Assembly (NCBI GenBank): GCA_973895155.1 | Contig: OZ316893.1 | Span: 16,646,645-16,710,644, forward strand | Source of the DNA: Marsupella aquatica | Taxonomy: Eukaryota; Plantae; Marchantiophyta | Direction of reading: 5' to 3' | Length of the DNA: 64,000 nt | Shown here: in pieces, positions 1 to 64,000 of the stretch | Layout: each line of letters begins with the position of its first letter | How positions within the stretch are numbered: position 1 is the stretch's first letter | Translations under genes and position numbers: made by a program | Notes under the pieces: generated by a model | What the model was told of the DNA's origin: nothing | What the model saw: the letters and a program-made list of their open reading frames with translations, nothing else | Database searches by the model: none

Positions 1-56
1 TGGCACAATTTGATGAGATCTGGACTGACTCTCTCTACTTCCGACCTACTCTTGCT

Positions 57-626
57 ATGATGCTACTTCAAGGTGATGTAGAGATAGAGGATCCAGATTT
101 GGTTTTGGCATACTTCGGAAACTTTGCAGCCTATGCCCTGGATTTTGTGGTTTCTTTCCTGATGCAGAGTAAGAAGTCTACTGCTCTACAACATGATTAC
201 ATTCCTCAAGAGCCCAAAGTTACCCTTGTTTCAACCAGTTCATTGGCTGAGAAACAGAGGATTTGGAATAATGTCACCACTCAGACCTTGACACACTTCA
301 ACTGGTACTTCAGAGATGTCAGATGGAGACTTTGACCTTTCTATTCTAGGATGATGAATAGTGATGAGTTCCTGTATCATTATCCCCAAGTATATGCTGC
401 TACCTGCAACAACTATGATGTGATCGGAATGTACAGAGAAGCTCTTCGTATAGATTCATGTTATTTGATGAAGAGAATGCCTTTGATGTATCCTGAGAGA
501 CAACTGAGATGCCTACCTTACTCCAGAGGATCCCCACGCCAAGCTGAGCTGATAGAGGTTACCCAGAATCAAACTATTACCCTTGTGGAGCTACTCGAAC
601 CAGAGGACATCCGACAGCAAGCTTGA
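57..626 (+). pseudogene. Degenerate ORF of unknown function upstream of the element X PBS
   Basis: ORFs 57..335 and 351..626 are in the same frame, separated by one TGA. The frame appears to extend to the window edge. Confidence 0.4.
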
Positions 627-825
627 AGAAGTCTTTAAGTGTTTTTAGTTAGTTTTTAGAGTAGTGCATCTCATCTGATTTTTATAAAAGCGTTCTAGAG
701 CTTTGGAAGCTGTCATACTTCTTTAGTGTATAGTCTGTACCTAGGAAAACCTCCTGGCAAAATCTCAGAGTTTTCTAACTTATAGTTAGGAAGTTTAAAA
801 TAGTTGAATTCATCAAGTCTTTACT

Positions 826-972
826 TTACCGCGATTACGAGTTACGACTTAGTTAGACTTTTACGAGTTTAAGAGTTTACTAGTTCACAGCTTTTACTAG
901 TTTAAGAGTTACTAGTTTACGATTACGAGTTCCGACAGATTTCCGATTATGAGTTTAATACTTTACGAGTTC
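826..972. repeat. Degenerate TTACGAG(T)/TTACTAG/TTAAGAG short tandem repeat cluster
   Basis: Multiple ttacgag-like units in otherwise CpG-poor DNA. A second cluster of the same motif lies at about 3462-3535. Confidence 0.7.
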
Positions 973-1897
973 AGACTTAGTCATTTTTCTGACTTTTCAC
1001 TCGCAGTTTTGTAGTTTTAAAATTTTGAGAGGTATGAAGAGGCATGTCTCTTCGACCCTGTGACCTCTCACTCAGTAGATTTTGACTATAAGATAGCTCT
1101 ACCATGAGTGTAGATGATGGTAAAATTTAGCAATTTTTGCCTTTCCTTGGTGTTCTGCCAGTTGATCATGAATGTTAAGAGTTCAAGATCAAGCTTGACA
1201 CCAGGAGAAGACTTTCCTCCTTCTTGTGGTTTAATCCTTTGAATAAATCATGGGAAGTAAAATCCCTTTTGTGTAAATCTTATGAGATATGATGACAGAT
1301 TCCTCTTTGGTGACTCATTACAATCTCCTGAGTTCTTAAAGTTAACTCATTGAGTTTAAGTCTTATTTGAAATTGATGGATTTTCTTTCATGTTGCTTAG
1401 TACCATCTAAATGTTGAAGTAGCTACCTTTTAGATCTTATCTAAGTATCACTTAGAAAGAAAGGATAAGACATGTTGACGGCATTTTAAAGGAGTACTCT
1501 AGTAAGCAATTTAGATCTGAAAAGCAATATGGATTTGTATCCTTAAGTCTTTTCATTTTGACTTATGTCTAAGGAGTAACCTTGGAAAATTCCAGACTCC
1601 CTTAGCATACTTTTAGATATTTTTCCTTGTGTTTTGTTAATCATTCCCTTTTCATTAATTTATGGTTACATGATGCTGAGTTGTCATTGAAAACCACTCA
1701 CCGTTGTGGAGCGACCTTCAAAATACCTTATTAAAGTAATCAATTCTGATTACTATGTGTTAAAGAGAGTTCTTAAACTCTCATTTGTGTTTTTATGTAT
1801 CAAATCAACCCCATCTTGTTCTTTACGGGAACGAATACCGAGTTTGAAGACCTTTAAGTGTGTTTTTGGTTCTTCATAACAAACTACATGAGATTTT

Positions 1898-1915
1898 TGG
1901 CGCCGCTGCCGGGGA
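1898..1915 (+). promoter_or_regulatory. Primer-binding site of element X (tRNA-Asp type, Athila-like)
   Basis: TGGCGCCGCTGCCGGGGA, one mismatch from the TGGCGCCGTTGCCGGGGA PBS typical of Athila-type elements. Confidence 0.8.
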
Positions 1916-2205
1916 ACAAATCAAGGTTGATTTGAAGTACAGGCAGGGAATGCCAAATGAAGGATTGAATTTGTTAGGTTTTGGAACAAAACACATTGAT
2001 AATTGTTATCATGGACCCCACTGGAGAATGGGCCATTCCAAGGCTAGAGATTCGACCTTACACGGTGGAAAATGCACCAGTTGCATTTAGGGAAAGAGTT
2101 GAAGAAGAAAACCTCTCCATAATTCTGGAAAGAAGGAAGAAGGCTAAGGCCAAGAGAGAAAGATTAAGTGGTGCCTAGAAGAGGAAGAGGGAGTATTCTC
2201 AAGTT

Positions 2206-3078
2206 ATGGTAAGGAAAAGCCGACCTCAAAAGAAAGAAAGAGCTCAGATTAAATTGAGGGAAAGACAAACTTATGTTGTCAAAAGTACTTGTCAAGGAGG
2301 AAGAGCAAAAATTTTAAAGAGGTCAGAGGGAAGTTATTATTGGAGTTTAGGCCTGGTTGAGGTAAACTCATTTGATACAAATGTATTCCTTAATAGCCTC
2401 CTGATTTTTAAGAGTTGTGAAAATGGGAAATTACATCTGGAGGAAGGAACCTGGGATGAATATTTTGACCAAGTTACCATTCCAGAAATATTAAGTCACA
2501 CCTGTATAGAGGAGGAAGTTTTGGAAGGTAAAATTGAGCAAGAATTGGATAAGGCACTGGAGATTTTGAAGAACAATCCTAGATGGAGGGAAAATCTAGA
2601 CCAAGCTCTTAATGAGTTTTATCAAAATTCAAATGTCTTATTGGATTTGGAGAAACCGGTAATGACCCCTAATAGAAGAGCATTAATAGGGTCACTAAAG
2701 TGGCTTAATAAAGAAGGATGGATCCTTGTTAAAAGAAGGCACAGTTCATTTAGAGAATCTTCATTTAAATGGATTAAGGATCTACCCTCCTCCTGCAAAG
2801 TGGTGAATTTGGTGGTGTTGAAGAGAAAAGGTTTGGAAGGATTCAAGCTCCAACCTATACCGGAGGAATTTGACCTTGATTTTCTGTTAAGGAAGCATAA
2901 GCAAGAATATTTATTTTTGACCAAGGAAGAGGAAGAGGGAATTGAAAATAAATTAAATAAGTTACACCTACTTGAATTCCCTTGGACTGATCATATTGAC
3001 AGCATTGAGAATGCAGTGAATAATTATGAACCAATGGTTCAATTAAGGATGATAGAGGAATATTTGATAGATTTTTAA
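2206..3078 (+). CDS. Extra 290-aa ORF between PBS and gag of element X, unknown function
   Basis: Uninterrupted ATG-started ORF in AT-rich sequence, with smaller same-strand ORFs either side (1981..2178, 3110..3361). No recognisable motif. Confidence 0.5.
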   Translation: MVRKSRPQKKERAQIKLRERQTYVVKSTCQGGRAKILKRSEGSYYWSLGLVEVNSFDTNVFLNSLLIFKSCENGKLHLEEGTWDEYFDQVTIPEILSHTCIEEEVLEGKIEQELDKALEILKNNPRWRENLDQALNEFYQNSNVLLDLEKPVMTPNRRALIGSLKWLNKEGWILVKRRHSSFRESSFKWIKDLPSSCKVVNLVVLKRKGLEGFKLQPIPEEFDLDFLLRKHKQEYLFLTKEEEEGIENKLNKLHLLEFPWTDHIDSIENAVNNYEPMVQLRMIEEYLIDF

Positions 3079-4060
3079 CACTAAGTAATTATAGATGAAG
3101 TAACTCCAAATGCCACCTATCAGATCATTAGGGTCCCTTAGGGTGAGAAATTTACATAATAGGTATGTACAAACTTGGGTGTTATCTCTAAGAGGGAGAA
3201 GAGGGATGCATTGGCTATCTATTACTTGGTGGGAAGGAGTAAATCTACATTTGGTTATTTTAAGGCTAAATGGAAGAATTACCAGGGAGGAATATGTAGT
3301 GATTTCTATGCAAGACTTAGCTAGAACATTGATGCAAAGACAAAATAGGGGACTCAGATAAAGTAAGGTTAGCCAAAGCATTGAGAAATCAGAAGTGGAG
3401 GGGGTACTTTGCTATTAAGGACTCACCGAGATACAAGGGGATAAGGCATTGCGGGTTAACCCTTACGAGTTACGAGTAAGCGTCGTGACGATTACTACTT
3501 TACGAGTTACAGTCGACTCTACGAGTTTACGAGTATAGGAGTTCATGCGTTTATGGGTATACGTGTTGACGAGTATACGGGGCACAAAGAAGAGTCGCAC
3601 CCCGTCAACAACTCTATGAAACAACGCGACCATTGCGGACTCCGGATGCAGAGAGGTGTCAACCGAAGGGGCATACTGGCCATGGATCGAGCAAACCTGG
3701 AAGGGCATGGAGTAGAGACACGACAAAACAATGTGACCATTGAAGTTGTCTCTTGAGAAGGAGGACCTTCAAGCCATCACACCCGACAACTCTCTTCCAA
3801 AGAAAATGTCTTTCAGAATGAGGAATGACTGACAAAGGGAAGCGCAATTGGAAGTCACGACGCAAAGAAAAATCAGCATCAGAATCATCGCAAGAGACGC
3901 TTAAGCCTCGAGAATTACTCCAAGATTTCCAATCACCCGATTTTCCATCACCTGGGAGTGTAGCGGAAAGAGTTACGCTCATCCAACAGAGTGCAGCAGA
4001 AGGAACTGTGAATAAACCTGCAACTAGTCGACCAGTGGTGTATAAATTACGTTTGAGAGA

Positions 4061-5122
4061 TGTCGCGCCACTAACCTGGGCCTTAAATCCAGTTTAGTGC
4101 CATGGTGCGACCTCGACCACCAGTAAGGGTGAGGGTTTGGGCAAGGAGGTGTGTAGTGACCTCAATTAGCCCTAAGTCGGGCTAAGTCGATATACTTACC
4201 GATATAACACCTGAATAATTCGTACTAGTCATAGGTATATTTGTTTTCCACCGCAGGAATATTCCCTCAGTTAGTGACTCGGACTAACTCCCGGCTTGGG
4301 GCCTTTCAAGCCATCGACACGACAGGACCTTGTGACATACAATGAGTGGCAATCCCTACCATTAGTCCGCACCCGGTACGTCCCTTAAAATGGCGCCTTT
4401 ACCCAGACAAAGCATACACACAACACCAGTTACTTGCAGAAACATTAGGGGGAAAAGACTACATTTACTCAGCGAAGCATCAGTTTACATGGTTGACTCG
4501 ACTTCAAAGGGGGTCAGCAGGCCCAACGGCAGTCGATGCCCAGTCTCTACGAGGCCCTGCCTCGCACTTGCCCAGCAAGCTCGACTCTGGCTCTCACTCC
4601 TTGGTGCACTCTGACCCTGCTCAGGCCGGGACTCCCCGTGCCTCACCTTCCCTCTGCTGAGATAACTAAGCCTTCTCCCTTGATAATCTCCTTGTAAAGG
4701 TCGACTCGATTCAATCAGCAGGGCGAGTGGGTGGCAACGTACGCGAATTCAAAGAAAGGTAGACATGAGCAAATGGCCCACAGCACCATCGGCTCCTCTC
4801 TTATGAAGGTGCCAGGATGAGCTCGAGCGTGAGAAGGCCAGGCCGTTTTGGTCATTGATAGCGAGCTGAAGTCGGCGCCTCGGTCCAAGCGTGATTCTTC
4901 TAACTGATTTTTACTCCGTTGCCGCCACCGTACCTCGGTCGCGCGTAATAATCCCCTTCCTGAACTCGTAATGATTCGATCATCTTAACCTACTCCTAAT
5001 CTAATCATAATGGCAACAGACGGCTATACGTGCTATTCTACACTATGGCTACGGTCCTAATGACCGTATAAGTCCTAATCTACGACCTGGGTTCGGTCAA
5101 GTGACACGTTACCCGTGTCACA
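4061..5122. mobile_element. 1062-bp solo LTR
   Basis: TGTCGCG…TGTCACA termini, 5-bp TSD AGAGA (4056-4060 and 5123-5127). Excision restores the gag frame. The left end resembles the family B LTR end. Confidence 0.85.
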
Positions 5123-5837
5123 AGAGATGTGCAATATGTACCTGTAAAAGCAAAGAAGAAGGGAGCAGATATTGTCAAATCATTGAGTAGATCACGAAGT
5201 CTGGGTGAATATGAAGGCACACCCTCATTTCAAACCATTGGCATTAATAATTCCGGAACTTCACGACATGGAAATGTAATCGAAGGGGAAACCCAACGAA
5301 CTAACTCTGTGACTTTGGATTATGATTCCCTTACTCCTTTGCAGACAAACTCTGGTGAAGCATTCGGATTAGAAGAACTACCCCCTCTCACAACCGAACT
5401 TTATTCCAATCTGATTGGGTTAGGAAATTTCAGTGGCAATACCAGTGCTACAAGTTCAACCAGCACTACTATTTCACTAATTTCTCATTTACCTCTGACA
5501 TCCCAAGGGCCAATTCTGAGCACAGGATCCCAACAGACTGGTGGATCGGCCAGGGTTAACCCAGTACCTACTCCAATAAGAAGAATTCAAATGGCCAGGA
5601 ATAATATTCGCTATGACACCTTCAAAGGGACATCTAAAGAAGATGCTGAGACATTTTTAAAGGAATTTGAAGTTGCGGCTACCTCCAATGGACAAACTCA
5701 AGATGCTGAGAAGGCCACCATTTTTGGAGGATTATTAAAGAAAAATGCCCAGAAATGGTATGACAGATTTCCAGATAAAAATGATTGGGGGAAAACTAAA
5801 ACAGCCTTTCTAGACAAATATAAAGAGGATGGAGTTG

Positions 5838-8800
5838 TGTGGTGCGTCCCATGGCTCCCTAAACCCAAGAAACCCCCCAGCTCAAGCCGATTCCCGTAGG
5901 TTTCGTGCTTGGCGAGGCCGTTTCCGCGGCTTAGCGGCATGGGACGCTGCTAACCTTCTACTACTACTATTAACATTTTACACACATATACTGGACAGAT
6001 CCTTCATCGGGTCATGAGATACGTAGCCGGCCTAATATAGGCCTTCCCCTGTCTTCCCCTGTCTTCCCCTCCGTCTTGTTAGGTATGTTTGGATTCCGCC
6101 GCCGGAATGATCCCCAATAGGCTTGGTTAAGCCGCTAAGACCTCTCTCAGCTCGACACATCCAACTCTCACTCCCCTGCTTACTTTCCTTCCTTCTGTTG
6201 ATGTGGGCACTCTTCACACAAGTTAATGCGACACACAAATAGCAAAATGACTCATTCTGACTGAGTCATACCATGCACTTGCCATACAAACAGTACATCT
6301 CATACACAAGTTCTGCGAACTAAGCCGTGAGGCCAACTCTATTCAGCTCTTAGGCATGAGGAAACATGAATATACACAAGGGTCACTGTATGACTAACCG
6401 AGAGCTTCTCGTACTACTTGATCCCAGCCCGGCTGGTGCAAACTAAAAACTTGCTAAAGAAGAGGCCCTGAGCTCCCCGCTGCCCAGGTACTTATCCTGG
6501 TAGTGGATCCGCCATTCTTTGCATCGTAAGCCTAATCTACCTGACAGTAATCTACTTGCCCGAATCTACCTATGTACAGCAAGGCAGGAGCACAAGTGTT
6601 GCTCCTACCAGTGGGACCGCAATCCCACTAAGCTAAGTGTCAGGGCCGCTCCTGGTTCTGATCCTAATCCTAAACGTGGAGATCCGCGCCCGCCCTGCCC
6701 ACTCACGCCTCCTCCCTCCACGTCCGCCCTCCCTAAAAGGAACGGCGCCCTTGCACCGTCACGACACCGGTGGTGGATCCTCAATGGACGCCCCCAACAC
6801 TTCCTCCTCAACCATTGCCGTTGGCCCGCCTACTGACAGATTACCTGCCCTTGACCGAGTCAACTCTCCATCGGCCTGACTGGGTCCACCTTCGGCTTCA
6901 GCCTCGACACCGGCCTCGGCAATACCCACGGCTTCGGCTTCAGCCACTCCCTCGGCTTCGGCCTCCCCTTCCCCTAGGGTAGTTGGATCCTTAGCCGTGA
7001 CCCTGTCTGGGGTCGGTGCTGGGTCTACCTCCTTGATCACCACGGCCTGTGAAGTCGTATTACTCCTTGACCCTGAAGGTTTCCGCTTCTTCTTCGTTAG
7101 TGGCTCGGCAGCTGGTCCCTTCCCCTTCCCACTTACTTCCGGCACTGGTGCAGTTGACGCGGCTTGTCCTTCGGCAATTACCACCCCTGGTAACTGGTTT
7201 GTCCCAACGGGAGATGGACCTGCTGCAGCTAAGCATTTAAATACTGCGGCTTGTTTCTTCAGCCGCTCTGTTTGGTTGTCGGCCCGCCGCTGTAGGTTCT
7301 CCATCTTCCTCGTGATTTCCTCCAACTCCTCTTGGGTTTCATCCAGGTCCTTACGTGCCCCCTCCAGCTCGTTTTTGGCCTCCTCCTGCTCCCTGTGGGC
7401 TTCCTCCAATTCCTTCTTCAAGGTAGCCCTCTCCTCCTGGGTTGCTCTTAGCTCCTTGTCGAGCTCTGCAATGATGACAGACTCCATCTGGTTCATCTTG
7501 GCGTAAGTCTGTTCGAGTATCTCGTCCTTCTCCCTTAGGTCGGCCTTGAAGCTGGCCGTCAGGGACGCAAGCTCCTGCTGCAGCGCCATAATCCCTTGAT
7601 AGGATTTCCCTAACTCGACCTCCTGCTGCTCAAGGGCTCCGCGGATTTTCTCGAGCTCCCCTTTCAACGCCCATTCCTTTCTTTGGGTCTCCGCCATGGC
7701 CCGGCTGTTGGCTGTTATGTGGGCCTCCTCTGTATTCTTCAGCTCTTGCTTCCACTTCTCCCTCTCTTTGATCGTGTCGGCCAACTCTTCCTGCGTCTGA
7801 GTCAGTTTATCCTTGATATTTTGATTATCAGCCTGCGCGGTGTCCAACTGCCCCTGCATGATGTTCAGCTCATGTCGTTTAATCCGCAGTTCATCTTGGG
7901 CTTTCTTGGCCGCCCTTAGATCTTCAATCTCGGCTTCCATCCTCCTAAGCCGCCGAATGACCTCGTCCTTCTTGCTTCTCTCTAAAGCCACCGCTTCTTC
8001 TAATTGGTGCTTCTCCAACTGCTCCCTATGGAAAAAGGGTCCTACCTCCAACTCCTCTCCAAAGATGCCGAGCGCAAGTTCCCCACACATCTCACCATAC
8101 TCCATGGCTCTATTCTTAGCGTAGGTGGAGTAAGTAGAAGTGATCGGCATCGCCCATCGTGGCCTCTGCTCCCAAGCCGTCCTGCGGATCTCTTCAATCG
8201 TGGCTAGAGGTTTGCTTCCTTTTTCGGCTAGCCGCCTGATGTCCTCCGGCCAATCTCCTCCTGGTAAATCCTTTTCCTTAGCCAGGGCGGCCTCTTCCTC
8301 CTGCTTGATTCGCTCCTGAAATTCCTGCACCGTCTGTTTTATGCCGTCGAAGCTCGGGGGAGCAACATCTGGTGGGGAAGACTCAGGGCTACTCTGCTGG
8401 TTGGGGTCCCCTCGCACTACCCTTGGAAGTGTGGGGACAAACCGGCCACAGGTCCTTACTCCTGGAACGTGATGGTCCGACCCATAGCCGGAATTATCAT
8501 GGCTGCAGTCCTCCACTGCCTCCTCTACCTCTTGGACGTCCGGCTTCTCCCTCTCCTCTTCGTCGGTAGGAGCTTCAGGCAATTCTGCCTCAGATTCGGA
8601 GCTTGAGGTTCCCACGTACATTCGAACACCTGGATTCCGGCCTGATTCTCTCCTTGTCTCCAGCAAAGGGGTTTTCTCTTGTGAGCCGGTGTAGGCCTAC
8701 CTCTGTAGTAGTGTCCTGCATTGTTGCCGTTGCCGTTGTTGTTGCCGATGCCGATTTCTTTTCTTTCTCCAGTAGTTTCAACAGACTCTGCATGCCTGGT

Positions 8801-10464
8801 TGTTGCATCGGCAAGTCTTCCTTCCTGGGCCTAAACACCTGCTCGATCGTAGGACTAACAGGTGGTTGAGGCTTCTCAGCCAACGGCCTCGGCGTTGGAG
8901 CTTCCTCGGGTGCCCTTACCTGCAGGGGAAGTACCGGGGCAAAAGTCTGACCTCTGGCATACCGGCACAACAGCGGCATGTGATAGCCAAGCCGCGACAC
9001 TCTCCCCATGCCGATTACCTGCTGCTCCTCCTTTAAGATCTTCTTCAATTGGTTGAGGAGGTACCCGTTGTAGTCCCGGCTTGGGTCTGGCCTTTCTGCC
9101 AGATAGACCTGTGCCTTGCCGATCTCTGCCCTCGGCAAGTTACAATGCATGGTCACCCGCAAGAAGTCGATCATCTCTCCTATGTGCGGGTTGGTGCAGG
9201 TGTTCCGGAAGAAGCCATTCTTCGTTGATGGCCCGGGGAACGACCGGAACTCCTTGTCAGGCAAGGTCTTCCTGGTATCAACTTTGGTCTTATTGCCTAT
9301 CGGCAGGCCAAACACTTCGGCAATTACCTTGGGAGTAAGATAGAAATCCTTCCCATATATCCTCGTGCAATTGGTCTCGGGTTCCCATGACCCCACGAAT
9401 TCTAATAGGTCTGACTCCGATACCTCCGGCTTCAGCCATGGTAATCTTACAAAGGCCTCCAAGCCGGATCCGGCCATGAAGCCTTGGTACTTCTTGGTCT
9501 GCATGGCCGTAAAGCATGCATCCTCCTCCCGTGCAAAATGTAGTTGCACCTCCACCGGTAGGGTTGCCGCCCAGCCCTTCCAGGTGTCATCCCTGGTTGG
9601 AATGGCCTTGATGGGATCGACCTCCTCCTCTTCGGCTTCTCCCTGCCTCCTGCTCTGCTGCTCGGCTGGCCTCTTTGGTGCCGCCGACCTCGTTCTTTTT
9701 GCCGGGGTGGCTTCATCGTTGACGGCCCCCTTCCTCTTCATCTCTGCTGCCGTGGAGGTTTCTCCTAGCACCGTTGCCTGGGTCCACCTTTCCGTGCTAC
9801 CCTTTAATTCCCAGTGTATGTCGTTGCAGTTCTTGATGGCCTCTCGGATGCCGACGACGCTGTCTTTGCAAAACAGAAGATCGTCGAGTTGATTGGAAGT
9901 AGGCGTCCACAGGAACTCGTCCTTGATGAGTTCGCCTCCTAAGAAAGCCGTCTTCTGCAGCTCCCACAATTGAGCGAGCTCCTGCCGTTCTCGAGCTGCC
10001 CTTTCTGACTCCTCATCCTCGTAAGTCTTGATGTACTCAGTTGCCCGTTCGAACAGACATCCCCAGAAATGTGCCGCTTGATTGACGTTGCTCATACCCT
10101 CCTTAGGTCGATCGTCGGTATCTACTCTCTCCCCGAGTGCTTGCCTAAGCAACTAACAGTAGCCTCCCGTAGTCGTCTGCCTAGTTCGTGCTCGCAAATG
10201 AGCCACCATCTCCTGCAAGCGCTCCTTACCCCTCTCCTCTGCCGGTCCTTCTTCCCGTTGATCCTTCCTAGCCGCCGACGCTTAACGCGCCCTAACCCTA
10301 ATCGGGTTTTCACCCTTAGCCTTACCTCCGGCCTCGGCCCGGGTTCCATGGTTGCCCCTAATTGTTTATATTTTCCTTGTTTTGTCCCTATACTAAGGTG
10401 TTCCTAGGGTGCCTTCCTGCTTTACCCACTTAACCGGCCGAGTGATTCCTGTCTAGGTATCACA
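5838..10464 (-). mobile_element. Solo LTR of family A (4.6 kb, ORF-containing)
   Basis: TGTGGTGCG…TATCACA termini, TSD AGTTG (5833-5837 and 10465-10469). Near-identical to LTRs 30554-35228 and 41453-46103. Confidence 0.95.
6759..10349 (-). pseudogene. Frameshifted copy of the family A LTR-encoded protein
   Basis: ORFs 10122..10349, 8590..10152 and 6759..8666 are consecutive pieces of the intact 1215-aa ORF at 31466..35113, broken by small deletions. Confidence 0.9.
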
Positions 10465-10559
10465 AGTTGAAGCAAGGGCCTTTGCAAGGATTTCTCAACT
10501 AACTATGAAGAAACATGGTTCAGTGAGGAAATATGCAGACAAGTTACTTGATCTGGTGG

Positions 10560-11784
10560 AACATATCCGGTAACAGAACTGCAAGTCATCCAATCAGCAA
10601 GCAAGGCAAGTGGAAGAAGACTCAACCACCTGCCAAGATCCCCATCACAGGCCTTCGCCAATGCACTAATGATCTGAACATGACCTCGTTCAGATTTCCC
10701 ATTGCCTTCCGGATTGTAACTTGAGGTAAGCTTCAACTTGATTCGGTACTGGTTGAAAAACTCTTGAGCTTCCTTGGAGCTCAGCTCCCCCTATCAGCTC
10801 TCATCCTTGTAAAACACCCTTGTCTCGCAATGATATCTTCCAAAATAAACTGACAAACAACAGTAGTCGTATTGGTAACCAAAGCTCTCCCTTCAACGTA
10901 AGAAGACAAGTATCTCGCCCCATTGCTTTCCCTTGGCATGTACACCACATCAACTGCCCATTGAAAATGTAGTGCCATCGGGTAAGTCGAAACCAATCCA
11001 TCTCTATGTCGGATCCTCGAATAGAACTGGCAGACTTCACAAGTCTCCATGTAATCCCGAACGCTCAAGTACAAACCAGGCCACCAATAAAGGTTCCTGA
11101 TTCTATCATAAGTTGCTTGAACCCCTCTGTGTCCAGGAACTTCCACATCATGGCTCTCTTTGAGAATTCGGTCCTTCTCAGCCTTCATTCCCACAACCCT
11201 TTGAAGTAACAGTCCCGGTTCCTTCGATCTTTGCCACAGGTATCCCTCCTTCAACAGGAACTTGTAAGACCTCTTTTGAATTCTCACAAACTCCTTGTAA
11301 TCCCACTCTGGTTGCTTCTCCAGAGTACTGATATACCTTCCAACATCCAACAACTCCCCCGAATAGAGTTCCTCCTTAAACTCTAGCTTTCCGTCAGCTT
11401 CAGAACTGGCCGCCCTACTCACTCGAGCCTCGACCTCATTTCCGAACCTGGCTCTTGAGAGCATGTCAGCAACCGGGTTATCCTTCCCAGCAATATGGCT
11501 CAACTCAGGGTCAAACATCCGAATGAAAGCAATCCATCTAAGCATCGCTATATCCGGCGTATCGCAGTTTGCTATCATTTCCAGTAACGATTGACAATCG
11601 GTCTCAATCACCACTGGAGATCCAATCAGGTAATTCCTCTCTTGATGGAGTGTCACTTTGGCACCCCAAAGCTCCCGTTTCACTTGGGCATATCTCCTTT
11701 GTCTTTCCATAAAGATCTTTGCCCCAACTCTGATCGCATACCTTTTGCCTTTCTCATCGTCCTGTCCAATAGCCCATCCAGCCG
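10560..11784 (-). pseudogene. pol: Element Y RNase H C-terminal part and integrase (truncated)
   Basis: VIETDCQSL, HIAGKDNPVADMLSR, zinc finger H…GHRG…CEVCQ, core WAVDVV / ADRG / YNPEGNGKSER. Contains frameshifts. Confidence 0.85.
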
Positions 11785-12165
11785 TGTGATGCCTAGCCAG
11801 GAATCACTAGGCCAGTTAGGTGGGGAAAATGGAGGTGTACCCTATAAACACATTAGTATAGTAACAAAAACAAGGAAAATATAAACAATTAAGGGTGACT
11901 ATGGAACCCGGGCCGAGGCCGGAGGTAAGGACACCGGGGGAGAGAACACGATTAGGATTAGGGCGCGCTAAGCATCGGCGGATAGGGGTAACCAACGGGA
12001 GGAAAGACCAGAGGAGGAGAGGGGTAAGGACCGCTTGCGAGGAATGGTGGCTCATTTGCAAGCACAAACTGGGCAGACAACTACGGAAGGCCAACTACTA
12101 TCAGCTGCTTAGGCAAGCACTCGGGGCGGGAGCAGATACCAATGATCGAGTCAAGGAGGGTATGA

Positions 12166-12230
12166 CGGGCATCACCACCGAGACAGGAAATAGGAAAACA
12201 GAACTCCTGTTAACAGGAAAACAGGAACCT
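12166..12230 (+). repeat. Left TIR/subterminal ACAGGAAA repeats of the MULE
   Basis: cgggcatcaccaccgAGACAGGAAATAGGAAAACAG…ACAGGAAAACAGGAA. Confidence 0.8.
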
Positions 12231-12768
12231 GTACCATGAATGTTTTGAAGTTTTGAGCCCACATTTTAGCGAAAGGTAACACTTGATCGGGTTCCTTACA
12301 ACAACTAAATGCAGTCACTTCTCCACCAAATATACATAAACCATCGAGTGGGTCCAACCATACACTGGTTGCTGATACGAAACACACTTGAAATGTTACT
12401 TATCTTAAAAATATCATCGGAATCGGAACTGTATTCTATAATATCGCTAGGCGCTAACAAAAAACAAACCAAGATTTCTAGCCCATTTAAATAAACTTAT
12501 TGCAAAAATACCTACTAGTGTAAGAGTTTAGATGAGAAGAATTCCATTCCCAGAATGTTAAGAAACGGAAATTTTGGTTGCAAACACAAGTACTTTAAAG
12601 AATCCATCCGGCCCATGAAATGAAAGAGATTCACTCAGAACGGGACAAACTTATGCTAGCGCCGGGCGCTAGCCATATATATTAACCAAATATGATCGTT
12701 GAAAAGAAATGAAACGTTGCAATGCGACAAATGAGGTTGGAGCCGTTCAACGTTACTAAATCTCTAGT

Positions 12769-15700
12769 CTATAAGTTTAGAGAATTCTGCCTAGCTAGAA
12801 TGAGCCTCACCTCACCTACAGTCAAAATTGGCTGACTAGCCAAAGTTGAATCCACGACATCTAGTTTGAGGACGTTGGTATAAACCCAATATCGATGCTT
12901 GCAAGGCATGAAAGGCCGTCCATGAGAATGGCGACGATAGAAGTCCTCACAAGAACAGCAGGGGAAAATACAAATCTGCACCCAGTAAGTGTTTGCCATA
13001 CGAAGTTTCTCTTGGGTCTGGATCTGAAATTGTTTGCCCCAAGAGTTTCCGATTGAAACATCAAACTGTTGAATAAGTGTCATCAGCTCGTTGTTTGCAG
13101 ATTCAATTCTTTTGTTGTGTCCTTGTGAAAGATTTGAACGTGGGACTGTATTTTTACCATTCCTACTCCGAATGCGGATATTTGGCTCCAGGAGATTGAT
13201 TTTCTCAGGGAAAACATTCACATTGATTCGCAAGTCAAATGGAGATGGAGGAGCCTGACGTCCGGCCTCTGGATTGATCGCAATCCCTTGCTGAGATAGG
13301 AATTGGACCTCAGCTTCCGAAAGATTCGTGCCCTTTAAAACGGGCAGGGTATGAGGAAACGGGGAAAGATTCACCACATTACGACGGGGCCGACTCTTAT
13401 AGCATGCATTATTGGGATAGAACCAAATCATCTCAGGATGTGGTTCTCCCCTGAACATGCGGTGTCCTTTGACAACAATGCCAACTACACCATCCGTTGA
13501 CGGATAACCAACCTTTTTCAGATGATTTCGACAGTCATCTCGTTCCGATTTACCACCAAGAGATCCATTACATTGAGGCCCTGCACCATGTTTTGTCACT
13601 CTTTGTAGGTGCCAAGCACCTGGTCGCACGTCAGTCTCCAACACAGATGAGTCATGGACAACCCTTTGGAGGTTCGGAGGTGCACTTTGCGGTGCTACAG
13701 AAGACCTTGTCACCCTCCTCCACGGCGGAGTACTCCAATGACAGCCTTCTTTGATTTTGCTTTCCGAGAGATCCACAATGCCAATGTTATCGTGAACAGG
13801 TCCCTCTGCATTCGGGGAGAATTCGGTCTTGTTTAAGTTTTTCCTCTTCATACCTCGAGTATTTGGTGATGTTACAAGAATAGTGTCATGCCGATGGGAG
13901 TCTTGTGCCGAGATGTTCCCAGAGGCCTGACCTTTCCTCTTCATAGACTTTGTTGTAACATCCCCATTGAGTGGACCACTCCTTTCTAGGTCAAATTCAG
14001 CCGCACCGAAAAGAAGCATATTGGAAGCATCTTGGAAAAGTTTTGAAGAACCTGCCTGGTCCGCCGAACGGAATGCCAATTCCCAAATTGTAGGTCCGGT
14101 TCCTCGGTGAAGACCTCTCTTATACGCCGTATATGCTGCAACTTGTGAGACACCCCTGTTTTGGTCCATCTCACATTCTTCGAATAGGCCAGCCTTTTCC
14201 TTAGTTTGCCAAGCCTTCATTATGGAATGCGCCACCTCTGAAGTAGTACAGTTAGGAATCATAGCGCTTTCCTCCACGCTTTTGTTCTGCATCCACCATA
14301 GGAGCAGAGTTTAGGAAATATGACTTAGCCACATGTACATAAAATCAATGACAGCGCCTGGCGCTAGCAACATTCAAACTATATTTTTGCTAAATTTAAG
14401 AAACAAGTGGTCCATTAATACTAGCGCCGGGCGCTAGTATCAAAAACAAGATAATGATGAACAAAACCTACGAGACCACACTAACTGAAAATAATGGTAG
14501 CGCCAAGCGCTAGTATGAGTTTGAGTGGTTACTGGATGTTGAAACTCACCAAACGAATGAAATTTCCCCATTGACGCCATCGGACCACCCACCACGCCAA
14601 CCAACCTTGGAGCATTCGAAGCTTCCCTGGAACACAATTCCCAGATCTCCACCATACATCGATATCCCTTGAAATTCTGTACGCTCCAAGAAATGTGGAC
14701 GCGTTCCTTAAAGAGTCCTACATCTTTCGATGCTCATCTCGTTTTTCTTCCAATACACCTTCAATCGAGTGACGATGAAACGATTGATAGAAGTGAAACG
14801 CATCCGATCGCTCCTTTTCTGGGTTAGGATGTCCTCCGAAAAATACATTCCGAACAGCATTCCATCCAGCTTGGGCATTGTCAGCCATGAATCCATGGAT
14901 CACAACATTATCCAACCCATTTTCATGGCAAACCTCAATCATCAATTTCCAGGCTTTCTCTAGAGACTCTGAATCTTCTGCTTTCAACTCACATGTGAAA
15001 ATTGTGCAAAGAGCACGATAATTGTGATCATAAACATGTGCGCTAAAAGTTATCCAATCTTTTGTCATCCTCCTCATCACATCAAAACTGACCCATGCCC
15101 CTTCCAATGGACCTCCAGGCTGCATTTGGCGCAACAAATCAACTCCAGATCCGTGCCCTTTTACAGTCATTTTGAAAATATGTGGCCTATCCTCTTTATA
15201 GCCTTGACTTGGGAGCATGTAACATTGTAGAAAGGGAAAGATTATGCATTTATGCATTTCAACAAGAAACTCCAACTCACCTTTGCCTTTTTGGTCTTGC
15301 CGAACGCTTCGAAAAAGAGATGCAAACTTTTGAGGGGTCGAAACTACCATTAACGACTCCCAAATTTCTCTTTCCTCCAATTCACCAATGTCATTGTTGG
15401 ACACACAAAGAGCCTTCCTTAAAGATCCAATTATAGTGTTCTTCAGACCCGATGGTGTGGCACACGGCGTAGCTTCATGTTGTTTCTTTATGAAGTTGTG
15501 AGCAATCTTTTCAGCACCACGAGAAAAAACTTTTCGACTGGGATGAGCATGAGTTCCGACATGCACAGCAAGACGGGACATATGCTTACAAGTATCCGCG
15601 TCTAGAAGTAGTTGAGGGTACATATAAAAAAGCATTGCAGGACATGCTTCAGTACAAAAGGGTAATCGTTGGCAATAGTGACAAACTACGCCACCCTCGT

Positions 15701-16568
15701 CAATCATCTTTCCTACGGTATGTGGCCCCGCGAGTTTGGGTGTGCCATTCCAAGCTTTACAATTTCTTCATTTCTTCCGCAAAAGATAATCACACTTCTG
15801 ATTCTGACATTCTAGTGCTCCTGTACACGTCACTTTACCAAATTCCCAGAACTTTTTCGGTTGTACATTCGTAGAGGTTGGAAATATTCGTGTCCAGAAG
15901 TAGCAGTCTTTCGGCCGATCCATGTCACAGAGTCTTGAACCTTTTGAAAGAAGACCTTCTGCGGGAGGCAATTCAAATACAACGTTTCCATTGTATTTGC
16001 TTGGCAGGCAATTCACCTGCTCATGCCTGAAATCACATGTTCGGATGAATCGCGATAGTTCACTATGGCCAGTTGATTTGAGAATAGCATCCATCGCACT
16101 TCGACGATAGACAATACCTCCCGCAACACCCCCCACAACGTGTGTCTCCGCAACACCCCTCGCAACGTGTGTCTCGGAAGGAAACTGACCTTCCATCTTG
16201 ACCGAAGTTCCCGGATTGGGCGATTTTTGCGAATGAACGGCAACATCCTCCTCATCACTATCGGAAAGGTGAATGACGGGAACCAGATGAATTTCATTCG
16301 TAACGGAATTATCTCGAAGATTGATATAGTATCTCTTCCCAGCGTTCAGTTGCCAAAATCTGACTCCATCGTCGATATCAAACAATGCGTCACCAGCCTC
16401 GTCTCCAAAAGCATCAACAGGTTTGATGGAAAGAATGTCATTGATGCCAATGTCAAATCTTCCACAAAGATAGTTCTCACTAACCTGTTTGTACGTATCG
16501 GAAGAACCTAAAGGAATGCGTACAATCTCTCCAGTTCCAGAACGCAGAAGCACAACTGAATTAGACAT
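12769..16568 (-). pseudogene. MULE-type DDE transposase with Cys/His (GCM/WRKY-like) region and C-terminal SWIM finger; 2 exons, 2 premature stops
   Basis: Exon 16568-14550 reads through TGA at 15768 and TAG at 14718 in frame. GT-AG intron 14549-14287, then exon 14286-12769. Motifs: CxxC…C…HVGTHAHP, VSFDV, FMADNAQAGWNAVRNVF, SDAFHF, CTTSEVAHS, SWIM CSCEDF…PCKHRYWV. Confidence 0.85.
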
Positions 16569-17465
16569 TGAGGAACAATAATCCCGAATTGACAAACAGA
16601 GAAAATGAGAGAATAGGAGAACATAACCCGACTTAAGTTAAGTGAATTCGTAACAAACTCCAGAAGATTATCGTTTGTGAACGACAAAACGGGTACTAGT
16701 CGTAAAATGTAGAAACATAAATGTCATTTGTCGTTTTGCCAACGTCACTACGTACTGGTAACATCAATAATATAGTTTGAGAAACACGATCAGATATTTA
16801 CTAGCGCCCGGCGCTACCATAAATATGTCACGGAATTAAAACCTAAAACCAAACTTCATATGCTAGCGCCAGGCGCTATCATTAATCCACTTCCAATTAA
16901 TGGAGAAAAACTCTATTAATTTTATTGGAATAACAGAAATGTCAAAATACATTGAGTTTGTTTTATACAATTGTTGTTTGTAGGAAATATACACGTATAA
17001 AATATAGTTAGCGTCGGGCGCTGACATAATTTCATGGCTAACATCAGTGTTAATGATGTTATTCTGGTGGTTTTTGAATGCTAGCGCCTGGCGCTAGTAT
17101 CGAAAGGAATGACTTGTATTATCCCAACGGTTATATCTAACGGTAAAGTGCATGAACATACTCATTGTTTTGCACTTTTTGCAGTTGACTTCCTTAACAA
17201 TAGCCTACGGATCATCGCTCCTGCCTTACCCCACTTAAAAAGAGGTGTTACATATACTCATTCTAAACAGTATCGGCCACTTGTCCTTGTCATGATTGGT
17301 GAGTGAGATCCTTTTCTTCCGCATCGATCTACCTCTCATGATGTCAACCGCCCAAGTTTTAAAGGTTTCCTGGTTGTTCTTTTTGTACGGTAATCTATTC
17401 AGAGTGTGAGAATAGACACTGGCTCTGTGTCGTACAAGCACCTTCGCAAACTTTGGGGCTCCACG

Positions 17466-20400
17466 ATGCAACCTTCAAGCGCTCCAAGCTCTCCAAGAGG
17501 GTATACCACGGTTCCGGAGGGAGATCAGGGTCATTGCGAGAGTACACAATCTTCATTCTCTGGGGCATTCTATTCGCGTCGTGTTACAAGATCGAGCGGA
17601 GCGATTCCTTCATCGAACACAACACTCCCGAGCCAGAAGCCAAGAAGGGGCAGAATGGAGACTAATGGCATGACCGATTACGCTTTGGGAGAGGGCAACG
17701 AGGTAGGACTTGGAATGGATGAAGTCATCTCCAAACACATTATGTCGTTTGGGAAAGATTTCCGGGGTAATGAGAAGGAACCTCCACGGATTCCGCTTTG
17801 TCGCCTGGTCCACATGGAGGTTGTTCGGACATTACAGAAGGAGAGTGCGTCAATTGAGAAATTGAAAGACTCATTCCGAAGTAGTGGATACAATCCCAGG
17901 ATAGGAATGCGGTTTTTTGTACAACCGACCGATTCGGATGGTGTGGAGCAAATCTGCACTGAAGAGATCAGGGAGAGTTGGGATCCAATTTGGGTTGCTG
18001 AAAACGAGAAGTTTGAGCTGGAGTGCGAGGCAGATCCTGCCTTTATGATCTTGAAAGACAAAATGTTCTCAGTGTTCGACGGGAATCATCGACTTTACTC
18101 GTGGACGATGGTCACTAAGGAAAATCCTGACAACGTCAAGTATCATCCCAGAGTTCTCTGCACAATTTTCAAGGGTGACAAAGCTTCACAAATTCAGATT
18201 GAGGCGGCTATGCACACTGTGAACCAGTACGTTTTTTGCCCTAGCTTGTAATTAACGATTTCCGCAATACTTGTTGATTACACAAATATAGTGTTTATGG
18301 AGTGTTTATAAAATAATACAGTGTTTATAGGCTAATTGAGTGTTTAAGTTAAGCTAGCGCCCGACGCTAATAATTGAAAACCTGACCTATTGCAGGTTAG
18401 GGCAGGCCGTTGTTGAACCGTCATGGATCCTTGACGTAGACAGAATCCGGAGGATTCTTTCTCACGATCTAGAGCACTACAAGTCTATCATTGACAGCGC
18501 CAATTATGCAAAGTTTGAGTATATCAAACAGAAGACTCGAAAACATTCTTGGTACACAAGAAAAATGCCTCTGGAAGCTCTAGTCTATATTTTATGTGAA
18601 AACAAAATCAAAGCTTACACTAACCAGTTCAAGATGGACATGGCACTGGCAGCAAGTCAAGGCAATCCTTGGTCGGCTGATGACATCACAAAGCGGCAAT
18701 CGCTCATGTTGAAAGAATCTACTAAAGATTGGTCCACAAAAACGTCCAAAATCACTCCTCTTCTTAGTCCTGAGTTTGAAGATTTTCTAGGTACCTGTGC
18801 AGAGATGTATGTTTTGACAGAGAAAAACAAGCGAGAGAAAAAACCAGATTCGGTTGTTTGCACTATGGACCGTGCCAGACTCTTCACTGCAGTTTCGGCG
18901 CTTGATCCAAAATTGAGGTGTACATTGCTCGTTGCTCACTGTACTCCAGAGTTGAGAAAACAATTCTTCCACCCTTCGAGTGTGAACGATGATCCAGTGA
19001 AGCAGTGGTGCCACACATGGCAAACATGGAATACCGTCGAGGGAATTGCAATTGGGATGCTACACTCAGCAATTTCCGTAGCGATTGAAATGCTACCGGT
19101 TGATAGGCTTGCCCAGTCAGGGTGTGACTCGGTAGAAAATCTGATTGAAGTAATTTCAAGTGAATTCCGAAGGTATGGGGATCTTGTGAAGGCAAAGTTC
19201 TTCAACACCATGTGGCCATCAAAATACCCTGATAAAGAGGTATATACCGAGAAAAATCAGAAGAGGGCCAAGAGGTATTTGTATCGTTTCTACATTTGGA
19301 TGGAAATTCATTCCCCGGATGCTCTTTGGTTGTATCCAGCCGCATTTCACAAGTGGATTACTGTAAAGGAGGGAGATCTTGTTTGTGACTTATACTCGAT
19401 GTATCCTGCCAAGGGTAAACTACCCCCAAGGGAAATGTCCGATTGGGAAAGAATTCACTGCCCATGGTACCTTGACACAGACAAGTGGGATTCACCCTTT
19501 GATGAAGTGGAGAAGGATTCGTTTCTGAAACTTGCAAAGTCGTAGATCCTTCCCAACATTGTTTCTGAGATGAAGCAAGGTCTCCTTAGCGACGTCGATA
19601 AATCTTCTACAGAGTTACAGACAATCTGTGAGACAGTAGTTGTCCATGTAGATTGGAGCCGCAAGCCACGAGGGAAAGTTAAAATAGACACTACAGTGCC
19701 AAGTGCCTCCACGCGATCCGGAAAGAAACGTAAGTTTTCAATCTTTTATCAAATGTTTGCTAGCGCCCGGCGCTGCCATTCTTGTGATTCAATCTTCATC
19801 AGTGTTTGCTTGAAGGCCCTAATCCCACATTCTTTGCAATATGTCCATAGGTCAAAAGAAGTTAGATGCAGATGGCACAGATGATACGAAGGTTACTCCA
19901 GAAGCTTCAGAAGCAAATACTGGCGCTTTGCCAGATCCACTTACACCAGTTAATTCTGGGAAATTGATTGTCCCAGTCGATGCGACGAGTACAAAAAAGA
20001 AAAGCAGAAGGACTCGAGATGCTGGACAATCAGAACGGGATTCTCAAGCTGCCACTGGGCTCCAACGTGATGTTGGGGATTTTAAAGCCAAGTCGTCTCG
20101 TCATTGTTTCGTTGAGACCAGTGTCAGTGAACTTGTGGACAGTGTGTTTAATAAGGAGGAGAAGCCGGAATGGGTAAATGATGCCGAAAAGTGGGGGAAA
20201 GACCTGATCAAATCTGGATGCCGGCTGAAAGGAGTGGTGAGGGGTGGGAAGCAAAGACCTTTTGGTGTTGACGCTAGTTTTTTTTACTTGCCAACTGGAC
20301 TAAAACCGACTTTGCTTGACAGAAAGGTCCCTAAATGGAACGTCCCCGACTGTACCCTAGCCCGATCCTTTTTCCGGGCAATGGATCCTTTTTTGTCGGA

Positions 20401-20949
20401 TGACGGAATTATTGCGATACTCCATACGGGGGAGTATGATCAAATTTCGCAGGTCATCTCCGCTTATCAAGAGTCCAAGAAATTCCAGTGTCTATGTACA
20501 CATAATGTCGTCATGGGGTTCCCAATGTACAAAGCGAAGTCTGATTTACAGGTAATTTTATTGATCCTTTTGCTAGCGCCCGACGCTATTCATATTATCT
20601 ATTACTCATTTTTTCGTTTTTTAAAATATTCTTGGTGTTGACATAAAACCCTAAACTTCTCGTCCTCAGGTCAGACTGGAATCTTTGCCGGCGTTTCAAA
20701 CTCAGAAGGAAAGTAGCTAGGCGATATATTAAAACTCCCGAGAAACCATTTGTACTACCTTCCTATGCTGAGAATATTGCTAGACGAGCTGATAGTGTGC
20801 GGACCCTCCATTGGGAGCATAAAGGTTTGAGATTAAGGAGAGGGTCTGATAGAAAATTTATTCGTAGTCGATATGTTGATGATATGGCCGAGAACGAATT
20901 TTTAGACATGGAGGCAGAATCCACCGACAGGTCCGAGTCAAGTGAATAA
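17466..20949 (+). pseudogene. Spliced accessory gene: ParB/Srx-like N-terminal domain, unknown helical region and degenerate amino-methyltransferase-like segment
   Basis: In-frame GT-AG introns 18227-18395 and 19730-19850 join ORFs 17406, 18565, 19570 and 19841. A third intron is at 20552-~20669, and the last exon appears frameshifted. One in-frame TAG at 19543. Motifs IPLCRL…VRTL…IEKLKDSF…FSVFDGNHRLYSW and VDASFFYLPTG…PKWN…FLSDDGIIAILH. Confidence 0.7.
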
Positions 20950-21993
20950 GAATTCTCAGATTGATTTCCCTCGGACGGGTATTTTGGGATTTATATACAC
21001 TGAAGTTATACTAGCGCCGGGCGCTACTGTTATGTAACCTAGAAACATTGTTTATTCAAATGTATTCGATACATTGGATACTTTTTTGGTGTATCTTTAT
21101 TCTATTATGTTCTCTATATTCGAATGTTTTTATGGTAGCGCCTGGTGCTACCATAATTTAATGTCCATGATCATATACCCGCATATTTTTCAATTTGGTT
21201 TTGTCCATTTTCAGGGTAGGTTTACTTCCTAAGACTGGACATTCCGATTGGTCGGAAACAATTGACCTGCAACTCCGTTTATTTTGTGTCTATTTCTCAA
21301 TTGAATTATGCTAGCGCCTGGCGCTAGCAAAACATATTTCGGAAACATTGTCCGTTAAGTGTTTTCCACATGTCAGAGACAACTGTTTTGTTTGTTCCTT
21401 CTGTTATTAACGTAAACATTTTAATACTCTAATATTAGCATCGGGCGCTACTATAACTGTATGACGGTCAAGGCTATCTTACAATGATTCTCCCGTACGC
21501 TCTGGATGACGTCATTGGAAGTTTCAAGGTAATCTTTTGTCCCGTTCTAAGTTCGTTCGGCCTGTCGCGACTCGCATGTGAGTTGATACCGGATTTTTCT
21601 CATACAAACGGTCACTTCACGTCACAACGGGACTTTGCATGCCAGAAACATTTTGGGATTCCAATAATGGTTTTGGTCGACTGTTTCTGAATGGAGACGA
21701 TGGTAAACGTCGCAACTATCATGTGAGATGGGAGTGATCGTTCCATGTTGAACGGGTAGTTTGGGGACTTTGAGGGTGCAACGTCCAACCCCTCCCTCAT
21801 TTCGATGGGCGTATCCAGGTCGAACGGGTTTGCTTATAATACTTGGGAGATTAAATCCCGACTGCCTAGTTTCGCTACTGCTTTAGTGGTTTCTGTTCCC
21901 ACTTTTGATAATCTTGGAGCTCTTTCGCTGACCGGGGTCGTATTGACAACTATATCTTTGAATCTGCCATCCGCTGCCTAGAGGTGTCTTACC

Positions 21994-22470
21994 ATGAATA
22001 ACCCGAGGAGAATCTCCATGGCCTCTTTTCAGAGACACACAACAATCATTTCAGAGGAGGGCTCGGTTCCAGAAACTGAGCAACCTGAATGGTCGGAGAC
22101 AACTGCTTTCCGCAACCGTTTTAGTCTCCCCCAAGACGAAGCCATTAGTCCTGGTGACAATCTGATCCCATGGCTGAGGGATTCTCCGCCTAGGATATTT
22201 GCAGAGCGGTTTACAATTCACTGGCCACCTCCTCCTTACAGTCCAACTCGGGAGGATGAGATGAGGAAACAGGAAGAACTTGGTCGTGTTGATTTCCAGA
22301 ACACGACCATTCCTGGCATGTTTCCCCGAACTGGTGATGAGCGAGTTTCGTCGATGGCGTTCGTGAGGAATTGTGAGCTCAGTTTTGTTCCAGATAGAGC
22401 CCGATCTAATGCTGGAGTGAACGATGAATGTGGCTCATCGACCAATGAGCGGACTAGCGCCCGGCGCTAG
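21994..22470 (+). CDS. Possible third MULE gene or exon (158 aa, Pro/Glu-rich), unknown function
   Basis: ATG-started ORF inside the MULE. Its stop codon is supplied by a palindrome copy. No recognisable motif. Confidence 0.3.
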   Translation: MNNPRRISMASFQRHTTIISEEGSVPETEQPEWSETTAFRNRFSLPQDEAISPGDNLIPWLRDSPPRIFAERFTIHWPPPPYSPTREDEMRKQEELGRVDFQNTTIPGMFPRTGDERVSSMAFVRNCELSFVPDRARSNAGVNDECGSSTNERTSARR

Positions 22471-23214
22471 CGTTGGTCGATAAGACTATGGTGCCCATTG
22501 CTCTCAAGTTTTTCCAAATGTGATGAAGACTTCGTCGGGACTCGACCGGAATTTAGAAATCTTGTCGTTAGATGTAGCCATTTTGGTTATCGATTGTGTG
22601 GAGTTCGGTGAAGTGCCTAGCACTAGTTTACTGTTCGGCCATTTTAAGCGAGAGGCGTCGGATGCGCATAGCTTTTTGAAACTTTCATACCTTCTGTTTA
22701 CGGTGTGGTTATGCGGATCACTTTTATCTTTTGTAAGCGCCTGGCGCTACCATCTTACTTAAAAAAATTGTATCGCAAGACTTTGTGGCTTTGGGGTGGC
22801 ATTCAATTATGCGAATTGGTTGGAGTCTGTTCTTTTGGATGTATAACCCTAAATGTCGGTCCGATGGTCCCTGTGGTTTTGTCGTATTTATCACGTCGGC
22901 CTCCGTCTAATTGAGCAATATAACTAGCGCCCGGCGCTAGTATCTGCACCGGTCCGACGGATGTGTCAGAGTTTCTTGTTTAGAGCTCCATTATGTACAA
23001 TTACAATGGCAGCGCCTAGTGCATTAATGTGCTTTTCAGTATAACCTAGGTTCAAATGTACCGTTCCCCTCGGCTTAGTATTCTAGCCCCTGTTGCTATT
23101 CTACATCATTTTTTTTTGGACTTGACTATAGTCTTCTAAAAGCCCCATTTTAGGGGTCAAGTTCTTGCTTAACAACAGACAAGTTTCCGGTATTTTTCTT
23201 TTAAGTTTGGTGTG

Positions 23215-23293
23215 TTCGGTTTCCTATTTCTTGTCATCGGTTCCTGTTTTGGGTTTCCTGTTTTCCTGTTTCCTGTCTTATGTAAATACCCCG
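23215..23293 (-). repeat. Right TIR/subterminal ACAGGAAA repeats of the MULE
   Basis: The reverse complement reads cggggtatttacataAGACAGGAAACAGGAAAACAGGAAACC…. Confidence 0.8.
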
Positions 23294-23295
23294 GT

Positions 23296-26200
23296 ATGAG
23301 CAATGTCAATCAAGCGGCACATTTTTGGGGATGCCTGTTCGAACGGGCAACTGAGTACATTAAGACTTACGAGGACAAAGAATCAGAGAGAGCAGCTCGA
23401 GAACGGTAGGAGCTCGCTCAACTGTGGGAGCTGCAAAAGTCTGCCTTCTTAGGAGGAGAACTCATCAAGGCCGAGTTCTTGTGGACTCCTACTGCCAATC
23501 AGCTCGATGACCTTCTGTTTTGTGAAGACAGAATCGTCGGCATTCGGGAAGCCATCAACCGCTGCAACGACGCGCATTGGGAGTTGAAGGGTAGCACGGA
23601 GGGGTGGACAAAGGCAACTGTGCTAGGAGAAACATCCACGGCAACCGAGATGAAGAGGAAAGGAAACATCAACGAAGAGGCCACCCCGGCAAAAAGAACG
23701 AGGTTGGCGGCACCAAGGAAGCCAGCAGAGCAGCAGAACAGGAGGCAAGGAGAAGCCGAAGAGGAGGAGGTCGATCCCATCAATGCCATTCCAACAAAGG
23801 ATGACACCTGGAAAGGCTGGGCGGCGACCCTACCAGAGGAAGTGCAATTACATTTTGCACGGGAGGAGGATGCATGCTTTACGGCCATGCAGACCAAGAA
23901 GTACCAGGGCTTCATGGCCGGATCCGGCTTGGAAGCCTTCGTAAGATTACCATGGCTAAAGCCAGAGGTGCTGGACTCAGACTTATTAGAATTCGTGGGA
24001 TCATGGGAACCCGAGACCAATTCCACGAGGGTGTATGGGAAGGATTTCTATCTCACTCCTCAAGTGATTGCCAAGGTGTTTGGCTTGCCGATGGGTAATA
24101 AGACCAAGGTTGATACCAGGAAGACCTTACCTGACAAGGAGTTCCGGTCGTTTCCAGGACCATCAACCAAGAATGCCTTCTTCCGGAACACCTGCACCAA
24201 CCCGCACATCGGAGAGATGATCGATTTCTTGTGGGTGACCATGCATTGTAACTTGCCGAGGGCAGAGATCGGCAAGGCTCAGGTCTACCTGGCAGAAAGG
24301 CCAGACCCAAGCCGGGATTACAACGGGTACCTCCTCAACCAACTGAAGAAGATCTTGAAGGAGGAACAATAGGTGATCGGCGTGGGAAGCGTGTCCCGGC
24401 TTGGCTATCACATGTCATTGTTGTGCCGGTATGCCAGAAGTCAAATCTTTGCCCCAGTACTTCCCCTATCGGCAAGGGCACCGGAGGAGGTTCCGGAGCA
24501 GAGGCCGGCAACAGAAGAGCCCAACCAGCCTGCCAATCCTACGATCGAGCAGGTGTTTTGGCAAAGGAAAGATGACTTGCCGATGCAGCAATCAGGCATG
24601 CAGAATCTGCTGAAATTGCTGGAGAAGGAGAGAATAGCACCAGCAACGCAACGGCAACGGTACCGGTACAGGACACTGCCCCAGAGGCCGGCCTAAGCCG
24701 ACTCAGGAGGGAAAACCCCTTTACCGGAGCCAACGAGAGAAGGAGGCCGGAACACAAGTCGGGAGTTCAAATGTATGTGGGAGCCTCAAGCCCCGAATCG
24801 GAGGCAGAGCAGCCTAAGGCTCCTTCCCGTGGAAAGTAGAGGGAGAGGACAGCCTGGAAACCAGAGGAGGAACAAGAGCCCGTGATCTGTGAGGCCGTTT
24901 TCACGGCAGGACCAGGGGAACAGAGGGGGAAGCCGGAAGTCCAAGAAGTGGAGGAGGAGGTGGAGGACTACAGCAATGATAACTCCGGCTATGGGTCGGA
25001 TCATCATGTTCCAGGAGTAAGGACCTGTGGCCGATTTATCCCTACGCTTCCAAGAGTAGTTCGAGGGGACCCCACCCAGCAGAGTAGCCCCGAGTCTCCC
25101 CCACCAGAGGTTGCTCCCCCGAGCTTTGACGGCATAAAGTAGACGGCACAAGAATTTCAGGAGCGACTTAGGGAGGAAGAGAAAGCAGCCCTGGCTAGGG
25201 AGAAAGATTTACCAGGAGGAGATTGGCCAGAGGACATCAGGCGGCTTGCCGAAAAAAGAAGCAACCCTCTTGCCACCGTAGAAGAAATCCGCAAGGCGGC
25301 TTGGGAACAGAGGCCGAGGTTGTTGATGCCGATGACTTCTACTTACTCCACCTATGCTAAAGATAGAGCCATGGAGTACGGGGAGATGTGTGGGGACCTG
25401 GCGCTCAGCATCTTTGGGGAGGAGTTGGAGCAGGGGCCTTTTCTCCAGAGGGAGATGTTGGAGAAGCACCGATTAGAAGAAGCGGTGGCTTTGGAGAGAA
25501 GCAAGAAGGACGAGGTCATCCGGTGGCTTAGGGAGCTGGAAACCGAGGTGGAAGACCTGCAGGCGGCTAAGAAAGCCCAAGATGAGCTACGGATTAAGCG
25601 GCATGAGCTAAACATCATGCAAGGACAATTGGATGCCGCTCAGTCTGGCAATCAGATTATCAAGGATAAACTGACTCGGACCCAAGGAGAGTTGGCCAGC
25701 GCGGTCAAGGACAGGGAAAAGTGGAAGCAGGAGCTGAGGGACGCAGAGGAGGCCCACATAACCGCCAACAACCGGGCCATGGCGGAGACTAAGAGAAAGG
25801 AGAGGGCGTTGAAAGGAGAGCTCGAGGATATCCGCGGAGCCCTTGAGCAGAAGGAGGCCGAGTTAGGGAAATCCTATCAAGGGATTATTACGCTGCAGCA
25901 GGAGCTTGCATCCCTGACGGCCAGCTTCAAGGCCGACTTGCGTGAGAAGGACGACCAGCTTGACCAGACTTATGCCAAGATGAATAAGATGGAGTCTGAG
26001 GTTGTAGCGGAGCTCGACAAGGAGTTAAGAGCAATCCAAGAGGAGAGGGCTACCTTAAAATTGGAATTGGAAGAAGCCAGAAAGGAGCTGCAGGAGGGAC
26101 GGAAGGACCTGGAGGAAGCCCAGGAGGAGTTGGAGGAAACCACCAGGAAGATGGAGAACTTACAGCGGCGGGCCGACAACCAAACGGAGCGGCTGAAGAA

Positions 26201-26744
26201 ACAGGCCGCAGTATTTAAGTGCTTAGCTTCATCTGGTCCAACTCCAATTCTGGGAACTCCGTTACCAGGAGGGGTACTGGCCGAAAGACAAGCCGAGACA
26301 CACGCCCCGGTGCCGGAGGTAGGTAGCAAGGGGAAGGGACCAGCTACCGAAATAGGGAAGAAGAAGAAGCGAAAACCTTCTGGGTCTGGGAGTTATACGG
26401 CTTACCAAGCCGTTGTGACCCAGGAAGTCAACCCGGCACCAACCTCCGGCATGATTACGGCAGTAGATCCACCTGTTGAAGAAGGTGGGGATGGCAAGGC
26501 CGAGGCCGGGACAACTATTGATGAAGCCGAGGTACCGGATCCTCCACTAGAACATGTCGGGGAGGCTGAAGCCATATCGAAGGCCGTGACCGATGCTGGA
26601 GCCGAAGCCGAGGGTGGACCCAGTCAAGCCGATGAAGAGTTGACTCGGTCCGGGGCAGGTAATCTATCAGAGGACGGACCGACGGCAGTGGCTGCGGGGG
26701 AAGCATTGGGGGCGTCCATTGAGGATCCACCACCGGTGTCATGA
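23296..26744 (+). pseudogene. Degenerate family A LTR-encoded protein (N-terminal piece at 11895-12165)
   Basis: ORFs 23479..24372, 24373..24696, 24882..25142 and 25320..26744 align to the 1215-aa protein. Several CAG>TAG stops and a frameshift. Confidence 0.9.
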
Positions 26745-27646
26745 TGGTGCAGGGGCGCCGTTCCTTTTAGGAAGGGCGGACGTGGAGGTAGGAGGTGTGA
26801 GTGGGCAGGGCGGGCTCAGATCTCCAAGTTTAGGATTAGGATCAAGACCAGGAGACGGCCCTGACACTTAGATTAGTGGGATGTTGGATCCACTGGTAGG
26901 AGCAACACTTGTGCTCCTGCCTCGCTATACAATTAGGTAGATTACAGGTAGGATAGATTAAGCTTACGCAGCAAAGTTCTGGACAGATCCGCTGCCAAGA
27001 TAAATACCTGGGCAGCGGGGAGTCAAGGGCCTCTTCTTTAGCAAGTTTTTAGTTGCACCAGCAGGGCTGGGATCAAGTAGTAAGAGAAGCTCTCAGTTAG
27101 TTATACAGTGACCCTTGTGTATATTCATGTTTCCTCATGCCTAAGAACTGAATAGAGTTGGCCTCGCGGCTTAGTTCGCAGAGCTTGTGTATGAGATGTA
27201 CTGTTTGTATGGCAAGTGCATGGTATAACTCAGTTAGAAGGAGTCATTTTGCTATTTGTGTGTCGCATTAACTTGTGTGAAGAGTGCCCACATCAATGAA
27301 GGGAAGTAGCAAGGGAGTGAGAGTTGGATGTGTGGAGCTGAGAGAGGTCTTAGCGGCTTAACCAAGCCAATTGGGGATCATTCCAGCGGCGGAATCCAAA
27401 CATACCTAATGGAAGACCAGGAGAGGAATACAAGGGAAGGCCTAGAATAGGCCGGCTAAGTATCTCATGACCCGATGAAGGATCTATCCAGTATATGTGT
27501 GTAAAATGTTAATAGTAGTAGAAGGAGAGTTAGCAGCGTCCCATGCCGCTAAGCCGCGGAAACGGCCTCGCCGAGGATGAAACCTGCAGGAATCGGCTTG
27601 AGCAAGGGGGTTTTCTTGGGTTTGGGGAGCCATGGGACGCACCACA

Positions 27647-28813
27647 AGCCGCGAATGGGCTCGCATCAACGGTAACTACCAGCGGTCTCCCACACTCATA
27701 ATCCGCAGGTCAAAGCACCGGAGGGCTCATGAGAGCACTCTTCAACCTCGACATTGCCTCACTGTGCTCAGGTAACCATCGCCACTTAACTCATTTTCTT
27801 TGCAACTCATAGAGCGGATCCGCAAGGTGCGAGAAATGAGGAATCTAGATCTTGTAAAACACACAAGCACCCAGAAACCTTGAAACCTCCGGCACCGACT
27901 CGCAATCCTTCATCTTACTTATAGCCATCACCTTATCCATGTTTGGCTTCCGGCCATAAGCTCCGCATATCTGACCAACAACCTTCACCTCTCTCATTCC
28001 AAACTCGGACTTCTCCCCCGAAAGAGTAAGTCCAACCTCAATGAGCTTCCCAAGAATGGCCTTGACATCAATAATGTGTTCCCAAACAAACTTCCGGATC
28101 CCATCACTCCTCAAGGTCTCATCCTTAGCCTCATCCAAGCATCCCTTAATCGGAACATCATCAATAAACGGTCTCGCCTTTTCTGGAATGAACGGTTCCA
28201 GAACTTTACTCATCACATTCTGCATATGCGCCACTGAGTTAGTCGCCCCTTGCGGAAGAGTTGACATCCGCAAGAGGCCCAAAGGAGTCCTCATAGTTGT
28301 TATGTCCCAACTTTCTTGCGATAATTGGAACTGATCATAGCCCAAAAACAAATCACCCATTGAGTAGATTGCCCTTCCGGCAAACTCCTTGGCAAATTCA
28401 TCCACGAGTGGTCCTACTCCCATGTTCCTGATTGTCACTTTGTTCGGCGGCTGCATGTCTTGAATGAACCTCAAACTCCCATTCTTTTTCCGAACCGTAA
28501 ACCATCTGTTCGAATATGGAGCATCCGATCTCTCAAGAATCCCAGCACTTAGGTTTTCCTTCAATAGTTCCGCCAGCTTTGGAGCCAAAGCCTGCAGAAC
28601 AGCAATCGGCTTCAGATCCCATGGAACATGCGGGACAGTGAAGATGACCATCGGTGTCACCTTACTTGGATCCACACAACCAATCTCATCAATCAAAAAT
28701 GAGAAAGCTTTGCCATGCTCCATAATCATCCTTCGAAATGCTTCCTGTTCCAACTTAGTAAGCAGCCCATCAGAACCAATTCTGAGCCTTGCTAGACTCT
28801 CCTGGGTAAACAC
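27647..28813 (-). pseudogene. pol: Element Y reverse transcriptase and start of RNase H
   Basis: APYSNRWFTVRKKNGSLRFIQD, DLFLGYDQF, LPQGATNSVA, PFIDDVPIKG, followed by VVTVDASP. Confidence 0.9.
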
Positions 28814-29295
28814 ATGCCCTATTCAACCCTCGGGTCTCAATCTCGGTTTCAGTCTAGCTCGTTCCATCACCTCCATCGCATTATCCGGTAATGGTATTGC
28901 TGCGGGTCTCACTTTCTTATCAACGGTCTTGTATTTTGTGTTTGAATGGACAATCTCAGAGACGAGCGAGTACTGATACTCGCTCAACTCTATCTCCATC
29001 TTCCCACTTTCCAAGTTAGAAACCACACTCTTGAGTGGCTCGTCACATCCGGTTTCCACCAAAACCCCTTCCAGACTCTCATCATCGTCAAGCTCGTTAG
29101 ACTCGGCCAAAGTCTGACTTGCTTCTTTCACATATCTCTTGTGCCGCCCGGTCATCTCATTCCCACCAACATAGGTAACTTTGCTAGTTCAAGTGCAACC
29201 TACAAACAAACTGGAAAAACACTCGTTATCCTGTGGAGCCAAAACACAAGCACTCCGCTGGTCCACGAACTTCAGCGGAGCGCAAAAACGTTTCC

Positions 29296-29733
29296 CTATT
29301 CTCTTTCTTTGTTAGAGTTCCTCTCAACCTTAGTCTTTGGCTCTCGCAATTCCTTCCGGTTTTGCACATTTCCAGGGAACACAGCAGGGAACTGCACCAC
29401 CTGGATCCCATCGCTACTCCAAATTTTCACCATATAAGTAGTATCATCTAGTACTTTGGTCTCCATTCTCAACGCAGTTATGAACGGCATGCCCAAAATG
29501 ACTGGGAACGATAACAACTCATGAACGAAAATATTACAAGGTTGGGCCACATTCCCAAACTTTACAACAACATCAGGACAGCCTCCCCAAAGGAAATCCC
29601 TCATGGAACTCACAGAATTCACAGCCCAAACCAACTCCTTATCAATCATCCATTGCCCCTTTTCATAAACACTCTTAGACATCAAGTTAATCTCGGAACC
29701 TGAGTCAAACAAGGCCCTCACTTTGCCTTTCAT
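29296..29733 (-). pseudogene. Element Y aspartic protease
   Basis: ALFDSGSEINLM…VILGMPF retropepsin motifs. Confidence 0.85.
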
Positions 29734-29850
29734 TCCCCTTATTTCACATTCGCCTTCTGGGCAAGCCCTTGCCCAATGCCCATCTTGGTAAGAAAAACCT
29801 TCCTTCGTCGTTCCAAAGCTTGCAAACGACCTTACCTGGACCTCAGTCGC

Positions 29851-30553
29851 TCAACTTTTGACTCTGGCCACGAGCCAATCGTCGAGCGCAACTCCAACTT
29901 CACTCTTTTCAGCTTCCTCTTTGAATTCCTCGTTTACATCCTCAAACTCATCATCAGTTTCCGCATCAGCAATGGTCGCATAAGTCCGAAATCTACCCAA
30001 GTCCAACCCTTGGGCCTCCCCCATCGAGGTATGAGGTCCCTCTTTGTATATCCATTTTCTCTTTGACCTCTCCAAAATGGCTTCTTGGATCTCTCGCTTC
30101 ATGCTCCCAAATAGCTCAGCATTGGAAAACCCTTGAGCCTGCTGGCTCCAAAACTTTTCGGCCACCATTTCCGGATACATGGCCTGATCTAAATCTCTTC
30201 CGAGCACCCAACCCGGATCCTTCCTAATCGGCTTTTCAGCAGCCGGTTGATTCTTGATTTCCTCTTCTTTGAACCTTACCTTCCTCTCTCGATCACGAGT
30301 TTCCCTTCTTTCTCGTTCCCCCAACTGCAACGGGGTATCATCCTCATCAGCTTTCCTTCGTTTAGAGTTTGCTTCTACGTCTCAAGCCGCTCCTACCTCC
30401 ACTGTAATCATGTTGATCAGAACCGGGTCTTCCCATCCCAACTTCTGACGGACACAATCCGCCAATCTCTGGTAATATTCATCCGACTTTATCACAGGGC
30501 CATCCAACTCGATATTATAAACGTTTGCTTCCGCATGTGAAGAGGATGCCTCT
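29851..30553 (-). pseudogene. gag: Element Y gag C-terminal region
   Basis: Charged ORF 29851..30330 lying between the protease and the element A insertion site; continuous with 46104+ across the TSD. Confidence 0.6.
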
Positions 30554-31465
30554 TGTGGTGCGTCCCATGGCTCCCTAAACCCAAGAAACCCCCCAGCTCA
30601 AGCCGATTCCCGCAGGTTTCGTGCTTGGCGAGGCCGTTTCCGCGGCTTAGCGGCATGGGACGCTGCTAACCTTCTACTACTACTATTAACATTTTACACA
30701 CATATACTGGACAGATCCTTCATCGGGTCATGAGATACGTAGCCGGCCTAATATAGGCCTTCCCCTGTCTTCCCCTGTCTTCTTGTTAGGTATGTTTGGA
30801 TTCCGCCGCCGGAATGATCCCCAATAGGCTTGGTTAAGCCGCTAAGACCTCTCTCAGCTCGACACATCCAACTCTCACTCCCCTGCTTACTTTCCTTCCT
30901 TCTGTTGATGTGGGCACTCTTCACACAAGTTAATGCGACACACAAATAGCAAAATGACTCATTCTGACTGAGTCATACCATGCACTTGCCATACAAACAG
31001 TACATCTCATACACAAGTTCTGCGAACTAAGCCGTGAGGCCAACTCTATTCAGCTCTTAGGCATGAGGAAACATGAATATACACAAGGGTCACTGTATGA
31101 CTAACCGAGAGCTTCTCGTACTACTTGATCCCAGCCCGGCTGGTGCAAACTAAAAACTTGCTAAAGAAGAGGCCCTGAGCTCCCCGCTGCCCAGGTACTT
31201 ATCCTGGTAGTGGATCCGCCATTCTTTGCATCGTAAGCCTAATCTACTTAACAGTAATCTACTTGCCCGAATCTACCTATGTACAGCAAGGCAGGAGCAC
31301 AAGTGTTGCTCCTACCAGTGGGACCGCAATCCCACTAAACTAAGTGTCAGGGCCGCTCCTGGTTCTGATCCTAATCCTAAACGTGGAGATCCGCGCTCGC
31401 CCTGCCCACTCACGCCTCCTCCCTCCACGTCCGCCCTCCCTAAAAGGAACGGCGCCCTTGCACCG

Positions 31466-34400
31466 TCACGACACCGGTGGTGGATCCTTAATGGACGCCC
31501 CCAACGCTTCCTCCTCAGCCACTGCCGTTGGCCCGCCTACTGACAGATTACCTGCCCTTGACCGAGTCAACTCTCCATCGGCCTGACTGGGTCCACCTTC
31601 GGCTTCAGCCTCGACACCGGCCTCGGCAATACCCACGGCTTCGGCCTCAGTCACTCCCTCGGCTTCGGCCTCAGTCACTCCCTCGGCTTCGGCCTCAGTC
31701 ACTCCCTCGGCTTCGGCCTCTCCTTCCCCTAGGGTAGTTGGATCCCTAGCCGTGACCCTGTCTGGGGTCGGTGCTGGGTCTACCTCCTTGATCACCACGG
31801 CCTGTGAAGTCGTATTACTCCTTGACCCTGAAGGTTTTCGCTTCTTCTTCGTTGGTGGCTCGGCAGCTGGTCCCTTCCCCTTCCCACTTACTTCCGGCAC
31901 TGGTGCAGGTGGCGCGGCTTGTCCTTCGGCAATTACCACCCCTGGTAACTGGTTTGTCCCAACGGGAGATGGACTTGCTGCAGCTAAGCATTTAAATACT
32001 GCGGCTTGTTTCTTCAGCCGCTCTGTTTGGTTGTCGGCCCGCCGTTGTAGGTTCTCCATCTTCCTCGTGATTTCCTCCAACTCCTCTTGGGTTTCATCCA
32101 GGTCCTTACGTGCCCCCTCCAGCTCGTTTTTGGCCTCCTCCTGCTCCCTGTGGGCTTCCTCCAATTCCTTCTTCAAGGTAGCCCTCTCCTCCTGGGTTGC
32201 TCTTAGCTCCTTGTCGAGCTCTACAATGATGACAGACTCCATCTGGTTCATCTTGGCGTAAGTCTGTTCGAGCATCTCGTCCTTCTCCCTTAGGTCGGCC
32301 TTGAAGCTGGCCGTCAGGGACGCAAGCTCCTGCTGCAGCGCCATAATCCCTTGATAGGATTTCCCTAACTCGACCTCCTTCTGCTCAAGGGCTCCGCGGA
32401 TTTTCTCGAGCTCCCCTTTCAACGCCCATTCCTTTCTTTGGGTCTCCGCCATGGCCCGGCTGTTGGCTGTTATGTGGGCCTCCTCTGTATTCTTCAGCTC
32501 TTGCTTCCACTTCTCCCTCTCTTTGATCGTGTCGGCCAACTCTTCCTGCGTCTGAGTCAGTTTATCCTTGATATTCTGATTATCAGCCTGCGCGGTGTCC
32601 AACTGCCCCTGCATGATGTTCAGCTCATGTCGTTTAATCCGCAGTTCATCTTGGGCTTTCTTGGCCGCCCTTAGATCTTCAATCTTGGCTTCCATCCTCC
32701 TAAGCCGCCGAATGACCTCGTCCTTCTTGCTTCTCTCTAAAGCCACCGCTTCTTCTAATTGGTGCTTCTCCAACTGCTCCCTATGGAAAAAGGGTCCTAC
32801 CTCCAACTCCTCTCCAAAGATGCCGAGCGCAAGTTCCCCACACATCTCACCATACTCCATGGCTCTATTCTTAGCGTAGGTGGAGTAAGTAGAAGTGATC
32901 GGCATCGCCCATCGTGGCCTCTGCTCCCAAGCCGTCCTGCGGATCTCTTCAATCGTGGCTAGAGGTTTGCTTCCTTTTTCGGCTAGCCGCCTGATGTCCT
33001 CCGGCCAATCTCCTCCTGGTAAATCCTTTTCCTTAGCCAGGGCGGCCTCTTCCTCCTGCTTGATTCGCTCCTGAAATTCCTGCACCGTCTGTTTTATGCC
33101 GTCGAAGCTCGGGGGAGCAACATCTGGTGGGGGAGACTCAGGGCTACTCTGCTGGTTGGGGTCCCCTCGCACTACCCTTGGAAGTGTGGGGACAAACCGG
33201 CCACAGGTCCTTACTCCTGGAACGTGATGGTCCGACCCATAGCCGGAATTATCATGGCTGCAGTCCTCCACTGCCTCCTCTACCTCTTGGACGTCCGGCT
33301 TCTCCCTCTCCTCTTCGTCGGTAGGAGCTTCAGGCAATTCTGCCTCAGATTCGGAGCTTGAGGTTCCCACGTACATTCGAACACCTGGCTTGGATTCCGG
33401 CCTGATTCTCTCCTTGTCTCCAGCAAAGGGGTTTTCTCTTGTGAGCCGGTGTAGGCCTACCTCTGTAGTAGTGTCCTGCATTGTTGCCGTTGCCGTTGTT
33501 GTTGCCAATGCCGATTTCTTTTCTTTCTCCAGTAGTTTCAGCAGACTCTGCATGCCTGGTTGCTGCATCGGCAAGTCTTCCTTCCTGGGCCTAAACACCT
33601 GCTCGATCGTAGGACTAACAGGTGGTTGAGGCTTCTCAGCCAACGGCCTCGGCGTTGGAGCTTCCTCCGGTGCCCTTACCTGCAGGGGAAGTACCGGGGC
33701 AAAAGTCTGACCTCTGGCATACCGGCACAACAACGGCATGTGATAGCCAAGCCGCGACACGCTCCCCATGCCGATTACCTGCTGCTCCTCCTTTAAGATA
33801 TTCTTCAATTGGTTGAGGAGGTACCCGTTGTAGTCCCAGCTTGGGTCTGGCCTTTCTGCCAGATAGACCTGTGCCTTGCCGATCTCTGCCCTCGGCAAGT
33901 TACAATGCATGGTCACCCGCAAGAAGTCGATCATCTCTCCTATGTGCGGGTTGGTGCAGGTGTTCCGGAAGAAGCCATTCTTCGTTGATGGCCCGAGGAA
34001 CGACCGGAACTCCTTGTCAGGCAGGGTCTTCCTGGTATCAACTTTGGTCTTATTGCCTATCGGCAAGCCAAACACTTCGGCAATTACCTTGGGAGTAAGA
34101 TAGAAATCCTTCCCATATATCCTCGTGCAATTGGTCTCGGGTTCCCATGACCCCACGAATTCTAATAGGTCTGACTCCGGTACCTCCGGCTTCAGCCATG
34201 GTAATTTTACAAAGGCCTCCAAGCCGGATCCGGCCATGAAGCCTTGGTACTTCTTGGTCTGCATGGCCGTAAAGCATGCATCCTCCTCCCGTGCAAAATG
34301 TAGTTGCACCTCCACCGGTAGGGTTGCCGCCCAGCCCTTCCAGGTGTCATCCCTGGTTGGAATGGCCTTGATGGGATCGACCTCCTCCTCTTCGGCTTCT

Positions 34401-35113
34401 CCCTGCCTCCTGCTCTGCTGCTCGGCTGGCTTCTTTGGTGCCGCCGACCTCGTTCTTTTTGCCGGGGTGGCTTCATCGTTGACGGCCCCCTTCCTCTTCA
34501 TCTCTGCTGCCGTGGAGGTTTCTCCTAGCACCGTTGCCTGGGTCCACCTTTCCGTGCTACCCTTTAATTCCCAGTGTATGTCGTTGCAGTTCTTGATGGC
34601 CTCTCGGATGCCGACGACGCTGTCTTTGCAAAACAGAAGATCGTCGAGTTGATTGGAAGTAGGCGTCCACAGGAACTCGTCCTTGATGAGTTCGCCTCCT
34701 AAGAAAGCCGTCTTCTGCAGCTCCCACAATCGAGCGAGCTCCTGCCGTTCTCGAGCTGCCCTTTCTGACTCCTCGTCCTCGTAAGTCTTGATGTACTCAG
34801 TTGCCCGTTCGAACAGGCATCCCCAGAAATGTGCCGCTTGATTGACGTTGCTCATACCCTCCTTAGGTTGATCGTCGGTATCTACTCTCTCCCCGAGTGC
34901 TTGCCTAAGCAGCTGACAGAAGTTGGCCTCCCGTAGTCGTCTGCCTAGTTCGTGCTCGCAAATGAGCCACCATCTCCTGCAAGCGCTCCTTACCCCTCTC
35001 CTCTGCCGGTCCTTCTTCCCGTTGATCCTTCCTAGCCGCCGACGCTTAACGCGCCCTAACCCTAATCGGGTTTTCACCCTCAGCCTTACCTCCGGCCTCT
35101 GCCCGGGTTCCAT
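31466..35113 (-). CDS. Intact 1215-aa LTR-encoded protein: plant-transposon-protein-like globular domain, long coiled coil and acidic tail
   Basis: Uninterrupted ORF entirely within the LTR. GLEAFVKLPW…LEFVGSW…IYGKDFYLTPKVIAEVFGLP domain, E/K/L/Q-rich heptad region and KKKRK NLS-like motif. Confidence 0.85.
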   Translation of the reverse strand: MEPGQRPEVRLRVKTRLGLGRVKRRRLGRINGKKDRQRRGVRSACRRWWLICEHELGRRLREANFCQLLRQALGERVDTDDQPKEGMSNVNQAAHFWGCLFERATEYIKTYEDEESERAARERQELARLWELQKTAFLGGELIKDEFLWTPTSNQLDDLLFCKDSVVGIREAIKNCNDIHWELKGSTERWTQATVLGETSTAAEMKRKGAVNDEATPAKRTRSAAPKKPAEQQSRRQGEAEEEEVDPIKAIPTRDDTWKGWAATLPVEVQLHFAREEDACFTAMQTKKYQGFMAGSGLEAFVKLPWLKPEVPESDLLEFVGSWEPETNCTRIYGKDFYLTPKVIAEVFGLPIGNKTKVDTRKTLPDKEFRSFLGPSTKNGFFRNTCTNPHIGEMIDFLRVTMHCNLPRAEIGKAQVYLAERPDPSWDYNGYLLNQLKNILKEEQQVIGMGSVSRLGYHMPLLCRYARGQTFAPVLPLQVRAPEEAPTPRPLAEKPQPPVSPTIEQVFRPRKEDLPMQQPGMQSLLKLLEKEKKSALATTTATATMQDTTTEVGLHRLTRENPFAGDKERIRPESKPGVRMYVGTSSSESEAELPEAPTDEEEREKPDVQEVEEAVEDCSHDNSGYGSDHHVPGVRTCGRFVPTLPRVVRGDPNQQSSPESPPPDVAPPSFDGIKQTVQEFQERIKQEEEAALAKEKDLPGGDWPEDIRRLAEKGSKPLATIEEIRRTAWEQRPRWAMPITSTYSTYAKNRAMEYGEMCGELALGIFGEELEVGPFFHREQLEKHQLEEAVALERSKKDEVIRRLRRMEAKIEDLRAAKKAQDELRIKRHELNIMQGQLDTAQADNQNIKDKLTQTQEELADTIKEREKWKQELKNTEEAHITANSRAMAETQRKEWALKGELEKIRGALEQKEVELGKSYQGIMALQQELASLTASFKADLREKDEMLEQTYAKMNQMESVIIVELDKELRATQEERATLKKELEEAHREQEEAKNELEGARKDLDETQEELEEITRKMENLQRRADNQTERLKKQAAVFKCLAAASPSPVGTNQLPGVVIAEGQAAPPAPVPEVSGKGKGPAAEPPTKKKRKPSGSRSNTTSQAVVIKEVDPAPTPDRVTARDPTTLGEGEAEAEGVTEAEAEGVTEAEAEGVTEAEAVGIAEAGVEAEAEGGPSQADGELTRSRAGNLSVGGPTAVAEEEALGASIKDPPPVS
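31638..31718 (-). repeat. 24-bp coding minisatellite (EAEAEGVT)n
   Basis: 3 units here, 2 in the 5' LTR and 1 variant unit in the 5838 solo LTR. Accounts for the 24-bp LTR length difference. Confidence 0.9.
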
Positions 35114-35216
35114 GGTTGCCCCTAATTGTTTATATTTTCCTTGTTTTGTCCCTATACTAAGGTGTTCCTAGGGTGCCTTCCTGCTTTACCCACTTAACCG
35201 GCCGAGTGATTCCTGT

Positions 35217-38200
35217 CTAGGCATCACATAGCTCCCCACTTAATTGTGAAGCGTCCTCGCGAACAACTTCATCTTCGTCCATATAGTATTTCTTGAGGCG
35301 GTCATAATGGATGCGAACTGGATATACCTCTCCCGTAATGTTGGCCAATTGTACGGAGCCATTGGGGAACATCATGGTTACTCTAAAGGGTCCTAACCAG
35401 CGAGTGTAAAGCTTTCCTGGAAACCTACTATACCTACTGTCATAAAGTAGCACAAGATGACCGGTATGAATACTAACTACTTTTAACCTTTTATCATACT
35501 GCTGCTTCATGATATTCTGTCTATATTCTACTCTCTCGGCTGAAATCATTCTCGCTTCCTCTAAAGCTTCTAACCTATATTCTCGCTCCTTTAGGCTCTC
35601 CTCCGCTGAGGCTCTTTCCTCAATTGTAACTTGAAATGTCGGTATCTCAAGTTGCATGGGTACCAGGGCTTCTTGTCCAAAGGTTAAGAAGAAGAAGGGT
35701 GTATGACCGGTAGTGGATTTATAGGCAAGATTGTAAGCAAAAACAGCAGCAAACAATTTATCATCCCAATCGAGTTTGTTCTGAGCTACTGTCTTGTTCA
35801 ATATCTTTCCTATGATCCCGTTTGCTCGTTCTGTCAACCCGTTTGCCTTTGGATGGTAGGGAGTAGTAGGCCTATGTTTAACTAAATACTGCTCATTTAA
35901 ACGACTAATTATATCATTCAAAAAATGGGTTCCTCTATCACTAACTAATTCTAGGGGTGCTCCATACCTGGTGAAGATCTGCTCATACATGAATCTAGCC
36001 GTAGTAATTGCATCATCCTTCGTTGTTGGTCTGGCCTCTACCCATTTAGTTGCATAATCCGTAGCCAGGATTATGTACTTGTTCCGTCGAGGGTGAGTCA
36101 GTGGTTTCAGAGGTCCAATGTAATCAATACCCCACTTCTCGAATGGTGCCAGAGGTAGAATAGGGTGCAGTGGATGCCTGGTGGACGCCCTTGGTCCTCC
36201 CGCTCGTTGACAAGGATCGCATTGTTTGATAAACTGATAGACATCTTTGTGCAAGGTGGGCCACCAGTAACCGGCATTTAATATCTTCTTAGACGTGGTT
36301 ACTGGGGCAAAATGTCCTCCGGCCTCCTCTCCATGCATGGCCCGTAGGACTCGTTTTACCTCTCTCTTTTCCAAACACCTTTGAATCGTGCCGTTGATTC
36401 CATGCTTGTGCAGTATGCCTTTAATGCACTGATACTGTCTGACCTTCCGCACAAAGACTGCGGCTTGCTCTCGGCTTAATCCTGGCTGTAATCTGGAAGT
36501 GCTGAGAAATTGTAAAATCTCAGGGTACCATGTACCAGCTATTTCCATAACGAATAGCTCCTCGTCGGGGAATCGATCATCGATGCAATCCGTGGCAGGT
36601 TTACCTGTGATCCTTGAAAAGAAGTCGGCATTGGCATGTAACTTTCCCGGCTTGATCCTCAGCTCATAGTCAAACTCCTGTAATAGCAAAATCCATCTTG
36701 CTACTCTGCCTGTAAGGTCCGGCTTATTGACTAGGTACTTCAAACTTTCATGATCAGTATGAAAGATTACCTTGTACCCTAGTAAATAATGCCTAAACTT
36801 TTTACAAGAATAAATGACTCCTAATGCTTCTCTTTCCGTGGTAGAGTAGTTCCGTTCGGCATCGGCAAGCTGATGGCTTGCGAAGTATATGGGATGGTCC
36901 CTTCCTTTCTCATCCAACTGACTTAGTACTGAGCCAATACAGAAGCCCGAGACATCTACAAAAACATGAAAATCTTTGTTCCAGTCCGGTGCTATCATGA
37001 CTGGGGCCTCTACTAACATCTGCTTCAATTCTACCACCGCTGTGACTCGTTCGGGTGTGGGTTCGAAGTCTGCTCCTGCCTTGAGCATATTGGTTAATGG
37101 TAAAGCCAGCTTGGCAAAATCCTTGATGAACCGGCGATAGTAACCAATGCATCCCAAGAAGGATCTTACATCCTTTATGTTCTTAGGTTGCATGATATCT
37201 AGCCATACTGCTAGCTTACCTTTGTCAATCTCAATGCCCTTCCTTGATACCTTGTGACCTAGTAGCACCCCCTCGGTTACTGCAAAAAAACATTTATCTG
37301 GGTGTAACTTGAGACCCACCTCTCTACATCTCATGAAGGTTTTCCTGAGGTATTTAGCATGTTTCGATGCCTTCCCGAATACTGCAAAGTCATCAATGAA
37401 GATTTCCATGAACTTTCTCAAGTAATCATGAAAAATGTTCACCATTAATCGTTGGAACATAGCTGGTGCGTTGCAGAGTCCAAACGGCATACGATTGAAG
37501 ACATAGATCCCCCATTCCATGATGAAGGCCATCTTGATTTGGTCTTCCTGCCGAATCCTGATTTGGTTATAACCAGAGTATCCATCCATGAATGAATATA
37601 GTTCATGACTGGCTACCATGTCTAGTACCATATCAGTAAACGGTAAAGGAAAATGGTCTTTTAATGTTGCTTCATTCAGCTTCCTGTAATCCTGACAAAC
37701 CCGGATCTTGGGTTTACCATCGGGTCCAGCTTTCTTGGGAACTATCACAATTGGAGACACCCAGTCTGAATGCAGGACTGGAGTGATGAATCCAGCTTCC
37801 ACTAGTTTGTCGATTTCTGTTTTGACCAGCAGGGAATACTTCGGGTTCATCCTTCGAATTGGTTGTCGAAATGATTTGGCTCCTAACATGAGATCAATTC
37901 GATGTTCCCCTAGTGTTGGATCTACTCCCTTTAGATCTTGGTGACTCCATGCAAACACATCCTGAAATTCAATCAATAAGTCACTGATCTCTTTCTCGAG
38001 CTCAGGTGCTAGGTTTCTCCCTAAGTTCAGTTCTCTTCCCTCTCCTAAGTCGAGCTTCCGATATTGCCGTGCTTGGATCATATTAATCTGCTTCTTCAAA
38101 TTCGGGTCCAGTTCGGCTTCCAGTCTCTCTAATCTCATACCTCCATAAACTGGGATCTCGGCTGGACTAGCCGAGTCGGTCCCTTCCTTGGTGTCCATAG

Positions 38201-38486
38201 ATTGTCCCCTTACCGGTCTATTCGGTTTTGAATTAGTGGTCGGCTCCCCTTCCTGCCTTGGCTCTAGATCGTGTCTGTCCATCTCATCCACCTCTTGCTC
38301 CTGAGAGTTAGGCCGCTGTGCTCTCTCGGCTTCTAATAGGGCCTCAATTTGTTCTGCCCTCGTAATCGGCTTGTATGCCGATCCCTTGGTATTTAATTCC
38401 TTGCCGATGATCGATGGCGTTGTGGACCCCGTCGGCTCTGCCACAACGCCTGCAGAAAATCCACTGTCCCTGCTACTGCTCCCCAC
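35217..38486 (-). CDS. pol: Element A pol (RT-RNase H-integrase)
   Basis: WVSPIVIVPKK, DYRKLN, MDGYSGYNQI, MPFGLCNAP, FIDDF, VFVDVS, TDH, GGHF…CDPCQ, WGIDYIG, VSDRG, YHPKANGLTER, WLGPF. Confidence 0.95.
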   Translation of the reverse strand: MGSSSRDSGFSAGVVAEPTGSTTPSIIGKELNTKGSAYKPITRAEQIEALLEAERAQRPNSQEQEVDEMDRHDLEPRQEGEPTTNSKPNRPVRGQSMDTKEGTDSASPAEIPVYGGMRLERLEAELDPNLKKQINMIQARQYRKLDLGEGRELNLGRNLAPELEKEISDLLIEFQDVFAWSHQDLKGVDPTLGEHRIDLMLGAKSFRQPIRRMNPKYSLLVKTEIDKLVEAGFITPVLHSDWVSPIVIVPKKAGPDGKPKIRVCQDYRKLNEATLKDHFPLPFTDMVLDMVASHELYSFMDGYSGYNQIRIRQEDQIKMAFIMEWGIYVFNRMPFGLCNAPAMFQRLMVNIFHDYLRKFMEIFIDDFAVFGKASKHAKYLRKTFMRCREVGLKLHPDKCFFAVTEGVLLGHKVSRKGIEIDKGKLAVWLDIMQPKNIKDVRSFLGCIGYYRRFIKDFAKLALPLTNMLKAGADFEPTPERVTAVVELKQMLVEAPVMIAPDWNKDFHVFVDVSGFCIGSVLSQLDEKGRDHPIYFASHQLADAERNYSTTEREALGVIYSCKKFRHYLLGYKVIFHTDHESLKYLVNKPDLTGRVARWILLLQEFDYELRIKPGKLHANADFFSRITGKPATDCIDDRFPDEELFVMEIAGTWYPEILQFLSTSRLQPGLSREQAAVFVRKVRQYQCIKGILHKHGINGTIQRCLEKREVKRVLRAMHGEEAGGHFAPVTTSKKILNAGYWWPTLHKDVYQFIKQCDPCQRAGGPRASTRHPLHPILPLAPFEKWGIDYIGPLKPLTHPRRNKYIILATDYATKWVEARPTTKDDAITTARFMYEQIFTRYGAPLELVSDRGTHFLNDIISRLNEQYLVKHRPTTPYHPKANGLTERANGIIGKILNKTVAQNKLDWDDKLFAAVFAYNLAYKSTTGHTPFFFLTFGQEALVPMQLEIPTFQVTIEERASAEESLKEREYRLEALEEARMISAERVEYRQNIMKQQYDKRLKVVSIHTGHLVLLYDSRYSRFPGKLYTRWLGPFRVTMMFPNGSVQLANITGEVYPVRIHYDRLKKYYMDEDEVVREDASQLSGELCDA
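35229..35241 (-). promoter_or_regulatory. Polypurine tract of element A
   Basis: AAGTGGGGAGCTA immediately before the TGTGATG LTR start on the - strand. Confidence 0.7.
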
Positions 38487-41383
38487 TTAGCCGTTTCATC
38501 CAATTGGTCTACATCCTTTACTTCCTCCGGAATTGCAGCTAAAAAGGTGGATTCTATTGTAAAGCAGTCCTCGACCTCTTCTTCTTCTTCCAAGTCACCT
38601 TCCATTGGTTCTTGCCATAATCCGCTGGGGGGTACCTCTGGTCCAAAGACACCTTCTTCGGTTAGGTTAGTGAGGCATTCTAACCAACGTACTTCATCGG
38701 CTGACTCCAGTCCACTATCGTACCCATCTACTTCCCTTATGCTTTTCCTACGGTCATCCTTAGTGTCCCAGGATACCGTGATAGAGGGGGTCCCGAAAGT
38801 GAACTGCTTTTTACCCCAATCTTCTATTACCTCAGCTAGGTACAGCCATGGCCTACCAATCAATAGCCGGAATGACGTAGGATTTACCGGCTTCATTACT
38901 ACATAGTTAATGCTAAAGAAGATACCTCCTATCTCTGTCTTGATGCCGGTTAACACTCCCGTCGGAATGACCTGATATCCATTGGCCATGTTCAACACTC
39001 TTCCAGTCATCTCCGGTGTTAGACCCCACCCTTTTGCTGTTGAATCAATCATAATACATACCCCTGATCCTCCATCGATGGGTACCCGTAGTAATAATTC
39101 TCCTTGAATCATTAATGGTAATGCTGGGGCTCCTTGATCTTCTTCTATCATTAGTACGTCGGATCTGGTTGCTACCTTGGGTAATCTCGGCTTGCCGAGA
39201 ATAGCCTTCCTTAATTGCTTCCGGAAGTACGGGCTATTTTTCAATAGTTGACCTACTGTTGCCGAGACTCTAGATTCTAGTACATCTTTAGCCAGGTCAT
39301 AGGGAACAATCGGCTTCTCTTCTGGTGGTGTTTCCGTCTTGGATTCGGCCAGTTTTGCCACGCTAGTCTCCACAGCTGTTGGGTCTTCCGAAGCAAACAA
39401 TGCTTTTGCTCGTTTTACATCCTTGGCAATGGCTTCGGTATTCTCCAGGGTTTCTAATTCTCTTAGTTGTTCCTTAACACTAGCCGTAACAGAGGGGTAG
39501 AACAACTTAGGATGATCTCGATTGAAGTCGCTATCTTGTGAAGGATTGGTTTCACTGGTGGGCTCATGGCTTACCTGTATTGCCGGAGCCCTCCCTTCTC
39601 CTTCTGTTGATGTTGACGAAGAGTCGATCCTTTCCTCCGTAACCTTCCCTTTATTTTTGGCCAGCCCATCCCACCTTTCCTTCCTTCTGGTAGATCGAGT
39701 AGAGACCCGGTAGCAATCATGATCTAAATCCTCCTCTGAGAAGGTTGATAGGGCTTCGGCCTCATCATCAGATGATACGAACTCTGCCTCGGCATCCTCT
39801 TGCCATCCTAGTTCGATGTGGTTGATTTGAACTCCTCCGGGGGTAGTACCTGGCGGTAAGATCTTGATCGGCAAAAGCTTATGATTTGCGGCCAGGCCTG
39901 CCAACCAAGTAGGACATTGCCCTAGCATATGACCTTCCTGTCGGTATCCCATACATAGCTGAGCTGGTTGTCCATCACCCTGTTTGCGTGCATTCGGGCA
40001 TTCTCTAGCAAAATGGCCAGGTTGACCACAATTATAGCACGCCGCAAATCTTTGCACATTCGGCCTAGGAGGTACTGACGGGTTCTGAATAATCCGAGGA
40101 TACATCTCTCCTGGATTGTTCCTTAACCCTGACCACAGAGATGCAGGTCTGTTGGATAGGTCTCGTGCTCCAGTCTCATTGATGCCGAAAACACTATCAG
40201 CGGCATCTCCCAAAAAGTACTCTACTTCTCCCTGACATGGTCTGATCTCGGCCACATGCCGAACATGATTAGTATTAAGCTTAGGACACGCATCTTTATG
40301 GTGTCCGGTTTTATAACATAAGGCACACCATACAGAGCTATCCTCCTGTACTACCTTCTTCTTTGGTTTTACCTCTGCAATGATAGCCTTAAGTTGCTCG
40401 GTAAGGGCTACGATGTTATCTGGTGGCTTAGCCTCCATCTTGACTTTCGTCTTCCCTCTCCTTCTGCCCTTCCTTTTCCTAGTTTTTTCTTCTTCAGAAC
40501 TAGAAGATGACTCACTCTTGCTACTCCCACTATCCGAGCTTGACTTATCACTTCTAGACTTCTTGGAATGTTTCTTCTTCTTATCTTTTTTCTTATGGGG
40601 TGATCCCTCCTCTGATGAGGAACTCTCAGACTTAAGCTGTTTCTTCCGGCTTGTGATATCTGCATTAATGTATAATTGAATATCCTTAATTGCTTCGGCT
40701 AAAGTCTCTGGGTTCTCCTTCCTAATTGCAAAACTCATCTTCTGTGGCAAAGCATTCACCAACCATTGAAGTTGCATACCTTCAGATGCATTGGTCTTTG
40801 TACGTCTTACCAGTTTCTGAAAGCGTTGCAAGAACTTCCTGAAGGATTTGTTCTCCTTGAACCGAAGTTGTCCCAACTTCAGCACTGCTAGTTCTGAAGT
40901 TCCAATGGGTCGAAACTCCTTAACAAAGAGTGTTTTGAAGATATCCCAGATGGCTTGATCTTCCACATCTAATGCTCTGTACCAAGGCCTAGCCTCACCC
41001 TTGAACAGGCCGGGAAGAATCTGCATCTTGATGGCCGATTCTCCATTTGCTGCAGCGGTTCCCTCGAAATCATCCAACCATTCGTCCGGATCCTCATCTC
41101 CTCTCCCATGAAATGCCTTGTAATGTATGCGCGACCGCTGGCTCAATCTGGTCCCTGGCCTCTCGTCTGGCCGTGCCTCTGGTTCCCCCATGTCGGTTGG
41201 AGACTCACTTCTCCTTACCGACTCTTCTTCTGGTATGTCTTCTTCGACGCCACTTCCAGTTTCGGAGCTACCAGCTCTTTCTGCCCCTCTCAGTCGCTGT
41301 GTATCATGCCACCCGGCGAGCTGCTGCAGTCGAGCTCTCTCCCGTTGAATCACTCTTTCTTCCCTCGGCGTAAGGTCAGTCAT
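38393..41383 (-). CDS. gag: Element A gag-protease
   Basis: FHGRGDEDPDEWLDDFE, CCHC knuckles (CALCYKTGHHKDAC, CYNCGQPGHFAREC), protease PIDGGSG…LLIGRPW. Confidence 0.95.
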   Translation of the reverse strand: MTDLTPREERVIQRERARLQQLAGWHDTQRLRGAERAGSSETGSGVEEDIPEEESVRRSESPTDMGEPEARPDERPGTRLSQRSRIHYKAFHGRGDEDPDEWLDDFEGTAAANGESAIKMQILPGLFKGEARPWYRALDVEDQAIWDIFKTLFVKEFRPIGTSELAVLKLGQLRFKENKSFRKFLQRFQKLVRRTKTNASEGMQLQWLVNALPQKMSFAIRKENPETLAEAIKDIQLYINADITSRKKQLKSESSSSEEGSPHKKKDKKKKHSKKSRSDKSSSDSGSSKSESSSSSEEEKTRKRKGRRRGKTKVKMEAKPPDNIVALTEQLKAIIAEVKPKKKVVQEDSSVWCALCYKTGHHKDACPKLNTNHVRHVAEIRPCQGEVEYFLGDAADSVFGINETGARDLSNRPASLWSGLRNNPGEMYPRIIQNPSVPPRPNVQRFAACYNCGQPGHFARECPNARKQGDGQPAQLCMGYRQEGHMLGQCPTWLAGLAANHKLLPIKILPPGTTPGGVQINHIELGWQEDAEAEFVSSDDEAEALSTFSEEDLDHDCYRVSTRSTRRKERWDGLAKNKGKVTEERIDSSSTSTEGEGRAPAIQVSHEPTSETNPSQDSDFNRDHPKLFYPSVTASVKEQLRELETLENTEAIAKDVKRAKALFASEDPTAVETSVAKLAESKTETPPEEKPIVPYDLAKDVLESRVSATVGQLLKNSPYFRKQLRKAILGKPRLPKVATRSDVLMIEEDQGAPALPLMIQGELLLRVPIDGGSGVCIMIDSTAKGWGLTPEMTGRVLNMANGYQVIPTGVLTGIKTEIGGIFFSINYVVMKPVNPTSFRLLIGRPWLYLAEVIEDWGKKQFTFGTPSITVSWDTKDDRRKSIREVDGYDSGLESADEVRWLECLTNLTEEGVFGPEVPPSGLWQEPMEGDLEEEEEVEDCFTIESTFLAAIPEEVKDVDQLDETAKWGAVAGTVDFLQALWQSRRGPQRHRSSARN

Positions 41384-41430
41384 TACCTACGCTTCCGTTC
41401 TAACTTCATATCTCACGGCTTAAGAAATGC

Positions 41431-41448
41431 CCCCTCCATCTAGCGCCA
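41431..41448 (-). promoter_or_regulatory. PBS of element A (probably tRNA-Asn)
   Basis: TGGCGCTAGATGGAGGGG, 4 nt from the 5' LTR. One mismatch to the complement of the plant tRNA-Asn(GTT) 3' end as I recall it. Confidence 0.85.
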
Positions 41449-41452
41449 AAAA

Positions 41453-44400
41453 TGTGGTGCGTCCCATGGCTCCCTAAACCCAAGAAACCCCCCAGCTCAA
41501 GCCGATTCCCGCAGGTTTCGTGCTTGGCGAGGCCGTTTCCGCGGCTTAGCGGCATGGGACGCTGCTAACCTTCTACTACTACTATTAACATTTTACACAC
41601 ATATACTGGACAGATCCTTCATCAGGTCATGAGATACGTAGCCGGCCTAATATAGGCCTTCCCCTGTCTTCCCCTGTCTTCTTGTTAGGTATGTTTGGAT
41701 TCCGCCGCCGGAATGATCCCCAATAGGCTTGGTTAAGCCGCTAAGACCTCTCTCAGCTCGACACATCCAACTCTCACTCCCCTGCTTACTTTCCTTCCTT
41801 CTGTTGATGTGGGCACTCTTCACACAAGTTAATGCGACACACAAATAGCAAAATGACTCATTCTGACTGAGTCATACCATGCACTTGCCATACAAACAGT
41901 ACATCTCATACACAAGTTCTGCGAACTAAGCCGTGAGGCCAACTCTATTCAGCTCTTAGGCATGAGGAAACATGAATATACACAAGGGTCACTGTATGAC
42001 TAACCGAGAGCTTCTCGTACTACTTGATCCCAGCCCGGCTGGTGCAAACTAAAAACTTGCTAAAGAAGAGGCCCTGAGCTCCCCGCTGCCCAGGTACTTA
42101 TCCTGGTAGTGGATCCGCCATTCTTTGCATCGTAAGCCTAATCTACTTAACAGTAATCTACTTGCCCGAATCTACCTATGTACAGCAAGGCAGGAGCACA
42201 AGTGTTGCTCCTACCAGTGGGACCGCAATCCCACTAAGCTAAGTGTCAGGGCCGCTCCTGGTTCTGATCCTAATCCTAAACGTGGAGATCCGCGCTCGCC
42301 CTGCCCACTCACGCCTCCTCCCTCCACGTCCGCCCTCCCTAAAAGGAACGGCGCCCTTGCACCGTCACGACACCGGTGGTGGATCCTTAATGGACGCCCC
42401 CAACGCTTCCTCCTCAGCCACTGCCGTTGGCCCGCCTACTGACAGATTACCTGCCCTTGACCGAGTCAACTCTCCATCGGCCTGACTGGGTCCACCTTCG
42501 GCTTCAGCCTCGACACCGGCCTCGGCAATACCCACGGCTTCGGCCTCAGTCACTCCCTCGGCTTCGGCCTCAGTCACTCCCTCGGCTTCGGCCTCTCCTT
42601 CCCCTAGGGTAGTTGGATCCCTAGCCGTGACCCTGTCTGGGGTCGGTGCTGGGTCTACCTCCTTGATCACCACGGCCTGTGAAGTCGTATTACTCCTTGA
42701 CCCTGAAGGTTTTCGCTTCTTCTTCGTTGGTGGCTCGGCAGCTGGTCCCTTCCCCTTCCCACTTACTTCCGGCACTGGTGCAGGTGGCGCGGCTTGTCCT
42801 TCGGCAATTACCACCCCTGGTAACTGGTTTGTCCCAACGGGAGATGGACTTGCTGCAGCTAAGCATTTAAATACTGCGGCTTGTTTCTTCAGCCGCTCTG
42901 TTTGGTTGTCGGCCCGCCGTTGTAGGTTCTCCATCTTCCTCGTGATTTCCTCCAACTCCTCTTGGGTTTCATCCAGGTCCTTACGTGCCCCCTCCAGCTC
43001 GTTTTTGGCCTCCTCCTGCTCCCTGTGGGCTTCCTCCAATTCCTTCTTCAAGGTAGCCCTCTCCTCCTGGGTTGCTCTTAGCTCCTTGTCGAGCTCTACA
43101 ATGATGACAGACTCCATCTGGTTCATCTTGGCGTAAGTCTGTTCGAGCATCTCGTCCTTCTCCCTTAGGTCGGCCTTGAAGCTGGCCGTCAGGGACGCAA
43201 GCTCCTGCTGCAGCGCCATAATCCCTTGATAGGATTTCCCTAACTCGACCTCCTTCTGCTCAAGGGCTCCGCGGATTTTCTCGAGCTCCCCTTTCAACGC
43301 CCATTCCTTTCTTTGGGTCTCCGCCATGGCCCGGCTGTTGGCTGTTATGTGGGCCTCCTCTGTATTCTTCAGCTCTTGCTTCCACTTCTCCCTCTCTTTG
43401 ATCGTGTCGGCCAACTCTTCCTGCGTCTGAGTCAGTTTATCCTTGATATTCTGATTATCAGCCTGCGCGGTGTCCAACTGCCCCTGCATGATGTTCAGCT
43501 CATGTCGTTTAATCCGCAGTTCATCTTGGGCTTTCTTGGCCGCCCTTAGATCTTCAATCTCGTCTTCCATCCTCCTAAGCCGCCGAATGACCTCGTCCTT
43601 CTTGCTTCTCTCTAAAGCCACCGCTTCTTCTAATTGGTGCTTCTCCAACTGCTCCCTATGGAAAAAGGGTCCTACCTCCAACTCCTCTCCAAAGATGCCG
43701 AGCGCAAGTTCCCCACACATCTCACCATACTCCATGGCTCTATTCTTAGCGTAGGTGGAGTAAGTAGAAGTGATCGGCATCGCCCATCGTGGCCTCTGCT
43801 CCCAAGCCGTCCTGCGGATCTCTTCAATCGTGGCTAGAGGTTTGCTTCCTTTTTCGGCTAGCCGCCTGATGTCCTCCGGCCAATCTCCTCCTGGTAAATC
43901 CTTTTCCTTAGCCAGGGCGGCCTCTTCCTCCTGCTTGATTCGCTCCTAAAATTCCTGCACCGTCTGTTTTATGCCGTCGAAGCTCGGGGGAGCAACATCT
44001 GGTGGGGGAGACTCAGGGCTACTCTGCTGGTTGGGGTCTCCTCGCACTACCCTTGGAAGTGTGGGGACAAACCGGCCACAGGTCCTTACTCCTGGAACGT
44101 GATGGTCCGACCCATAGCCGGAATTATCATGGCTGCAGTCCTCCACTGCCTCCTCTACCTCTTGGACGTCCGGCTTCTCCCTCTCCTCTTCGTCGGTAGG
44201 AGCTTCAGGCAATTCTGCCTCAGATTCGGAGCTTGAGGTTCCCACGTACATTCGAACACCTGGCTTGGATTCCGGCCTGATTCTCTCCTTGTCTCCAGCA
44301 AAGGGGTTTTCTCTTGTGAGCCGGTGTAGGCCTACCTCTGTAGTAGTGTCCTGCATTGTTGCCGTTGCCGTTGTTGTTGCCAATGCCGATTTCTTTTCTT

Positions 44401-46103
44401 TCTCCAGTAGTTTCAGCAGACTCTGCATGCCTGGTTGCTGCATCGGCAAGTCTTCCTTCCTGGGCCTAAACACCTGCTCGATCGTAGGACTAACAGGTGG
44501 TTGAGGCTTCTCAGCCAACGGCCTCGGCGTTGGAGCTTCCTCCGGTGCCCTTACCTGCAGGGGAAGTACCGGGGCGAAAGTCTGACCTCTGGCATACCGG
44601 CACAACAGCGGCATGTGATAGCCAAGCCGCGACACGCTCCCCATGCCGATTACCTGCTGCTCCTCCTTTAAGATCTTCTTCAATTGGTTGAGGAGGTACC
44701 CGTTGTAGTCCCGGCTTGGGTCTGGCCTTTCTGCCAGATAGACCTGTGCCTTGCCGATCTCTGCCCTCGGCAAGTTACAATGCATGGTCACCCGCAAGAA
44801 GTCGATCATCTCTCCTATGTGTGGGTTGGTGCAGGTGTTCCGGAAGAAGCCATTCTTCGTTGATGGCCCGGGGAACGACCGGAACTCCTTGTCAGGCAGG
44901 GTCTTCCTGGTATCAACTTTGGTCTTATTGCCTATCGGCAACCCAAACACTTCGGCAATTACCTTGGGAGTAAGATAGAAATCCTTCCCATATATCCTCG
45001 TGCAATTGGTCTCGGGTTCCCATGACCCCACGAATTCTAATAGGTCTGACTCCGGTACCTCCGGCTTCAGCCATGGTAATTTTACAAAGGCCTCCAAGCC
45101 GGATCCGGCCATGAAGCCTTGGTACTTCTTGGTCTGCATGGCCGTAAAGCATGCATCCTCCTCCCGTGCAAAATGTAGTTGCACCTCCACCGGTAGGGTT
45201 GCCGCCCAACCCTTCCAGGTGTCATCCCTGGTTGGAATGGCCTTGATGGGATCGACCTCCTCCTCTTCGGCTTCTCCCTGCCTCCTGCTCTGCTGCTCGG
45301 CTGGCTTCTTTGGTGCCGCCGACCTCGTTCTTTTTGCCGGGGTGGCTTCATTGTTGACGGCCCCCTTCCTCTTCATCTCTGCTGCCGTGGAGGTTTCTCC
45401 TAGCACCGTTGCCTGGGTCCACCTTTCCGTGCTACCCTTTAATTCCCAGTGTATGTCGTTGCAGTTCTTGATGGCCTCTCGGATGCCGACGACGCTGTCT
45501 TTGCAAAATAGAAGATCGTCGAGTTGATTGGAAGTAGGCGTCCACAGGAACTCGTCCTTGATGAGTTCGCCTCCTAAGAAAGCCGTCTTCTGCAGCTCCC
45601 ACAATCGAGCGAGCTCCTGCCGTTCTCGAGCTGCCCTTTCTGACTCCTCGTCCTCGTAAGTCTTGATGTACTCAGTTGCCCGTTCGAACAGGCATCCCCA
45701 GAAATGTGCCGCTTGATTGACGTTGCTCATACCCTCCTTAGGTTGATCGTCGGTATCTACTCTCTCCCCGAGTGCTTGCCTAAGCAGCTGACAGAAGTTG
45801 GCCTCCCGTAGTCGTCTGCCTAGTTCGTGCTCGCAAATGAGCCACCATCTCCTGCAAGCGCTCCTTACCCCTCTCCTCTGCCGGTCCTTCTTCCCGTTGA
45901 TCCTTCCTAGCCGCCGACGCTTAACGCGCCCTAACCCTAATCGGGTTTTCACCCTCAGCCTTACCTCCGGCCTCTGCCCGGGTTCCATGGTTGCCCCTAA
46001 TTGTTTATATTTTCCTTGTTTTGTCCCTATACTAAGGTGTTCCTAGGGTGCCTTCCTGCTTTACCCACTTAACCGGCCGAGTGATTCCTGTCTAGGCATC
46101 ACA
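41453..46103 (-). repeat. 5' LTR of element A (4651 bp)
   Basis: Direct repeat of 30554-35228. Roughly 15-20 substitutions and one 24-bp indel by eye. Confidence 0.97.
42365..45988 (-). pseudogene. 5' LTR copy of the LTR-encoded protein with one nonsense change
   Basis: CAG>TAG at 43946-43948 splits it into 680-aa and 471-aa ORFs. Confidence 0.92.
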
Positions 46104-46212
46104 CCTCTCCACTTCCTCTCTTACCAGCTCGCCTCTCGGCCAATGCCTTCATCCCTCCCTTGTGTGAATTGAAGGGAATCGGTTCTTCATTGTCCGAAAA
46201 TGATATCTTCTT

Positions 46213-47049
46213 TTATCCAATCTCCCTGGCAAACTTAACCAGCCCCTTATCAACTACTTCCTTCAGATCCTGACATTCCCTCTTGTCATGATCCTTACTA
46301 TCGCACCACATGCATGGCCAACTCTGGGTCTCCCGTCTCATCTCTGGGACGCTTCCAACCTTAGGCTTCTCAGCCAAATGTGCAGTCAGGATTTTCAAAT
46401 TCTGCATCATTTTCGCAAGATCATCTATTACTGGCAACACTTCTTCCTTGGATAGTTCCCGTTTTGCCTTAGCCAACAACGGTTCAGGCACCTTCAGCTC
46501 AAGAGTCGTGGCTTCTCTGTCCAACTCTCGCCTCCAGTGCCGATTGCTCACTTTTGACACCGCCTTCTCCACTTGGTTCCAATCATTCGACAAGGTCACC
46601 CTAGTCGGTTCGAGCAATTCCATTGCATTTTCCAATTCTTCCCTGAGATCCTCATCAGTTGCTCTCAAGAATAGAGTGGAGCGCTCCATCTCAATTATCC
46701 CAACATCCCTCTTTGGTAATTGGGACACCTTACGCTTGAACTCCCTTAGCAACTGTTGCGGACCTTTTAGCTTCTTATTATGATCATTCACCCAATCAAG
46801 AAACGTGGCTTGAGTGACTCTATCTGCATCCTCAGCCTGGAACTCTTCCTTCATCCTGGAATCAAAATCATCCCAATTCTCAGCCGAGCCAATGATCAAC
46901 TTTACCATGGAGGTTAGCTCTGGCTCCACTAGAACTAGGAACTCCCTCATGGCTGTATCCTCACTGAACTTGTAGACAGCTGCTTCTGTCAGGTAACTCT
47001 TTAGGTAACTCGTTACGTTCCTCCCATCAAATTGCCCTTTTACTTTCAA
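46213..47049 (-). pseudogene. gag: Element Y gag N-terminal region
   Basis: FDGRNVTSYLKSY…WDDF and CMWCDSKDHDKREC knuckle, as in DUF4100-type gypsy gag. Confidence 0.75.
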
Positions 47050-47056
47050 AACCTCT

Positions 47057-50000
47057 TGTCATGTCATCAGCCTTGGCCTTAACTCGGGCTTCAGCTTTAA
47101 ACGGGCACCTCCTTCGTAAATATGAGGGTTCGGGCAGGGAGGGAAGAGCGTAATGCACCTAATTCACGTAAACTAGCGCTAAGTGCGCCTACTGTTAGAT
47201 ACAGACATCTCCTAGGTATGGTTTGTGTTCCGCCGCCGGAACGTATCTTAGTCGATAACAGGATCAACCCTGGCTTAAGGACTTCTAAGCCTTCGTGTTG
47301 TTCGCCTTCGATCCGGATTCTATGATACAGGTCCTCAACCCATGCTTGCAACCACATACCCGCAAGCTGCACCCCGTGCATGACTCGGGTAGTGCGTTCG
47401 GCCCGGCGTTGTCACCTATACACGAGATTCACACACACATACACGCGCACAAGCATACAATCTTGATTTACACGAAGGAAATAATGGGAAAGGATTTTAC
47501 TACATAGGGGACATGTGCGTACACTTGGTTGACCCGATAGCTCCGGAATGAACAGGTTCAAGGCCGAGAGAGTATACTACAACGGAGCCCGGCTCCGCAC
47601 TCGCCCGGCGAGCTTAGTCCTACCCCCTCCCCTTGGTACTCTTTCACTCCCAGAGGTCGGGACTCCCCGCACATACCACGGATGTCCAACTCTGAGACTA
47701 AAACCCCCCTACCTCTACCGAGGGGTGCGCTAAATACTAAGGGCCGAGGAACTGAGTGTCCTCCCGCCCGAAGATTCGCTGACTTAGGTCCTAACTAATC
47801 TGACTGTCAGGCCGAAAAACGGTTGTATCTTATTAGAAGATCCTAATCTACGCAGGCTGGACAGCATGGCAGTGCTGCTGTAACTAAGGCAGATGCCTGT
47901 CCCAATAGCCTGACTTAGCTACTCCTAACCCTATTCTATTCCTACTCTGCCGCTAATGCCTGGCACGCTTGCCAGAGCCGCCCGAGTGGGAGCGGCCATC
48001 CCACTGCTTACGAAGTCTGTCGTTGTCCGCCTTGAGGAGCTGGACCTGGTCCAGCAGAGATTCGTTCTCTCGCTTCGCTGTGTCTGTCTCCTCCGCTGCC
48101 TCCTGGCATGCCTCCTCCAGTTGTTGGGCATCGCTCGTCAGCTTGCCCGCCAGCTGGTCCTGCTTCTCGGCTTCGGTTTGGAGCCATGCCACTTCGGCCT
48201 GTAGCGTGGCTATCTCCGCAATGTCCCGCTGGGCCCGTTCTTCGGCCTCCTCCAGGTCCTTCTGCCAGATGACAGTTTGATTCTTCAAACTGTCAATCTG
48301 GTTCCGGAGTCGTGCAATCTCGGCCTCGTTCCCAGCTTTGGCCTGCTCGGCTAGGGCGGTAAAGGCGTGCGCCTTTGCTAACAAATCATCGGCGGCTGCA
48401 ACTTTGGGTCGTAGTTGCAGAAGCTCAGCCTCTTGAGCCGCAACTTCGTTCTCTAAGTATACGGACTCCACCCGGTACCGCTCTATCCTCTGAAGGGCCT
48501 CTGACTGGGCCCGACTTGCCTTTACTGCGGCAACTAACTCCTGATTGAAGAAACAAGCTACCTTCCGGGCCATGAACTCCCCGGTATCCCGGGCAATTTG
48601 ATGAGAGAAATCTCCCAGAAGCCCGTTCAGAAATGTACCTGGTACGAAGAGTTCCGGGTGGTCCAGGTTGTGCCTGTCCGGAGTTGGGCACGGGTAGACG
48701 TCAACACGCGCGGGGGCCGGGGCAGTGACATCCAGCCCTGGGGATGTAATGTTGGAAGGGGCTGGAGTGTCCTCCTACAACAATGTCCGGTTCTCCGGAA
48801 TAGCCACCGGTGGGTCTTTGGGAGACCCGGGCTCGAGTAAGACCTCCGCTGTACCGACTTCTGTACTTAGCCCGGCCTGTTGGATCGCATCTACGGTTGC
48901 GATTACCGACCTATCCGGTACCTCCTCGGTTACGACTACAGCTACTTGTGGGGGTGGGGTGGGTGAAGTTTGCGTGTCCACTGGACTTCGGGCCTCGGGT
49001 TGGGGCCGTCTCTCCAGGGCTGGGAAAACCCACCTAGCTGGGACCAGCTTTGTAACGTTGACACGAGGAAGGGTTCGTCGATCAAACCGAGCGTACCACT
49101 CAAGAATGATCTCGATGTGGCTAGCGAAGTACGCCTTCCCGCCAATGTACAACGTCTTCCTTTGCCGCTCCATCTCTTCATGGAATTTCTTAGCGAAGTA
49201 TGACGCCCACTTCCTAGGTCGATAGTTCTCGACCTGGATAACCTGGGCGGCAGAGATCTCCCCCCGGGGTTCCATCATGTGGAGGGCGTACCTTTGGAAC
49301 TCCAGTCGCTCAGCTATCTCGGGGATGAGGCAGGTCCTCATCACGAACCCGTTGTCCACTGATCCCTCTGAGGGAAAACTCGAGGATTGGTACTTGGCTC
49401 CCTTGCCCCCGGGAGCCCGTGATTTGACTCGATGGTCACCTTCGGGTAATCCAAAGATCATCTTGAGCCGTTCTTCCGTGAGGGACATATTCCTTCCCCG
49501 CAGCCGAGTATGTTGACGTGCATCATCATAATTCTTGATGAATTCTGTCATGTCCTCCCCGTAGTACCTGCAAGTGTTCCAGGGGAGAGAGGCGAGGTGC
49601 TTGAATCCCCGAGTCTTCAGGTACACCGCATGCTTGGGATGGAGGATGTTCTTATGCACGTTTTCCCCCATGCGGTGCATTGTTACCTTGGCCACGGCTA
49701 CCGTGGCCAAGGGTAACCCGGATGTAGTGGTGGGTTCCTTCCTCTTCTTCCCCCGTGACTGGCTCGGGGAGGGTGACACCTCCCCATCCTCTCGATCGGG
49801 CATAGGTAGTGCTACCGCCGTTAGTATTGGTCCCGGGGTGGCCACGGTCACCGTGTTGTCTGCTGGAGCCGCTCCTTGGGTCCGAGCATGGGGAGGAGAC
49901 GATGTAGTGTCGGCCCCCTGAGTGTTTGCTCCTCTGGGCCGCCTGAGCAAGGGTGGGGTAGCCTCGTCATCATCGCTAAGATCCACAGCGTTGATGACAA

Positions 50001-51071
50001 AGCGTACTTGTACTGCTGGCGGGGCGATCAGCGGTGGGGGTTGGCTAGGCTGAGACTGAGTCTAAGACTGAAGCTGAGCCTGAGCCTGAGTCTGCGTTGG
50101 TGCGGGTACGGGTATGGGGTCGACTGGGTCGGCGCCGGCGGTTGCGGGTCTAGTTCCCATGAAGCTCTGCAGGTGCTGGTAGAAGTTCTCCGAAGCAAGT
50201 GCAGATGACCTTGTCGAACGGGTAGTGCTGGACTCACTGTTGATGATAGCCCGAACCTGAGCATGGATGTGGTCAAAGTGATGTCGTTGCAAGTCGATCG
50301 TACCCGGGATATTGAAGACCTCGTCCGGAAGCCAAAGCAATGCTTCCCAGAAACCGATAAATTTGTCTCCATTGAAGAAGTACCCAGATACCTCTGCTGG
50401 TCGGTAAAGCTCGCTCTAAGATGGGTAGTCAAAGTTAAGGATGCAGTGGTGTCGTCCTGCTAGGCGGATGGCTCTCTCGTACTCGCGTTTGATTTCATAT
50501 CGGCGCGGGTTGGCGTGTTTCAATGAGTCGGCCAAGTGTCTTCTGGTAGATAGGAACTGCGTCCAGAATCAAATGGCCGAACTGGAGAGGATCTTGTGCG
50601 ACATTCAGAGGAGATAGTAGTGGCGACTTAGAGCGAACGAGAGAGCTGGGGTCGAAGCTGGCGCGTGGACTGATGGACTGGTGCACTCCAAAGGGTCGGC
50701 TCCCTTTTTATACCTTGAGGGCTTGTCGATCCCCCGACATCTCCTCGTTGCCTATAGGCTGAACCGTTCATGCTTGTAGTGTACCGGCCACTCCGCCGGT
50801 CTGAGTCACCACGTGTCAGTGGACGCCTCCCGAAGTTTGTTATACGGACCCGAGGGAGGGGCCCCTCCACGCTCGTAACCCAGGCGTGCGAATGGCGATG
50901 CGCCGCCAGCCCGAACATGAATTCCCCTTATTGACTAATGATTTCCTACTCATAATGGCTACCTAAATACTATTGTTATGCTAATCATAGCGGCCTAAGA
51001 TACCCCTAACGCGCGTGCTAGGCACGGTTTAGACCAAATTACTCATTACTCGCCGTACCGGCGGCGTCACA
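47057..51071 (-). repeat. 3' LTR of element B (4015 bp)
   Basis: TGTCATGTC…CGTCACA, followed by the same PPT-like tagctccc sequence as in A. Confidence 0.88.
47953..50604 (-). pseudogene. Family B LTR-encoded protein (about 880 codons, several premature stops)
   Basis: ORFs 50062..50340, 48775..49986 and 47953..48573 plus an ATG at 50604 share one frame. Domain LASLPW…TEFIKNY…LRGRNMSLT…IFGLP is homologous to family A, followed by a coiled coil. Confidence 0.8.
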
Positions 51072-54000
51072 TAGCTCCCTGCTTAATTGTGAAGCGTCGT
51101 CACGAACATCACTCTCGGCGTCATCGTCTTGATGGTGGTACTTCTTTACACGATCGTAACTAACTCGCGTGGGGAGTAAATCGCCGGCGTACGTCGCAAG
51201 CTCCAAAGATCCGTTAGGGTAGATCTGATTGACTAGGAAGGGCCCTAACCAACGGGTATGAAGCTTCCCTGGAAACTGCATGTACCTACTGTCGTACAGA
51301 AGGACTAGATCACCTGTCATGACGTTGACCTTCCGTAGTCCTTTGTCGTGCTATTTCTTGGAAGTTGCCTGCTTCATTACGGCATGTCGAGCTGCTAGTA
51401 GCCGTGCCTCTTCCAAGGCTTCAATCTGATAAGCTCGGTCTGATGAACTTTCAGATTCAGGTAAGCGATCCCGAATGCTGACCCGTGGAGTGTGTACTTC
51501 AAACTCGACGGGCACCAACGAATGTTAGCCAAACACGAGAAAGTACGGGCTGTGACTCGTAGTAGTTTTGTAAGCTAGATTATACGAGTACACCGCTGCG
51601 TACAACTTATCATCCCAATCCGTTTTGTGCGCAGCTATAGTTTTGTTGAGGATCTTCCCAATGATACCATTTGCTCTCTCTGTCATCCCATTGGCTTTAG
51701 GATGATACGGGGTAGTCTTGCGGTGCTTGACTAGGTAACACTCCGTAAGCTGGGCTACAGTGTCATTGAGGAAGTGTGTTCCACGGTCGCTTACCAACTC
51801 TAAGGGTGGTCCGAACCGGGTGAAAATCTGTTCATATAAGAACCTGGCGCTGGTTGCGACGTCGTCCTTCACCGTAGCCCGTGCTTCGACCCACTTGGTG
51901 GAGTAATCAATAGCTAGCAGGATGTACCTGCATCTTCGTTTTTGGGTAACGGGAGTAAATGGCCCGATATAATCAATACCCCACTTTTTGAACGGTGCTA
52001 ATGGAAGCACGGACGTGAGAGGGTGATGATGAGCTCGTCTCGGGGCCCCAGCCCGCTGACACAGGTCACAGCCCTTGATGAAGCGTTGTACATCCCGATG
52101 CAACGTAGGCCACCAATACCCGGAGTCCAGAATCTTTCGGGCTGTTCTGATAGCCGCGAAATGGCCTCCAGCTTCTTCTTCATGCAAGGCCCGCATCACG
52201 ATAAGCGTCTCCTTATACTCCAAGCAGCGTCGTAACTTCCCATTAACTCCTTCCTTATGTAGGTGACCCTGTACCATGATGTAAGGCCCGACTTTCCATA
52301 GAAACACAGTGGCAACTTCTTGATTGATGCCGTCAGGGATGCGGCCTGTTAAGAGGAAGGTGATTATTGAGCCGTACCACGTTGGCGTCCCCGCCCCTAC
52401 GTGGAACAACTCCTCATCCGGAAAAATATCATCAATTGGCTGATCGACTGGTACGCCGTCCAGCCTTGAAAAGAAGTCAGCATTGAGGTGTGCCTTTTCG
52501 GGCCGAACCCGAACTTCGTTGTTAAATTCCTGGAGAAGTAGCACCCACCGAGCTATCCGTCCCGTCACATCCGCTTTGTTGACCATGTACTTCAGGCTAT
52601 CATGATCCGTGTGGAATATGACCTTGTAGCCTAGCAGATAGTGTCGGAACTTTTTACACGAGTAGATTATTCCCAGAGCTTCTCGATCAGTGGGGGAATA
52701 ATTCTTTTCGGCTGTGAATAATTGACGGCTAGCGAAGTAGATGGGGTGGTCGCGTCCGTTCTCATCAAGCTGACTTAGCACGGATCCAATACAGAACCCT
52801 GACACATCGACATACACGTGGAACTCCTTATTCCGGTTCGGAGTGACCATGATAGGTGCGGTGGTGAGTCTTTTACGTAGTTCTTTGAAAGCAATCCGTC
52901 TCCTGGGTGTCTCCTCGATCACCGCGTCCTTTTTCATCATCTCAGTCAAGGGCAACGCTATTTTAGCAAAGTCTTTAATAAACCGACGGTAATACCCTAC
53001 ACAGCCCAAGAAGGATCATATCGCTTTTTGATCTACGGGAAACACCACCGCCATCCAGGCCGCGACCTTCTCTTGGTCCACCTCGATACCCCGTTTGGAC
53101 ACACGATGCCCGAGTAACACTCCCTCCTCTACCCCAAAAAACATTTAGCGGGATGTAGTTTGAGGTTAACCTCTCAGCATCGTTGGAACGTACGTCTTAG
53201 GTGTTTGGGGTGCATGGCGACAGTTCCAAAGATGGCGAAGTCGTCGATAAATATCTCCAGAAATTCCCGTAGGAAACCATGGAAGATATTCATCATGAGT
53301 TGCTGAAACATGGCCGGAGCGTTACACAATCCGAATGGCATTCTCCGAAATGCGAAAGTCCCCTATTCCGTAGTGAACGTTGTTTTGAGCTGATCCGAGA
53401 GGCGAATCCAGATTTGGTTATAACCCGAATACCCGTCAAGGAATGTATAAATTTCATTTCCCGGGCTACCATATCTAGAACCATATCCGTGAATGGTAAC
53501 GGGTAATGGTCTTTTTGGGTCGCGTCGTTCAGGTACGATAGTCCTGACAAATCCGGATCTTAGGTTTTCCATCCGTTCCTCCCTTTTTTGGTACAATGAC
53601 GATGGGAGAGACCCAATCGCTGGCCATTACCGGGTAGATGATATCTGCGGCGAGGAGATGATCAATTTCCTCCTTCACTAAGATGGAGTACCTTGGGTTC
53701 ATGCGACGTTGTCGCTGCCGTACTGCATGGGCCCCCAAATTCAAATCGATCGTGTGTTCTCCTAACTCAGGGGAGACTCCTGTTAAATCGTGATGGCTCC
53801 ATGCAAACACATCTTCATATTCCTTGAGCAGAGCTTGGATAGATTTTTCCGCCTCCCCCGTCAGAGCGTGGCCTAGGTTAAACGATTTATCCATCCCAAT
53901 GGTGTACTTCCGGTAGTGCTCCTTCCTGATGACTTCAACCTGGTTCCGCAAGCTCGGGTCCAAGCTCGCATCAAGTTCAGCTAACCGAACTCCTCCGTAC

Positions 54001-54356
54001 GTGGGTGGAACCGGGATTGGTCTCGGGATTGGAGTTACTTCCTCCAATAGTGGGATGGACGGATCCTAGGAGACTCGTTTCTTATGTCTCGATCTCGGGT
54101 TTTCTGCCTCGGCCGGTTGTTTGGCTGGTTCGTGGTCATGAGGCTCTGCACTGGTAGAAGCAGCATCGGCTCCCTGCTTAGCTGGAGCCGGGTCCTCCGT
54201 ATCGATGAGTCGTTTTTGCATCTCCTCATCCCGGGCAGTAGAGGTGCTTGGGGTGGGCTCAATAGCAGCCTTCGGGTAATTCAGGAGATGTGTTTCGCGG
54301 GTTGCCTCAACTCCGAAGACATCTTCCTCGGATAGGGACGAGATGAGTTCAATCAT
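51039..54356 (-). pseudogene. pol: Element B pol (RT-RH-INT), degenerate
   Basis: WVSPIVIVPKK, FLDGYSGYNQI, YVDVS, TDH, WGIDYIG, VSDRG, WLGPF. Multiple stops and frameshifts. Confidence 0.92.
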
Positions 54357-54404
54357 GTTGAGTTCCTCTTCCTCCGAGGTCTCCGAATCATATTCCTCAG
54401 GTCC

Positions 54405-57040
54405 CTATGGGGTTTCGCCCTGATAATTGTCCATTGCCCATGATACCCGTACTGTGGGTGTCCCAAACCATAGCTCCTTCTTTCCCCAATCTGTGACCAC
54501 ACGGCCACCGTACAGCCACAGCCTACCTAGGAGGACCAGATAAGAGGAGGGCCGAACCGGCCTCATGACTAGGAAGTTGAGATAGAACTCCACCCCTCCT
54601 ACCAGAGTGAGTACCCGTGTAAGCGTGCCCAATGGAAGTACCCTTGCCCCGTTTGCTAATCTGATAGCTCGGGCTATGGGTTGATACGTGAGGTATCCTA
54701 ACTTGACTGACGTTTCTTCCGTCATGATGTTGACTCCCGCTCCTCCGTCTACGAGAACCATCTTGATGGTACAATTATTAATTTCAATCGAGATGTCCGG
54801 CGCTCCCAGGTCCTCACATATCATGTTGCAATCCGCGGTCCCAACTCGGGGTAGTCATCTCCGTCGTCGACCCGTAAGCAACTCCCTCAGTTTTTGTCTG
54901 TACTGTGGATTGTTTTGCAGCAGTTGTCCTACCGTTGCTGTAACCGGGCAACTCTTCACGTCTTCCTTAATATCATAGTCCTCCTTCTTTTCTTCCTTCG
55001 GCTGCTGCTTGGCTTCCTCTTGCTTATCTTGCTTTTCTTGCTCCTGTCGCCGGGCTGTCTCGGCTGCTTTGATGTCCTTATCAATTGCCTTTTGGTATTC
55101 CCGAGCTTCGTAGGCCTCCAGCTGTTTCTTTACCAATTCTTCGATGCGGGGGAAAAATAGCTTCGGGTCGTCCCGTCGGTAGTCATCGTCCTTCTTCGGG
55201 GGTATATCTATCGCTGGCTGCACCGGAGTAGTATCTTGCTTTTTCCTGCGTTTCTCCTCCTGCTTCTCTTCCTTCCGTTTGGCTCTTGTTGACACACGAT
55301 AGCACTCAGCCTCGTCAGATGGATTAGGGTGTTCCGCCATGTCCACCAGATTCATCCACTCGGTGTTGTCATCTTGCCATTCCACCGCAATCATTTGGAC
55401 GACCGCATCACTCGTGGCCGGTCCGCCCTGGGCTGGTCTTGCTGCATTTGTTCGAGCGGCCATTACCAATGGACAGTTGGCCGTGGAATGAGCTTACGTT
55501 TTGCAGACTTGACAAAGTGGCGTGCCACGGCCATCCCCCTGGCGTCTTGGTTCTGTGCATTCCCTCGCAAAATGGCCTGGCTTCTCACAGTTGTAACAAA
55601 CCGGGGATCGCCAAATCCCTGGTTTAGGAGGAATGCTAGGGTTACTGATAACTTGGAAGCCTCGGCCATTGTTTGGGTAGGGGTATGCAGTTCTACCTGC
55701 TAAGTTACACGGACCCACCGTTGAAATCTGATACACCGAATCAGGAGGGTCTTCAAAGAAATACTCCGTGGACTCCCCTTCAGGTCCCGGGTTGTCGACA
55801 TCATCTAAGTCCACCTGGTGAACTCGGTACTTCCATCTTGGGCATTCTTGCACGACATGCCCGGATTGGAAGCACTTTGAACACCACGCATGGACTCGAA
55901 TCTCAGATGGTTTCTTCTTCTCCACCGGCTTTTCCGCGAGATGTACTGATAGTGCTTTGAGGCGATCCGTGATTTCATTAAGCTTGTCTGCTTCGGCAGC
56001 CTTTGGATCGGGTATCGCTCCGCGAGTACGAGATTTGATTTTCCCCTCCTTCTTAACCCGCCTTTTCTTCTTCTTGCTCCGACTCTCACTCTCCGAATCA
56101 CTTCCTGATGAGCTGGAGGTGGAGGACCCGCTGTTCGAAGTTGAATCCGAACTAGATTTAGTCTCCGAACTGGACGAGGTCGAACGATGTTTCTTCTTCT
56201 TCTTGCGTTTCTTCTTCTTCTCGTCGTCTGATTCGGAGTCACTATCACTGAAGGTCTCGTACTTGCCCTTCTTGCGGCGTGCCCGCTGGCTTTGCCGGGA
56301 GTTATAGGTGGACTCCCGGTAGGTTTCGGCGCACGCTATGGCTGCTTGCATTGAAATTGGATTATTCTGGCGCACCCAGAATTGCATATTCGTGGGCAAA
56401 CCATGGAGGAACCATGTAAGCTGGAGTGCGTCACCAGGCCTGGGCCATATTTTGGCAGCAAGTTTCTAAAACTTCTGAATGAACTTTCGTAGGGACTCTT
56501 TTTTCCCATGCGAAGCTGGCCGATCTTTAATAGAGAGCGTTGCTCGGATCCAATAGCACAAAATTCTTGCAACAACGCAGCTTGGAATTGTGCCCAGGTA
56601 GTCCCGGGTGGTAGCGAGTTGTACCATGGACGAGCTTCTCCCCGCATCACTCCGGGGAGGACGGTTAACTTAATGGCGTCTTCCCCGTTAGCCTTAGCAG
56701 TGGCTTCAAACTCATCCAACCATTCATCCGGATCATCCCCATGACGCCCTTTGAAAGGTCGATAATGAAACCACGATCGTTGCGATATTTGTGGAGGAGC
56801 TTGGGTAGCGCGGGCCATCGGTGGGGCGACTGCCATAGGTGGTGGCGGTGGTGGCGGTGGTGGCACAGGAACCGCAGTAGGACCGGTCGAACCGGACCCC
56901 GAAGGTCCCGGTGGTATGTTCATTCGTCGGGGCGATTGCGAGTCCTCCGAGCCCGAAGAATCGGAGCTTGTTGTGGTCGCACCTTCTCGTTCACTGGTCA
57001 ATCTCCTCAAGTAAGCTGCTTGAGAACGAGTGACAGGCAT
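54405..57040 (-). pseudogene. gag: Element B gag-protease, degenerate
   Basis: FKGRHGDDPDEWLDEFE, CSKCFQSGHVVQEC, CYNCEKPGHFAREC, LVDGGAG. In-frame stops and one frameshift near 56490. Confidence 0.92.
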
Positions 57041-57133
57041 TTACTCGTGTAAATGCGATGGTTAGTACTAGGGCCTGGTGTATTCTGCCCAGGCGAATAT
57101 GCACATGTCTCCCCTCTACGATATGTAGAGTGC

Positions 57134-57151
57134 CCCCTCCATCTAGCGCCA
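57134..57151 (-). promoter_or_regulatory. PBS of element B (same as A)
   Basis: TGGCGCTAGATGGAGGGG, 12 nt from the LTR end at 57164. Confidence 0.85.
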
Positions 57152-57163
57152 AAACAAAGGCTA

Positions 57164-58237
57164 TGTCACGTCATCAGCCTTGGCCTTAACTCGGGCTTCA
57201 ACTTTAAACGGGCGCCTCCATCGTAAATATGAGGGTTCGGGCAGGGAGGGAAGAGCGTAATGCACCTAATTCATGTAAACTAGCACTAAGTGCGCCTACT
57301 ATTAGATACAGACATCTCCTAGGTATGGTTTGTGTTCCGCCGCCGGAACGTACCTTAGTCAATAACAGGATCGACCCCGGCTTAAGGACTTCTAAGCCTT
57401 CGTGTTGTCCACCTTTGATCCGGATTCTATGATACAGGTCCTCAACCCGTGCTCGCAACCACATACCCGCAAGCTGCATCCCGTGCACGACTCGGGTAGT
57501 GCGTTCGGCCTGGCGTTGTCACCTATACACAAGATTCACACACACATACACGCGCACAAGCATACAATCTCGATTTACACGAAGGAAATAATGGGAAAGG
57601 ATTTTACTACATAGGGGACATGTGCGTACACTTGGTTGACCCGATAGCTCCGGAATGAACAGGTTCAAGGCCGAGAGAGTATACTACAATGGAGCCCGGC
57701 TCCGCACTTGCCCGACGAGCTTAGTCCTACCCCCTCCCCTTGGTACTCTTTCACTCCCACGGGTCGGGACTCCCCGCACATACCACGGATGTCCAACTCT
57801 GAGACTAAAACCCCCTGCCTCTACCGAGGGGTGCGCTAAATACTAAGGGCCGAGGAACGGAGTGTCCTCCCGCCCGAAGATTCGCTGACTTAGGTCCTAA
57901 CTAATCTGACTGTCAGGCCCAAAATGGCTGTGTCTTATTAGAAGATCCTAATCTACGTAGGCTGGACAGCATGGCAGTGCTGCTGTAACTAAGGCAGGTG
58001 CCTATCCCAATAGCCTGACTTAGCTACTCCTAACCCTATTCTATTCCTACTCCGCCGCTAATGCCTGGCACGCTTGCCAGAGCCGCCCGAGTGGGAGCGG
58101 CCATCTCGCTGCTTACGAAGTCTGTCGTTGTCCGCCTTGAGGAGTTGGACCTGGTCCAACAGAGATTCGTTCTCTCCCTTCGCCGTGTCTGTCTCCTCCG
58201 CTGCCTCCTGGCATGCCTCCTCCAGCTGCTGGGCGTC
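57164..58237 (-). repeat. Partial 5' LTR of element B
   Basis: Matches 47057-~48132, then similarity stops abruptly at TGTTAAACG. Confidence 0.9.
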
Positions 58238-58954
58238 TGTTAAACGCCAACTTCGACCTTGCGATTAATGGCCGTTTTACTACCTTCTCCTCAGTAATCT
58301 CGTTTAAATGATTAACCGACCTTCGAGAGGCGGCACTCCTTCTATCTCGACACAGTCCCCGTAAGTGAATCCGACCAAGTGCTCTTGAATGTCGAGTTCC
58401 GTCTTCCACTTCTTAGGTACTTCAGCCTCGACCAACACTAACCCCTCTCTATACACAATCTCAATGAACCCACACCACTTGCGGTAAGTGATCAAGCAAA
58501 TCGGAATGTTCTCGTATAGTGACTGACGGGAAATAAGATGGGTGCCGATAGAACAGATCCACAGTTCCAGTGATCTTAAGGTAATCAAGGAGCAAGACTT
58601 GTCGTCGCTGCTGTCTGCGTTCATGGTTTTTAGTAGCCGTGACCTGATTAAGTCTAGCTGTCCTTTGAATCAGCCTGCCTGGCAATTGATTTCCGGATTG
58701 TGTGGGTGACTATGATAGGGTTACCCTAAGCAAGTACCCCAGTATCACGTTTACCCTTGTATGATGGAGGTGTATGACGACCAGTGTATCGCCTTCAAAA
58801 CACACTATCTCCAACCAGACACCGCTTCTCACTAGCTGTCTGTTCAACCTATACCTTGAGGCACTGGCCCGTAAGGTTCTGGTTCGCAATGAGACGATAT
58901 TCATTCATCGTTGCGATTAACGAGTAACGACTTGCTGTATAAGGCAAATTCCTT

Positions 58955-58976
58955 CTCTCTCTCTCTCTCTCTCTCT
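58955..58976. repeat. (CT)11 microsatellite in the element C LTR
   Basis: Read directly. On the - strand it follows a TATAAA at about 59044-59049. Confidence 0.9.
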
Positions 58977-59352
58977 GATTCGACGTTCTCCTTCACTGCT
59001 CAAGTGCGGACTTCACTCTGTTGCATTCATTCCAAACTCTCTCTTTATACTCAAAGACTACTCAACTGAGTAGGGACACTATTACAAAATTGCTCGCATT
59101 CCTAAGGTGAGCGGAGCCCTACCTTGCCCCAGACTTCTAGCAAAAAGTGACAGAGCGCCTAGCGCTCCACAGCCTCTAAATACCTATGCCTCGTGTTCGT
59201 CTCTGCCAGAGGCCTCTACTACTTCTTGGGGTGCGCCGATTACAGTTGGACGACTCGCGCCTCCTCTTTGATCTCCTTCGCTCGTTCATCAAGAACGCTA
59301 ACTAATGCCTACCAGAACGATGAGTGGAAGCCAAGAACTGCTGATTACTATG

Positions 59353-62300
59353 TCAAGAAGTTCTGTCTTCCTGGTTACTGAACTGTGCAACGGCCTCCTT
59401 GTGTTGTGGAAATGTGGCAGGTTGCCAAGTTTTCCCCATCCGTTTCTTGATCTCCGCTCCTTGCTTTGGCAGTTTGAAAAGCTCCTGAAGCTTCCGAGGA
59501 TTCGTCTTAATGACTTGGCCCCTACATATTCCCTGATTTTCGGTGGGTTTCCACGTGGTGATGAACTCGTTGTAGTCCTTTGCTTGTAGCTTCATGGTTT
59601 GATTCCACTTTAGTTTCACGAATTTCTCCAATCCTTGTGTCTGTAGAAATTTCCTGTGTGCTTGTCCGCGCATAGTTTGCAATATTTGTGGCCCCATTCT
59701 CTCAAATTTCAAAACATGACTTGTTTCCCCTGGACTCGCCTTTGCGGCGCGCGTCGCCTTCTCGGTCCTACTTTTTGCTTCTTCTGCTGGTTCTTCTTCT
59801 TCCTCACTATCGGATTCTTCCGGTTCTTCCTCCTCGTATTCGACTATTTTGCTCTTTCCCCTTACGGATCGCACCTCCCTCATCGTTGGCGGCTCAAGTT
59901 TAATCGTTTTGGCTGTCCCCTTGCGGTTCCTCTTGGTCCTAGAAGGAGTCATTTCCTCAATTATCGCTGTGGTGACCGCCGTGATCGCTTTCGTGGGATC
60001 TGGGTTGGCTAACAATTCTGCCATGGTCAGCTTCCGTCTCCCTTCTCGTTGAAGTTCGTTCAGCTGGTTTCCCTGTTGTTCTTCTGTTTGCTCGGCCGCT
60101 TGCTCCGTTGGTGCCTCGATTACTGATTCGGTTTGTGTCTCTAGGGTTGGCTCCTCGGCGGGCCCCTGCCCTTCCCTTTTGGCTGTAGTTTCCAAGAGAT
60201 GGTCAGCCGCTGAAGGTCCCTGACTCACGATCTCTTGATCATCTTCGGGGTTGCTCCTTTCCCTTTCCGCTGACTCGGAAACTTCCAGCTCCATGCCATC
60301 TGCTGTTGTCGGCCCTTCTCCCTCTGTGTGCGTGGGGGCTGGTGTCTCCTCCATCGCCGGGGTTTCGAGTAGTTCACTGATAGTAACGCGCTTCCTCGGT
60401 TTATTGTCCTCAAACTCGTTTGATCGTTTCAGCTTCAAAGTCTTCATGCCCACCGGTAATATGTAATGCCTATTACCGACCCTCGACCATTCGAATTTCA
60501 CCTCGCGCTGATAGCCACTCCACTCGGGGTTCTCTCGTAATCTCCTTGCCAGTCGGAAATAGGGTTTTTGGTTTAACAGTTCTTTTGCGGATGATGGTGC
60601 TCGCCCTTTGGATTCTAGTGTATCCTGAACTTCTAGTATAACATGTAATTTTCCCGTGGAGTAGTCCTCAATACAGGGTATCGAGTTGGGTCCTATCAAA
60701 ATCCGATCTGCAATCCATGTGGAAAAGGGTCCGTGTGTACATCCTACGATTACTACTCTATAAGGAAACCTTCTCCTCCTCTCTTCCTGGCCTTTGGGTA
60801 ATTTGTGCTTCCAATCGTGGATCTGAAAGATTTCAAATAGGTCCTCCTCCGCTAGAACCACTGACTTGATTTGACCTGATTCCGTTGGTTCATTTGATGG
60901 AATGGTTCCGTTCACGTAATCCTCTAACGGGTACCCCTTGATCGTTAGTTCTCGTCCTTGTTCATTGGTGCTTTCTTCTCGTCGTAGTGTGTCACGTGTG
61001 GTGGTCGCGACTAGCTTCTTTGCGTGTGCTAAGGGTCGTTCCTTGTTCTTGGCGGTGAGTGCCCCTCTGGTGGCTTCCGTAGATGCTTGATCGGGGGTCA
61101 CGCTGATATAGGCTACCATTCTAGTGGGTAGCTCGTACCCTTCTCCATCCGCTTGATTCTCGTTAGGTGGTGTTGTCGGCAGTTGATAGCTGTCGTCGTC
61201 CTCGTTGAGCGCCGGTACCGTATCGGAGTCATTGCCGACTTCGCTTTCCCCTGGGTAGTCGTTAACCGTATCCTCTACTTCTCGTAAGTACACGTCGTTC
61301 CTTACGTGGTATGACTTCATCTTATTCCCGTTCACCCGCTGTTGCTCGCTCCCATCCTGGCTGGTAATTTCGAAGGTTCCGTTTCCCCACGCCTTGAGGA
61401 TGGTAAAGGGTCCTTCCCATTTAAGTCTCAACTTTCCTCTTTTTATTTGTGCCCGCTTTCGGCACCACAGTACTAATTCCCCCTCCGTGAACGTGGTTAC
61501 CTCCCGTTGATCGTCTATTCGTCGCTTGCGTTGTCCTTGTACATACTCTAATCGTTCTTCGGCCCTTCTCCGGGTTTCGGTAACCTCCAATAGTGCTTTT
61601 AACCGTCTAGTTAAACACGGGTTCTGATTTATGTCGTATCTCGCTGCGATTTGCAAACTAGGTAATTCATAGTCTGTCGGCATACGGGCCTCAACTCCAA
61701 ACATTAATTGAAAAGGGGTGTGGCCCGTGGTTACCTTATATGCCGTGCGGAATGCCCATACTGCCGCCGGCAGCTGAACGTCCCAATCGTTTTGCTGTTC
61801 GTTAACCACTTTCCGTAAAACGTTGAGTAAGACTTTGTTTGTTGACTCCGCTTGCCCGTTACACTGAGGGTAATAGGGAGTCGAAAACCGATGGCTTATA
61901 TGGTAATTATCCGTCAGTTCCTGGATAACCTTGTTCAGAAAATGTGAACCTTGATCGCTCACTAGCTCACCTGGTAATCCGTATCTCGTGATGATGTTCT
62001 GGTACAAGAACTTGGCTGTTACTCGGGCAGTGTTCTCCCGAGTTGCGACTGCTTCCACCCATTTTGTGGTATACTCTGTTGCTGCTAAAATATACTGGTT
62101 CTGACTATATCTGGAAGATGGAGTGATGGGTCCTATGAAATCTAGTCCCCATTTCTGAAAAATATAAGGGGCGATTATAGGCCTGAACTCCATGTTTTCC
62201 TTTATAGGTCCTGTACGCTGACACAGGTTGCACGTTTTTACAAACTCCCGAGTGTCTTTATGGACAGTTGCCCACCAACATCCTTGCTGAAGAATCTTCC

Positions 62301-62778
62301 TCAGGGTGATCTCGGTGCCGAAATGTCCCCCTCCTAGTCCTTCATCTGCCGCGATTAAGGCTTCTGTCCGTTCTTCCTCCGGAACTACTCTACGTAGTAT
62401 GTCATCGGGCCCCTGGTAATAAAGCACGTGGTTGATCAAGGTGTAGGGTCTTGCCTTATAGGCGTAGAACTTCCTTTCCTTACTGGACAACCCCTCAGGG
62501 AATACCGCTGTACGTAAATACCTTTCTAATGCTGGTTCGTCATCCAAGGTCACTAGATTTACAGGATGCCTTTCCTTGGCGTCTTGAAATAGCTCCATAT
62601 CCGGTAATTGATCGTCTTCTTCCTTGCCTGTCTCTCCTGATTCGAGTCTACTCAAATAATCGGGTATGACATGGGTTTTCCCAGGTTTATAAATGATGGT
62701 GTAATCAAACTCAGCTAATAACAAAATCCATCTTGCAATTCGGCCCGACAGCTGTGGTTTGTTTACTAAGTTGACCAA
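59353..62778 (-). CDS. pol: Element C RNase H end and integrase with a ~650-aa C-terminal extension
   Basis: GGHF…CNLCQ, WGLDFIG, VSDQG, YYPQCNGQAES, WEGPF, then an acidic extension ending in GLEKFVKLKW…EFITTW…RGQVI…LFKLP. Confidence 0.88.
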   Translation of the reverse strand: MVNLVNKPQLSGRIARWILLLAEFDYTIIYKPGKTHVIPDYLSRLESGETGKEEDDQLPDMELFQDAKERHPVNLVTLDDEPALERYLRTAVFPEGLSSKERKFYAYKARPYTLINHVLYYQGPDDILRRVVPEEERTEALIAADEGLGGGHFGTEITLRKILQQGCWWATVHKDTREFVKTCNLCQRTGPIKENMEFRPIIAPYIFQKWGLDFIGPITPSSRYSQNQYILAATEYTTKWVEAVATRENTARVTAKFLYQNIITRYGLPGELVSDQGSHFLNKVIQELTDNYHISHRFSTPYYPQCNGQAESTNKVLLNVLRKVVNEQQNDWDVQLPAAVWAFRTAYKVTTGHTPFQLMFGVEARMPTDYELPSLQIAARYDINQNPCLTRRLKALLEVTETRRRAEERLEYVQGQRKRRIDDQREVTTFTEGELVLWCRKRAQIKRGKLRLKWEGPFTILKAWGNGTFEITSQDGSEQQRVNGNKMKSYHVRNDVYLREVEDTVNDYPGESEVGNDSDTVPALNEDDDSYQLPTTPPNENQADGEGYELPTRMVAYISVTPDQASTEATRGALTAKNKERPLAHAKKLVATTTRDTLRREESTNEQGRELTIKGYPLEDYVNGTIPSNEPTESGQIKSVVLAEEDLFEIFQIHDWKHKLPKGQEERRRRFPYRVVIVGCTHGPFSTWIADRILIGPNSIPCIEDYSTGKLHVILEVQDTLESKGRAPSSAKELLNQKPYFRLARRLRENPEWSGYQREVKFEWSRVGNRHYILPVGMKTLKLKRSNEFEDNKPRKRVTISELLETPAMEETPAPTHTEGEGPTTADGMELEVSESAERERSNPEDDQEIVSQGPSAADHLLETTAKREGQGPAEEPTLETQTESVIEAPTEQAAEQTEEQQGNQLNELQREGRRKLTMAELLANPDPTKAITAVTTAIIEEMTPSRTKRNRKGTAKTIKLEPPTMREVRSVRGKSKIVEYEEEEPEESDSEEEEEPAEEAKSRTEKATRAAKASPGETSHVLKFERMGPQILQTMRGQAHRKFLQTQGLEKFVKLKWNQTMKLQAKDYNEFITTWKPTENQGICRGQVIKTNPRKLQELFKLPKQGAEIKKRMGKTWQPATFPQHKEAVAQFSNQEDRTS

Positions 62779-62952
62779 GGCATTATGATCTACATAGAAT
62801 ATGAATCAATTCCCAAGGAAATAATGCCTAAATTTCTTTACTGCAAATATCATGGCTAATGCTTCCCTCTCAATCGTGGTGTAGTTCCTTTCATGCACGT
62901 TTAACAGTCTACTGGCATAGTATACTGGTAAATCGATACCTTGTTCTCCCTT

Positions 62953-63960
62953 CTATGCTAACACTGCCCCCACCGCCACCAGAGAAGCATCTGTATGTAG
63001 ATGGAACTCCCTCTTCCAATCTGGCTCCTTGAGTATGGGTGCATGGCACAACCGGTCCTTGATTTCTTCAAACGCTTTCTGACAGTCGTCGTCCCAAGTG
63101 AACGTTTGATGGTTACCCGTTAATCGTGCCAACGGGGCACTAATTTGGGAGTAACTCTTGATGTAACGACGATAGAAACCTCCACTTCCCAGGAACCTTC
63201 TGACTTGAGTTGCACTATTGGGAACTGGCATCTCTTTAATGATTTTTATCTTATCTGGGTCTACTAACAAGCCCTGTTTACAAACTATGTGTCCTAATAT
63301 CTTGCCCGATGGTACAAAGAAGGTGCACTTATCAGGGTTCAGGCTGACTCCCCCTTCCCTACATCTTAAGAGGCATAATCTGAGATGACCTATATGTTGC
63401 TCTTCCTCTCCGTATATGGTGAAGTCATCTAGGAAGATTTGCATAAACTGATTCAAATACTCATGAAATAACATCATCATTAATCGCTGGAATGTACTAG
63501 GCCCATTGCATAATCCAAAGGGTAATACGAGACACTGGAAAGCGCCCCATTCCGTAATGAAAGTGGTCAGCTCCCTTGCTTCTGTGGCTAACCAGACCTG
63601 ACTGTACCCGCTGTACCCATCTAAAAATGAGTAAGCTGACTTTCCTGCTACCACATCCAGAACTGCTTCTAGAAAGGGTACCGGAAAAGGGTCTTTTATG
63701 GTCGCTGCGTTTAATTTTCTGAAATCAATGCAGACTCTTAACTTCCCATTTTTCTTAGGTACTACGACTATCGGGGATAGCCACGTATAACGCTTAACAG
63801 GTTCAATGAATTTGGCATCAAGGAGCCTTTGGATTTCTTCTTTTACCTTTTCCGCATAGTTGGGGTTCATCCTATATCGTTGTGTCTGCACCGGTACTGA
63901 TCCTGGTACGAGTCGGATTTGATGTACGCCAATTGACTCTGGAACTCCCTTTAACTCCAT
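62953..63960 (-). CDS. pol: Element C reverse transcriptase / RNase H start (partial; RH has stops)
   Basis: WLSPIVVVPKKNGKLRVCIDFRKLN, LDGYSGY, PFGLCNGP, FLDDF, HTDAS. Confidence 0.93.
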   Translation of the reverse strand: MELKGVPESIGVHQIRLVPGSVPVQTQRYRMNPNYAEKVKEEIQRLLDAKFIEPVKRYTWLSPIVVVPKKNGKLRVCIDFRKLNAATIKDPFPVPFLEAVLDVVAGKSAYSFLDGYSGYSQVWLATEARELTTFITEWGAFQCLVLPFGLCNGPSTFQRLMMMLFHEYLNQFMQIFLDDFTIYGEEEQHIGHLRLCLLRCREGGVSLNPDKCTFFVPSGKILGHIVCKQGLLVDPDKIKIIKEMPVPNSATQVRRFLGSGGFYRRYIKSYSQISAPLARLTGNHQTFTWDDDCQKAFEEIKDRLCHAPILKEPDWKREFHLHTDASLVAVGAVLA

Positions 63961-64000
63961 GTAATCCCAGGCAAAAACATCTCGGAATTCGGCGAGTAGG

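Follow-up and report, generated by a model that had tools for sequence, protein, structure and literature searches.

A decayed liverwort DNA transposon carries a predicted ParB-like accessory gene and an internal array of palindromes

Does a transposon that carries both an accessory gene and a set of short palindromes encode a protein that recognizes those palindromes? The question is raised by an element of the liverwort Marsupella aquatica, lying in a 64,000-nucleotide stretch of contig OZ316893.1 (the window), for which an initial annotation had proposed self-recognition akin to that of bacterial ParB and parS. We conclude that an element-encoded protein very probably binds the palindromes, and we place at about 0.7 the probability that this binder is the accessory protein. 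That the binding serves VANC-like anti-silencing or activation is more tentative, at slightly under even odds.

The element is a DNA transposon of 11,128 bp (Table 1). In the window, three uninterrupted paralogs of the host retrotransposon align to either side of the insertion, which lies in the retrotransposon reading frame, and so support the borders drawn in the initial annotation. This copy is decayed and belongs to a multi-copy family, found as such in four runs. The accessory gene has one premature stop (19543-19545), with a C at 19543 in other copies, and the transposase gene has two (15768-15770 and 14718-14720), with a C at 14719 in other copies. Short, imperfect inverted repeats form the element ends (alignment score 49, compared with a mean of 22.9 and a largest value of 40 in 200 shuffles) and contain CAGGAA units, 7 of whose 10 occurrences in the element lie within 60 bp of an end. 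These units are non-palindromic, differ from the internal palindrome, and are likely the transposase sites. No ATPase family was found among the longer ORFs scanned, and only two genes are supported; in long related loci, terminal repeats were looked for and none were found. The CpG ratio is 0.85 in the element and 0.62-0.69 in the adjacent retrotransposons, which is no proof of protection because it is matched by the ratio at 46200-64000 (0.86).

Table 1 Features of the element and its insertion site.
Feature	Position	Strand	Details
Left target-site duplication	12159..12165 (or 12160-12165)	+	GGTATGA (or GTATGA)
Whole DNA transposon	12166..23293 (right end 23292 if duplication is 7 bp)	.	Empty sites in three paralogs
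Left end	12166..12240	+	Short imperfect inverted repeat, 3 CAGGAA units
Two palindromes near left end	12442..12671	.	12442, 12657
Transposase exon 2	12769..14286	-	SWIM-like CxC..CxH motif
Transposase intron	14287..14549	-	3 palindromes (14352, 14422, 14498)
Transposase exon 1	14550..16568	-	Cys/His cluster, two invariant Asp, DxxH motif
Divergent intergenic region	16569..17465	.	4 palindromes (16802, 16864, 17009, 17082)
Accessory exon 1 (start codon assumed)	17466..18226	+	Low-complexity N-terminus, then predicted ParB/Srx-fold domain
Predicted ParB/Srx-fold domain	17709-18226	+	VR, GY, DGNHR, terminal N
Accessory intron 1	18227..18395	+	Palindrome at 18355
Accessory exon 2	18396..19729	+	Helical middle region
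Accessory intron 2	19730..19850	+	Palindrome at 19761
Accessory exon 3	19851..20551	+	Linker, then motif-IV half of beta-class amino-methyltransferase-like domain
Accessory intron 3	20552..20669	+	Palindrome at 20574
Last accessory exon or tail	20670..20949	+	Reading frame uncertain
Four palindromes 3' of accessory gene	21012..21450	.	21012, 21136, 21312, 21436
Three palindromes towards right end	22455..22939	.	22455, 22735, 22925
Right end	23220..23293	-	4 CAGGAA units, inverted orientation
Right target-site duplication	23293..23299 (or 23294-23299)	+	

The initial annotation had described a Mutator-like element (MULE) bounded by a target-site duplication. The duplication is present, with a length of 6 bp (GTATGA) or 7 bp (GGTATGA) at this one insertion; MULEs are described as having longer ones, of 8-10 bp (PMC5225508), and the MULE label denotes a resemblance rather than an established membership. 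Resembling the MuDR/MULE and Dada transposases in the published descriptions (PMC5225508, PMC3706591), the transposase has two invariant Asp residues 67 residues apart, then C/DxxH, and a SWIM-like motif. The invariant residues are D229, D296, and D322xxH325 in 6 rows, with CxxH in distant relatives; the third acidic residue of a DDE triad was not pinpointed in these alignments. No match was found to Pfam MULE profiles or to the one IS256-type protein compared, and exon 2 matched Pfam SWIM at E 0.56 only. A 6-7 bp duplication fits Dada as described in the same papers, again with no profile match; unlike the Dada elements described there, which are without terminal inverted repeats and lie within small-RNA genes, this element has short, imperfect inverted ends and an insertion in a retrotransposon.

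Divergent from the transposase is a gene with an FDGNHR motif, and the spliced structure given to it in the initial annotation is borne out by GT-AG introns and by many homologs that end at the same intron position. The ParB/sulfiredoxin (Srx) fold proposed for its front domain is likewise predicted here, with modest scores. The AF2 model has a pLDDT of 96, and 11 of the 12 chains found at Z of at least 2 belong to the ParB/Srx superfamily, by labels that we assigned in part ourselves. The best structural match is KorB, at Z 6.9 (rmsd 3.0, 94 aligned) and 7.5, where all Z values are under 8 and KorB, Srx, and PadC are ties that differ by less than 1. The uppermost rows of both Foldseek and VIA are ParB/Srx chains. 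Foldseek gave a ParB-CDP match with probability 0.99 and E 0.07, its top rows having E 0.06-0.07 and none reaching 0.001. Across 101 rows, conserved residues include R40 (80/91), G125 (93/99), N126 (98/99), H127 (93/99), R128 (84/98), and N172 (70/83), so that the G and R of the ParB/sulfiredoxin nucleotide-binding motif GxxR are kept. Their order, the only basis of the mapping, matches that of the CTP-binding residues R60, G79, R104, and N136 described for Caulobacter ParB (PMC8367383). For Q58, E102, and E135, which that description ties to CTP hydrolysis, the accessory domain has no evident counterpart, with N at the Glu position.

Sequence searches with this domain returned little. Zero matches were above cut-off in Pfam, NCBIfam, and PHROGs, and those below it were DndB (3/101 members), DGQHR (E 0.06), and a ParB-like PHROG (E 0.11). 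A word-index search with the ParB exon gave no match, and searches of solved structures by sequence were empty apart from a galectin match, which we attribute to chance. A helix-turn-helix or other fold was looked for in residues 264-570 of the relative P0186, with no assignment, and all scores in an Atlas search with the middle region were below 0.9. An hhalign comparison with 31 ParB proteins carries no weight for this region since its N-terminal positive control was also unmatched.

At their C-terminus, full-length relatives from Riccia carry a beta-class N6A/N4C methyltransferase fold without the catalytic motif. For P0186 this fold was matched at E 2e-8 and at Z 15.9 (rmsd 3.3, 198 aligned), with the beta-class motif order (IV before I); the best PF01555 match, at E 9e-6, was below cut-off. 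The catalytic (D/N/S)PP(Y/F/W), including DPPY/SPPY, occurs in 0/24 of the rows listed, most of which have D-[LMIVF]-P-[TSFI], and the window copy has YLPT where active enzymes have DPPY/SPPY. The window family keeps only the motif-IV half of this domain. The SAM-binding half of the Riccia relatives had no match in the tail of the window copy, and no insertion was seen in other copies where that half would lie. The C-terminal half-domain had been missed by the initial annotation.

The palindrome TAGCGCCNGGCGCTA occurs 19 times within the element when up to 2 mismatches are allowed, always in the interval 12442-22939, compared with a chance mean of 0.09 and a largest count of 2 in 100 shuffles; 9 copies are exact (chance mean 0.00). 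The other 53 kb of the window contain zero sites at up to 2 mismatches and two at 3 mismatches, which agrees with the roughly 20 element-private sites reported initially. Sites are spaced 0.1-2.3 kb apart. Exons of the two genes account for 60% of the element and contain none of the 19 sites (p about 3e-8); at least one is found in each of the four introns. The site at 22455 overlaps the final codons of a 162-aa ORF that lacks support. The 19 sites share an identity of 0.73 in the core and 0.32 in the flanks, which indicates that the palindromes persist as islands and are not left over from tandem duplication. In 18/19 sites, both CG dinucleotides are retained. Where other copies differ from this one between 20540 and 21470 (best 40 of 102), no difference falls inside the five palindromes, whose share of that stretch is 8%.

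The ParB-like accessory class is present in liverworts and ferns, and the initial annotation had suggested checking whether related families carry different palindromes. They do: 18 of 28 have their own array (at least 3 sites) within 2 kb 5' of the ParB-like exon, each with a different sequence, compared with 2/44 far windows of the same contigs (Fisher p 4e-8, families versus controls), 0/280 shuffles, and 0/25 other parts of the window. The arrays concentrate 0.3-2.5 kb 5' of the exon; in loci where both genes are seen, this is the region between them. Most of the 10 families lacking an upstream array have low CpG and many stops. Some arrays are partly tandem, with flank identities of 0.50 (L006) and 0.62 (L057); we treated the tandem arrays of AT-rich 25-bp and TACC type in L019, L056, L061, and L066 as ordinary satellites and left them out. 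Fourteen motif models were built, some of them overlapping. Motif class follows the ParB-domain tree with the minimum possible number of changes (12 versus 15.4 when shuffled, 0/5000). Since transposase and accessory gene are co-inherited, this agreement does not single out the binder and shows only that kin share motifs. No relatives or paired palindrome were found in the viral contigs searched and no match in 301 Pseudomonadota-group genomes, so these searches name no donor lineage; phage and plasmid searches gave only weak matches to stand-alone methyltransferases.

We favor binding by the accessory protein because the sites avoid exons, occur in every intron, and sit as conserved islands, because its front domain has a predicted ParB/Srx fold with conserved motif residues, and because relatives carry arrays and the element ends carry a different repeat. 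By analogy with ParB and parS, where a homodimer recognizes a site of two-fold symmetry, the accessory protein would bind the palindrome as a dimer, coat the element, and keep it expressed against host silencing. The helical middle region would read the palindrome sequence, and the conserved R, G, DGNHR, and N would form a putative nucleotide pocket, allowing clamp-like loading and spreading between sites. The methyltransferase-like part may be a non-catalytic remnant, and the CAGGAA units near the termini would instead serve the transposase. Precedents are PAG3, discussed below, and the VANC motifs, which PMC5735166 places in introns and other non-coding parts; a Mutator transposase reported to bind and activate its element alone (bioRxiv 10.64898/2026.08.24.746577) is a counter-precedent. 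It is unlikely, in our estimate, that the transposase binds the palindromes here, in synapsis or self-activation, with the ParB-like protein in some other role. The motif is co-inherited with the transposase as much as with the ParB-like gene, and AtMu1 transposase needs no accessory gene to activate its own family; however, AtMu1 binding is described at the termini in that preprint, whereas the outermost palindromes here lie 276 and 354 bp inside ends that have their own asymmetric repeats.

Similarly improbable is a KorB-like regulator or scaffold, in which the accessory protein represses or tunes the divergent promoter from the palindromes, or bridges sites, compacts the element, and draws its ends close to each other for the transposase. 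The KorB match, the position of the relatives' arrays between genes, the short and imperfect ends, and the MURA-MURB interaction as a precedent for accessory help in transposition (described in PMC12973397) are consistent with such a role. However, the ties among structural matches weaken the first point, and the sites of the window family span its whole length and every intron, like VANC motifs. Their presence in each intron and the partly tandem arrays of some relatives could instead suggest RNA hairpins, splicing signals, host-factor sites, or by-products of tandem duplication. We find this very unlikely, as palindromes also lie in intergenic and terminal DNA, flanks in the window family are unrelated, and a host factor would not follow a different palindrome per family. 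A one-base loop also makes a poor hairpin. Least probable of all is an active methyltransferase that would modify the palindromes or their vicinity with 4mC or 6mA. Such a function is proposed for the Ectocarpus Sola protein (PMC12477816), liverworts are described as having active 4mC enzymes with TSPPY (bioRxiv 10.1101/2021.02.12.428880), and relatives have the full fold; against it are the lack of DPPY/SPPY in the rows listed and, in the window family, the Tyr at the Asp position and the absent SAM-binding half.

Beyond accessory-protein binding, a bolder and on balance unlikely proposal is that of an unclassified lineage of large DNA transposons in seed-free land plants, with a MULE-like core and a 6-7 bp duplication. 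Here a ParB-type sliding clamp, gated by nucleotide, would load at the palindromes private to each family and coat the whole element against silencing. If this were true, a ParB/parS system would work in the plant nucleus, with over a dozen protein-site pairs that differ in specificity; a bacterial-type DNA clamp would act on eukaryotic chromatin, and the pairs would be new and orthogonal. The algal ParB-like class is itself a proposal, and the many liverwort and fern families with short, well-defined palindromes make the binding question directly testable. To our knowledge, VANDAL/VANC is the only proven case of a transposon protein marking its own element.

As described in PMC5735166, Arabidopsis VANDAL/VANC resembles this system in its Mutator-type element, in its accessory protein, and in motifs that are specific to each family and lie in non-coding DNA, introns among it. 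The motifs of VANC are 8-9 bp, non-palindromic, in a single orientation, and spread by tandem repeats, unlike the palindromes here, and the accessory protein has no match to a VANC-type family in Pfam. Bacterial ParB/parS and KorB, as far as PMC8367383 describes them, share the N-terminal fold predicted here, the order of nucleotide-binding residues, and palindromic sites of 15-24 bp. Unlike those systems, the element encodes no ParA ATPase partner of the ParABS type, no helix-turn-helix was found, DGNHR replaces GERR, and the protein has a large insertion in the domain and extra helical and methyltransferase-like regions.

The initial annotation's impression that such a module is undescribed is not supported, as ParB-like accessory genes are already reported in red-algal Plavaka and brown-algal Sola elements. 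The Ectocarpus Sola paper cites Iyer et al. 2011 for green algae. In Sola1-1_Ec32 (PMC12477816), a ParB and N4C/N6A methyltransferase gene lies on the strand opposite the transposase, the same two-domain plan and arrangement as here. Unlike that brown-algal element with its Sola transposase, the catalytic motif is lost here, the window family is truncated, and palindromes are present, of which the Sola1-1_Ec32 passage mentions none. In the literature searched, which took in few subscription journals, we found no description of a ParB-like module in land plants, and the accessory-gene supplement of the Bostrychia preprint may bear on this. In red-algal Plavaka (EnSpm), PAG3 is described as a ParB-like accessory gene with adjacent tandem inverted-repeat arrays, for which self-binding was proposed (Petroll et al., bioRxiv 10.1101/2025.02.11.637652). 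By description alone, the accessory module here corresponds to PAG3-like transposon proteins, with an N-terminal ParB-like domain, a C-terminal domain of a DNA-modifying type, and inverted-repeat arrays on the element. PAG3, however, has a 2OG-oxygenase domain rather than a degenerate amino-methyltransferase, its arrays are tandem and adjacent rather than dispersed over the whole element and each intron, and it belongs to red algae and another transposase type. What is new here is the extension of the ParB-like module to seed-free land plants and a further transposase type, together with family-specific palindrome arrays 5' of the ParB-like exon whose motif type follows the protein tree.

The palindrome TAGCGCCNGGCGCTA occurs 19 times at up to two mismatches in a pattern scan of the window, nine of these being exact, and every site lies within the element, a decayed DNA transposon with a transposase gene and a divergent accessory gene. 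Shuffled sequence gives an expectation of 0.00 exact copies and 0.09 at up to two mismatches. The initial annotation had placed about 20 copies along the element and no exact copy in the other 53 kb, and both statements hold: the rest of the window contains none even at two mismatches, with two matches appearing at three. The palindrome array and ParB-like gene on a transposon are a real feature. Exons of both genes comprise 60% of the element yet contain none of the 19 palindromes (p about 3e-8), and each of the four introns has at least one. Identity among sites is 0.73 in the core versus 0.32 in the flanks, which are A+T-rich. The centre base is free (C in 6, G in 5, T in 5, A in 3), both CG steps are unbroken in 18 of the 19 sites, and C-to-T or G-to-A changes account for 8 of 13 deviations from the consensus. 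None of the differences listed for other copies hits the five palindromes in 20540-21470; because these are the 40 best of 102 differences, this sparing is weak support.

Insertion of the element broke a retrotransposon reading frame, and three uninterrupted paralogues in the window reveal the empty site and a target duplication of 6 or 7 bp. At each terminus is a short, imperfect inverted repeat containing CAGGAA units; this motif is unlike the palindrome. Copies in the contigs of four runs are 85-99% alike and span all 30 bins, and two of the three premature stops are absent from other copies among the matches listed. The transposase has approximately 1,180 codons in two exons and five relatives at 50-55% identity. 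Two invariant Asp residues lie 67 positions apart, and a DxxH motif (CxxH in distant relatives) resembles the C/DxxH-type motif reported as common to MuDR, hAT, P, Kolobok, IS256, and Dada transposases (PMC3706591). This resemblance is in line with the original designation as a Mutator-like element; against it, neither Pfam MULE nor one IS256-type protein matched the transposase, the SWIM profile reached only E 0.56, and MULEs are described as making longer duplications, of 8-10 bp (PMC5225508). The transposase is best described as MULE-like, unclassified.

Coordinates of features in the window, and palindromes of related loci from the metagenome scan
Feature	Position or locus	Description
Element	12166-23293	Decayed DNA transposon
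Left end joined to intergenic region	12175; 16787	Single contig (run X3), the two parts lying on opposite strands; may be a non-autonomous derivative
Tandem duplication	16121-16174	27 bp, in transposase exon; unit number seems variable in other copies
ParB-like domain	17736-18224	Similarity score of 0.93, by language-model features, to a fungal cluster in which 31% of members have DUF3723
Tail ORF	20695-20900	Weak likeness to C-terminal tails of annotated Riccia proteins (E 0.056-0.14); out of frame with accessory exon 3 via obvious splice sites
162-aa ORF	21982-22470	Without family support; stop codon supplied by a palindrome overlapping its end
Ty3/gypsy-like family, four nested copies	5823-12165; 23293-27648; 30540-35241; 41453-46114	Three 97-99% alike; interrupted copy 83-86%
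Direct repeat	47057-48132; 57164-58237	95.6% alike over 1.08 kb; possible LTR pair
AT-rich 25-bp tandem arrays	L019:4840-6130; L056; L066	Long; adjoin ParB-like gene in three families
Palindrome, 17 sites	L006	GAGGTGCC-N6-GGCACCTC
Palindrome, 7 sites	L014	TTCGGCGCCGAA
Palindrome, 10 sites	L077	GGCCGTTAACGGCC
Palindrome, 14 sites	L039	CAACTTT-N8-AAAGTTG
Palindrome, 10 sites	L025	CATATG-N8-CATATG

A search of 50%-identity representatives with the ParB-like domain encoded by accessory exon 1 gave 242 relatives at E<=0.001 (150 of them listed); of 32 that were checked, two proved to be unrelated repeat proteins. Seven of the 10 relatives looked up are named, and belong to Riccia sorocarpa or to two Adiantum ferns; R. 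sorocarpa accounts for 31 of 31 in a second set, and its proteins are the nearest named relatives in the tree (support 96/87), so the host is probably a liverwort. A model built from 101 rows has a pLDDT of 96. Foldseek gave no match to it at E<=0.001, with sulfiredoxin, ParB-CDP (probability 0.99), Noc, and PadC as the top rows. In a structure comparison against 48,161 chains, 12 reached Z 2, 11 of which we take to be ParB/Srx-superfamily members, and the ParB-family regulator KorB scored best at Z 6.9. The confident model and these top-ranked chains support the predicted ParB/Srx fold. The conserved positions R40, G60, DGNHR, and N172 appear to match the order of the CTP-binding residues of Caulobacter ParB (PMC8367383), as mapped by motif order; counterparts of the residues tied to hydrolysis in that protein are not evident. 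DUF3723, a conserved cargo gene in Starship transposons, may be another ParB-like transposon passenger.

A metagenome scan yielded 167 relatives, from which 80 loci were kept; grouping these at 85% identity gives 40 clusters. Seven of the 80 share the window's arrangement, with a related transposase upstream in the opposite orientation, many others being too short or too decayed, and none of the 80 carries the window's palindrome. Motif models for the family palindromes were trained on those same loci. A fixed, untrained scan required a palindrome to occur at least three times within the 2 kb preceding the ParB-like exon; it took the 28 clusters with at least 1.5 kb upstream and left out 12 of 40 as too short. 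Related families do carry different palindromes: 18 of the 28 have their own array, compared with 2/44 far windows of the same contigs, 0/280 shuffles, and 0/25 other window parts (p 4e-8). Of the 17 loci inspected, 9 have further copies of their motif downstream of the exon, with unrelated flanks. For 20 labelled loci placed on a tree, the motif classes require the minimum possible changes, 12 versus a shuffled mean of 15.4, which shows that sites turn over vertically along with their element. The palindromes of L014, the L039 clade, L038/L058, and L023/L030 appear to have a GGCGCC/CGGCGCCG centre in common, a core that seems to decay through C-to-T change; GGCGC also lies within the half-site of the window's palindrome.

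Our best reading, at a probability of roughly 0.48 as a whole, is that the accessory protein likely dimerises on its own family's palindrome, that its ParB-type pocket would allow loading on the palindromes and spreading across the element, and that the coated element would stay expressed, as with VANC, the anti-silencing proteins of Arabidopsis VANDAL elements. VANC motifs are described as lying in non-coding parts and introns and as family-specific (PMC5735166). It is unlikely that the accessory protein binds the palindromes for KorB-like regulation or end-bridging instead. Binding by the transposase, for which AtMu1 is a reported precedent (bioRxiv 10.64898/2026.08.24.746577), is similarly doubtful; the agreement of motifs with the tree does not single out the reading protein, because kin share labels.

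An RNA-level role or passive origin of the palindromes is very improbable, and active methylation by the accessory protein slightly more so. P0186, a full-length Riccia relative (1,104 aa, model mean pLDDT 68.8), has at its C-terminal end a beta-class N6A/N4C methyltransferase fold (E 2e-8; Z 15.9). The catalytic PPY-type motif is present in none of the 24 rows listed. The window's family has only the first half of this domain, and pieces of other copies spanning the place of the missing half contain no insertion there. The CpG ratio does not decide among the best reading and its rivals.

The initial annotation knew of no description of a eukaryotic ParB/parS-like transposon module; comparison with the literature does not support its being undescribed. 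In red-algal Plavaka transposons, Petroll et al. (bioRxiv 10.1101/2025.02.11.637652) report PAG3, a ParB-like accessory gene accompanied by tandem inverted-repeat arrays, and for its protein they propose self-binding. A gene that combines ParB with an N4C/N6A methyltransferase is also reported on the strand opposite a Sola transposase, such proteins being named a possible new class (PMC12477816), and ParB-linked methyltransferases are noted in phage loci and chlorophytes (PMC4738411). Because the Plavaka and Sola accessory genes are described, a ParB-like accessory gene on a transposon is a known kind, albeit recent and with a proposed function only; a literature search for such a module in land plants listed no description. 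Compared with the Plavaka and Sola systems, the elements here are from seed-free land plants and have a MULE-like transposase with a short target duplication, a methyltransferase that appears catalytically degenerate or halved, and sites scattered into every intron. Also added to these known systems is a controlled demonstration of a private palindrome for each family.

Follow-up and report, generated by a model that had tools for sequence, protein, structure and literature searches.

A decayed Mutator-like transposon of the liverwort Marsupella aquatica whose introns and other non-coding DNA carry a family-specific palindrome, probably read by an element-encoded protein

The window analysed here, a stretch of 64,000 nucleotides from the liverwort Marsupella aquatica, contains a DNA transposon with a transposase gene and a divergently oriented accessory gene. 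The ends of the element and its target duplication, the two genes, and the confinement of a short palindromic motif to the element's non-coding DNA are established. The element and its exons lie as follows, in window positions:

12160..12165, plus strand: left target-site duplication GTATGA, repeated at 23294-23299; a 7-bp form, GGTATGA, is possible
12166..23293, no strand assigned: multi-copy DNA transposon of 11,128 bp, inserted in a Gypsy LTR element
12769..14286, minus strand: transposase exon 2, with a predicted catalytic Glu in CTTSEVAHS and a C-terminal CxC..CKH
14550..16568, minus strand: transposase exon 1, RNase H-like DDE core, 50-55% identical to five uninterrupted homologues
17466..18226, plus strand: accessory exon 1, putative ParB/DndB-like nucleotide-binding domain with a DGNHR motif and an inferred start codon
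18396..19729, plus strand: accessory exon 2, large all-helical domain of ~400 residues, with an in-frame TAG at 19543 in the window copy
19851..20551, plus strand: accessory exon 3, corresponding to the front half of an N6/N4 DNA methyltransferase (beta class), with Tyr at the Asp position of motif IV
20670..20949, plus strand: accessory exon 4, with a broken frame or a misplaced acceptor
23294..23299, plus strand: right target-site duplication GTATGA, second copy of the repeat at 12160..12165

The element begins with CGGG and ends with CCCG, and its inverted ends, which are imperfect and accompanied by subterminal A(C/T)AGGAA repeats in inverted register, align best with the right end at 23293 (25/40 identical, vs. 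at most 17 at four neighbouring positions). Contigs that stop at 12165 resume with sequence lying beyond 23299, and a paralogous Gypsy copy near 10092 has only a single copy of the target sequence. The region 11800-23600 is covered in all 30 of its bins, by 2,655-7,981 contigs per run at graded identity. The window copy is decayed and dead; two stops interrupt its transposase exon 1 in frame (TGA at 15768-15770 and TAG at 14718-14720). Among 18 window ORFs, Pfam searches identified nothing beyond the Gypsy flanks. A metagenome scan for further loci gave one locus out of 169 pattern matches, while viral contigs (0 of 22, and none for the paired-motif pattern) and prokaryote genomes (0 of 73 and 0 of 122) gave none. 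No account of this element was found by literature searches on ParB-like/DUF3723 genes, methyltransferases, Mutator-like transposons, and Riccia and other liverworts.

The preliminary description of this DNA had called the genes those of a MULE, a label that survives with respect to fold but not to target-site duplication. A Foldseek search with a model of the transposase homologue P0002 has ISCth4 transposase in its first four rows (E=1.1e-4 to 1e-3), with Hermes next at 3e-3, a small margin behind; the modelled fold, an RNase H core with a helical insertion, thus appears closest to Mutator/IS256. The terminal inverted repeats looked for in that superfamily, where they are long or, in elements of the VANDAL type, degenerate, are also present, in the imperfect form given above and with the subterminal repeats. 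The C-terminal CxC..CKH may be a SWIM-like finger. The target-site duplication, known from this single insertion, is 6 bp by the inverted-end register and at most 7 bp by exact repeat, whereas those of Mutator (MULE) elements are 8-11 bp, usually 9, and because of this we file the element as Mutator-like rather than as a member of MULE. It differs further in having DxxH where Mutator transposases have CxxH, and in that the Pfam MULE domain matches none of the 26 alignment members and Pfam SWIM does not match the transposase. What it shares with Mutator/IS256, as represented by ISCth4 (PDB 6xgw), is a helical insertion placed after an RNase H core.

Four introns are predicted, one in the transposase gene and three in the accessory gene:

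14287..14549, minus strand: transposase intron, 263 nt, with three palindromes (14352, 14422, 14498); supported by homologous ORFs and by the related contig L001
18227..18395, plus strand: accessory intron 1, with one palindrome (18355); supported by spliced Riccia models
19730..19850, plus strand: accessory intron 2, with one palindrome (19761); homologous ORFs fall off nearby
20552..20669, plus strand: accessory intron 3, with one palindrome (20574); donor supported, acceptor uncertain

All four are bounded by GT..AG, and seven of the eight predicted splice sites are supported by alignment with homologous proteins, mostly from liverworts where these are named. At the transposase donor (14549), 12 of the 22 homologues examined, comprising all of the unspliced ORFs that run through it, lose similarity at a Val (GTN) directly after QWG..R-x; of the other ten, nine end or diverge earlier, and an annotated protein of Calypogeia fissa (P0025) continues through the junction. 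Over the MHTVN-Q-LGQAVVEPSW junction of accessory intron 1, the alignment with spliced Riccia models is ungapped, and there unspliced ORFs of homologues begin, and at accessory intron 2 unspliced homologous ORFs lose similarity at about the same place. At the donor of accessory intron 3, homologues stop nine residues past the same Pro; the predicted acceptor of this intron is doubtful, since splicing at 20669 does not lead in phase into the exon 4 frame with the homologue match (p=0.002). A possible extra intron (17299-17402, GTGAGT..TTCAG), which would precede the start codon of the accessory gene, has no palindrome inside it and would, if real, break the rule that every intron contains one.

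Outside the introns, the palindromes are distributed as follows:

12442..12671, no strand assigned: two palindromes (12442, 12657), downstream of the transposase and near the left end
16802..17096, no strand assigned: four palindromes (16802, 16864, 17009, 17082), in the divergent promoter gap
21012..22939, no strand assigned: seven palindromes (21012, 21136, 21312, 21436, 22455, 22735, 22925), in the 3' part

With up to two mismatches allowed, the palindrome TAGCGCCNGGCGCTA has 19 matches in the 64-kb window, all in 12442-22939, where 0.09 per window would be expected and none of 100 dinucleotide shuffles reaches 19; the 53 kb of the window outside the 11.1-kb element, including the flanking host and Gypsy DNA, has zero. 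The element's outer 270 bases are likewise free of it, the copies being spread through the interior. An additional, weaker palindrome lies in the 3' part near 23010. Each copy, 15-21 bp long, consists of two TAGCGC half-sites separated in the window by a 3-base spacer, and 13 of the 266 core bases are mismatched, eight of these 13 being C>T or G>A. Among 40 of the 3,386 variant places, two fall in palindromes (17014 and 21440) where other copies of the family have a base closer to the consensus.

It had been claimed that every predicted intron holds the palindrome, that exons hold none, that four copies occupy the promoter gap and that the array is no product of tandem or segmental duplication, and all of this was confirmed: the introns carry three, one, one and one, none of the 19 copies overlaps modelled coding sequence (6,610 bases), and the four in the gap were recovered. 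Duplication as their origin is excluded by the unrelated flanks (26/50 identical in the closest pair, 16.9 on average) and by the tandem-repeat rows of the window, of which 0/11 overlap any palindrome. The proposal that short introns act as site carriers fared less well. On each strand, the consensus invariably has a stop codon in one reading frame and mostly has one in another as well, so the absence of palindromes from exons is partly mechanical. When sites are placed at random in non-coding DNA, all four introns are occupied with P=0.038 and at least six sites fall in introns with P=0.039 (2.6 expected); this is a weak enrichment in introns over other non-coding DNA, and it would weaken further if the 2.3 kb of the 3' part holds unrecognised exons. 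A deletion of 14441-14543, found in contigs of three of the four runs, takes out one intron palindrome, and one subfamily has thereby lost the third of the transposase intron. Nor did selected intervals along the element find support, the largest gap between palindromes being not clearly smaller than chance would give (P=0.073).

Selection on the sites themselves is better supported. L001, a 2-kb contig that was found through its transposase segment (66% identical to the window's) and does not extend to the accessory gene, is the only relative compared at the DNA level. Its orthologous intron has three palindromes, 32, 116 and 206 bases from the donor, vs. 37, 113 and 183 in the window, with a spacer of 2 bases rather than 3. 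The four intron pieces between the sites are barely more alike in the two than shuffles are (summed p=0.054), and only the 3' piece aligns (p=0.006). Because L001 keeps three palindromes near the same places in an intron that otherwise barely aligns, the palindromes are likely selected, and that part of the earlier inference holds.

One site of L001 forms part of an almost perfect hairpin (about 30 bp), and the arms of the L001 sites match perfectly. This, together with the stop codons in the motif, would suit palindromes that arose as hairpin-born or inserted by-products (from template switching or tiny mobile units) and survived outside reading frames, or that act as RNA or DNA hairpins. We give that explanation little credence, given that there are no copies in the 53 kb outside the element, that number and places are kept in an otherwise diverged intron, that no Rfam family occurs in 12100-23400 and that the 19 window copies show no extra arm complementarity: left and right flanks within copies are complementary no more often than shuffled pairs at any of eight positions. 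Selection for hairpins was rejected for the window's copies on this last ground. A purine stands two bases beyond the core in 38 of 38 half-sites, and such symmetry without pairing of arms points to a site read by a protein rather than to a hairpin.

The transposase itself is one candidate reader, and the palindromes may serve it in self-activation, autoregulation or the pairing of ends, with the accessory gene as unrelated cargo. Palindromes do lie near both ends (12442, 12657; 22735, 22925), L001 was found by its transposase, and the AtMu1 transposase, with no accessory gene to help it, activates its copies and binds motifs of its own. That binding was at the TIRs, whereas here the ends, the usual place of transposase sites, carry the separate inverted A(C/T)AGGAA repeat and the palindrome is missing from the outer 270 bases and spread in the interior. 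We therefore regard this reading as unlikely. That the palindromes recruit a host transcription or chromatin factor seems very unlikely; the four copies in the divergent promoter gap would be well placed for it, but the difference in spacer between families (3 vs. 2) suits a reader evolving with the element better than one host protein, and flanking host and Gypsy DNA has no sites.

The accessory protein is the other candidate encoded by the element. Three concordant leads on its exon 1, all below significance, weakly suggest the ParB/DndB superfamily: atlas scores are 0.95 for DUF3723 and 0.92 for ParB_N, with recognition just under the atlas mark, and profile matches were obtained to PHROG ParB-like (E=0.058) and TIGR03187 DGQHR (E=0.055). 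The phosphate-binding Box II motif of the ParB-CTPase fold, GxxR (10.1101/2025.10.10.680097), is present in the window within DGNHR, and of 16 pattern matches in the homologous proteins retrieved, 15 have DGNH[RQ] or DGNQQ. Pfam ParB has no match on the accessory protein and no Pfam family matches its exons; the ParB part of the homologue model is of low confidence (pLDDT about 30-70). Exon 2 has 103 homologues, and in the model its helical domain (residues about 190-580) forms a block with pLDDT mostly 85-98. Fold searches of the model gave no match at E<=0.001 in PDB or viral models and identified no helix-turn-helix in the helical domain, VIA-align reached its best Z (7.7) on the methyltransferase-like part with ParB not among the 50 best rows, and homodimer prediction of the helical domain, run without an alignment, gave no answer (score 0.00). 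Profile searches of solved structures returned nothing useful, and phage tblastn only weak methyltransferase motif-I rows.

In exon 3, motif IV reads YLPT, the close homologue P0130 likewise having Tyr for Asp, and the SAM-binding (motif-I) half was not found in the window, so that the order of a beta-class N6/N4 methyltransferase, motif IV and then motif I, is lacking in this copy. The Riccia homologues have a C-terminal N6_N4_Mtase domain (E about 1e-5), and in P0132, P0134 and P0135 both motifs are present in degenerate form; by these motifs, the domain is complete in the Riccia relatives and broken in the window copy. Accessory homologues are liverwort proteins where looked up by name, and in the Riccia gene model P0090 transposase-like sequence is joined to accessory-like sequence, which makes it likely that the two genes lie together in Riccia too. 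The N6/N4 methyltransferase encoded by the element might once have modified the palindromes, directed there by the ParB-like part to lay down a private 6mA/4mC mark, with catalysis since lost. Motif IV (LDLPT/LDMPS) and a motif-I-like DFAGGWG in the Riccia homologues would fit, as would the top Foldseek row of the accessory model, the beta-class methyltransferase CcrM (E=0.83). Methyltransferase sites are usually shorter than 15-21 bp, and the array is still well kept in a copy which, with P0130, has Tyr at motif IV and in which no SAM-binding half is found. Even though a phage ParB-like protein activates a DNA-modifying enzyme and the liverwort Marchantia makes 4mC, we find this explanation improbable.

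With moderate confidence, we instead read the 19 palindromes as selected, family-specific sites for a dimeric protein encoded by the element, most likely the ParB-like accessory protein. A dimer would read the two TAGCGC half-sites, and loading would take place at many positions over the 11 kb, the introns offering the only stop-free room inside the genes. Once loaded, the protein would spread or bridge and so mark the element as self, which by analogy with VANC/VANDAL and VirB would most plausibly keep the element transcribed against host silencing. As the methyltransferase is broken in the window copy, that domain would serve here at most in binding. A fuller version, tentative and on balance doubtful, is that Mutator-like transposons of liverworts carry a site-and-clamp system of bacterial type, in which a ParB/methyltransferase fusion loads at private palindromes set in each intron and spacer, slides over the 11 kb and keeps the element active (in relatives with an intact enzyme, with a 6mA/4mC mark of its own), the spacer changing together with the protein between families.

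The way in which a single transposon protein can recognise an element of several kilobases and reactivate all of it is a puzzle even in the case of VANC, the effect of which extends past its binding sites (PMC10398659). A ParB-like clamp at evenly available palindromes would, if true, be a concrete and testable mechanism. Liverworts offer genetics (in Marchantia) and natural pairs of families that differ by one spacer base, and with the Riccia methyltransferase fusion, land plants might possess a 6mA/4mC mark made by a transposon. What limits the value of the finding is that the copy is dead and the proposed binding role is read from sequence.

The VANDAL/VANC system of Arabidopsis (PMC5735166, PMC10398659) likewise joins a Mutator-like element to an accessory gene, and VANC21 binds motifs that lie within the introns of VANDAL21 as well as in its intergenic and terminal non-coding DNA (PMC5735166), so that a short family-specific motif in such DNA is common to both, as is its variation between related families (here, the window and L001). 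The VANC motifs, however, are of 8-9 bases in tandem repeats, rather than single palindromes of 15-21 bp with unrelated flanks; the accessory protein here has no VANC-related match, the ParB-like and methyltransferase leads standing in its place; and anti-silencing, demonstrated for VANC, is for our element a supposition by analogy. KorB of plasmid RK2 (PMC11790492) and VirB, a ParB-family anti-silencer of Shigella that spreads from its site on a plasmid (10.64898/2025.12.19.695565), are ParB dimers of mobile elements that load at sites, spread and regulate distant transcription. The KorB operator TTTTAGCGGCTAAAA, as given by that paper's oligonucleotide, shares a TAGC..GCTA core with the palindrome, perhaps by chance (PMC11790492). 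Both are bacterial and have a helix-turn-helix, whereas here none was identified by the fold searches and the ~400 helical residues in the middle are unmatched. Fusions of ParB with an N6N4-methyltransferase are common in bacteria and phages (10.1101/2025.10.10.680097), and chlorophytes and chytrids have a fusion of a ParB-type HTH with Dam (PMC4738411). These fusions have the same order, ParB-like and then amino-methyltransferase, as the accessory protein appears to have, but the latter comes from a spliced gene in a eukaryotic cut-and-paste transposon, with a large insert of helices and, in the window copy, a methyltransferase that is truncated.

The palindrome, with the consensus TAGCGCC-N-GGCGCTA, has 19 matches in the window with at most two mismatches, every one within 12442-22939, and all 19 are confined to one transposon insertion; the mean over 100 dinucleotide shuffles of the window was 0.09 matches. 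The array is real and non-random, and is laid out as follows.

12166-23293: transposon insertion, ends CGGG...CCCG
14287-14549, minus strand: transposase intron, three palindromes
16802-17096: divergent promoter gap, four palindromes
18227-18395, 19730-19850 and 20552-20669, plus strand: accessory introns 1, 2 and 3, one palindrome each

The inverted terminal repeats of the element are imperfect (best register at 23293, 25/40), with subterminal A(C/T)AGGAA repeats. GTATGA is present on either side, contigs ending at 12165 resume with sequence found after 23299, and a Gypsy paralogue near 10092 has a single GTATGA, giving a target duplication of 6-7 bp from one insertion. Thousands of contigs per run, in four public runs from two organisms, cover the whole element at graded identity, so it belongs to a multi-copy family. 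The window copy is dead, with in-frame stops in the transposase (TGA at 15768, TAG at 14718) and the accessory gene (TAG at 19543). Around it lie decayed pieces of Gypsy-type LTR retrotransposons and repeated ORF sets (6759-11803, 23293-26744, 27845-28822, 31466-35167 and 42365-46042), and the LTR-like flanks have roughly a hundred times the depth of the transposon.

The preliminary description had placed a palindrome in every intron of both genes and none in their exons. Its site counts are correct, and no palindrome overlaps any of the 6,610 modelled coding bases. All four predicted introns are occupied, but a candidate fifth, a 104-nt GTGAGT..TTCAG segment at 17299-17402 upstream of the accessory start codon, has none; one subfamily also lacks one intron palindrome. 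The probability of no exon match under uniform placement (P=2e-8) overstates the case, since the consensus always carries a stop codon in one frame and usually in a second, and exclusion from coding sequence is thus partly mechanical. Given non-coding placement, with the 3' 2.3 kb of the element treated as non-coding, occupation of all four introns has P=0.038, at least six intron sites P=0.039, and a largest gap of 2,304 bases P=0.073. In that 3' part an open frame of 162 codons (21982-22470), which ends at a stop codon within the palindrome at 22455, is a possible third gene; it has no Pfam match and no convincing counterpart among the proteins compared.

The transposase has no Pfam match, and by fold it is Mutator-like: the predicted model of a 55%-identical homologue has an RNase H core with a helical insertion, and its best Foldseek match is the IS256-family ISCth4 transposase (E=1.1e-4), with Hermes behind. 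Its N-terminus (about residues 18-97 of the homologue P0002, about 16300-16560 in the window) is confidently modelled as a small beta-grasp, ubiquitin-like domain (Foldseek rows 15, 16, 18 and 35). As for its intron, 12 of the 22 homologues examined are unspliced ORFs running through the donor region, all 12 diverging at the Val directly after a conserved QWG..R-x, and an annotated Calypogeia protein is continuous across the junction. In contigs of three of the four runs, six letters stand in place of 14441-14543, with loss of the third palindrome; the joint, as placed, lies within a few bases of the donor.

Exon 2 of the accessory gene has 103 homologues. The homologues with an organism name come from two liverworts, Riccia sorocarpa and Calypogeia fissa, so that the host is likely a liverwort. 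In spliced Riccia models the alignment runs uninterrupted through the intron 1 junction, and unspliced homologous ORFs begin or stop close to the sites predicted for introns 1 and 2. Homologues conserve the donor of intron 3; its acceptor is uncertain, the homologous exon 4 frame being out of phase. In each of two runs a single contig skips nearly all of intron 1 (18228-18393), with a short side of just 25 letters and a stretch of unknown letters in between; it may represent a copy in which the intron has diverged or is missing. In P0090, a Riccia gene model (R1sor_026403), transposase-like residues are fused to accessory exon 2, so that in that family both genes would share a strand, in contrast to their divergent arrangement here.

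Exon 1 contains DGNHR and has three weak, concordant ParB/DndB-superfamily leads; exon 2 is confidently predicted as an all-helical domain, with no fold match in structure searches. The atlas clusters closest to the ParB-like exon (17736-18227) consist of fungal DUF3723 proteins, described as conserved cargo in Starship transposons (10.1101/2021.12.13.472469), a hint that DUF3723 is also a ParB-like accessory factor. Exon 3 encodes the front half of a beta-class N6/N4 DNA methyltransferase, complete in Riccia homologues (E about 1e-5). That the palindromes are the target of this enzyme is improbable: in the window copy Tyr replaces the motif-IV Asp, and the SAM-binding half was not found in the window.

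The strongest evidence for selection on the intron palindromes, which is likely on this sequence comparison, comes from L001, a 2-kb metagenome contig whose transposase is 66% identical in the best segment. It shares the transposase intron (at 1079-1395), whose three palindromes lie 32, 116 and 206 bases away from the donor as against 37, 113 and 183 in the window; in all three sites the TAGCGC half-site is retained and the spacer has 2 bases instead of 3. Without the sites, four pieces of the two introns align barely above shuffles (summed p=0.054; p=0.006, uncorrected, for the 3' piece by itself), while identity over the last 150 exon bases is 65%. Retention across families is seen in this single relative. 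The earlier interpretation is partly supported: the intron palindromes are probably under selection, but the idea that introns are retained as spacers for them finds no support in these data. Among the 40 of 3,386 variant places listed within the family, two lie in palindromes, where in each case the other copies come closer to the consensus than the window copy. The middle L001 palindrome centres a near-perfect hairpin (1168-1236; -38 kcal/mol as DNA, each arm about 30 bases), which may record the way in which new sites arise or get perfected.

A hairpin by-product would be another origin for the whole array, one to which we give a low probability: at none of 8 positions do the left and right flanks complement each other better than shuffled pairs do, and this speaks for a site read by a protein. 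By symmetrised profile the site is about 21 bases long, and all 38 half-sites have a purine two bases out from the core. Duplication had already been discounted, and rightly: flanks of different copies are unrelated (best pair 26/50, mean 16.9) and no tandem array covers any site. The anatomy of the element, the confinement of its palindromes and their retention across families are observed; we infer that the palindromes would be read by a dimeric protein that the element encodes, most likely the ParB-like accessory protein, a choice made with modest confidence. A transposase alone can reportedly achieve self-recognition and activation (10.64898/2026.08.24.746577), and the element's own transposase is an unlikely reader; a host factor, given sites confined to one element, is the least probable.

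Reading by the ParB-like protein would likely serve self-recognition for anti-silencing, by analogy with VANC and with VirB, a ParB-family anti-silencer (10.64898/2025.12.19.695565). It is more doubtful that the fusion loads at the palindromes and slides over the element, keeping it active. ParB-N6N4-methyltransferase fusions are described as common in bacteria and phages (10.1101/2025.10.10.680097), a ParB-type HTH is fused to Dam in chlorophytes and chytrids (PMC4738411), a phage ParB-like protein activates a DNA-modifying enzyme (PMC13229309), KorB of plasmid RK2 is a ParB-family regulator acting at a distance (PMC11790492), and 4mC is made in the liverwort Marchantia (10.1101/2021.02.12.428880).

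No description of this element came up in targeted literature searches. It resembles Mutator in fold, with a target duplication of 6-7 bp at a single insertion. VANC binds VANDAL21 motifs in introns, intergenic and terminal non-coding DNA (PMC5735166), with an effect that spreads over the element (PMC10398659), and the present array may work similarly, as a short motif in introns and other non-coding DNA. Unlike those motifs, the palindromes are not in tandem repeats, and the accessory protein has no apparent VANC homology, so the element is not filed under VANDAL/VANC; it is a Mutator-like case, likely from a land plant, that combines a methyltransferase fusion with a spacer change specific to the family.

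Follow-up and report, generated by a model that had tools for sequence, protein, structure and literature searches.

A gene inside the long terminal repeats of a Marsupella aquatica Ty3/gypsy retrotransposon encodes a candidate VANC/PMD-like DNA-binding protein

Introduction

Why would a retrotransposon keep a reading frame of more than a thousand codons inside its long terminal repeats (LTRs), and what might the encoded protein do? The question is raised by element B, which lies in a 64,000-nucleotide stretch of Marsupella aquatica contig OZ316893.1, the whole of which was analysed and is called the window here. The window also holds related copies and families:

5838..10464, minus strand: solo LTR A, 4627 bp, about 98% identical to B, target-site duplication (TSD) AGTTG
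11785..27646, plus strand: solo LTR D of a diverged subfamily, about 84-86% identity, TSD AGCCG
30554..46103, minus strand: element B, full-length Ty3/gypsy LTR retrotransposon, 15.55 kb, TSD CCTCT
47057..58237, minus strand: element E, sister family, pol 63% identical to B in amino acids
58238..64000, minus strand: element F, distant family, pol 42% identical in amino acids

We propose, with a probability of roughly 55%, that the LTR of B carries a complete gene kept by selection, whose VANC/PMD-like product likely binds the element's own WWGCCGA word and likely counters silencing.

Results

Borders, age and lineage of element B

The borders and internal organization of B comprise the following features:

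41453..46103, minus strand: 5' LTR, 4651 bp, TG...CA
30554..35228, minus strand: 3' LTR, 4675 bp, TG...CA
41430..41448, minus strand: primer-binding site (PBS), its core identical in element E
35229..35247, minus strand: polypurine tract (PPT), overlapped by the last pol codons
38393..41383, minus strand: Gag-protease (Gag-PR) frame, 996 aa, with Pfam Retrotrans_gag and zf-CCHC and a protease-like DGG motif
38416..38462, minus strand: predicted -1 frameshift signal (G GAT TTT, 6-nt spacer, hairpin) between Gag-PR and reverse transcriptase (RT)
35217..38486, minus strand: RT-RNase H-integrase frame, open up to the PPT

The initial annotation had drawn the LTR limits from the TSD, PBS and PPT, and we located all three: CCTCT at 30549-30553 and 46104-46108, the PBS TGGCGCTAGATGGAGGGGG, which we take to be of the tRNA-Arg type, 4 nt past the 5' LTR, and the PPT AAGTGGGGAGCTA immediately ahead of the 3' LTR. 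The limits are also proven independently, since solo LTRs A and D agree with them and carry TSDs of their own.

Element B was inserted recently, and its family is young and abundant. By self-BLAST the two repeats (30554-35241 and 41453-46114) were 99.06% identical, and the LTR pair differed by 16 substitutions and one indel; 10 of the 16 differences were unique to the 5' LTR, for the most part C>T or G>A changes. A synonymous excess between the two LTRs (7/14) gave p values of 0.02-0.09, varying with the assumed transition bias; neither selection nor gene conversion was adopted as its reading. In the Logan contigs of runs X1 and X2, all 11 LTR bins exceeded any of the 14 internal bins in summed depth, with a median LTR:internal ratio of 3.6-3.7, which is a ratio of depth and not of copy number.

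The order Gag-PR-RT-RNase H-integrase, together with the TG..CA LTRs, PBS, PPT and TSD, makes B a Ty3/gypsy element. Only 69 nt separate the 5' LTR from the gag ATG, and the offset between the Gag-PR and RT frames was also kept in an X3 contig. The pol region has about 100 aa between RNase H and the integrase zinc finger and a low-complexity linker ahead of RT; it ends at the PPT soon after a GPY/F-like motif. Pfam found no chromodomain in B, which by this mark of chromoviruses, carried at their integrase C-terminus, is not one of them. Pfam likewise showed a single RNase H, with no second or additional one (aRH). PMC6317226 defines Tat elements (TatI-III, Ogre, Retand) by an aRH between PR and RT, between RNase H and integrase, or after integrase, and by that definition B appears to fall outside Tat. 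It shares with Ogre the fusion of Gag and PR separated from pol; the internal PMD-coiled-coil (PMD-CC) frame 5' of gag is absent from B, where the frame is in the LTR. Phygy and Selgy are described in PMC6317226 as short elements with a polyprotein across nearly the whole internal part; that of B is also nearly all polyprotein, yet the element reaches 15.5 kb and has an extra gene.

Selection on the LTR reading frame

31466..35113, minus strand: LTR reading frame, 3648 bp, 1215 aa from Met1, 78.0% of the LTR
31632..31720, minus strand: 24-nt tandem array in the tail of the reading frame, 3.7 copies, AAGCCGA in each unit

As first annotated, the reading frame lies wholly inside each LTR, open in the 3' copy and with one nonsense codon (681) in the 5' copy, which also has one 24-nt repeat unit fewer. 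Comparison with the diverged copy D over 1183 codons gave a dS of 0.385 and a dN of 0.101; this dN/dS of 0.26, falling to 0.10 in the globular domain (aa 251-470), is the mark of purifying selection on the LTR frame, and both other sense frames were without comparable bias. A ratio near 1, named at the outset as refuting the initial reading, was not what we found; nor were family members with short LTRs, since the LTR of sister family E is about 4 kb long and holds the frame.

Codons 1-86 had no signal of purifying selection in the comparison of B with D, and Met87 (34855) may therefore be the start codon, giving a protein of 1129 aa. The TATA-like box described below ends only 15 nt 5' of the first ATG, so a transcript starting 25-35 nt 3' of it would miss Met1. 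The 12 frame variants listed, a subset of 536 rows, comprised 5 synonymous and 7 nonsynonymous ones; each marks a departure of this copy from the majority, and they had no part in the inference on selection.

The layout of B, judged by homology, recurs in the sister family: the 3' LTR of E (47057-51071, 4015 bp) holds a homologous gene, itself broken, while its 5' LTR is interrupted by F and its Gag-PR/pol is a single frame with two stops. In F the homologous domain is internal: it follows integrase in the same frame, closing pol on its 3' side, and breaks off mid-domain upstream of an apparently short LTR (about 1.1 kb). Within the window only one of the four B-family copies keeps the frame open, and the E copy is broken too; in solo LTR A the breaks are two small deletions and a stop, and solo LTR D is split by an insertion of about 11 kb at 12166-23292.

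A predicted DNA-binding fold

33674..34381, minus strand: globular domain with a predicted PMD/DUF1985 (VANC21-like) fold, aa 245-480
31997..32770, minus strand: predicted coiled coil, aa ~782-1039, proline-free, from a crude heptad scan

Pfam gave only a sub-threshold coiled-coil match on the LTR frame. Word-indexed homolog searches retained 0/493, 0/5081 and 2/7996 candidates, and a full HMMER scan returned 19 proteins at E <=0.001, one of which (P0006) is likely a repeat artefact; the alignments exclude P0006, P0017 and P0018. The globular domain of B was modelled at a pLDDT of 76, one of five B models having reached 70. Against VANC21 this model gave a VIA Z of 8.0 (rmsd 4.3, 203 residues aligned; next best chain 2.2) and the E model a Z of 8.3 (rmsd 4.2, 208 aligned; next best 2.6), and for both models VANC21-DNA was the sole chain of 48,161 solved chains with a Z of at least 5. 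A Z of about 8 is borderline by the tool's own scale, and the identity shared with VANC21 amounts to 8-12%. Between the B and E domains identity is 22%, and their models rest on one common alignment and are not fully independent. Foldseek ranked VANC21 top for the E domain (probability 0.91), with E-values against VANC21 of 1.8 and 0.095. Atlas leads for the B domain were DUF1985 (0.88) and PMD (0.87), the latter a cluster with PMD in 20% of its members; PMD and DUF1985 are structurally similar (10.1101/2024.09.27.615353; PMC13547354). By predicted structure, the B and E domains match a VANC/DUF1985 DNA-binding fold.

The candidate identity proposed initially, an Athila ORF1-like or plant transposon protein, did not find support: Pfam matched neither the Athila ORF-1 domain (PF03078) nor PMD (PMD-A, PF10536) or DUF1985 in the LTR frame, and the fold favoured by the evidence is PMD/DUF1985 (VANC). 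Neither a PDB sequence profile search nor an Atlas search with aa 87-199 gave a usable match, and the best Foldseek hit among viral models (E 0.079, rmsd 19.9) was not usable. C-terminal to the predicted coiled coil lies a putative nuclear signal, PTKKKRK, at aa 1087.

A dispersed word specific to the family

30600..40701, both strands: WWGCCGA, 38 dispersed copies, 19 in the LTR and 19 internal

WWGCCGA, which contains a CpG, occurred 32 times in the coding DNA of B against 8.0 expected, a count equalled in 0/300 shuffles, and it was not in excess in the neighbours (2 against 4.0 in E; 2 against 2.1 in F). The 6-mer TGCCGA was found 24 times against 5.7 expected (z 8.8), whereas the largest z for any 6-mer in 150 codon shuffles was 5.3. 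By these counts the enrichment is specific to the B family. The copies lie mostly in coding DNA, and no non-coding motif array was found in the element. The DRE/CRT core is GCCGAC; this identity was rejected for WWGCCGA, which is followed by C in just 2 of the 38 copies. CpGs within the motif were kept in D at 10/12, against 92/140 for other CpGs, a difference that was not significant (p 0.34).

No word in E survived multiple testing, the best candidate (TACMCG, 12 against 6.4, 7/300 shuffles) having been picked post hoc. TTAGG in the non-coding LTR (13 against 3.8) stayed below the shuffle maximum, and the telobox AAACCCTA was absent from element B.

Placement of the gene within the LTR

35129..35134, minus strand: TATA-like TATAAA, at LTR nt 95, kept in copy D
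30554..31465, minus strand: non-coding LTR tail, 912 nt, 3' of the reading frame
30557..30671, minus strand: long hairpin at the LTR 3' end (beside the PBS in the 5' LTR), -63.3 kcal/mol, z -4.9

The tail diverged from D by 7.9%, against a dS of 0.385 in the reading frame; on this alignment it is much better conserved than the frame's synonymous sites, and it is of about ordinary LTR size. It contains a U/G-rich poly(A)-like stretch near 31090-30910, noted by eye, and a 14-nt sequence, TTCCGGCGGCGGAA, common to B and family E. The hairpin at the LTR end reached a z of just -1.8 in D, and Rfam gave no usable match over element B. No canonical TATA box conserved with D was found in the tail, where a TATATTA was rejected as such a box: it forms a hairpin loop and differs in D.

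The TATAAA at 35129-35134 had been taken to place the frame in R/U5; the box is present and kept in D, but the placement is not established by it. The E LTR has a textbook TATAAAA at nt 360, 108 nt 5' of a likely start codon of its frame, and the 5' boxes in B, D and E are consistent with a promoter of the reading frame, with no indication of where genomic RNA starts. Plus-strand strong-stop DNA spans the whole LTR under either a U3 or an R/U5 model, and for this reason the multi-kb strong-stop DNA put forward as an implication of R/U5 is not diagnostic.

We lean, less confidently than for the other parts of the proposal, toward a gene in U3. The LTR would have taken in the gene once the PPT came to lie farther upstream, at the end of pol; a second promoter, located in the 0.9-kb tail, would start the genomic RNA, whose first cistron would be gag. 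The conserved LTR-sized tail and the domain of F, internal and 3' of pol, fit such a capture. A gene in R/U5 is the less probable placement, though a serious one. The same protein would be made from one promoter at the LTR start, with an R of about 4 kb; its mRNA would end at the 5'-LTR poly(A), while read-through would yield genomic RNA, gag being either a downstream cistron or a spliced one. Canonical TATA boxes indeed lie only upstream of the frame (nt 95 in B and D, nt 360 in E), the order of box and frame in E fits equally well, GGTAAG donor-like sites at LTR nt 139 and 235 are conserved in B and D, and PMC4408406 places a sense PMD-CC frame of Ogre upstream of gag. Nevertheless, the E LTR has no GGTAAG, the tail is strongly constrained, the domain of F lies 3' of pol, and an R/U5 gene would presumably require that transcription pass a poly(A) site 4 kb downstream of the cap and produce a genomic RNA some 15 kb long.

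Discussion

We propose that transcription of the LTR gene is driven by the TATA close to the LTR start and ends at a poly(A) site within the tail, and that each LTR, solo LTRs included, would be a stand-alone gene able to act in trans. The protein, through its VANC/PMD-like domain and coiled coil, would bind WWGCCGA dispersed over the element's own copies and counteract host silencing of the B family. This would be a PMD/VANC-like extra gene that moved into the LTR as a self-recognising anti-silencing factor. Rather more tentatively, a gypsy lineage of non-flowering plants may have made its LTR into a self-contained anti-silencing cassette, with a private CpG word throughout the element.

Other functions deserve consideration. 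The protein might be a chromatin tether or an accessory factor of integration or of the particle, the motif being unrelated or a host-factor site. A common fold does not show function, E has no clear private word, and the integrase of F carries the domain as an in-frame fusion at its C-terminus, a place taken by chromodomains in other gypsy elements. We consider this role unlikely, as the word is spread over both strands of the element, is family-specific and does not match the DRE/CRT core, and the three TSDs (CCTCT, AGTTG, AGCCG) differ. Still less probable is that the protein binds the motif and represses the element as a copy-number control, as might be suggested by MAIN/MAIL-type PMD proteins and their part in transposon silencing; solo LTRs would raise its dose as copies accumulate, but the B family is young and abundant, the effect of MAIL1/MAIN on transposons is reported to be indirect, via MORC1, and PMD-C proteins oppose Polycomb silencing (10.1101/2024.09.27.615353). 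The broken copies in the window would suit an env-like frame or a captured passenger with no current role. This we regard as very improbable: the dN/dS, above all in the domain, largely refutes a passenger, the gene is kept in three families, with pol identities of 63% and 42%, and the env-like role was rejected on a protein without any hydrophobic segment (largest 19-residue hydropathy 0.82).

Returning to the anti-silencing proposal, the closest functional parallel is VANC21 of Arabidopsis VANDAL21 (PDB 9LNJ/9LNK), which binds a short motif specific to its family and causes loss of methylation (PMC5735166). B resembles it in the predicted fold over about 205 residues, in being transposon-encoded, in the short family-specific word and in a tandem repeat that amplifies this word. 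In contrast, VANC21 belongs to a Mutator-like DNA transposon (VANDAL) and the gene of B to an LTR retrotransposon, identity is as low as noted above, and VANC has been reported as dicot-specific (PMC13547354). The VANC21 motif YAGTATTAY also sits in non-coding tandem repeats (PMC5735166), while the word of B is mostly coding, a point that weighs against our main reading.

With Tat/Ogre elements B shares the Ty3/gypsy class without a chromodomain, Gag-PR apart from RT, very long LTRs, and an extra sense frame in which a coiled coil follows a PMD-like domain (PMC4408406 and PMC6317226); the extra frames known from Tat/Ogre elements (Tat lineages IV and V) are built of a PMD and a coiled coil (PMC4408406). 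As described there, those frames lie at the element's 5' or 3' end beside gag-pol, whereas that of B is inside both LTRs and the solo LTRs; B moreover lacks an aRH and a sequence-level PMD match, and has a predicted -1 frameshift where an intron joins PR and RT in Ogre. The gene sag of MMTV is likewise a protein gene in the LTR with its own promoter there (PMC4667437), but MMTV is a retrovirus, the protein is unrelated, the U3 position is established there and only favoured in B, and the gene of B measures 3.4-3.6 kb. Rice Retrosat2, RIRE3 and RIRE8 are gypsy elements with LTRs above 3 kb, an extra frame and many solo LTRs; according to PMC3485330 they differ in being Tekay chromoviruses with an ORF0 upstream of gag-pol and not in the LTR.

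According to PMC4408406 and PMC7264820, no role is known for the PMD-CC extra frames found in plant gypsy elements. If our reading is correct, B would represent the first VANC-like system in a retrotransposon, and these frames would gain a function. B unites an intact candidate gene, a structural match to VANC21-DNA and a candidate target word, and the anti-silencing idea is for that reason testable by a binding assay. Solo-LTR formation is usually taken as loss of coding capacity; here a regulatory gene would remain, and solo LTRs produced by host recombination would stay a source of a trans-acting factor. Such families may be annotated wrongly by LTR-finding pipelines built on the assumption that LTRs are short and non-coding.

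The LTRs of element B contain a long ORF

The window compared against itself contains a direct repeat (30554-35228 and 41453-46103, 99%) whose copies both read TG...CA on the minus strand and form the 3' and 5' LTRs, respectively, of the Ty3/gypsy element B, which lacks both a chromodomain and an additional RNase H (aRH). The LTR limits proposed in the initial annotation were corroborated by the flanking target-site duplication (TSD; CCTCT), by a PBS 4 nt past the 5' LTR and by a PPT immediately ahead of the 3' LTR. Two solo LTRs of the same family, A and D (the latter of a diverged subfamily), each have their own 5-bp TSD, which independently shows that the 4.65-kb unit is an LTR. As also claimed, the ORF lies wholly within each LTR, open in the 3' copy and interrupted by one nonsense codon in the 5' copy; the LTR-borne ORF in B is real.

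Elements and ORFs
35113-31466, minus strand: LTR ORF, 1215 aa, 78.0% of the LTR
Between the LTRs of B: Gag-protease ORF, 996 aa
Between the LTRs of B: open RT-RNase H-integrase frame, stopping a few codons inside the 3' LTR
5838-10464: solo LTR A
11785-27646: solo LTR D, split by an 11-kb insertion
10465-11784, 27647-30553 and 46104-47056: pieces of a further gypsy element, with integrase/RNase H, RT and gag-like frames

Only 16 substitutions plus a single 24-nt repeat unit separate the LTRs of B, implying a recent insertion. Logan contigs from four sequencing runs, bearing four coded organism labels, covered B. In runs X1 and X2 each of the 11 LTR bins had greater contig depth than any of the 14 internal ones, with a median ratio of 3.6-3.7; summed contig depth does not measure copy number, although its steps do coincide with the LTR ends. 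Certain pol bins had raised depth in X3 and X6, probably through the contribution of other elements. D, B and the sister-family element E appear to be inserted into the fragmented gypsy element; at least six elements are nested in the window.

The LTR ORF evolves as a gene

Substitution patterns indicate that the LTR ORF is a real gene. Over 1183 codons compared with D, dS was 0.385 and dN 0.101 (ratio 0.26), and the dN/dS check called for by the initial annotation gave its lowest regional value, 0.10, at aa 251-470, followed by 0.16 (aa 87-250), 0.23 (coiled coil) and 0.46 (tail). The other two sense frames showed no such bias between B and D. Codons 1-86 had a ratio of about 1.1 at low dS (0.15), the frame being nonetheless open in D; by eye, the protein homolog P0012 and the E protein start near Met87 with a similar N-terminus, and the TATA box ends just 15 nt ahead of Met1. 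For these reasons Met87 (34855; a 1129-aa protein) is at least as likely a start as Met1.

The protein comprises an acidic N-terminal part of no recognised fold, a globular domain, a long disordered linker and a predicted coiled coil of about 260 aa, with an NLS-like motif; no hydrophobic segment was found across it. The named homologs of the globular domain were four records of the liverwort Calypogeia fissa, the others being unnamed or hypothetical proteins, and its Atlas neighbours were from Streptophyta. These relatives suggest that the host is a bryophyte, most probably a liverwort.

The globular domain is predicted to resemble VANC21

AlphaFold2, given a 26-row alignment, produced a model of the B domain with pLDDT 76 as the best of five (the remaining four, 41-61), and of the E domain with pLDDT 78 (all five, 76-78). 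When VIA-align searched 48,161 solved chains, the sole match with Z of at least 5 was for both models VANC21, the anti-silencing protein of Arabidopsis VANDAL21, bound to DNA (B: Z 8.0, rmsd 4.3, 203 aligned, next row 2.2; E: Z 8.3, rmsd 4.2, 208 aligned, next row 2.6). Foldseek placed VANC21 at rank 4 for B (TM 0.50, E 1.8) and rank 1 for E (TM 0.48, probability 0.91, E 0.095). The Atlas leads, DUF1985 (0.88) and the plant mobile domain (PMD; 0.87), were both below the Atlas threshold of 0.9, and Pfam detected neither in the LTR ORF or domain. Previous reports describe a structural likeness between PMD and the VANC DUF1985 domain (10.1101/2024.09.27.615353; PMC13547354), an extra ORF in Tat lineages IV and V consisting of PMD plus coiled coil, of unknown function (PMC4408406), and, in a meeting report, an unpublished VANC-DNA structure (PMC12859917). 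Together, the modelled match, the Atlas leads, the PMD/DUF1985 likeness and the PMD-coiled coil build suggest that the LTR protein most likely belongs to the PMD/DUF1985 structural family, as a distant member found in a new location.

Sister element E shares the layout

Comparison with E indicates that a long ORF-bearing LTR is a trait of the lineage. The pol of E is 63% identical to that of B and ends at a nearly identical PPT. The 4015-bp LTR that follows carries TATAAAA at nt 360 and a homologous ORF that is broken; element F, of a distant family, interrupts the 5' LTR of E. Contigs joining 58237 back to 48140 in three of four runs, and a depth over 48140-51071 exceeding that of the internal part in most bins (X1, X2 and X5), confirmed this long LTR. 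The PBS of E lies 12 nt past the apparent LTR end (57135-57163, minus strand), against the usual 0-5 nt.

In F, whose pol is 42% identical to that of B, the homologous domain is apparently upstream of a short LTR, the other end of the element being beyond the window.

59353-62805, minus strand: F integrase fusion, in frame, with about 640 extra residues, the last part a VANC-like domain that stops mid-domain

Position of the gene within the LTR

We favor, with a probability of roughly 0.55, a gene located in U3 with two promoters, so that gag would be the first cistron. The 912-nt tail following the ORF has roughly the length of an ordinary LTR, is fivefold more conserved than synonymous sites (versus D), and contains a poly(A)-like stretch rich in U and G, a terminal hairpin and a 14-nt element common to B and E (alignment score 44; maximum over 50 shuffles, 33). 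The rod-like hairpin (last 115 nt, 30557-30671, minus strand; z -4.9) immediately precedes the PBS, is weaker in D and was not seen in E. Moreover, the PPT of B lies directly at the pol end, as if displaced upstream past a 3' extra ORF, the position of the domain in F. The tail and the PPT both favor U3 over the placement in R/U5 proposed by the initial annotation, with gag as a downstream cistron. This placement is a serious, if less probable, alternative, since canonical TATA boxes occur only ahead of the ORF, B and D have donor-like sites after the TATA, and Ogre carries a sense ORF before gag. Any other arrangement is improbable.

35090 and 34994, minus strand: splice-donor-like GGTAAG, twice within 240 nt of the LTR start, kept in D

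An acceptor-like AG|GT lies 3 nt ahead of the gag ATG of B, and the 69-nt gag leader holds two short upstream ORFs, the stop of the second overlapping that ATG. Under either placement, promoter-like and poly(A)-like sequences accompany the coding region in every LTR, so a solo LTR could by itself express the gene; the ORFs of A and D, the window's two solo LTRs, are both broken.

A candidate private word and the proposed function

Against synonymous-codon shuffles of the coding DNA of B (9555 nt, 24-nt array excluded), TGCCGA occurred 24 times versus 5.7 expected (z 8.8), the maximum z of any 6-mer over 150 shuffles being 5.3. WWGCCGA, a widened word defined post hoc from this result, occurred 32 times versus 8.0 expected, a count reached by none of 300 shuffles, and was not enriched in E (2 vs 4.0) or F (2 vs 2.1). 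One LTR plus the internal part of B holds 38 sites, which fall on both strands and in gag, pol and the LTR ORF, with one per unit of the 24-nt array. D keeps 15 of the sites of B. Several results weigh against a private recognition word: motif CpGs are not significantly better conserved (p 0.34), the spacing of the sites is irregular, most of them are in coding DNA, and the word search in E gave none passing multiple testing. In F, CGATYA was enriched post hoc (16 vs 6.4).

According to PMC5735166, VANC21 targets a family-specific 9-mer that accumulates as tandem repeats form in the non-coding regions of its element; this parallel is suggestive rather than conclusive. By membership the LTR gene is not a VANC gene, and it may work in a VANC-like manner. 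We infer that it would be expressed as a nuclear, oligomeric DNA-binding protein, most likely an anti-silencing factor that would recognise WWGCCGA across the family's copies and keep them from silencing, as VANC does for VANDAL elements. Integration tethering and self-repression are rival roles.

B shares with Tat/Ogre elements a Gag-protease fusion and a PMD-coiled coil-type gene, and is nevertheless set apart from them by the absence of the expected aRH. The reviews consulted assign the extra ORFs of plant elements to the internal region (PMC7264820; PMC6317226; PMC6431247); Retrosat2 also has long LTRs, but its ORF0 is described as upstream of gag-pol (PMC3485330), and MMTV sag as mostly in U3 with a promoter within the LTR (PMC4667437). 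The literature searched yielded no plant retrotransposon with an ORF inside the LTR; the Steinbauerova et al. extra-ORF study or the REXdb element table (PMC6317226 supplement 1) could list some.

Other features

38416-38462, minus strand: predicted -1 frameshift signal at the Gag-protease/RT junction (G GAT TTT as slippery sequence, 6-nt spacer, hairpin with 9-bp stem, z -3.1)
12166-23292: 11.1-kb insertion in D; short terminal inverted repeats, duplication of 6-7 bp

A contig of run X3 preserves the same frame offset, suggesting that the shift is probably programmed and the pol of B intact; E has a single frame at this point. The signal recalls the pro-pol shift of betaretroviruses, which likewise comes after protease.

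By eye, and with no Pfam match, the minus-strand ORFs of the insertion in D resemble a SWIM-finger transposase of the Mutator type, and a plus-strand ORF shows a ParB-like DGNHR motif. GGCGCTA occurs there 27 times versus 0.5 expected, often in palindromic pairs and mostly between ORFs, and is a candidate for a second self-recognition system.
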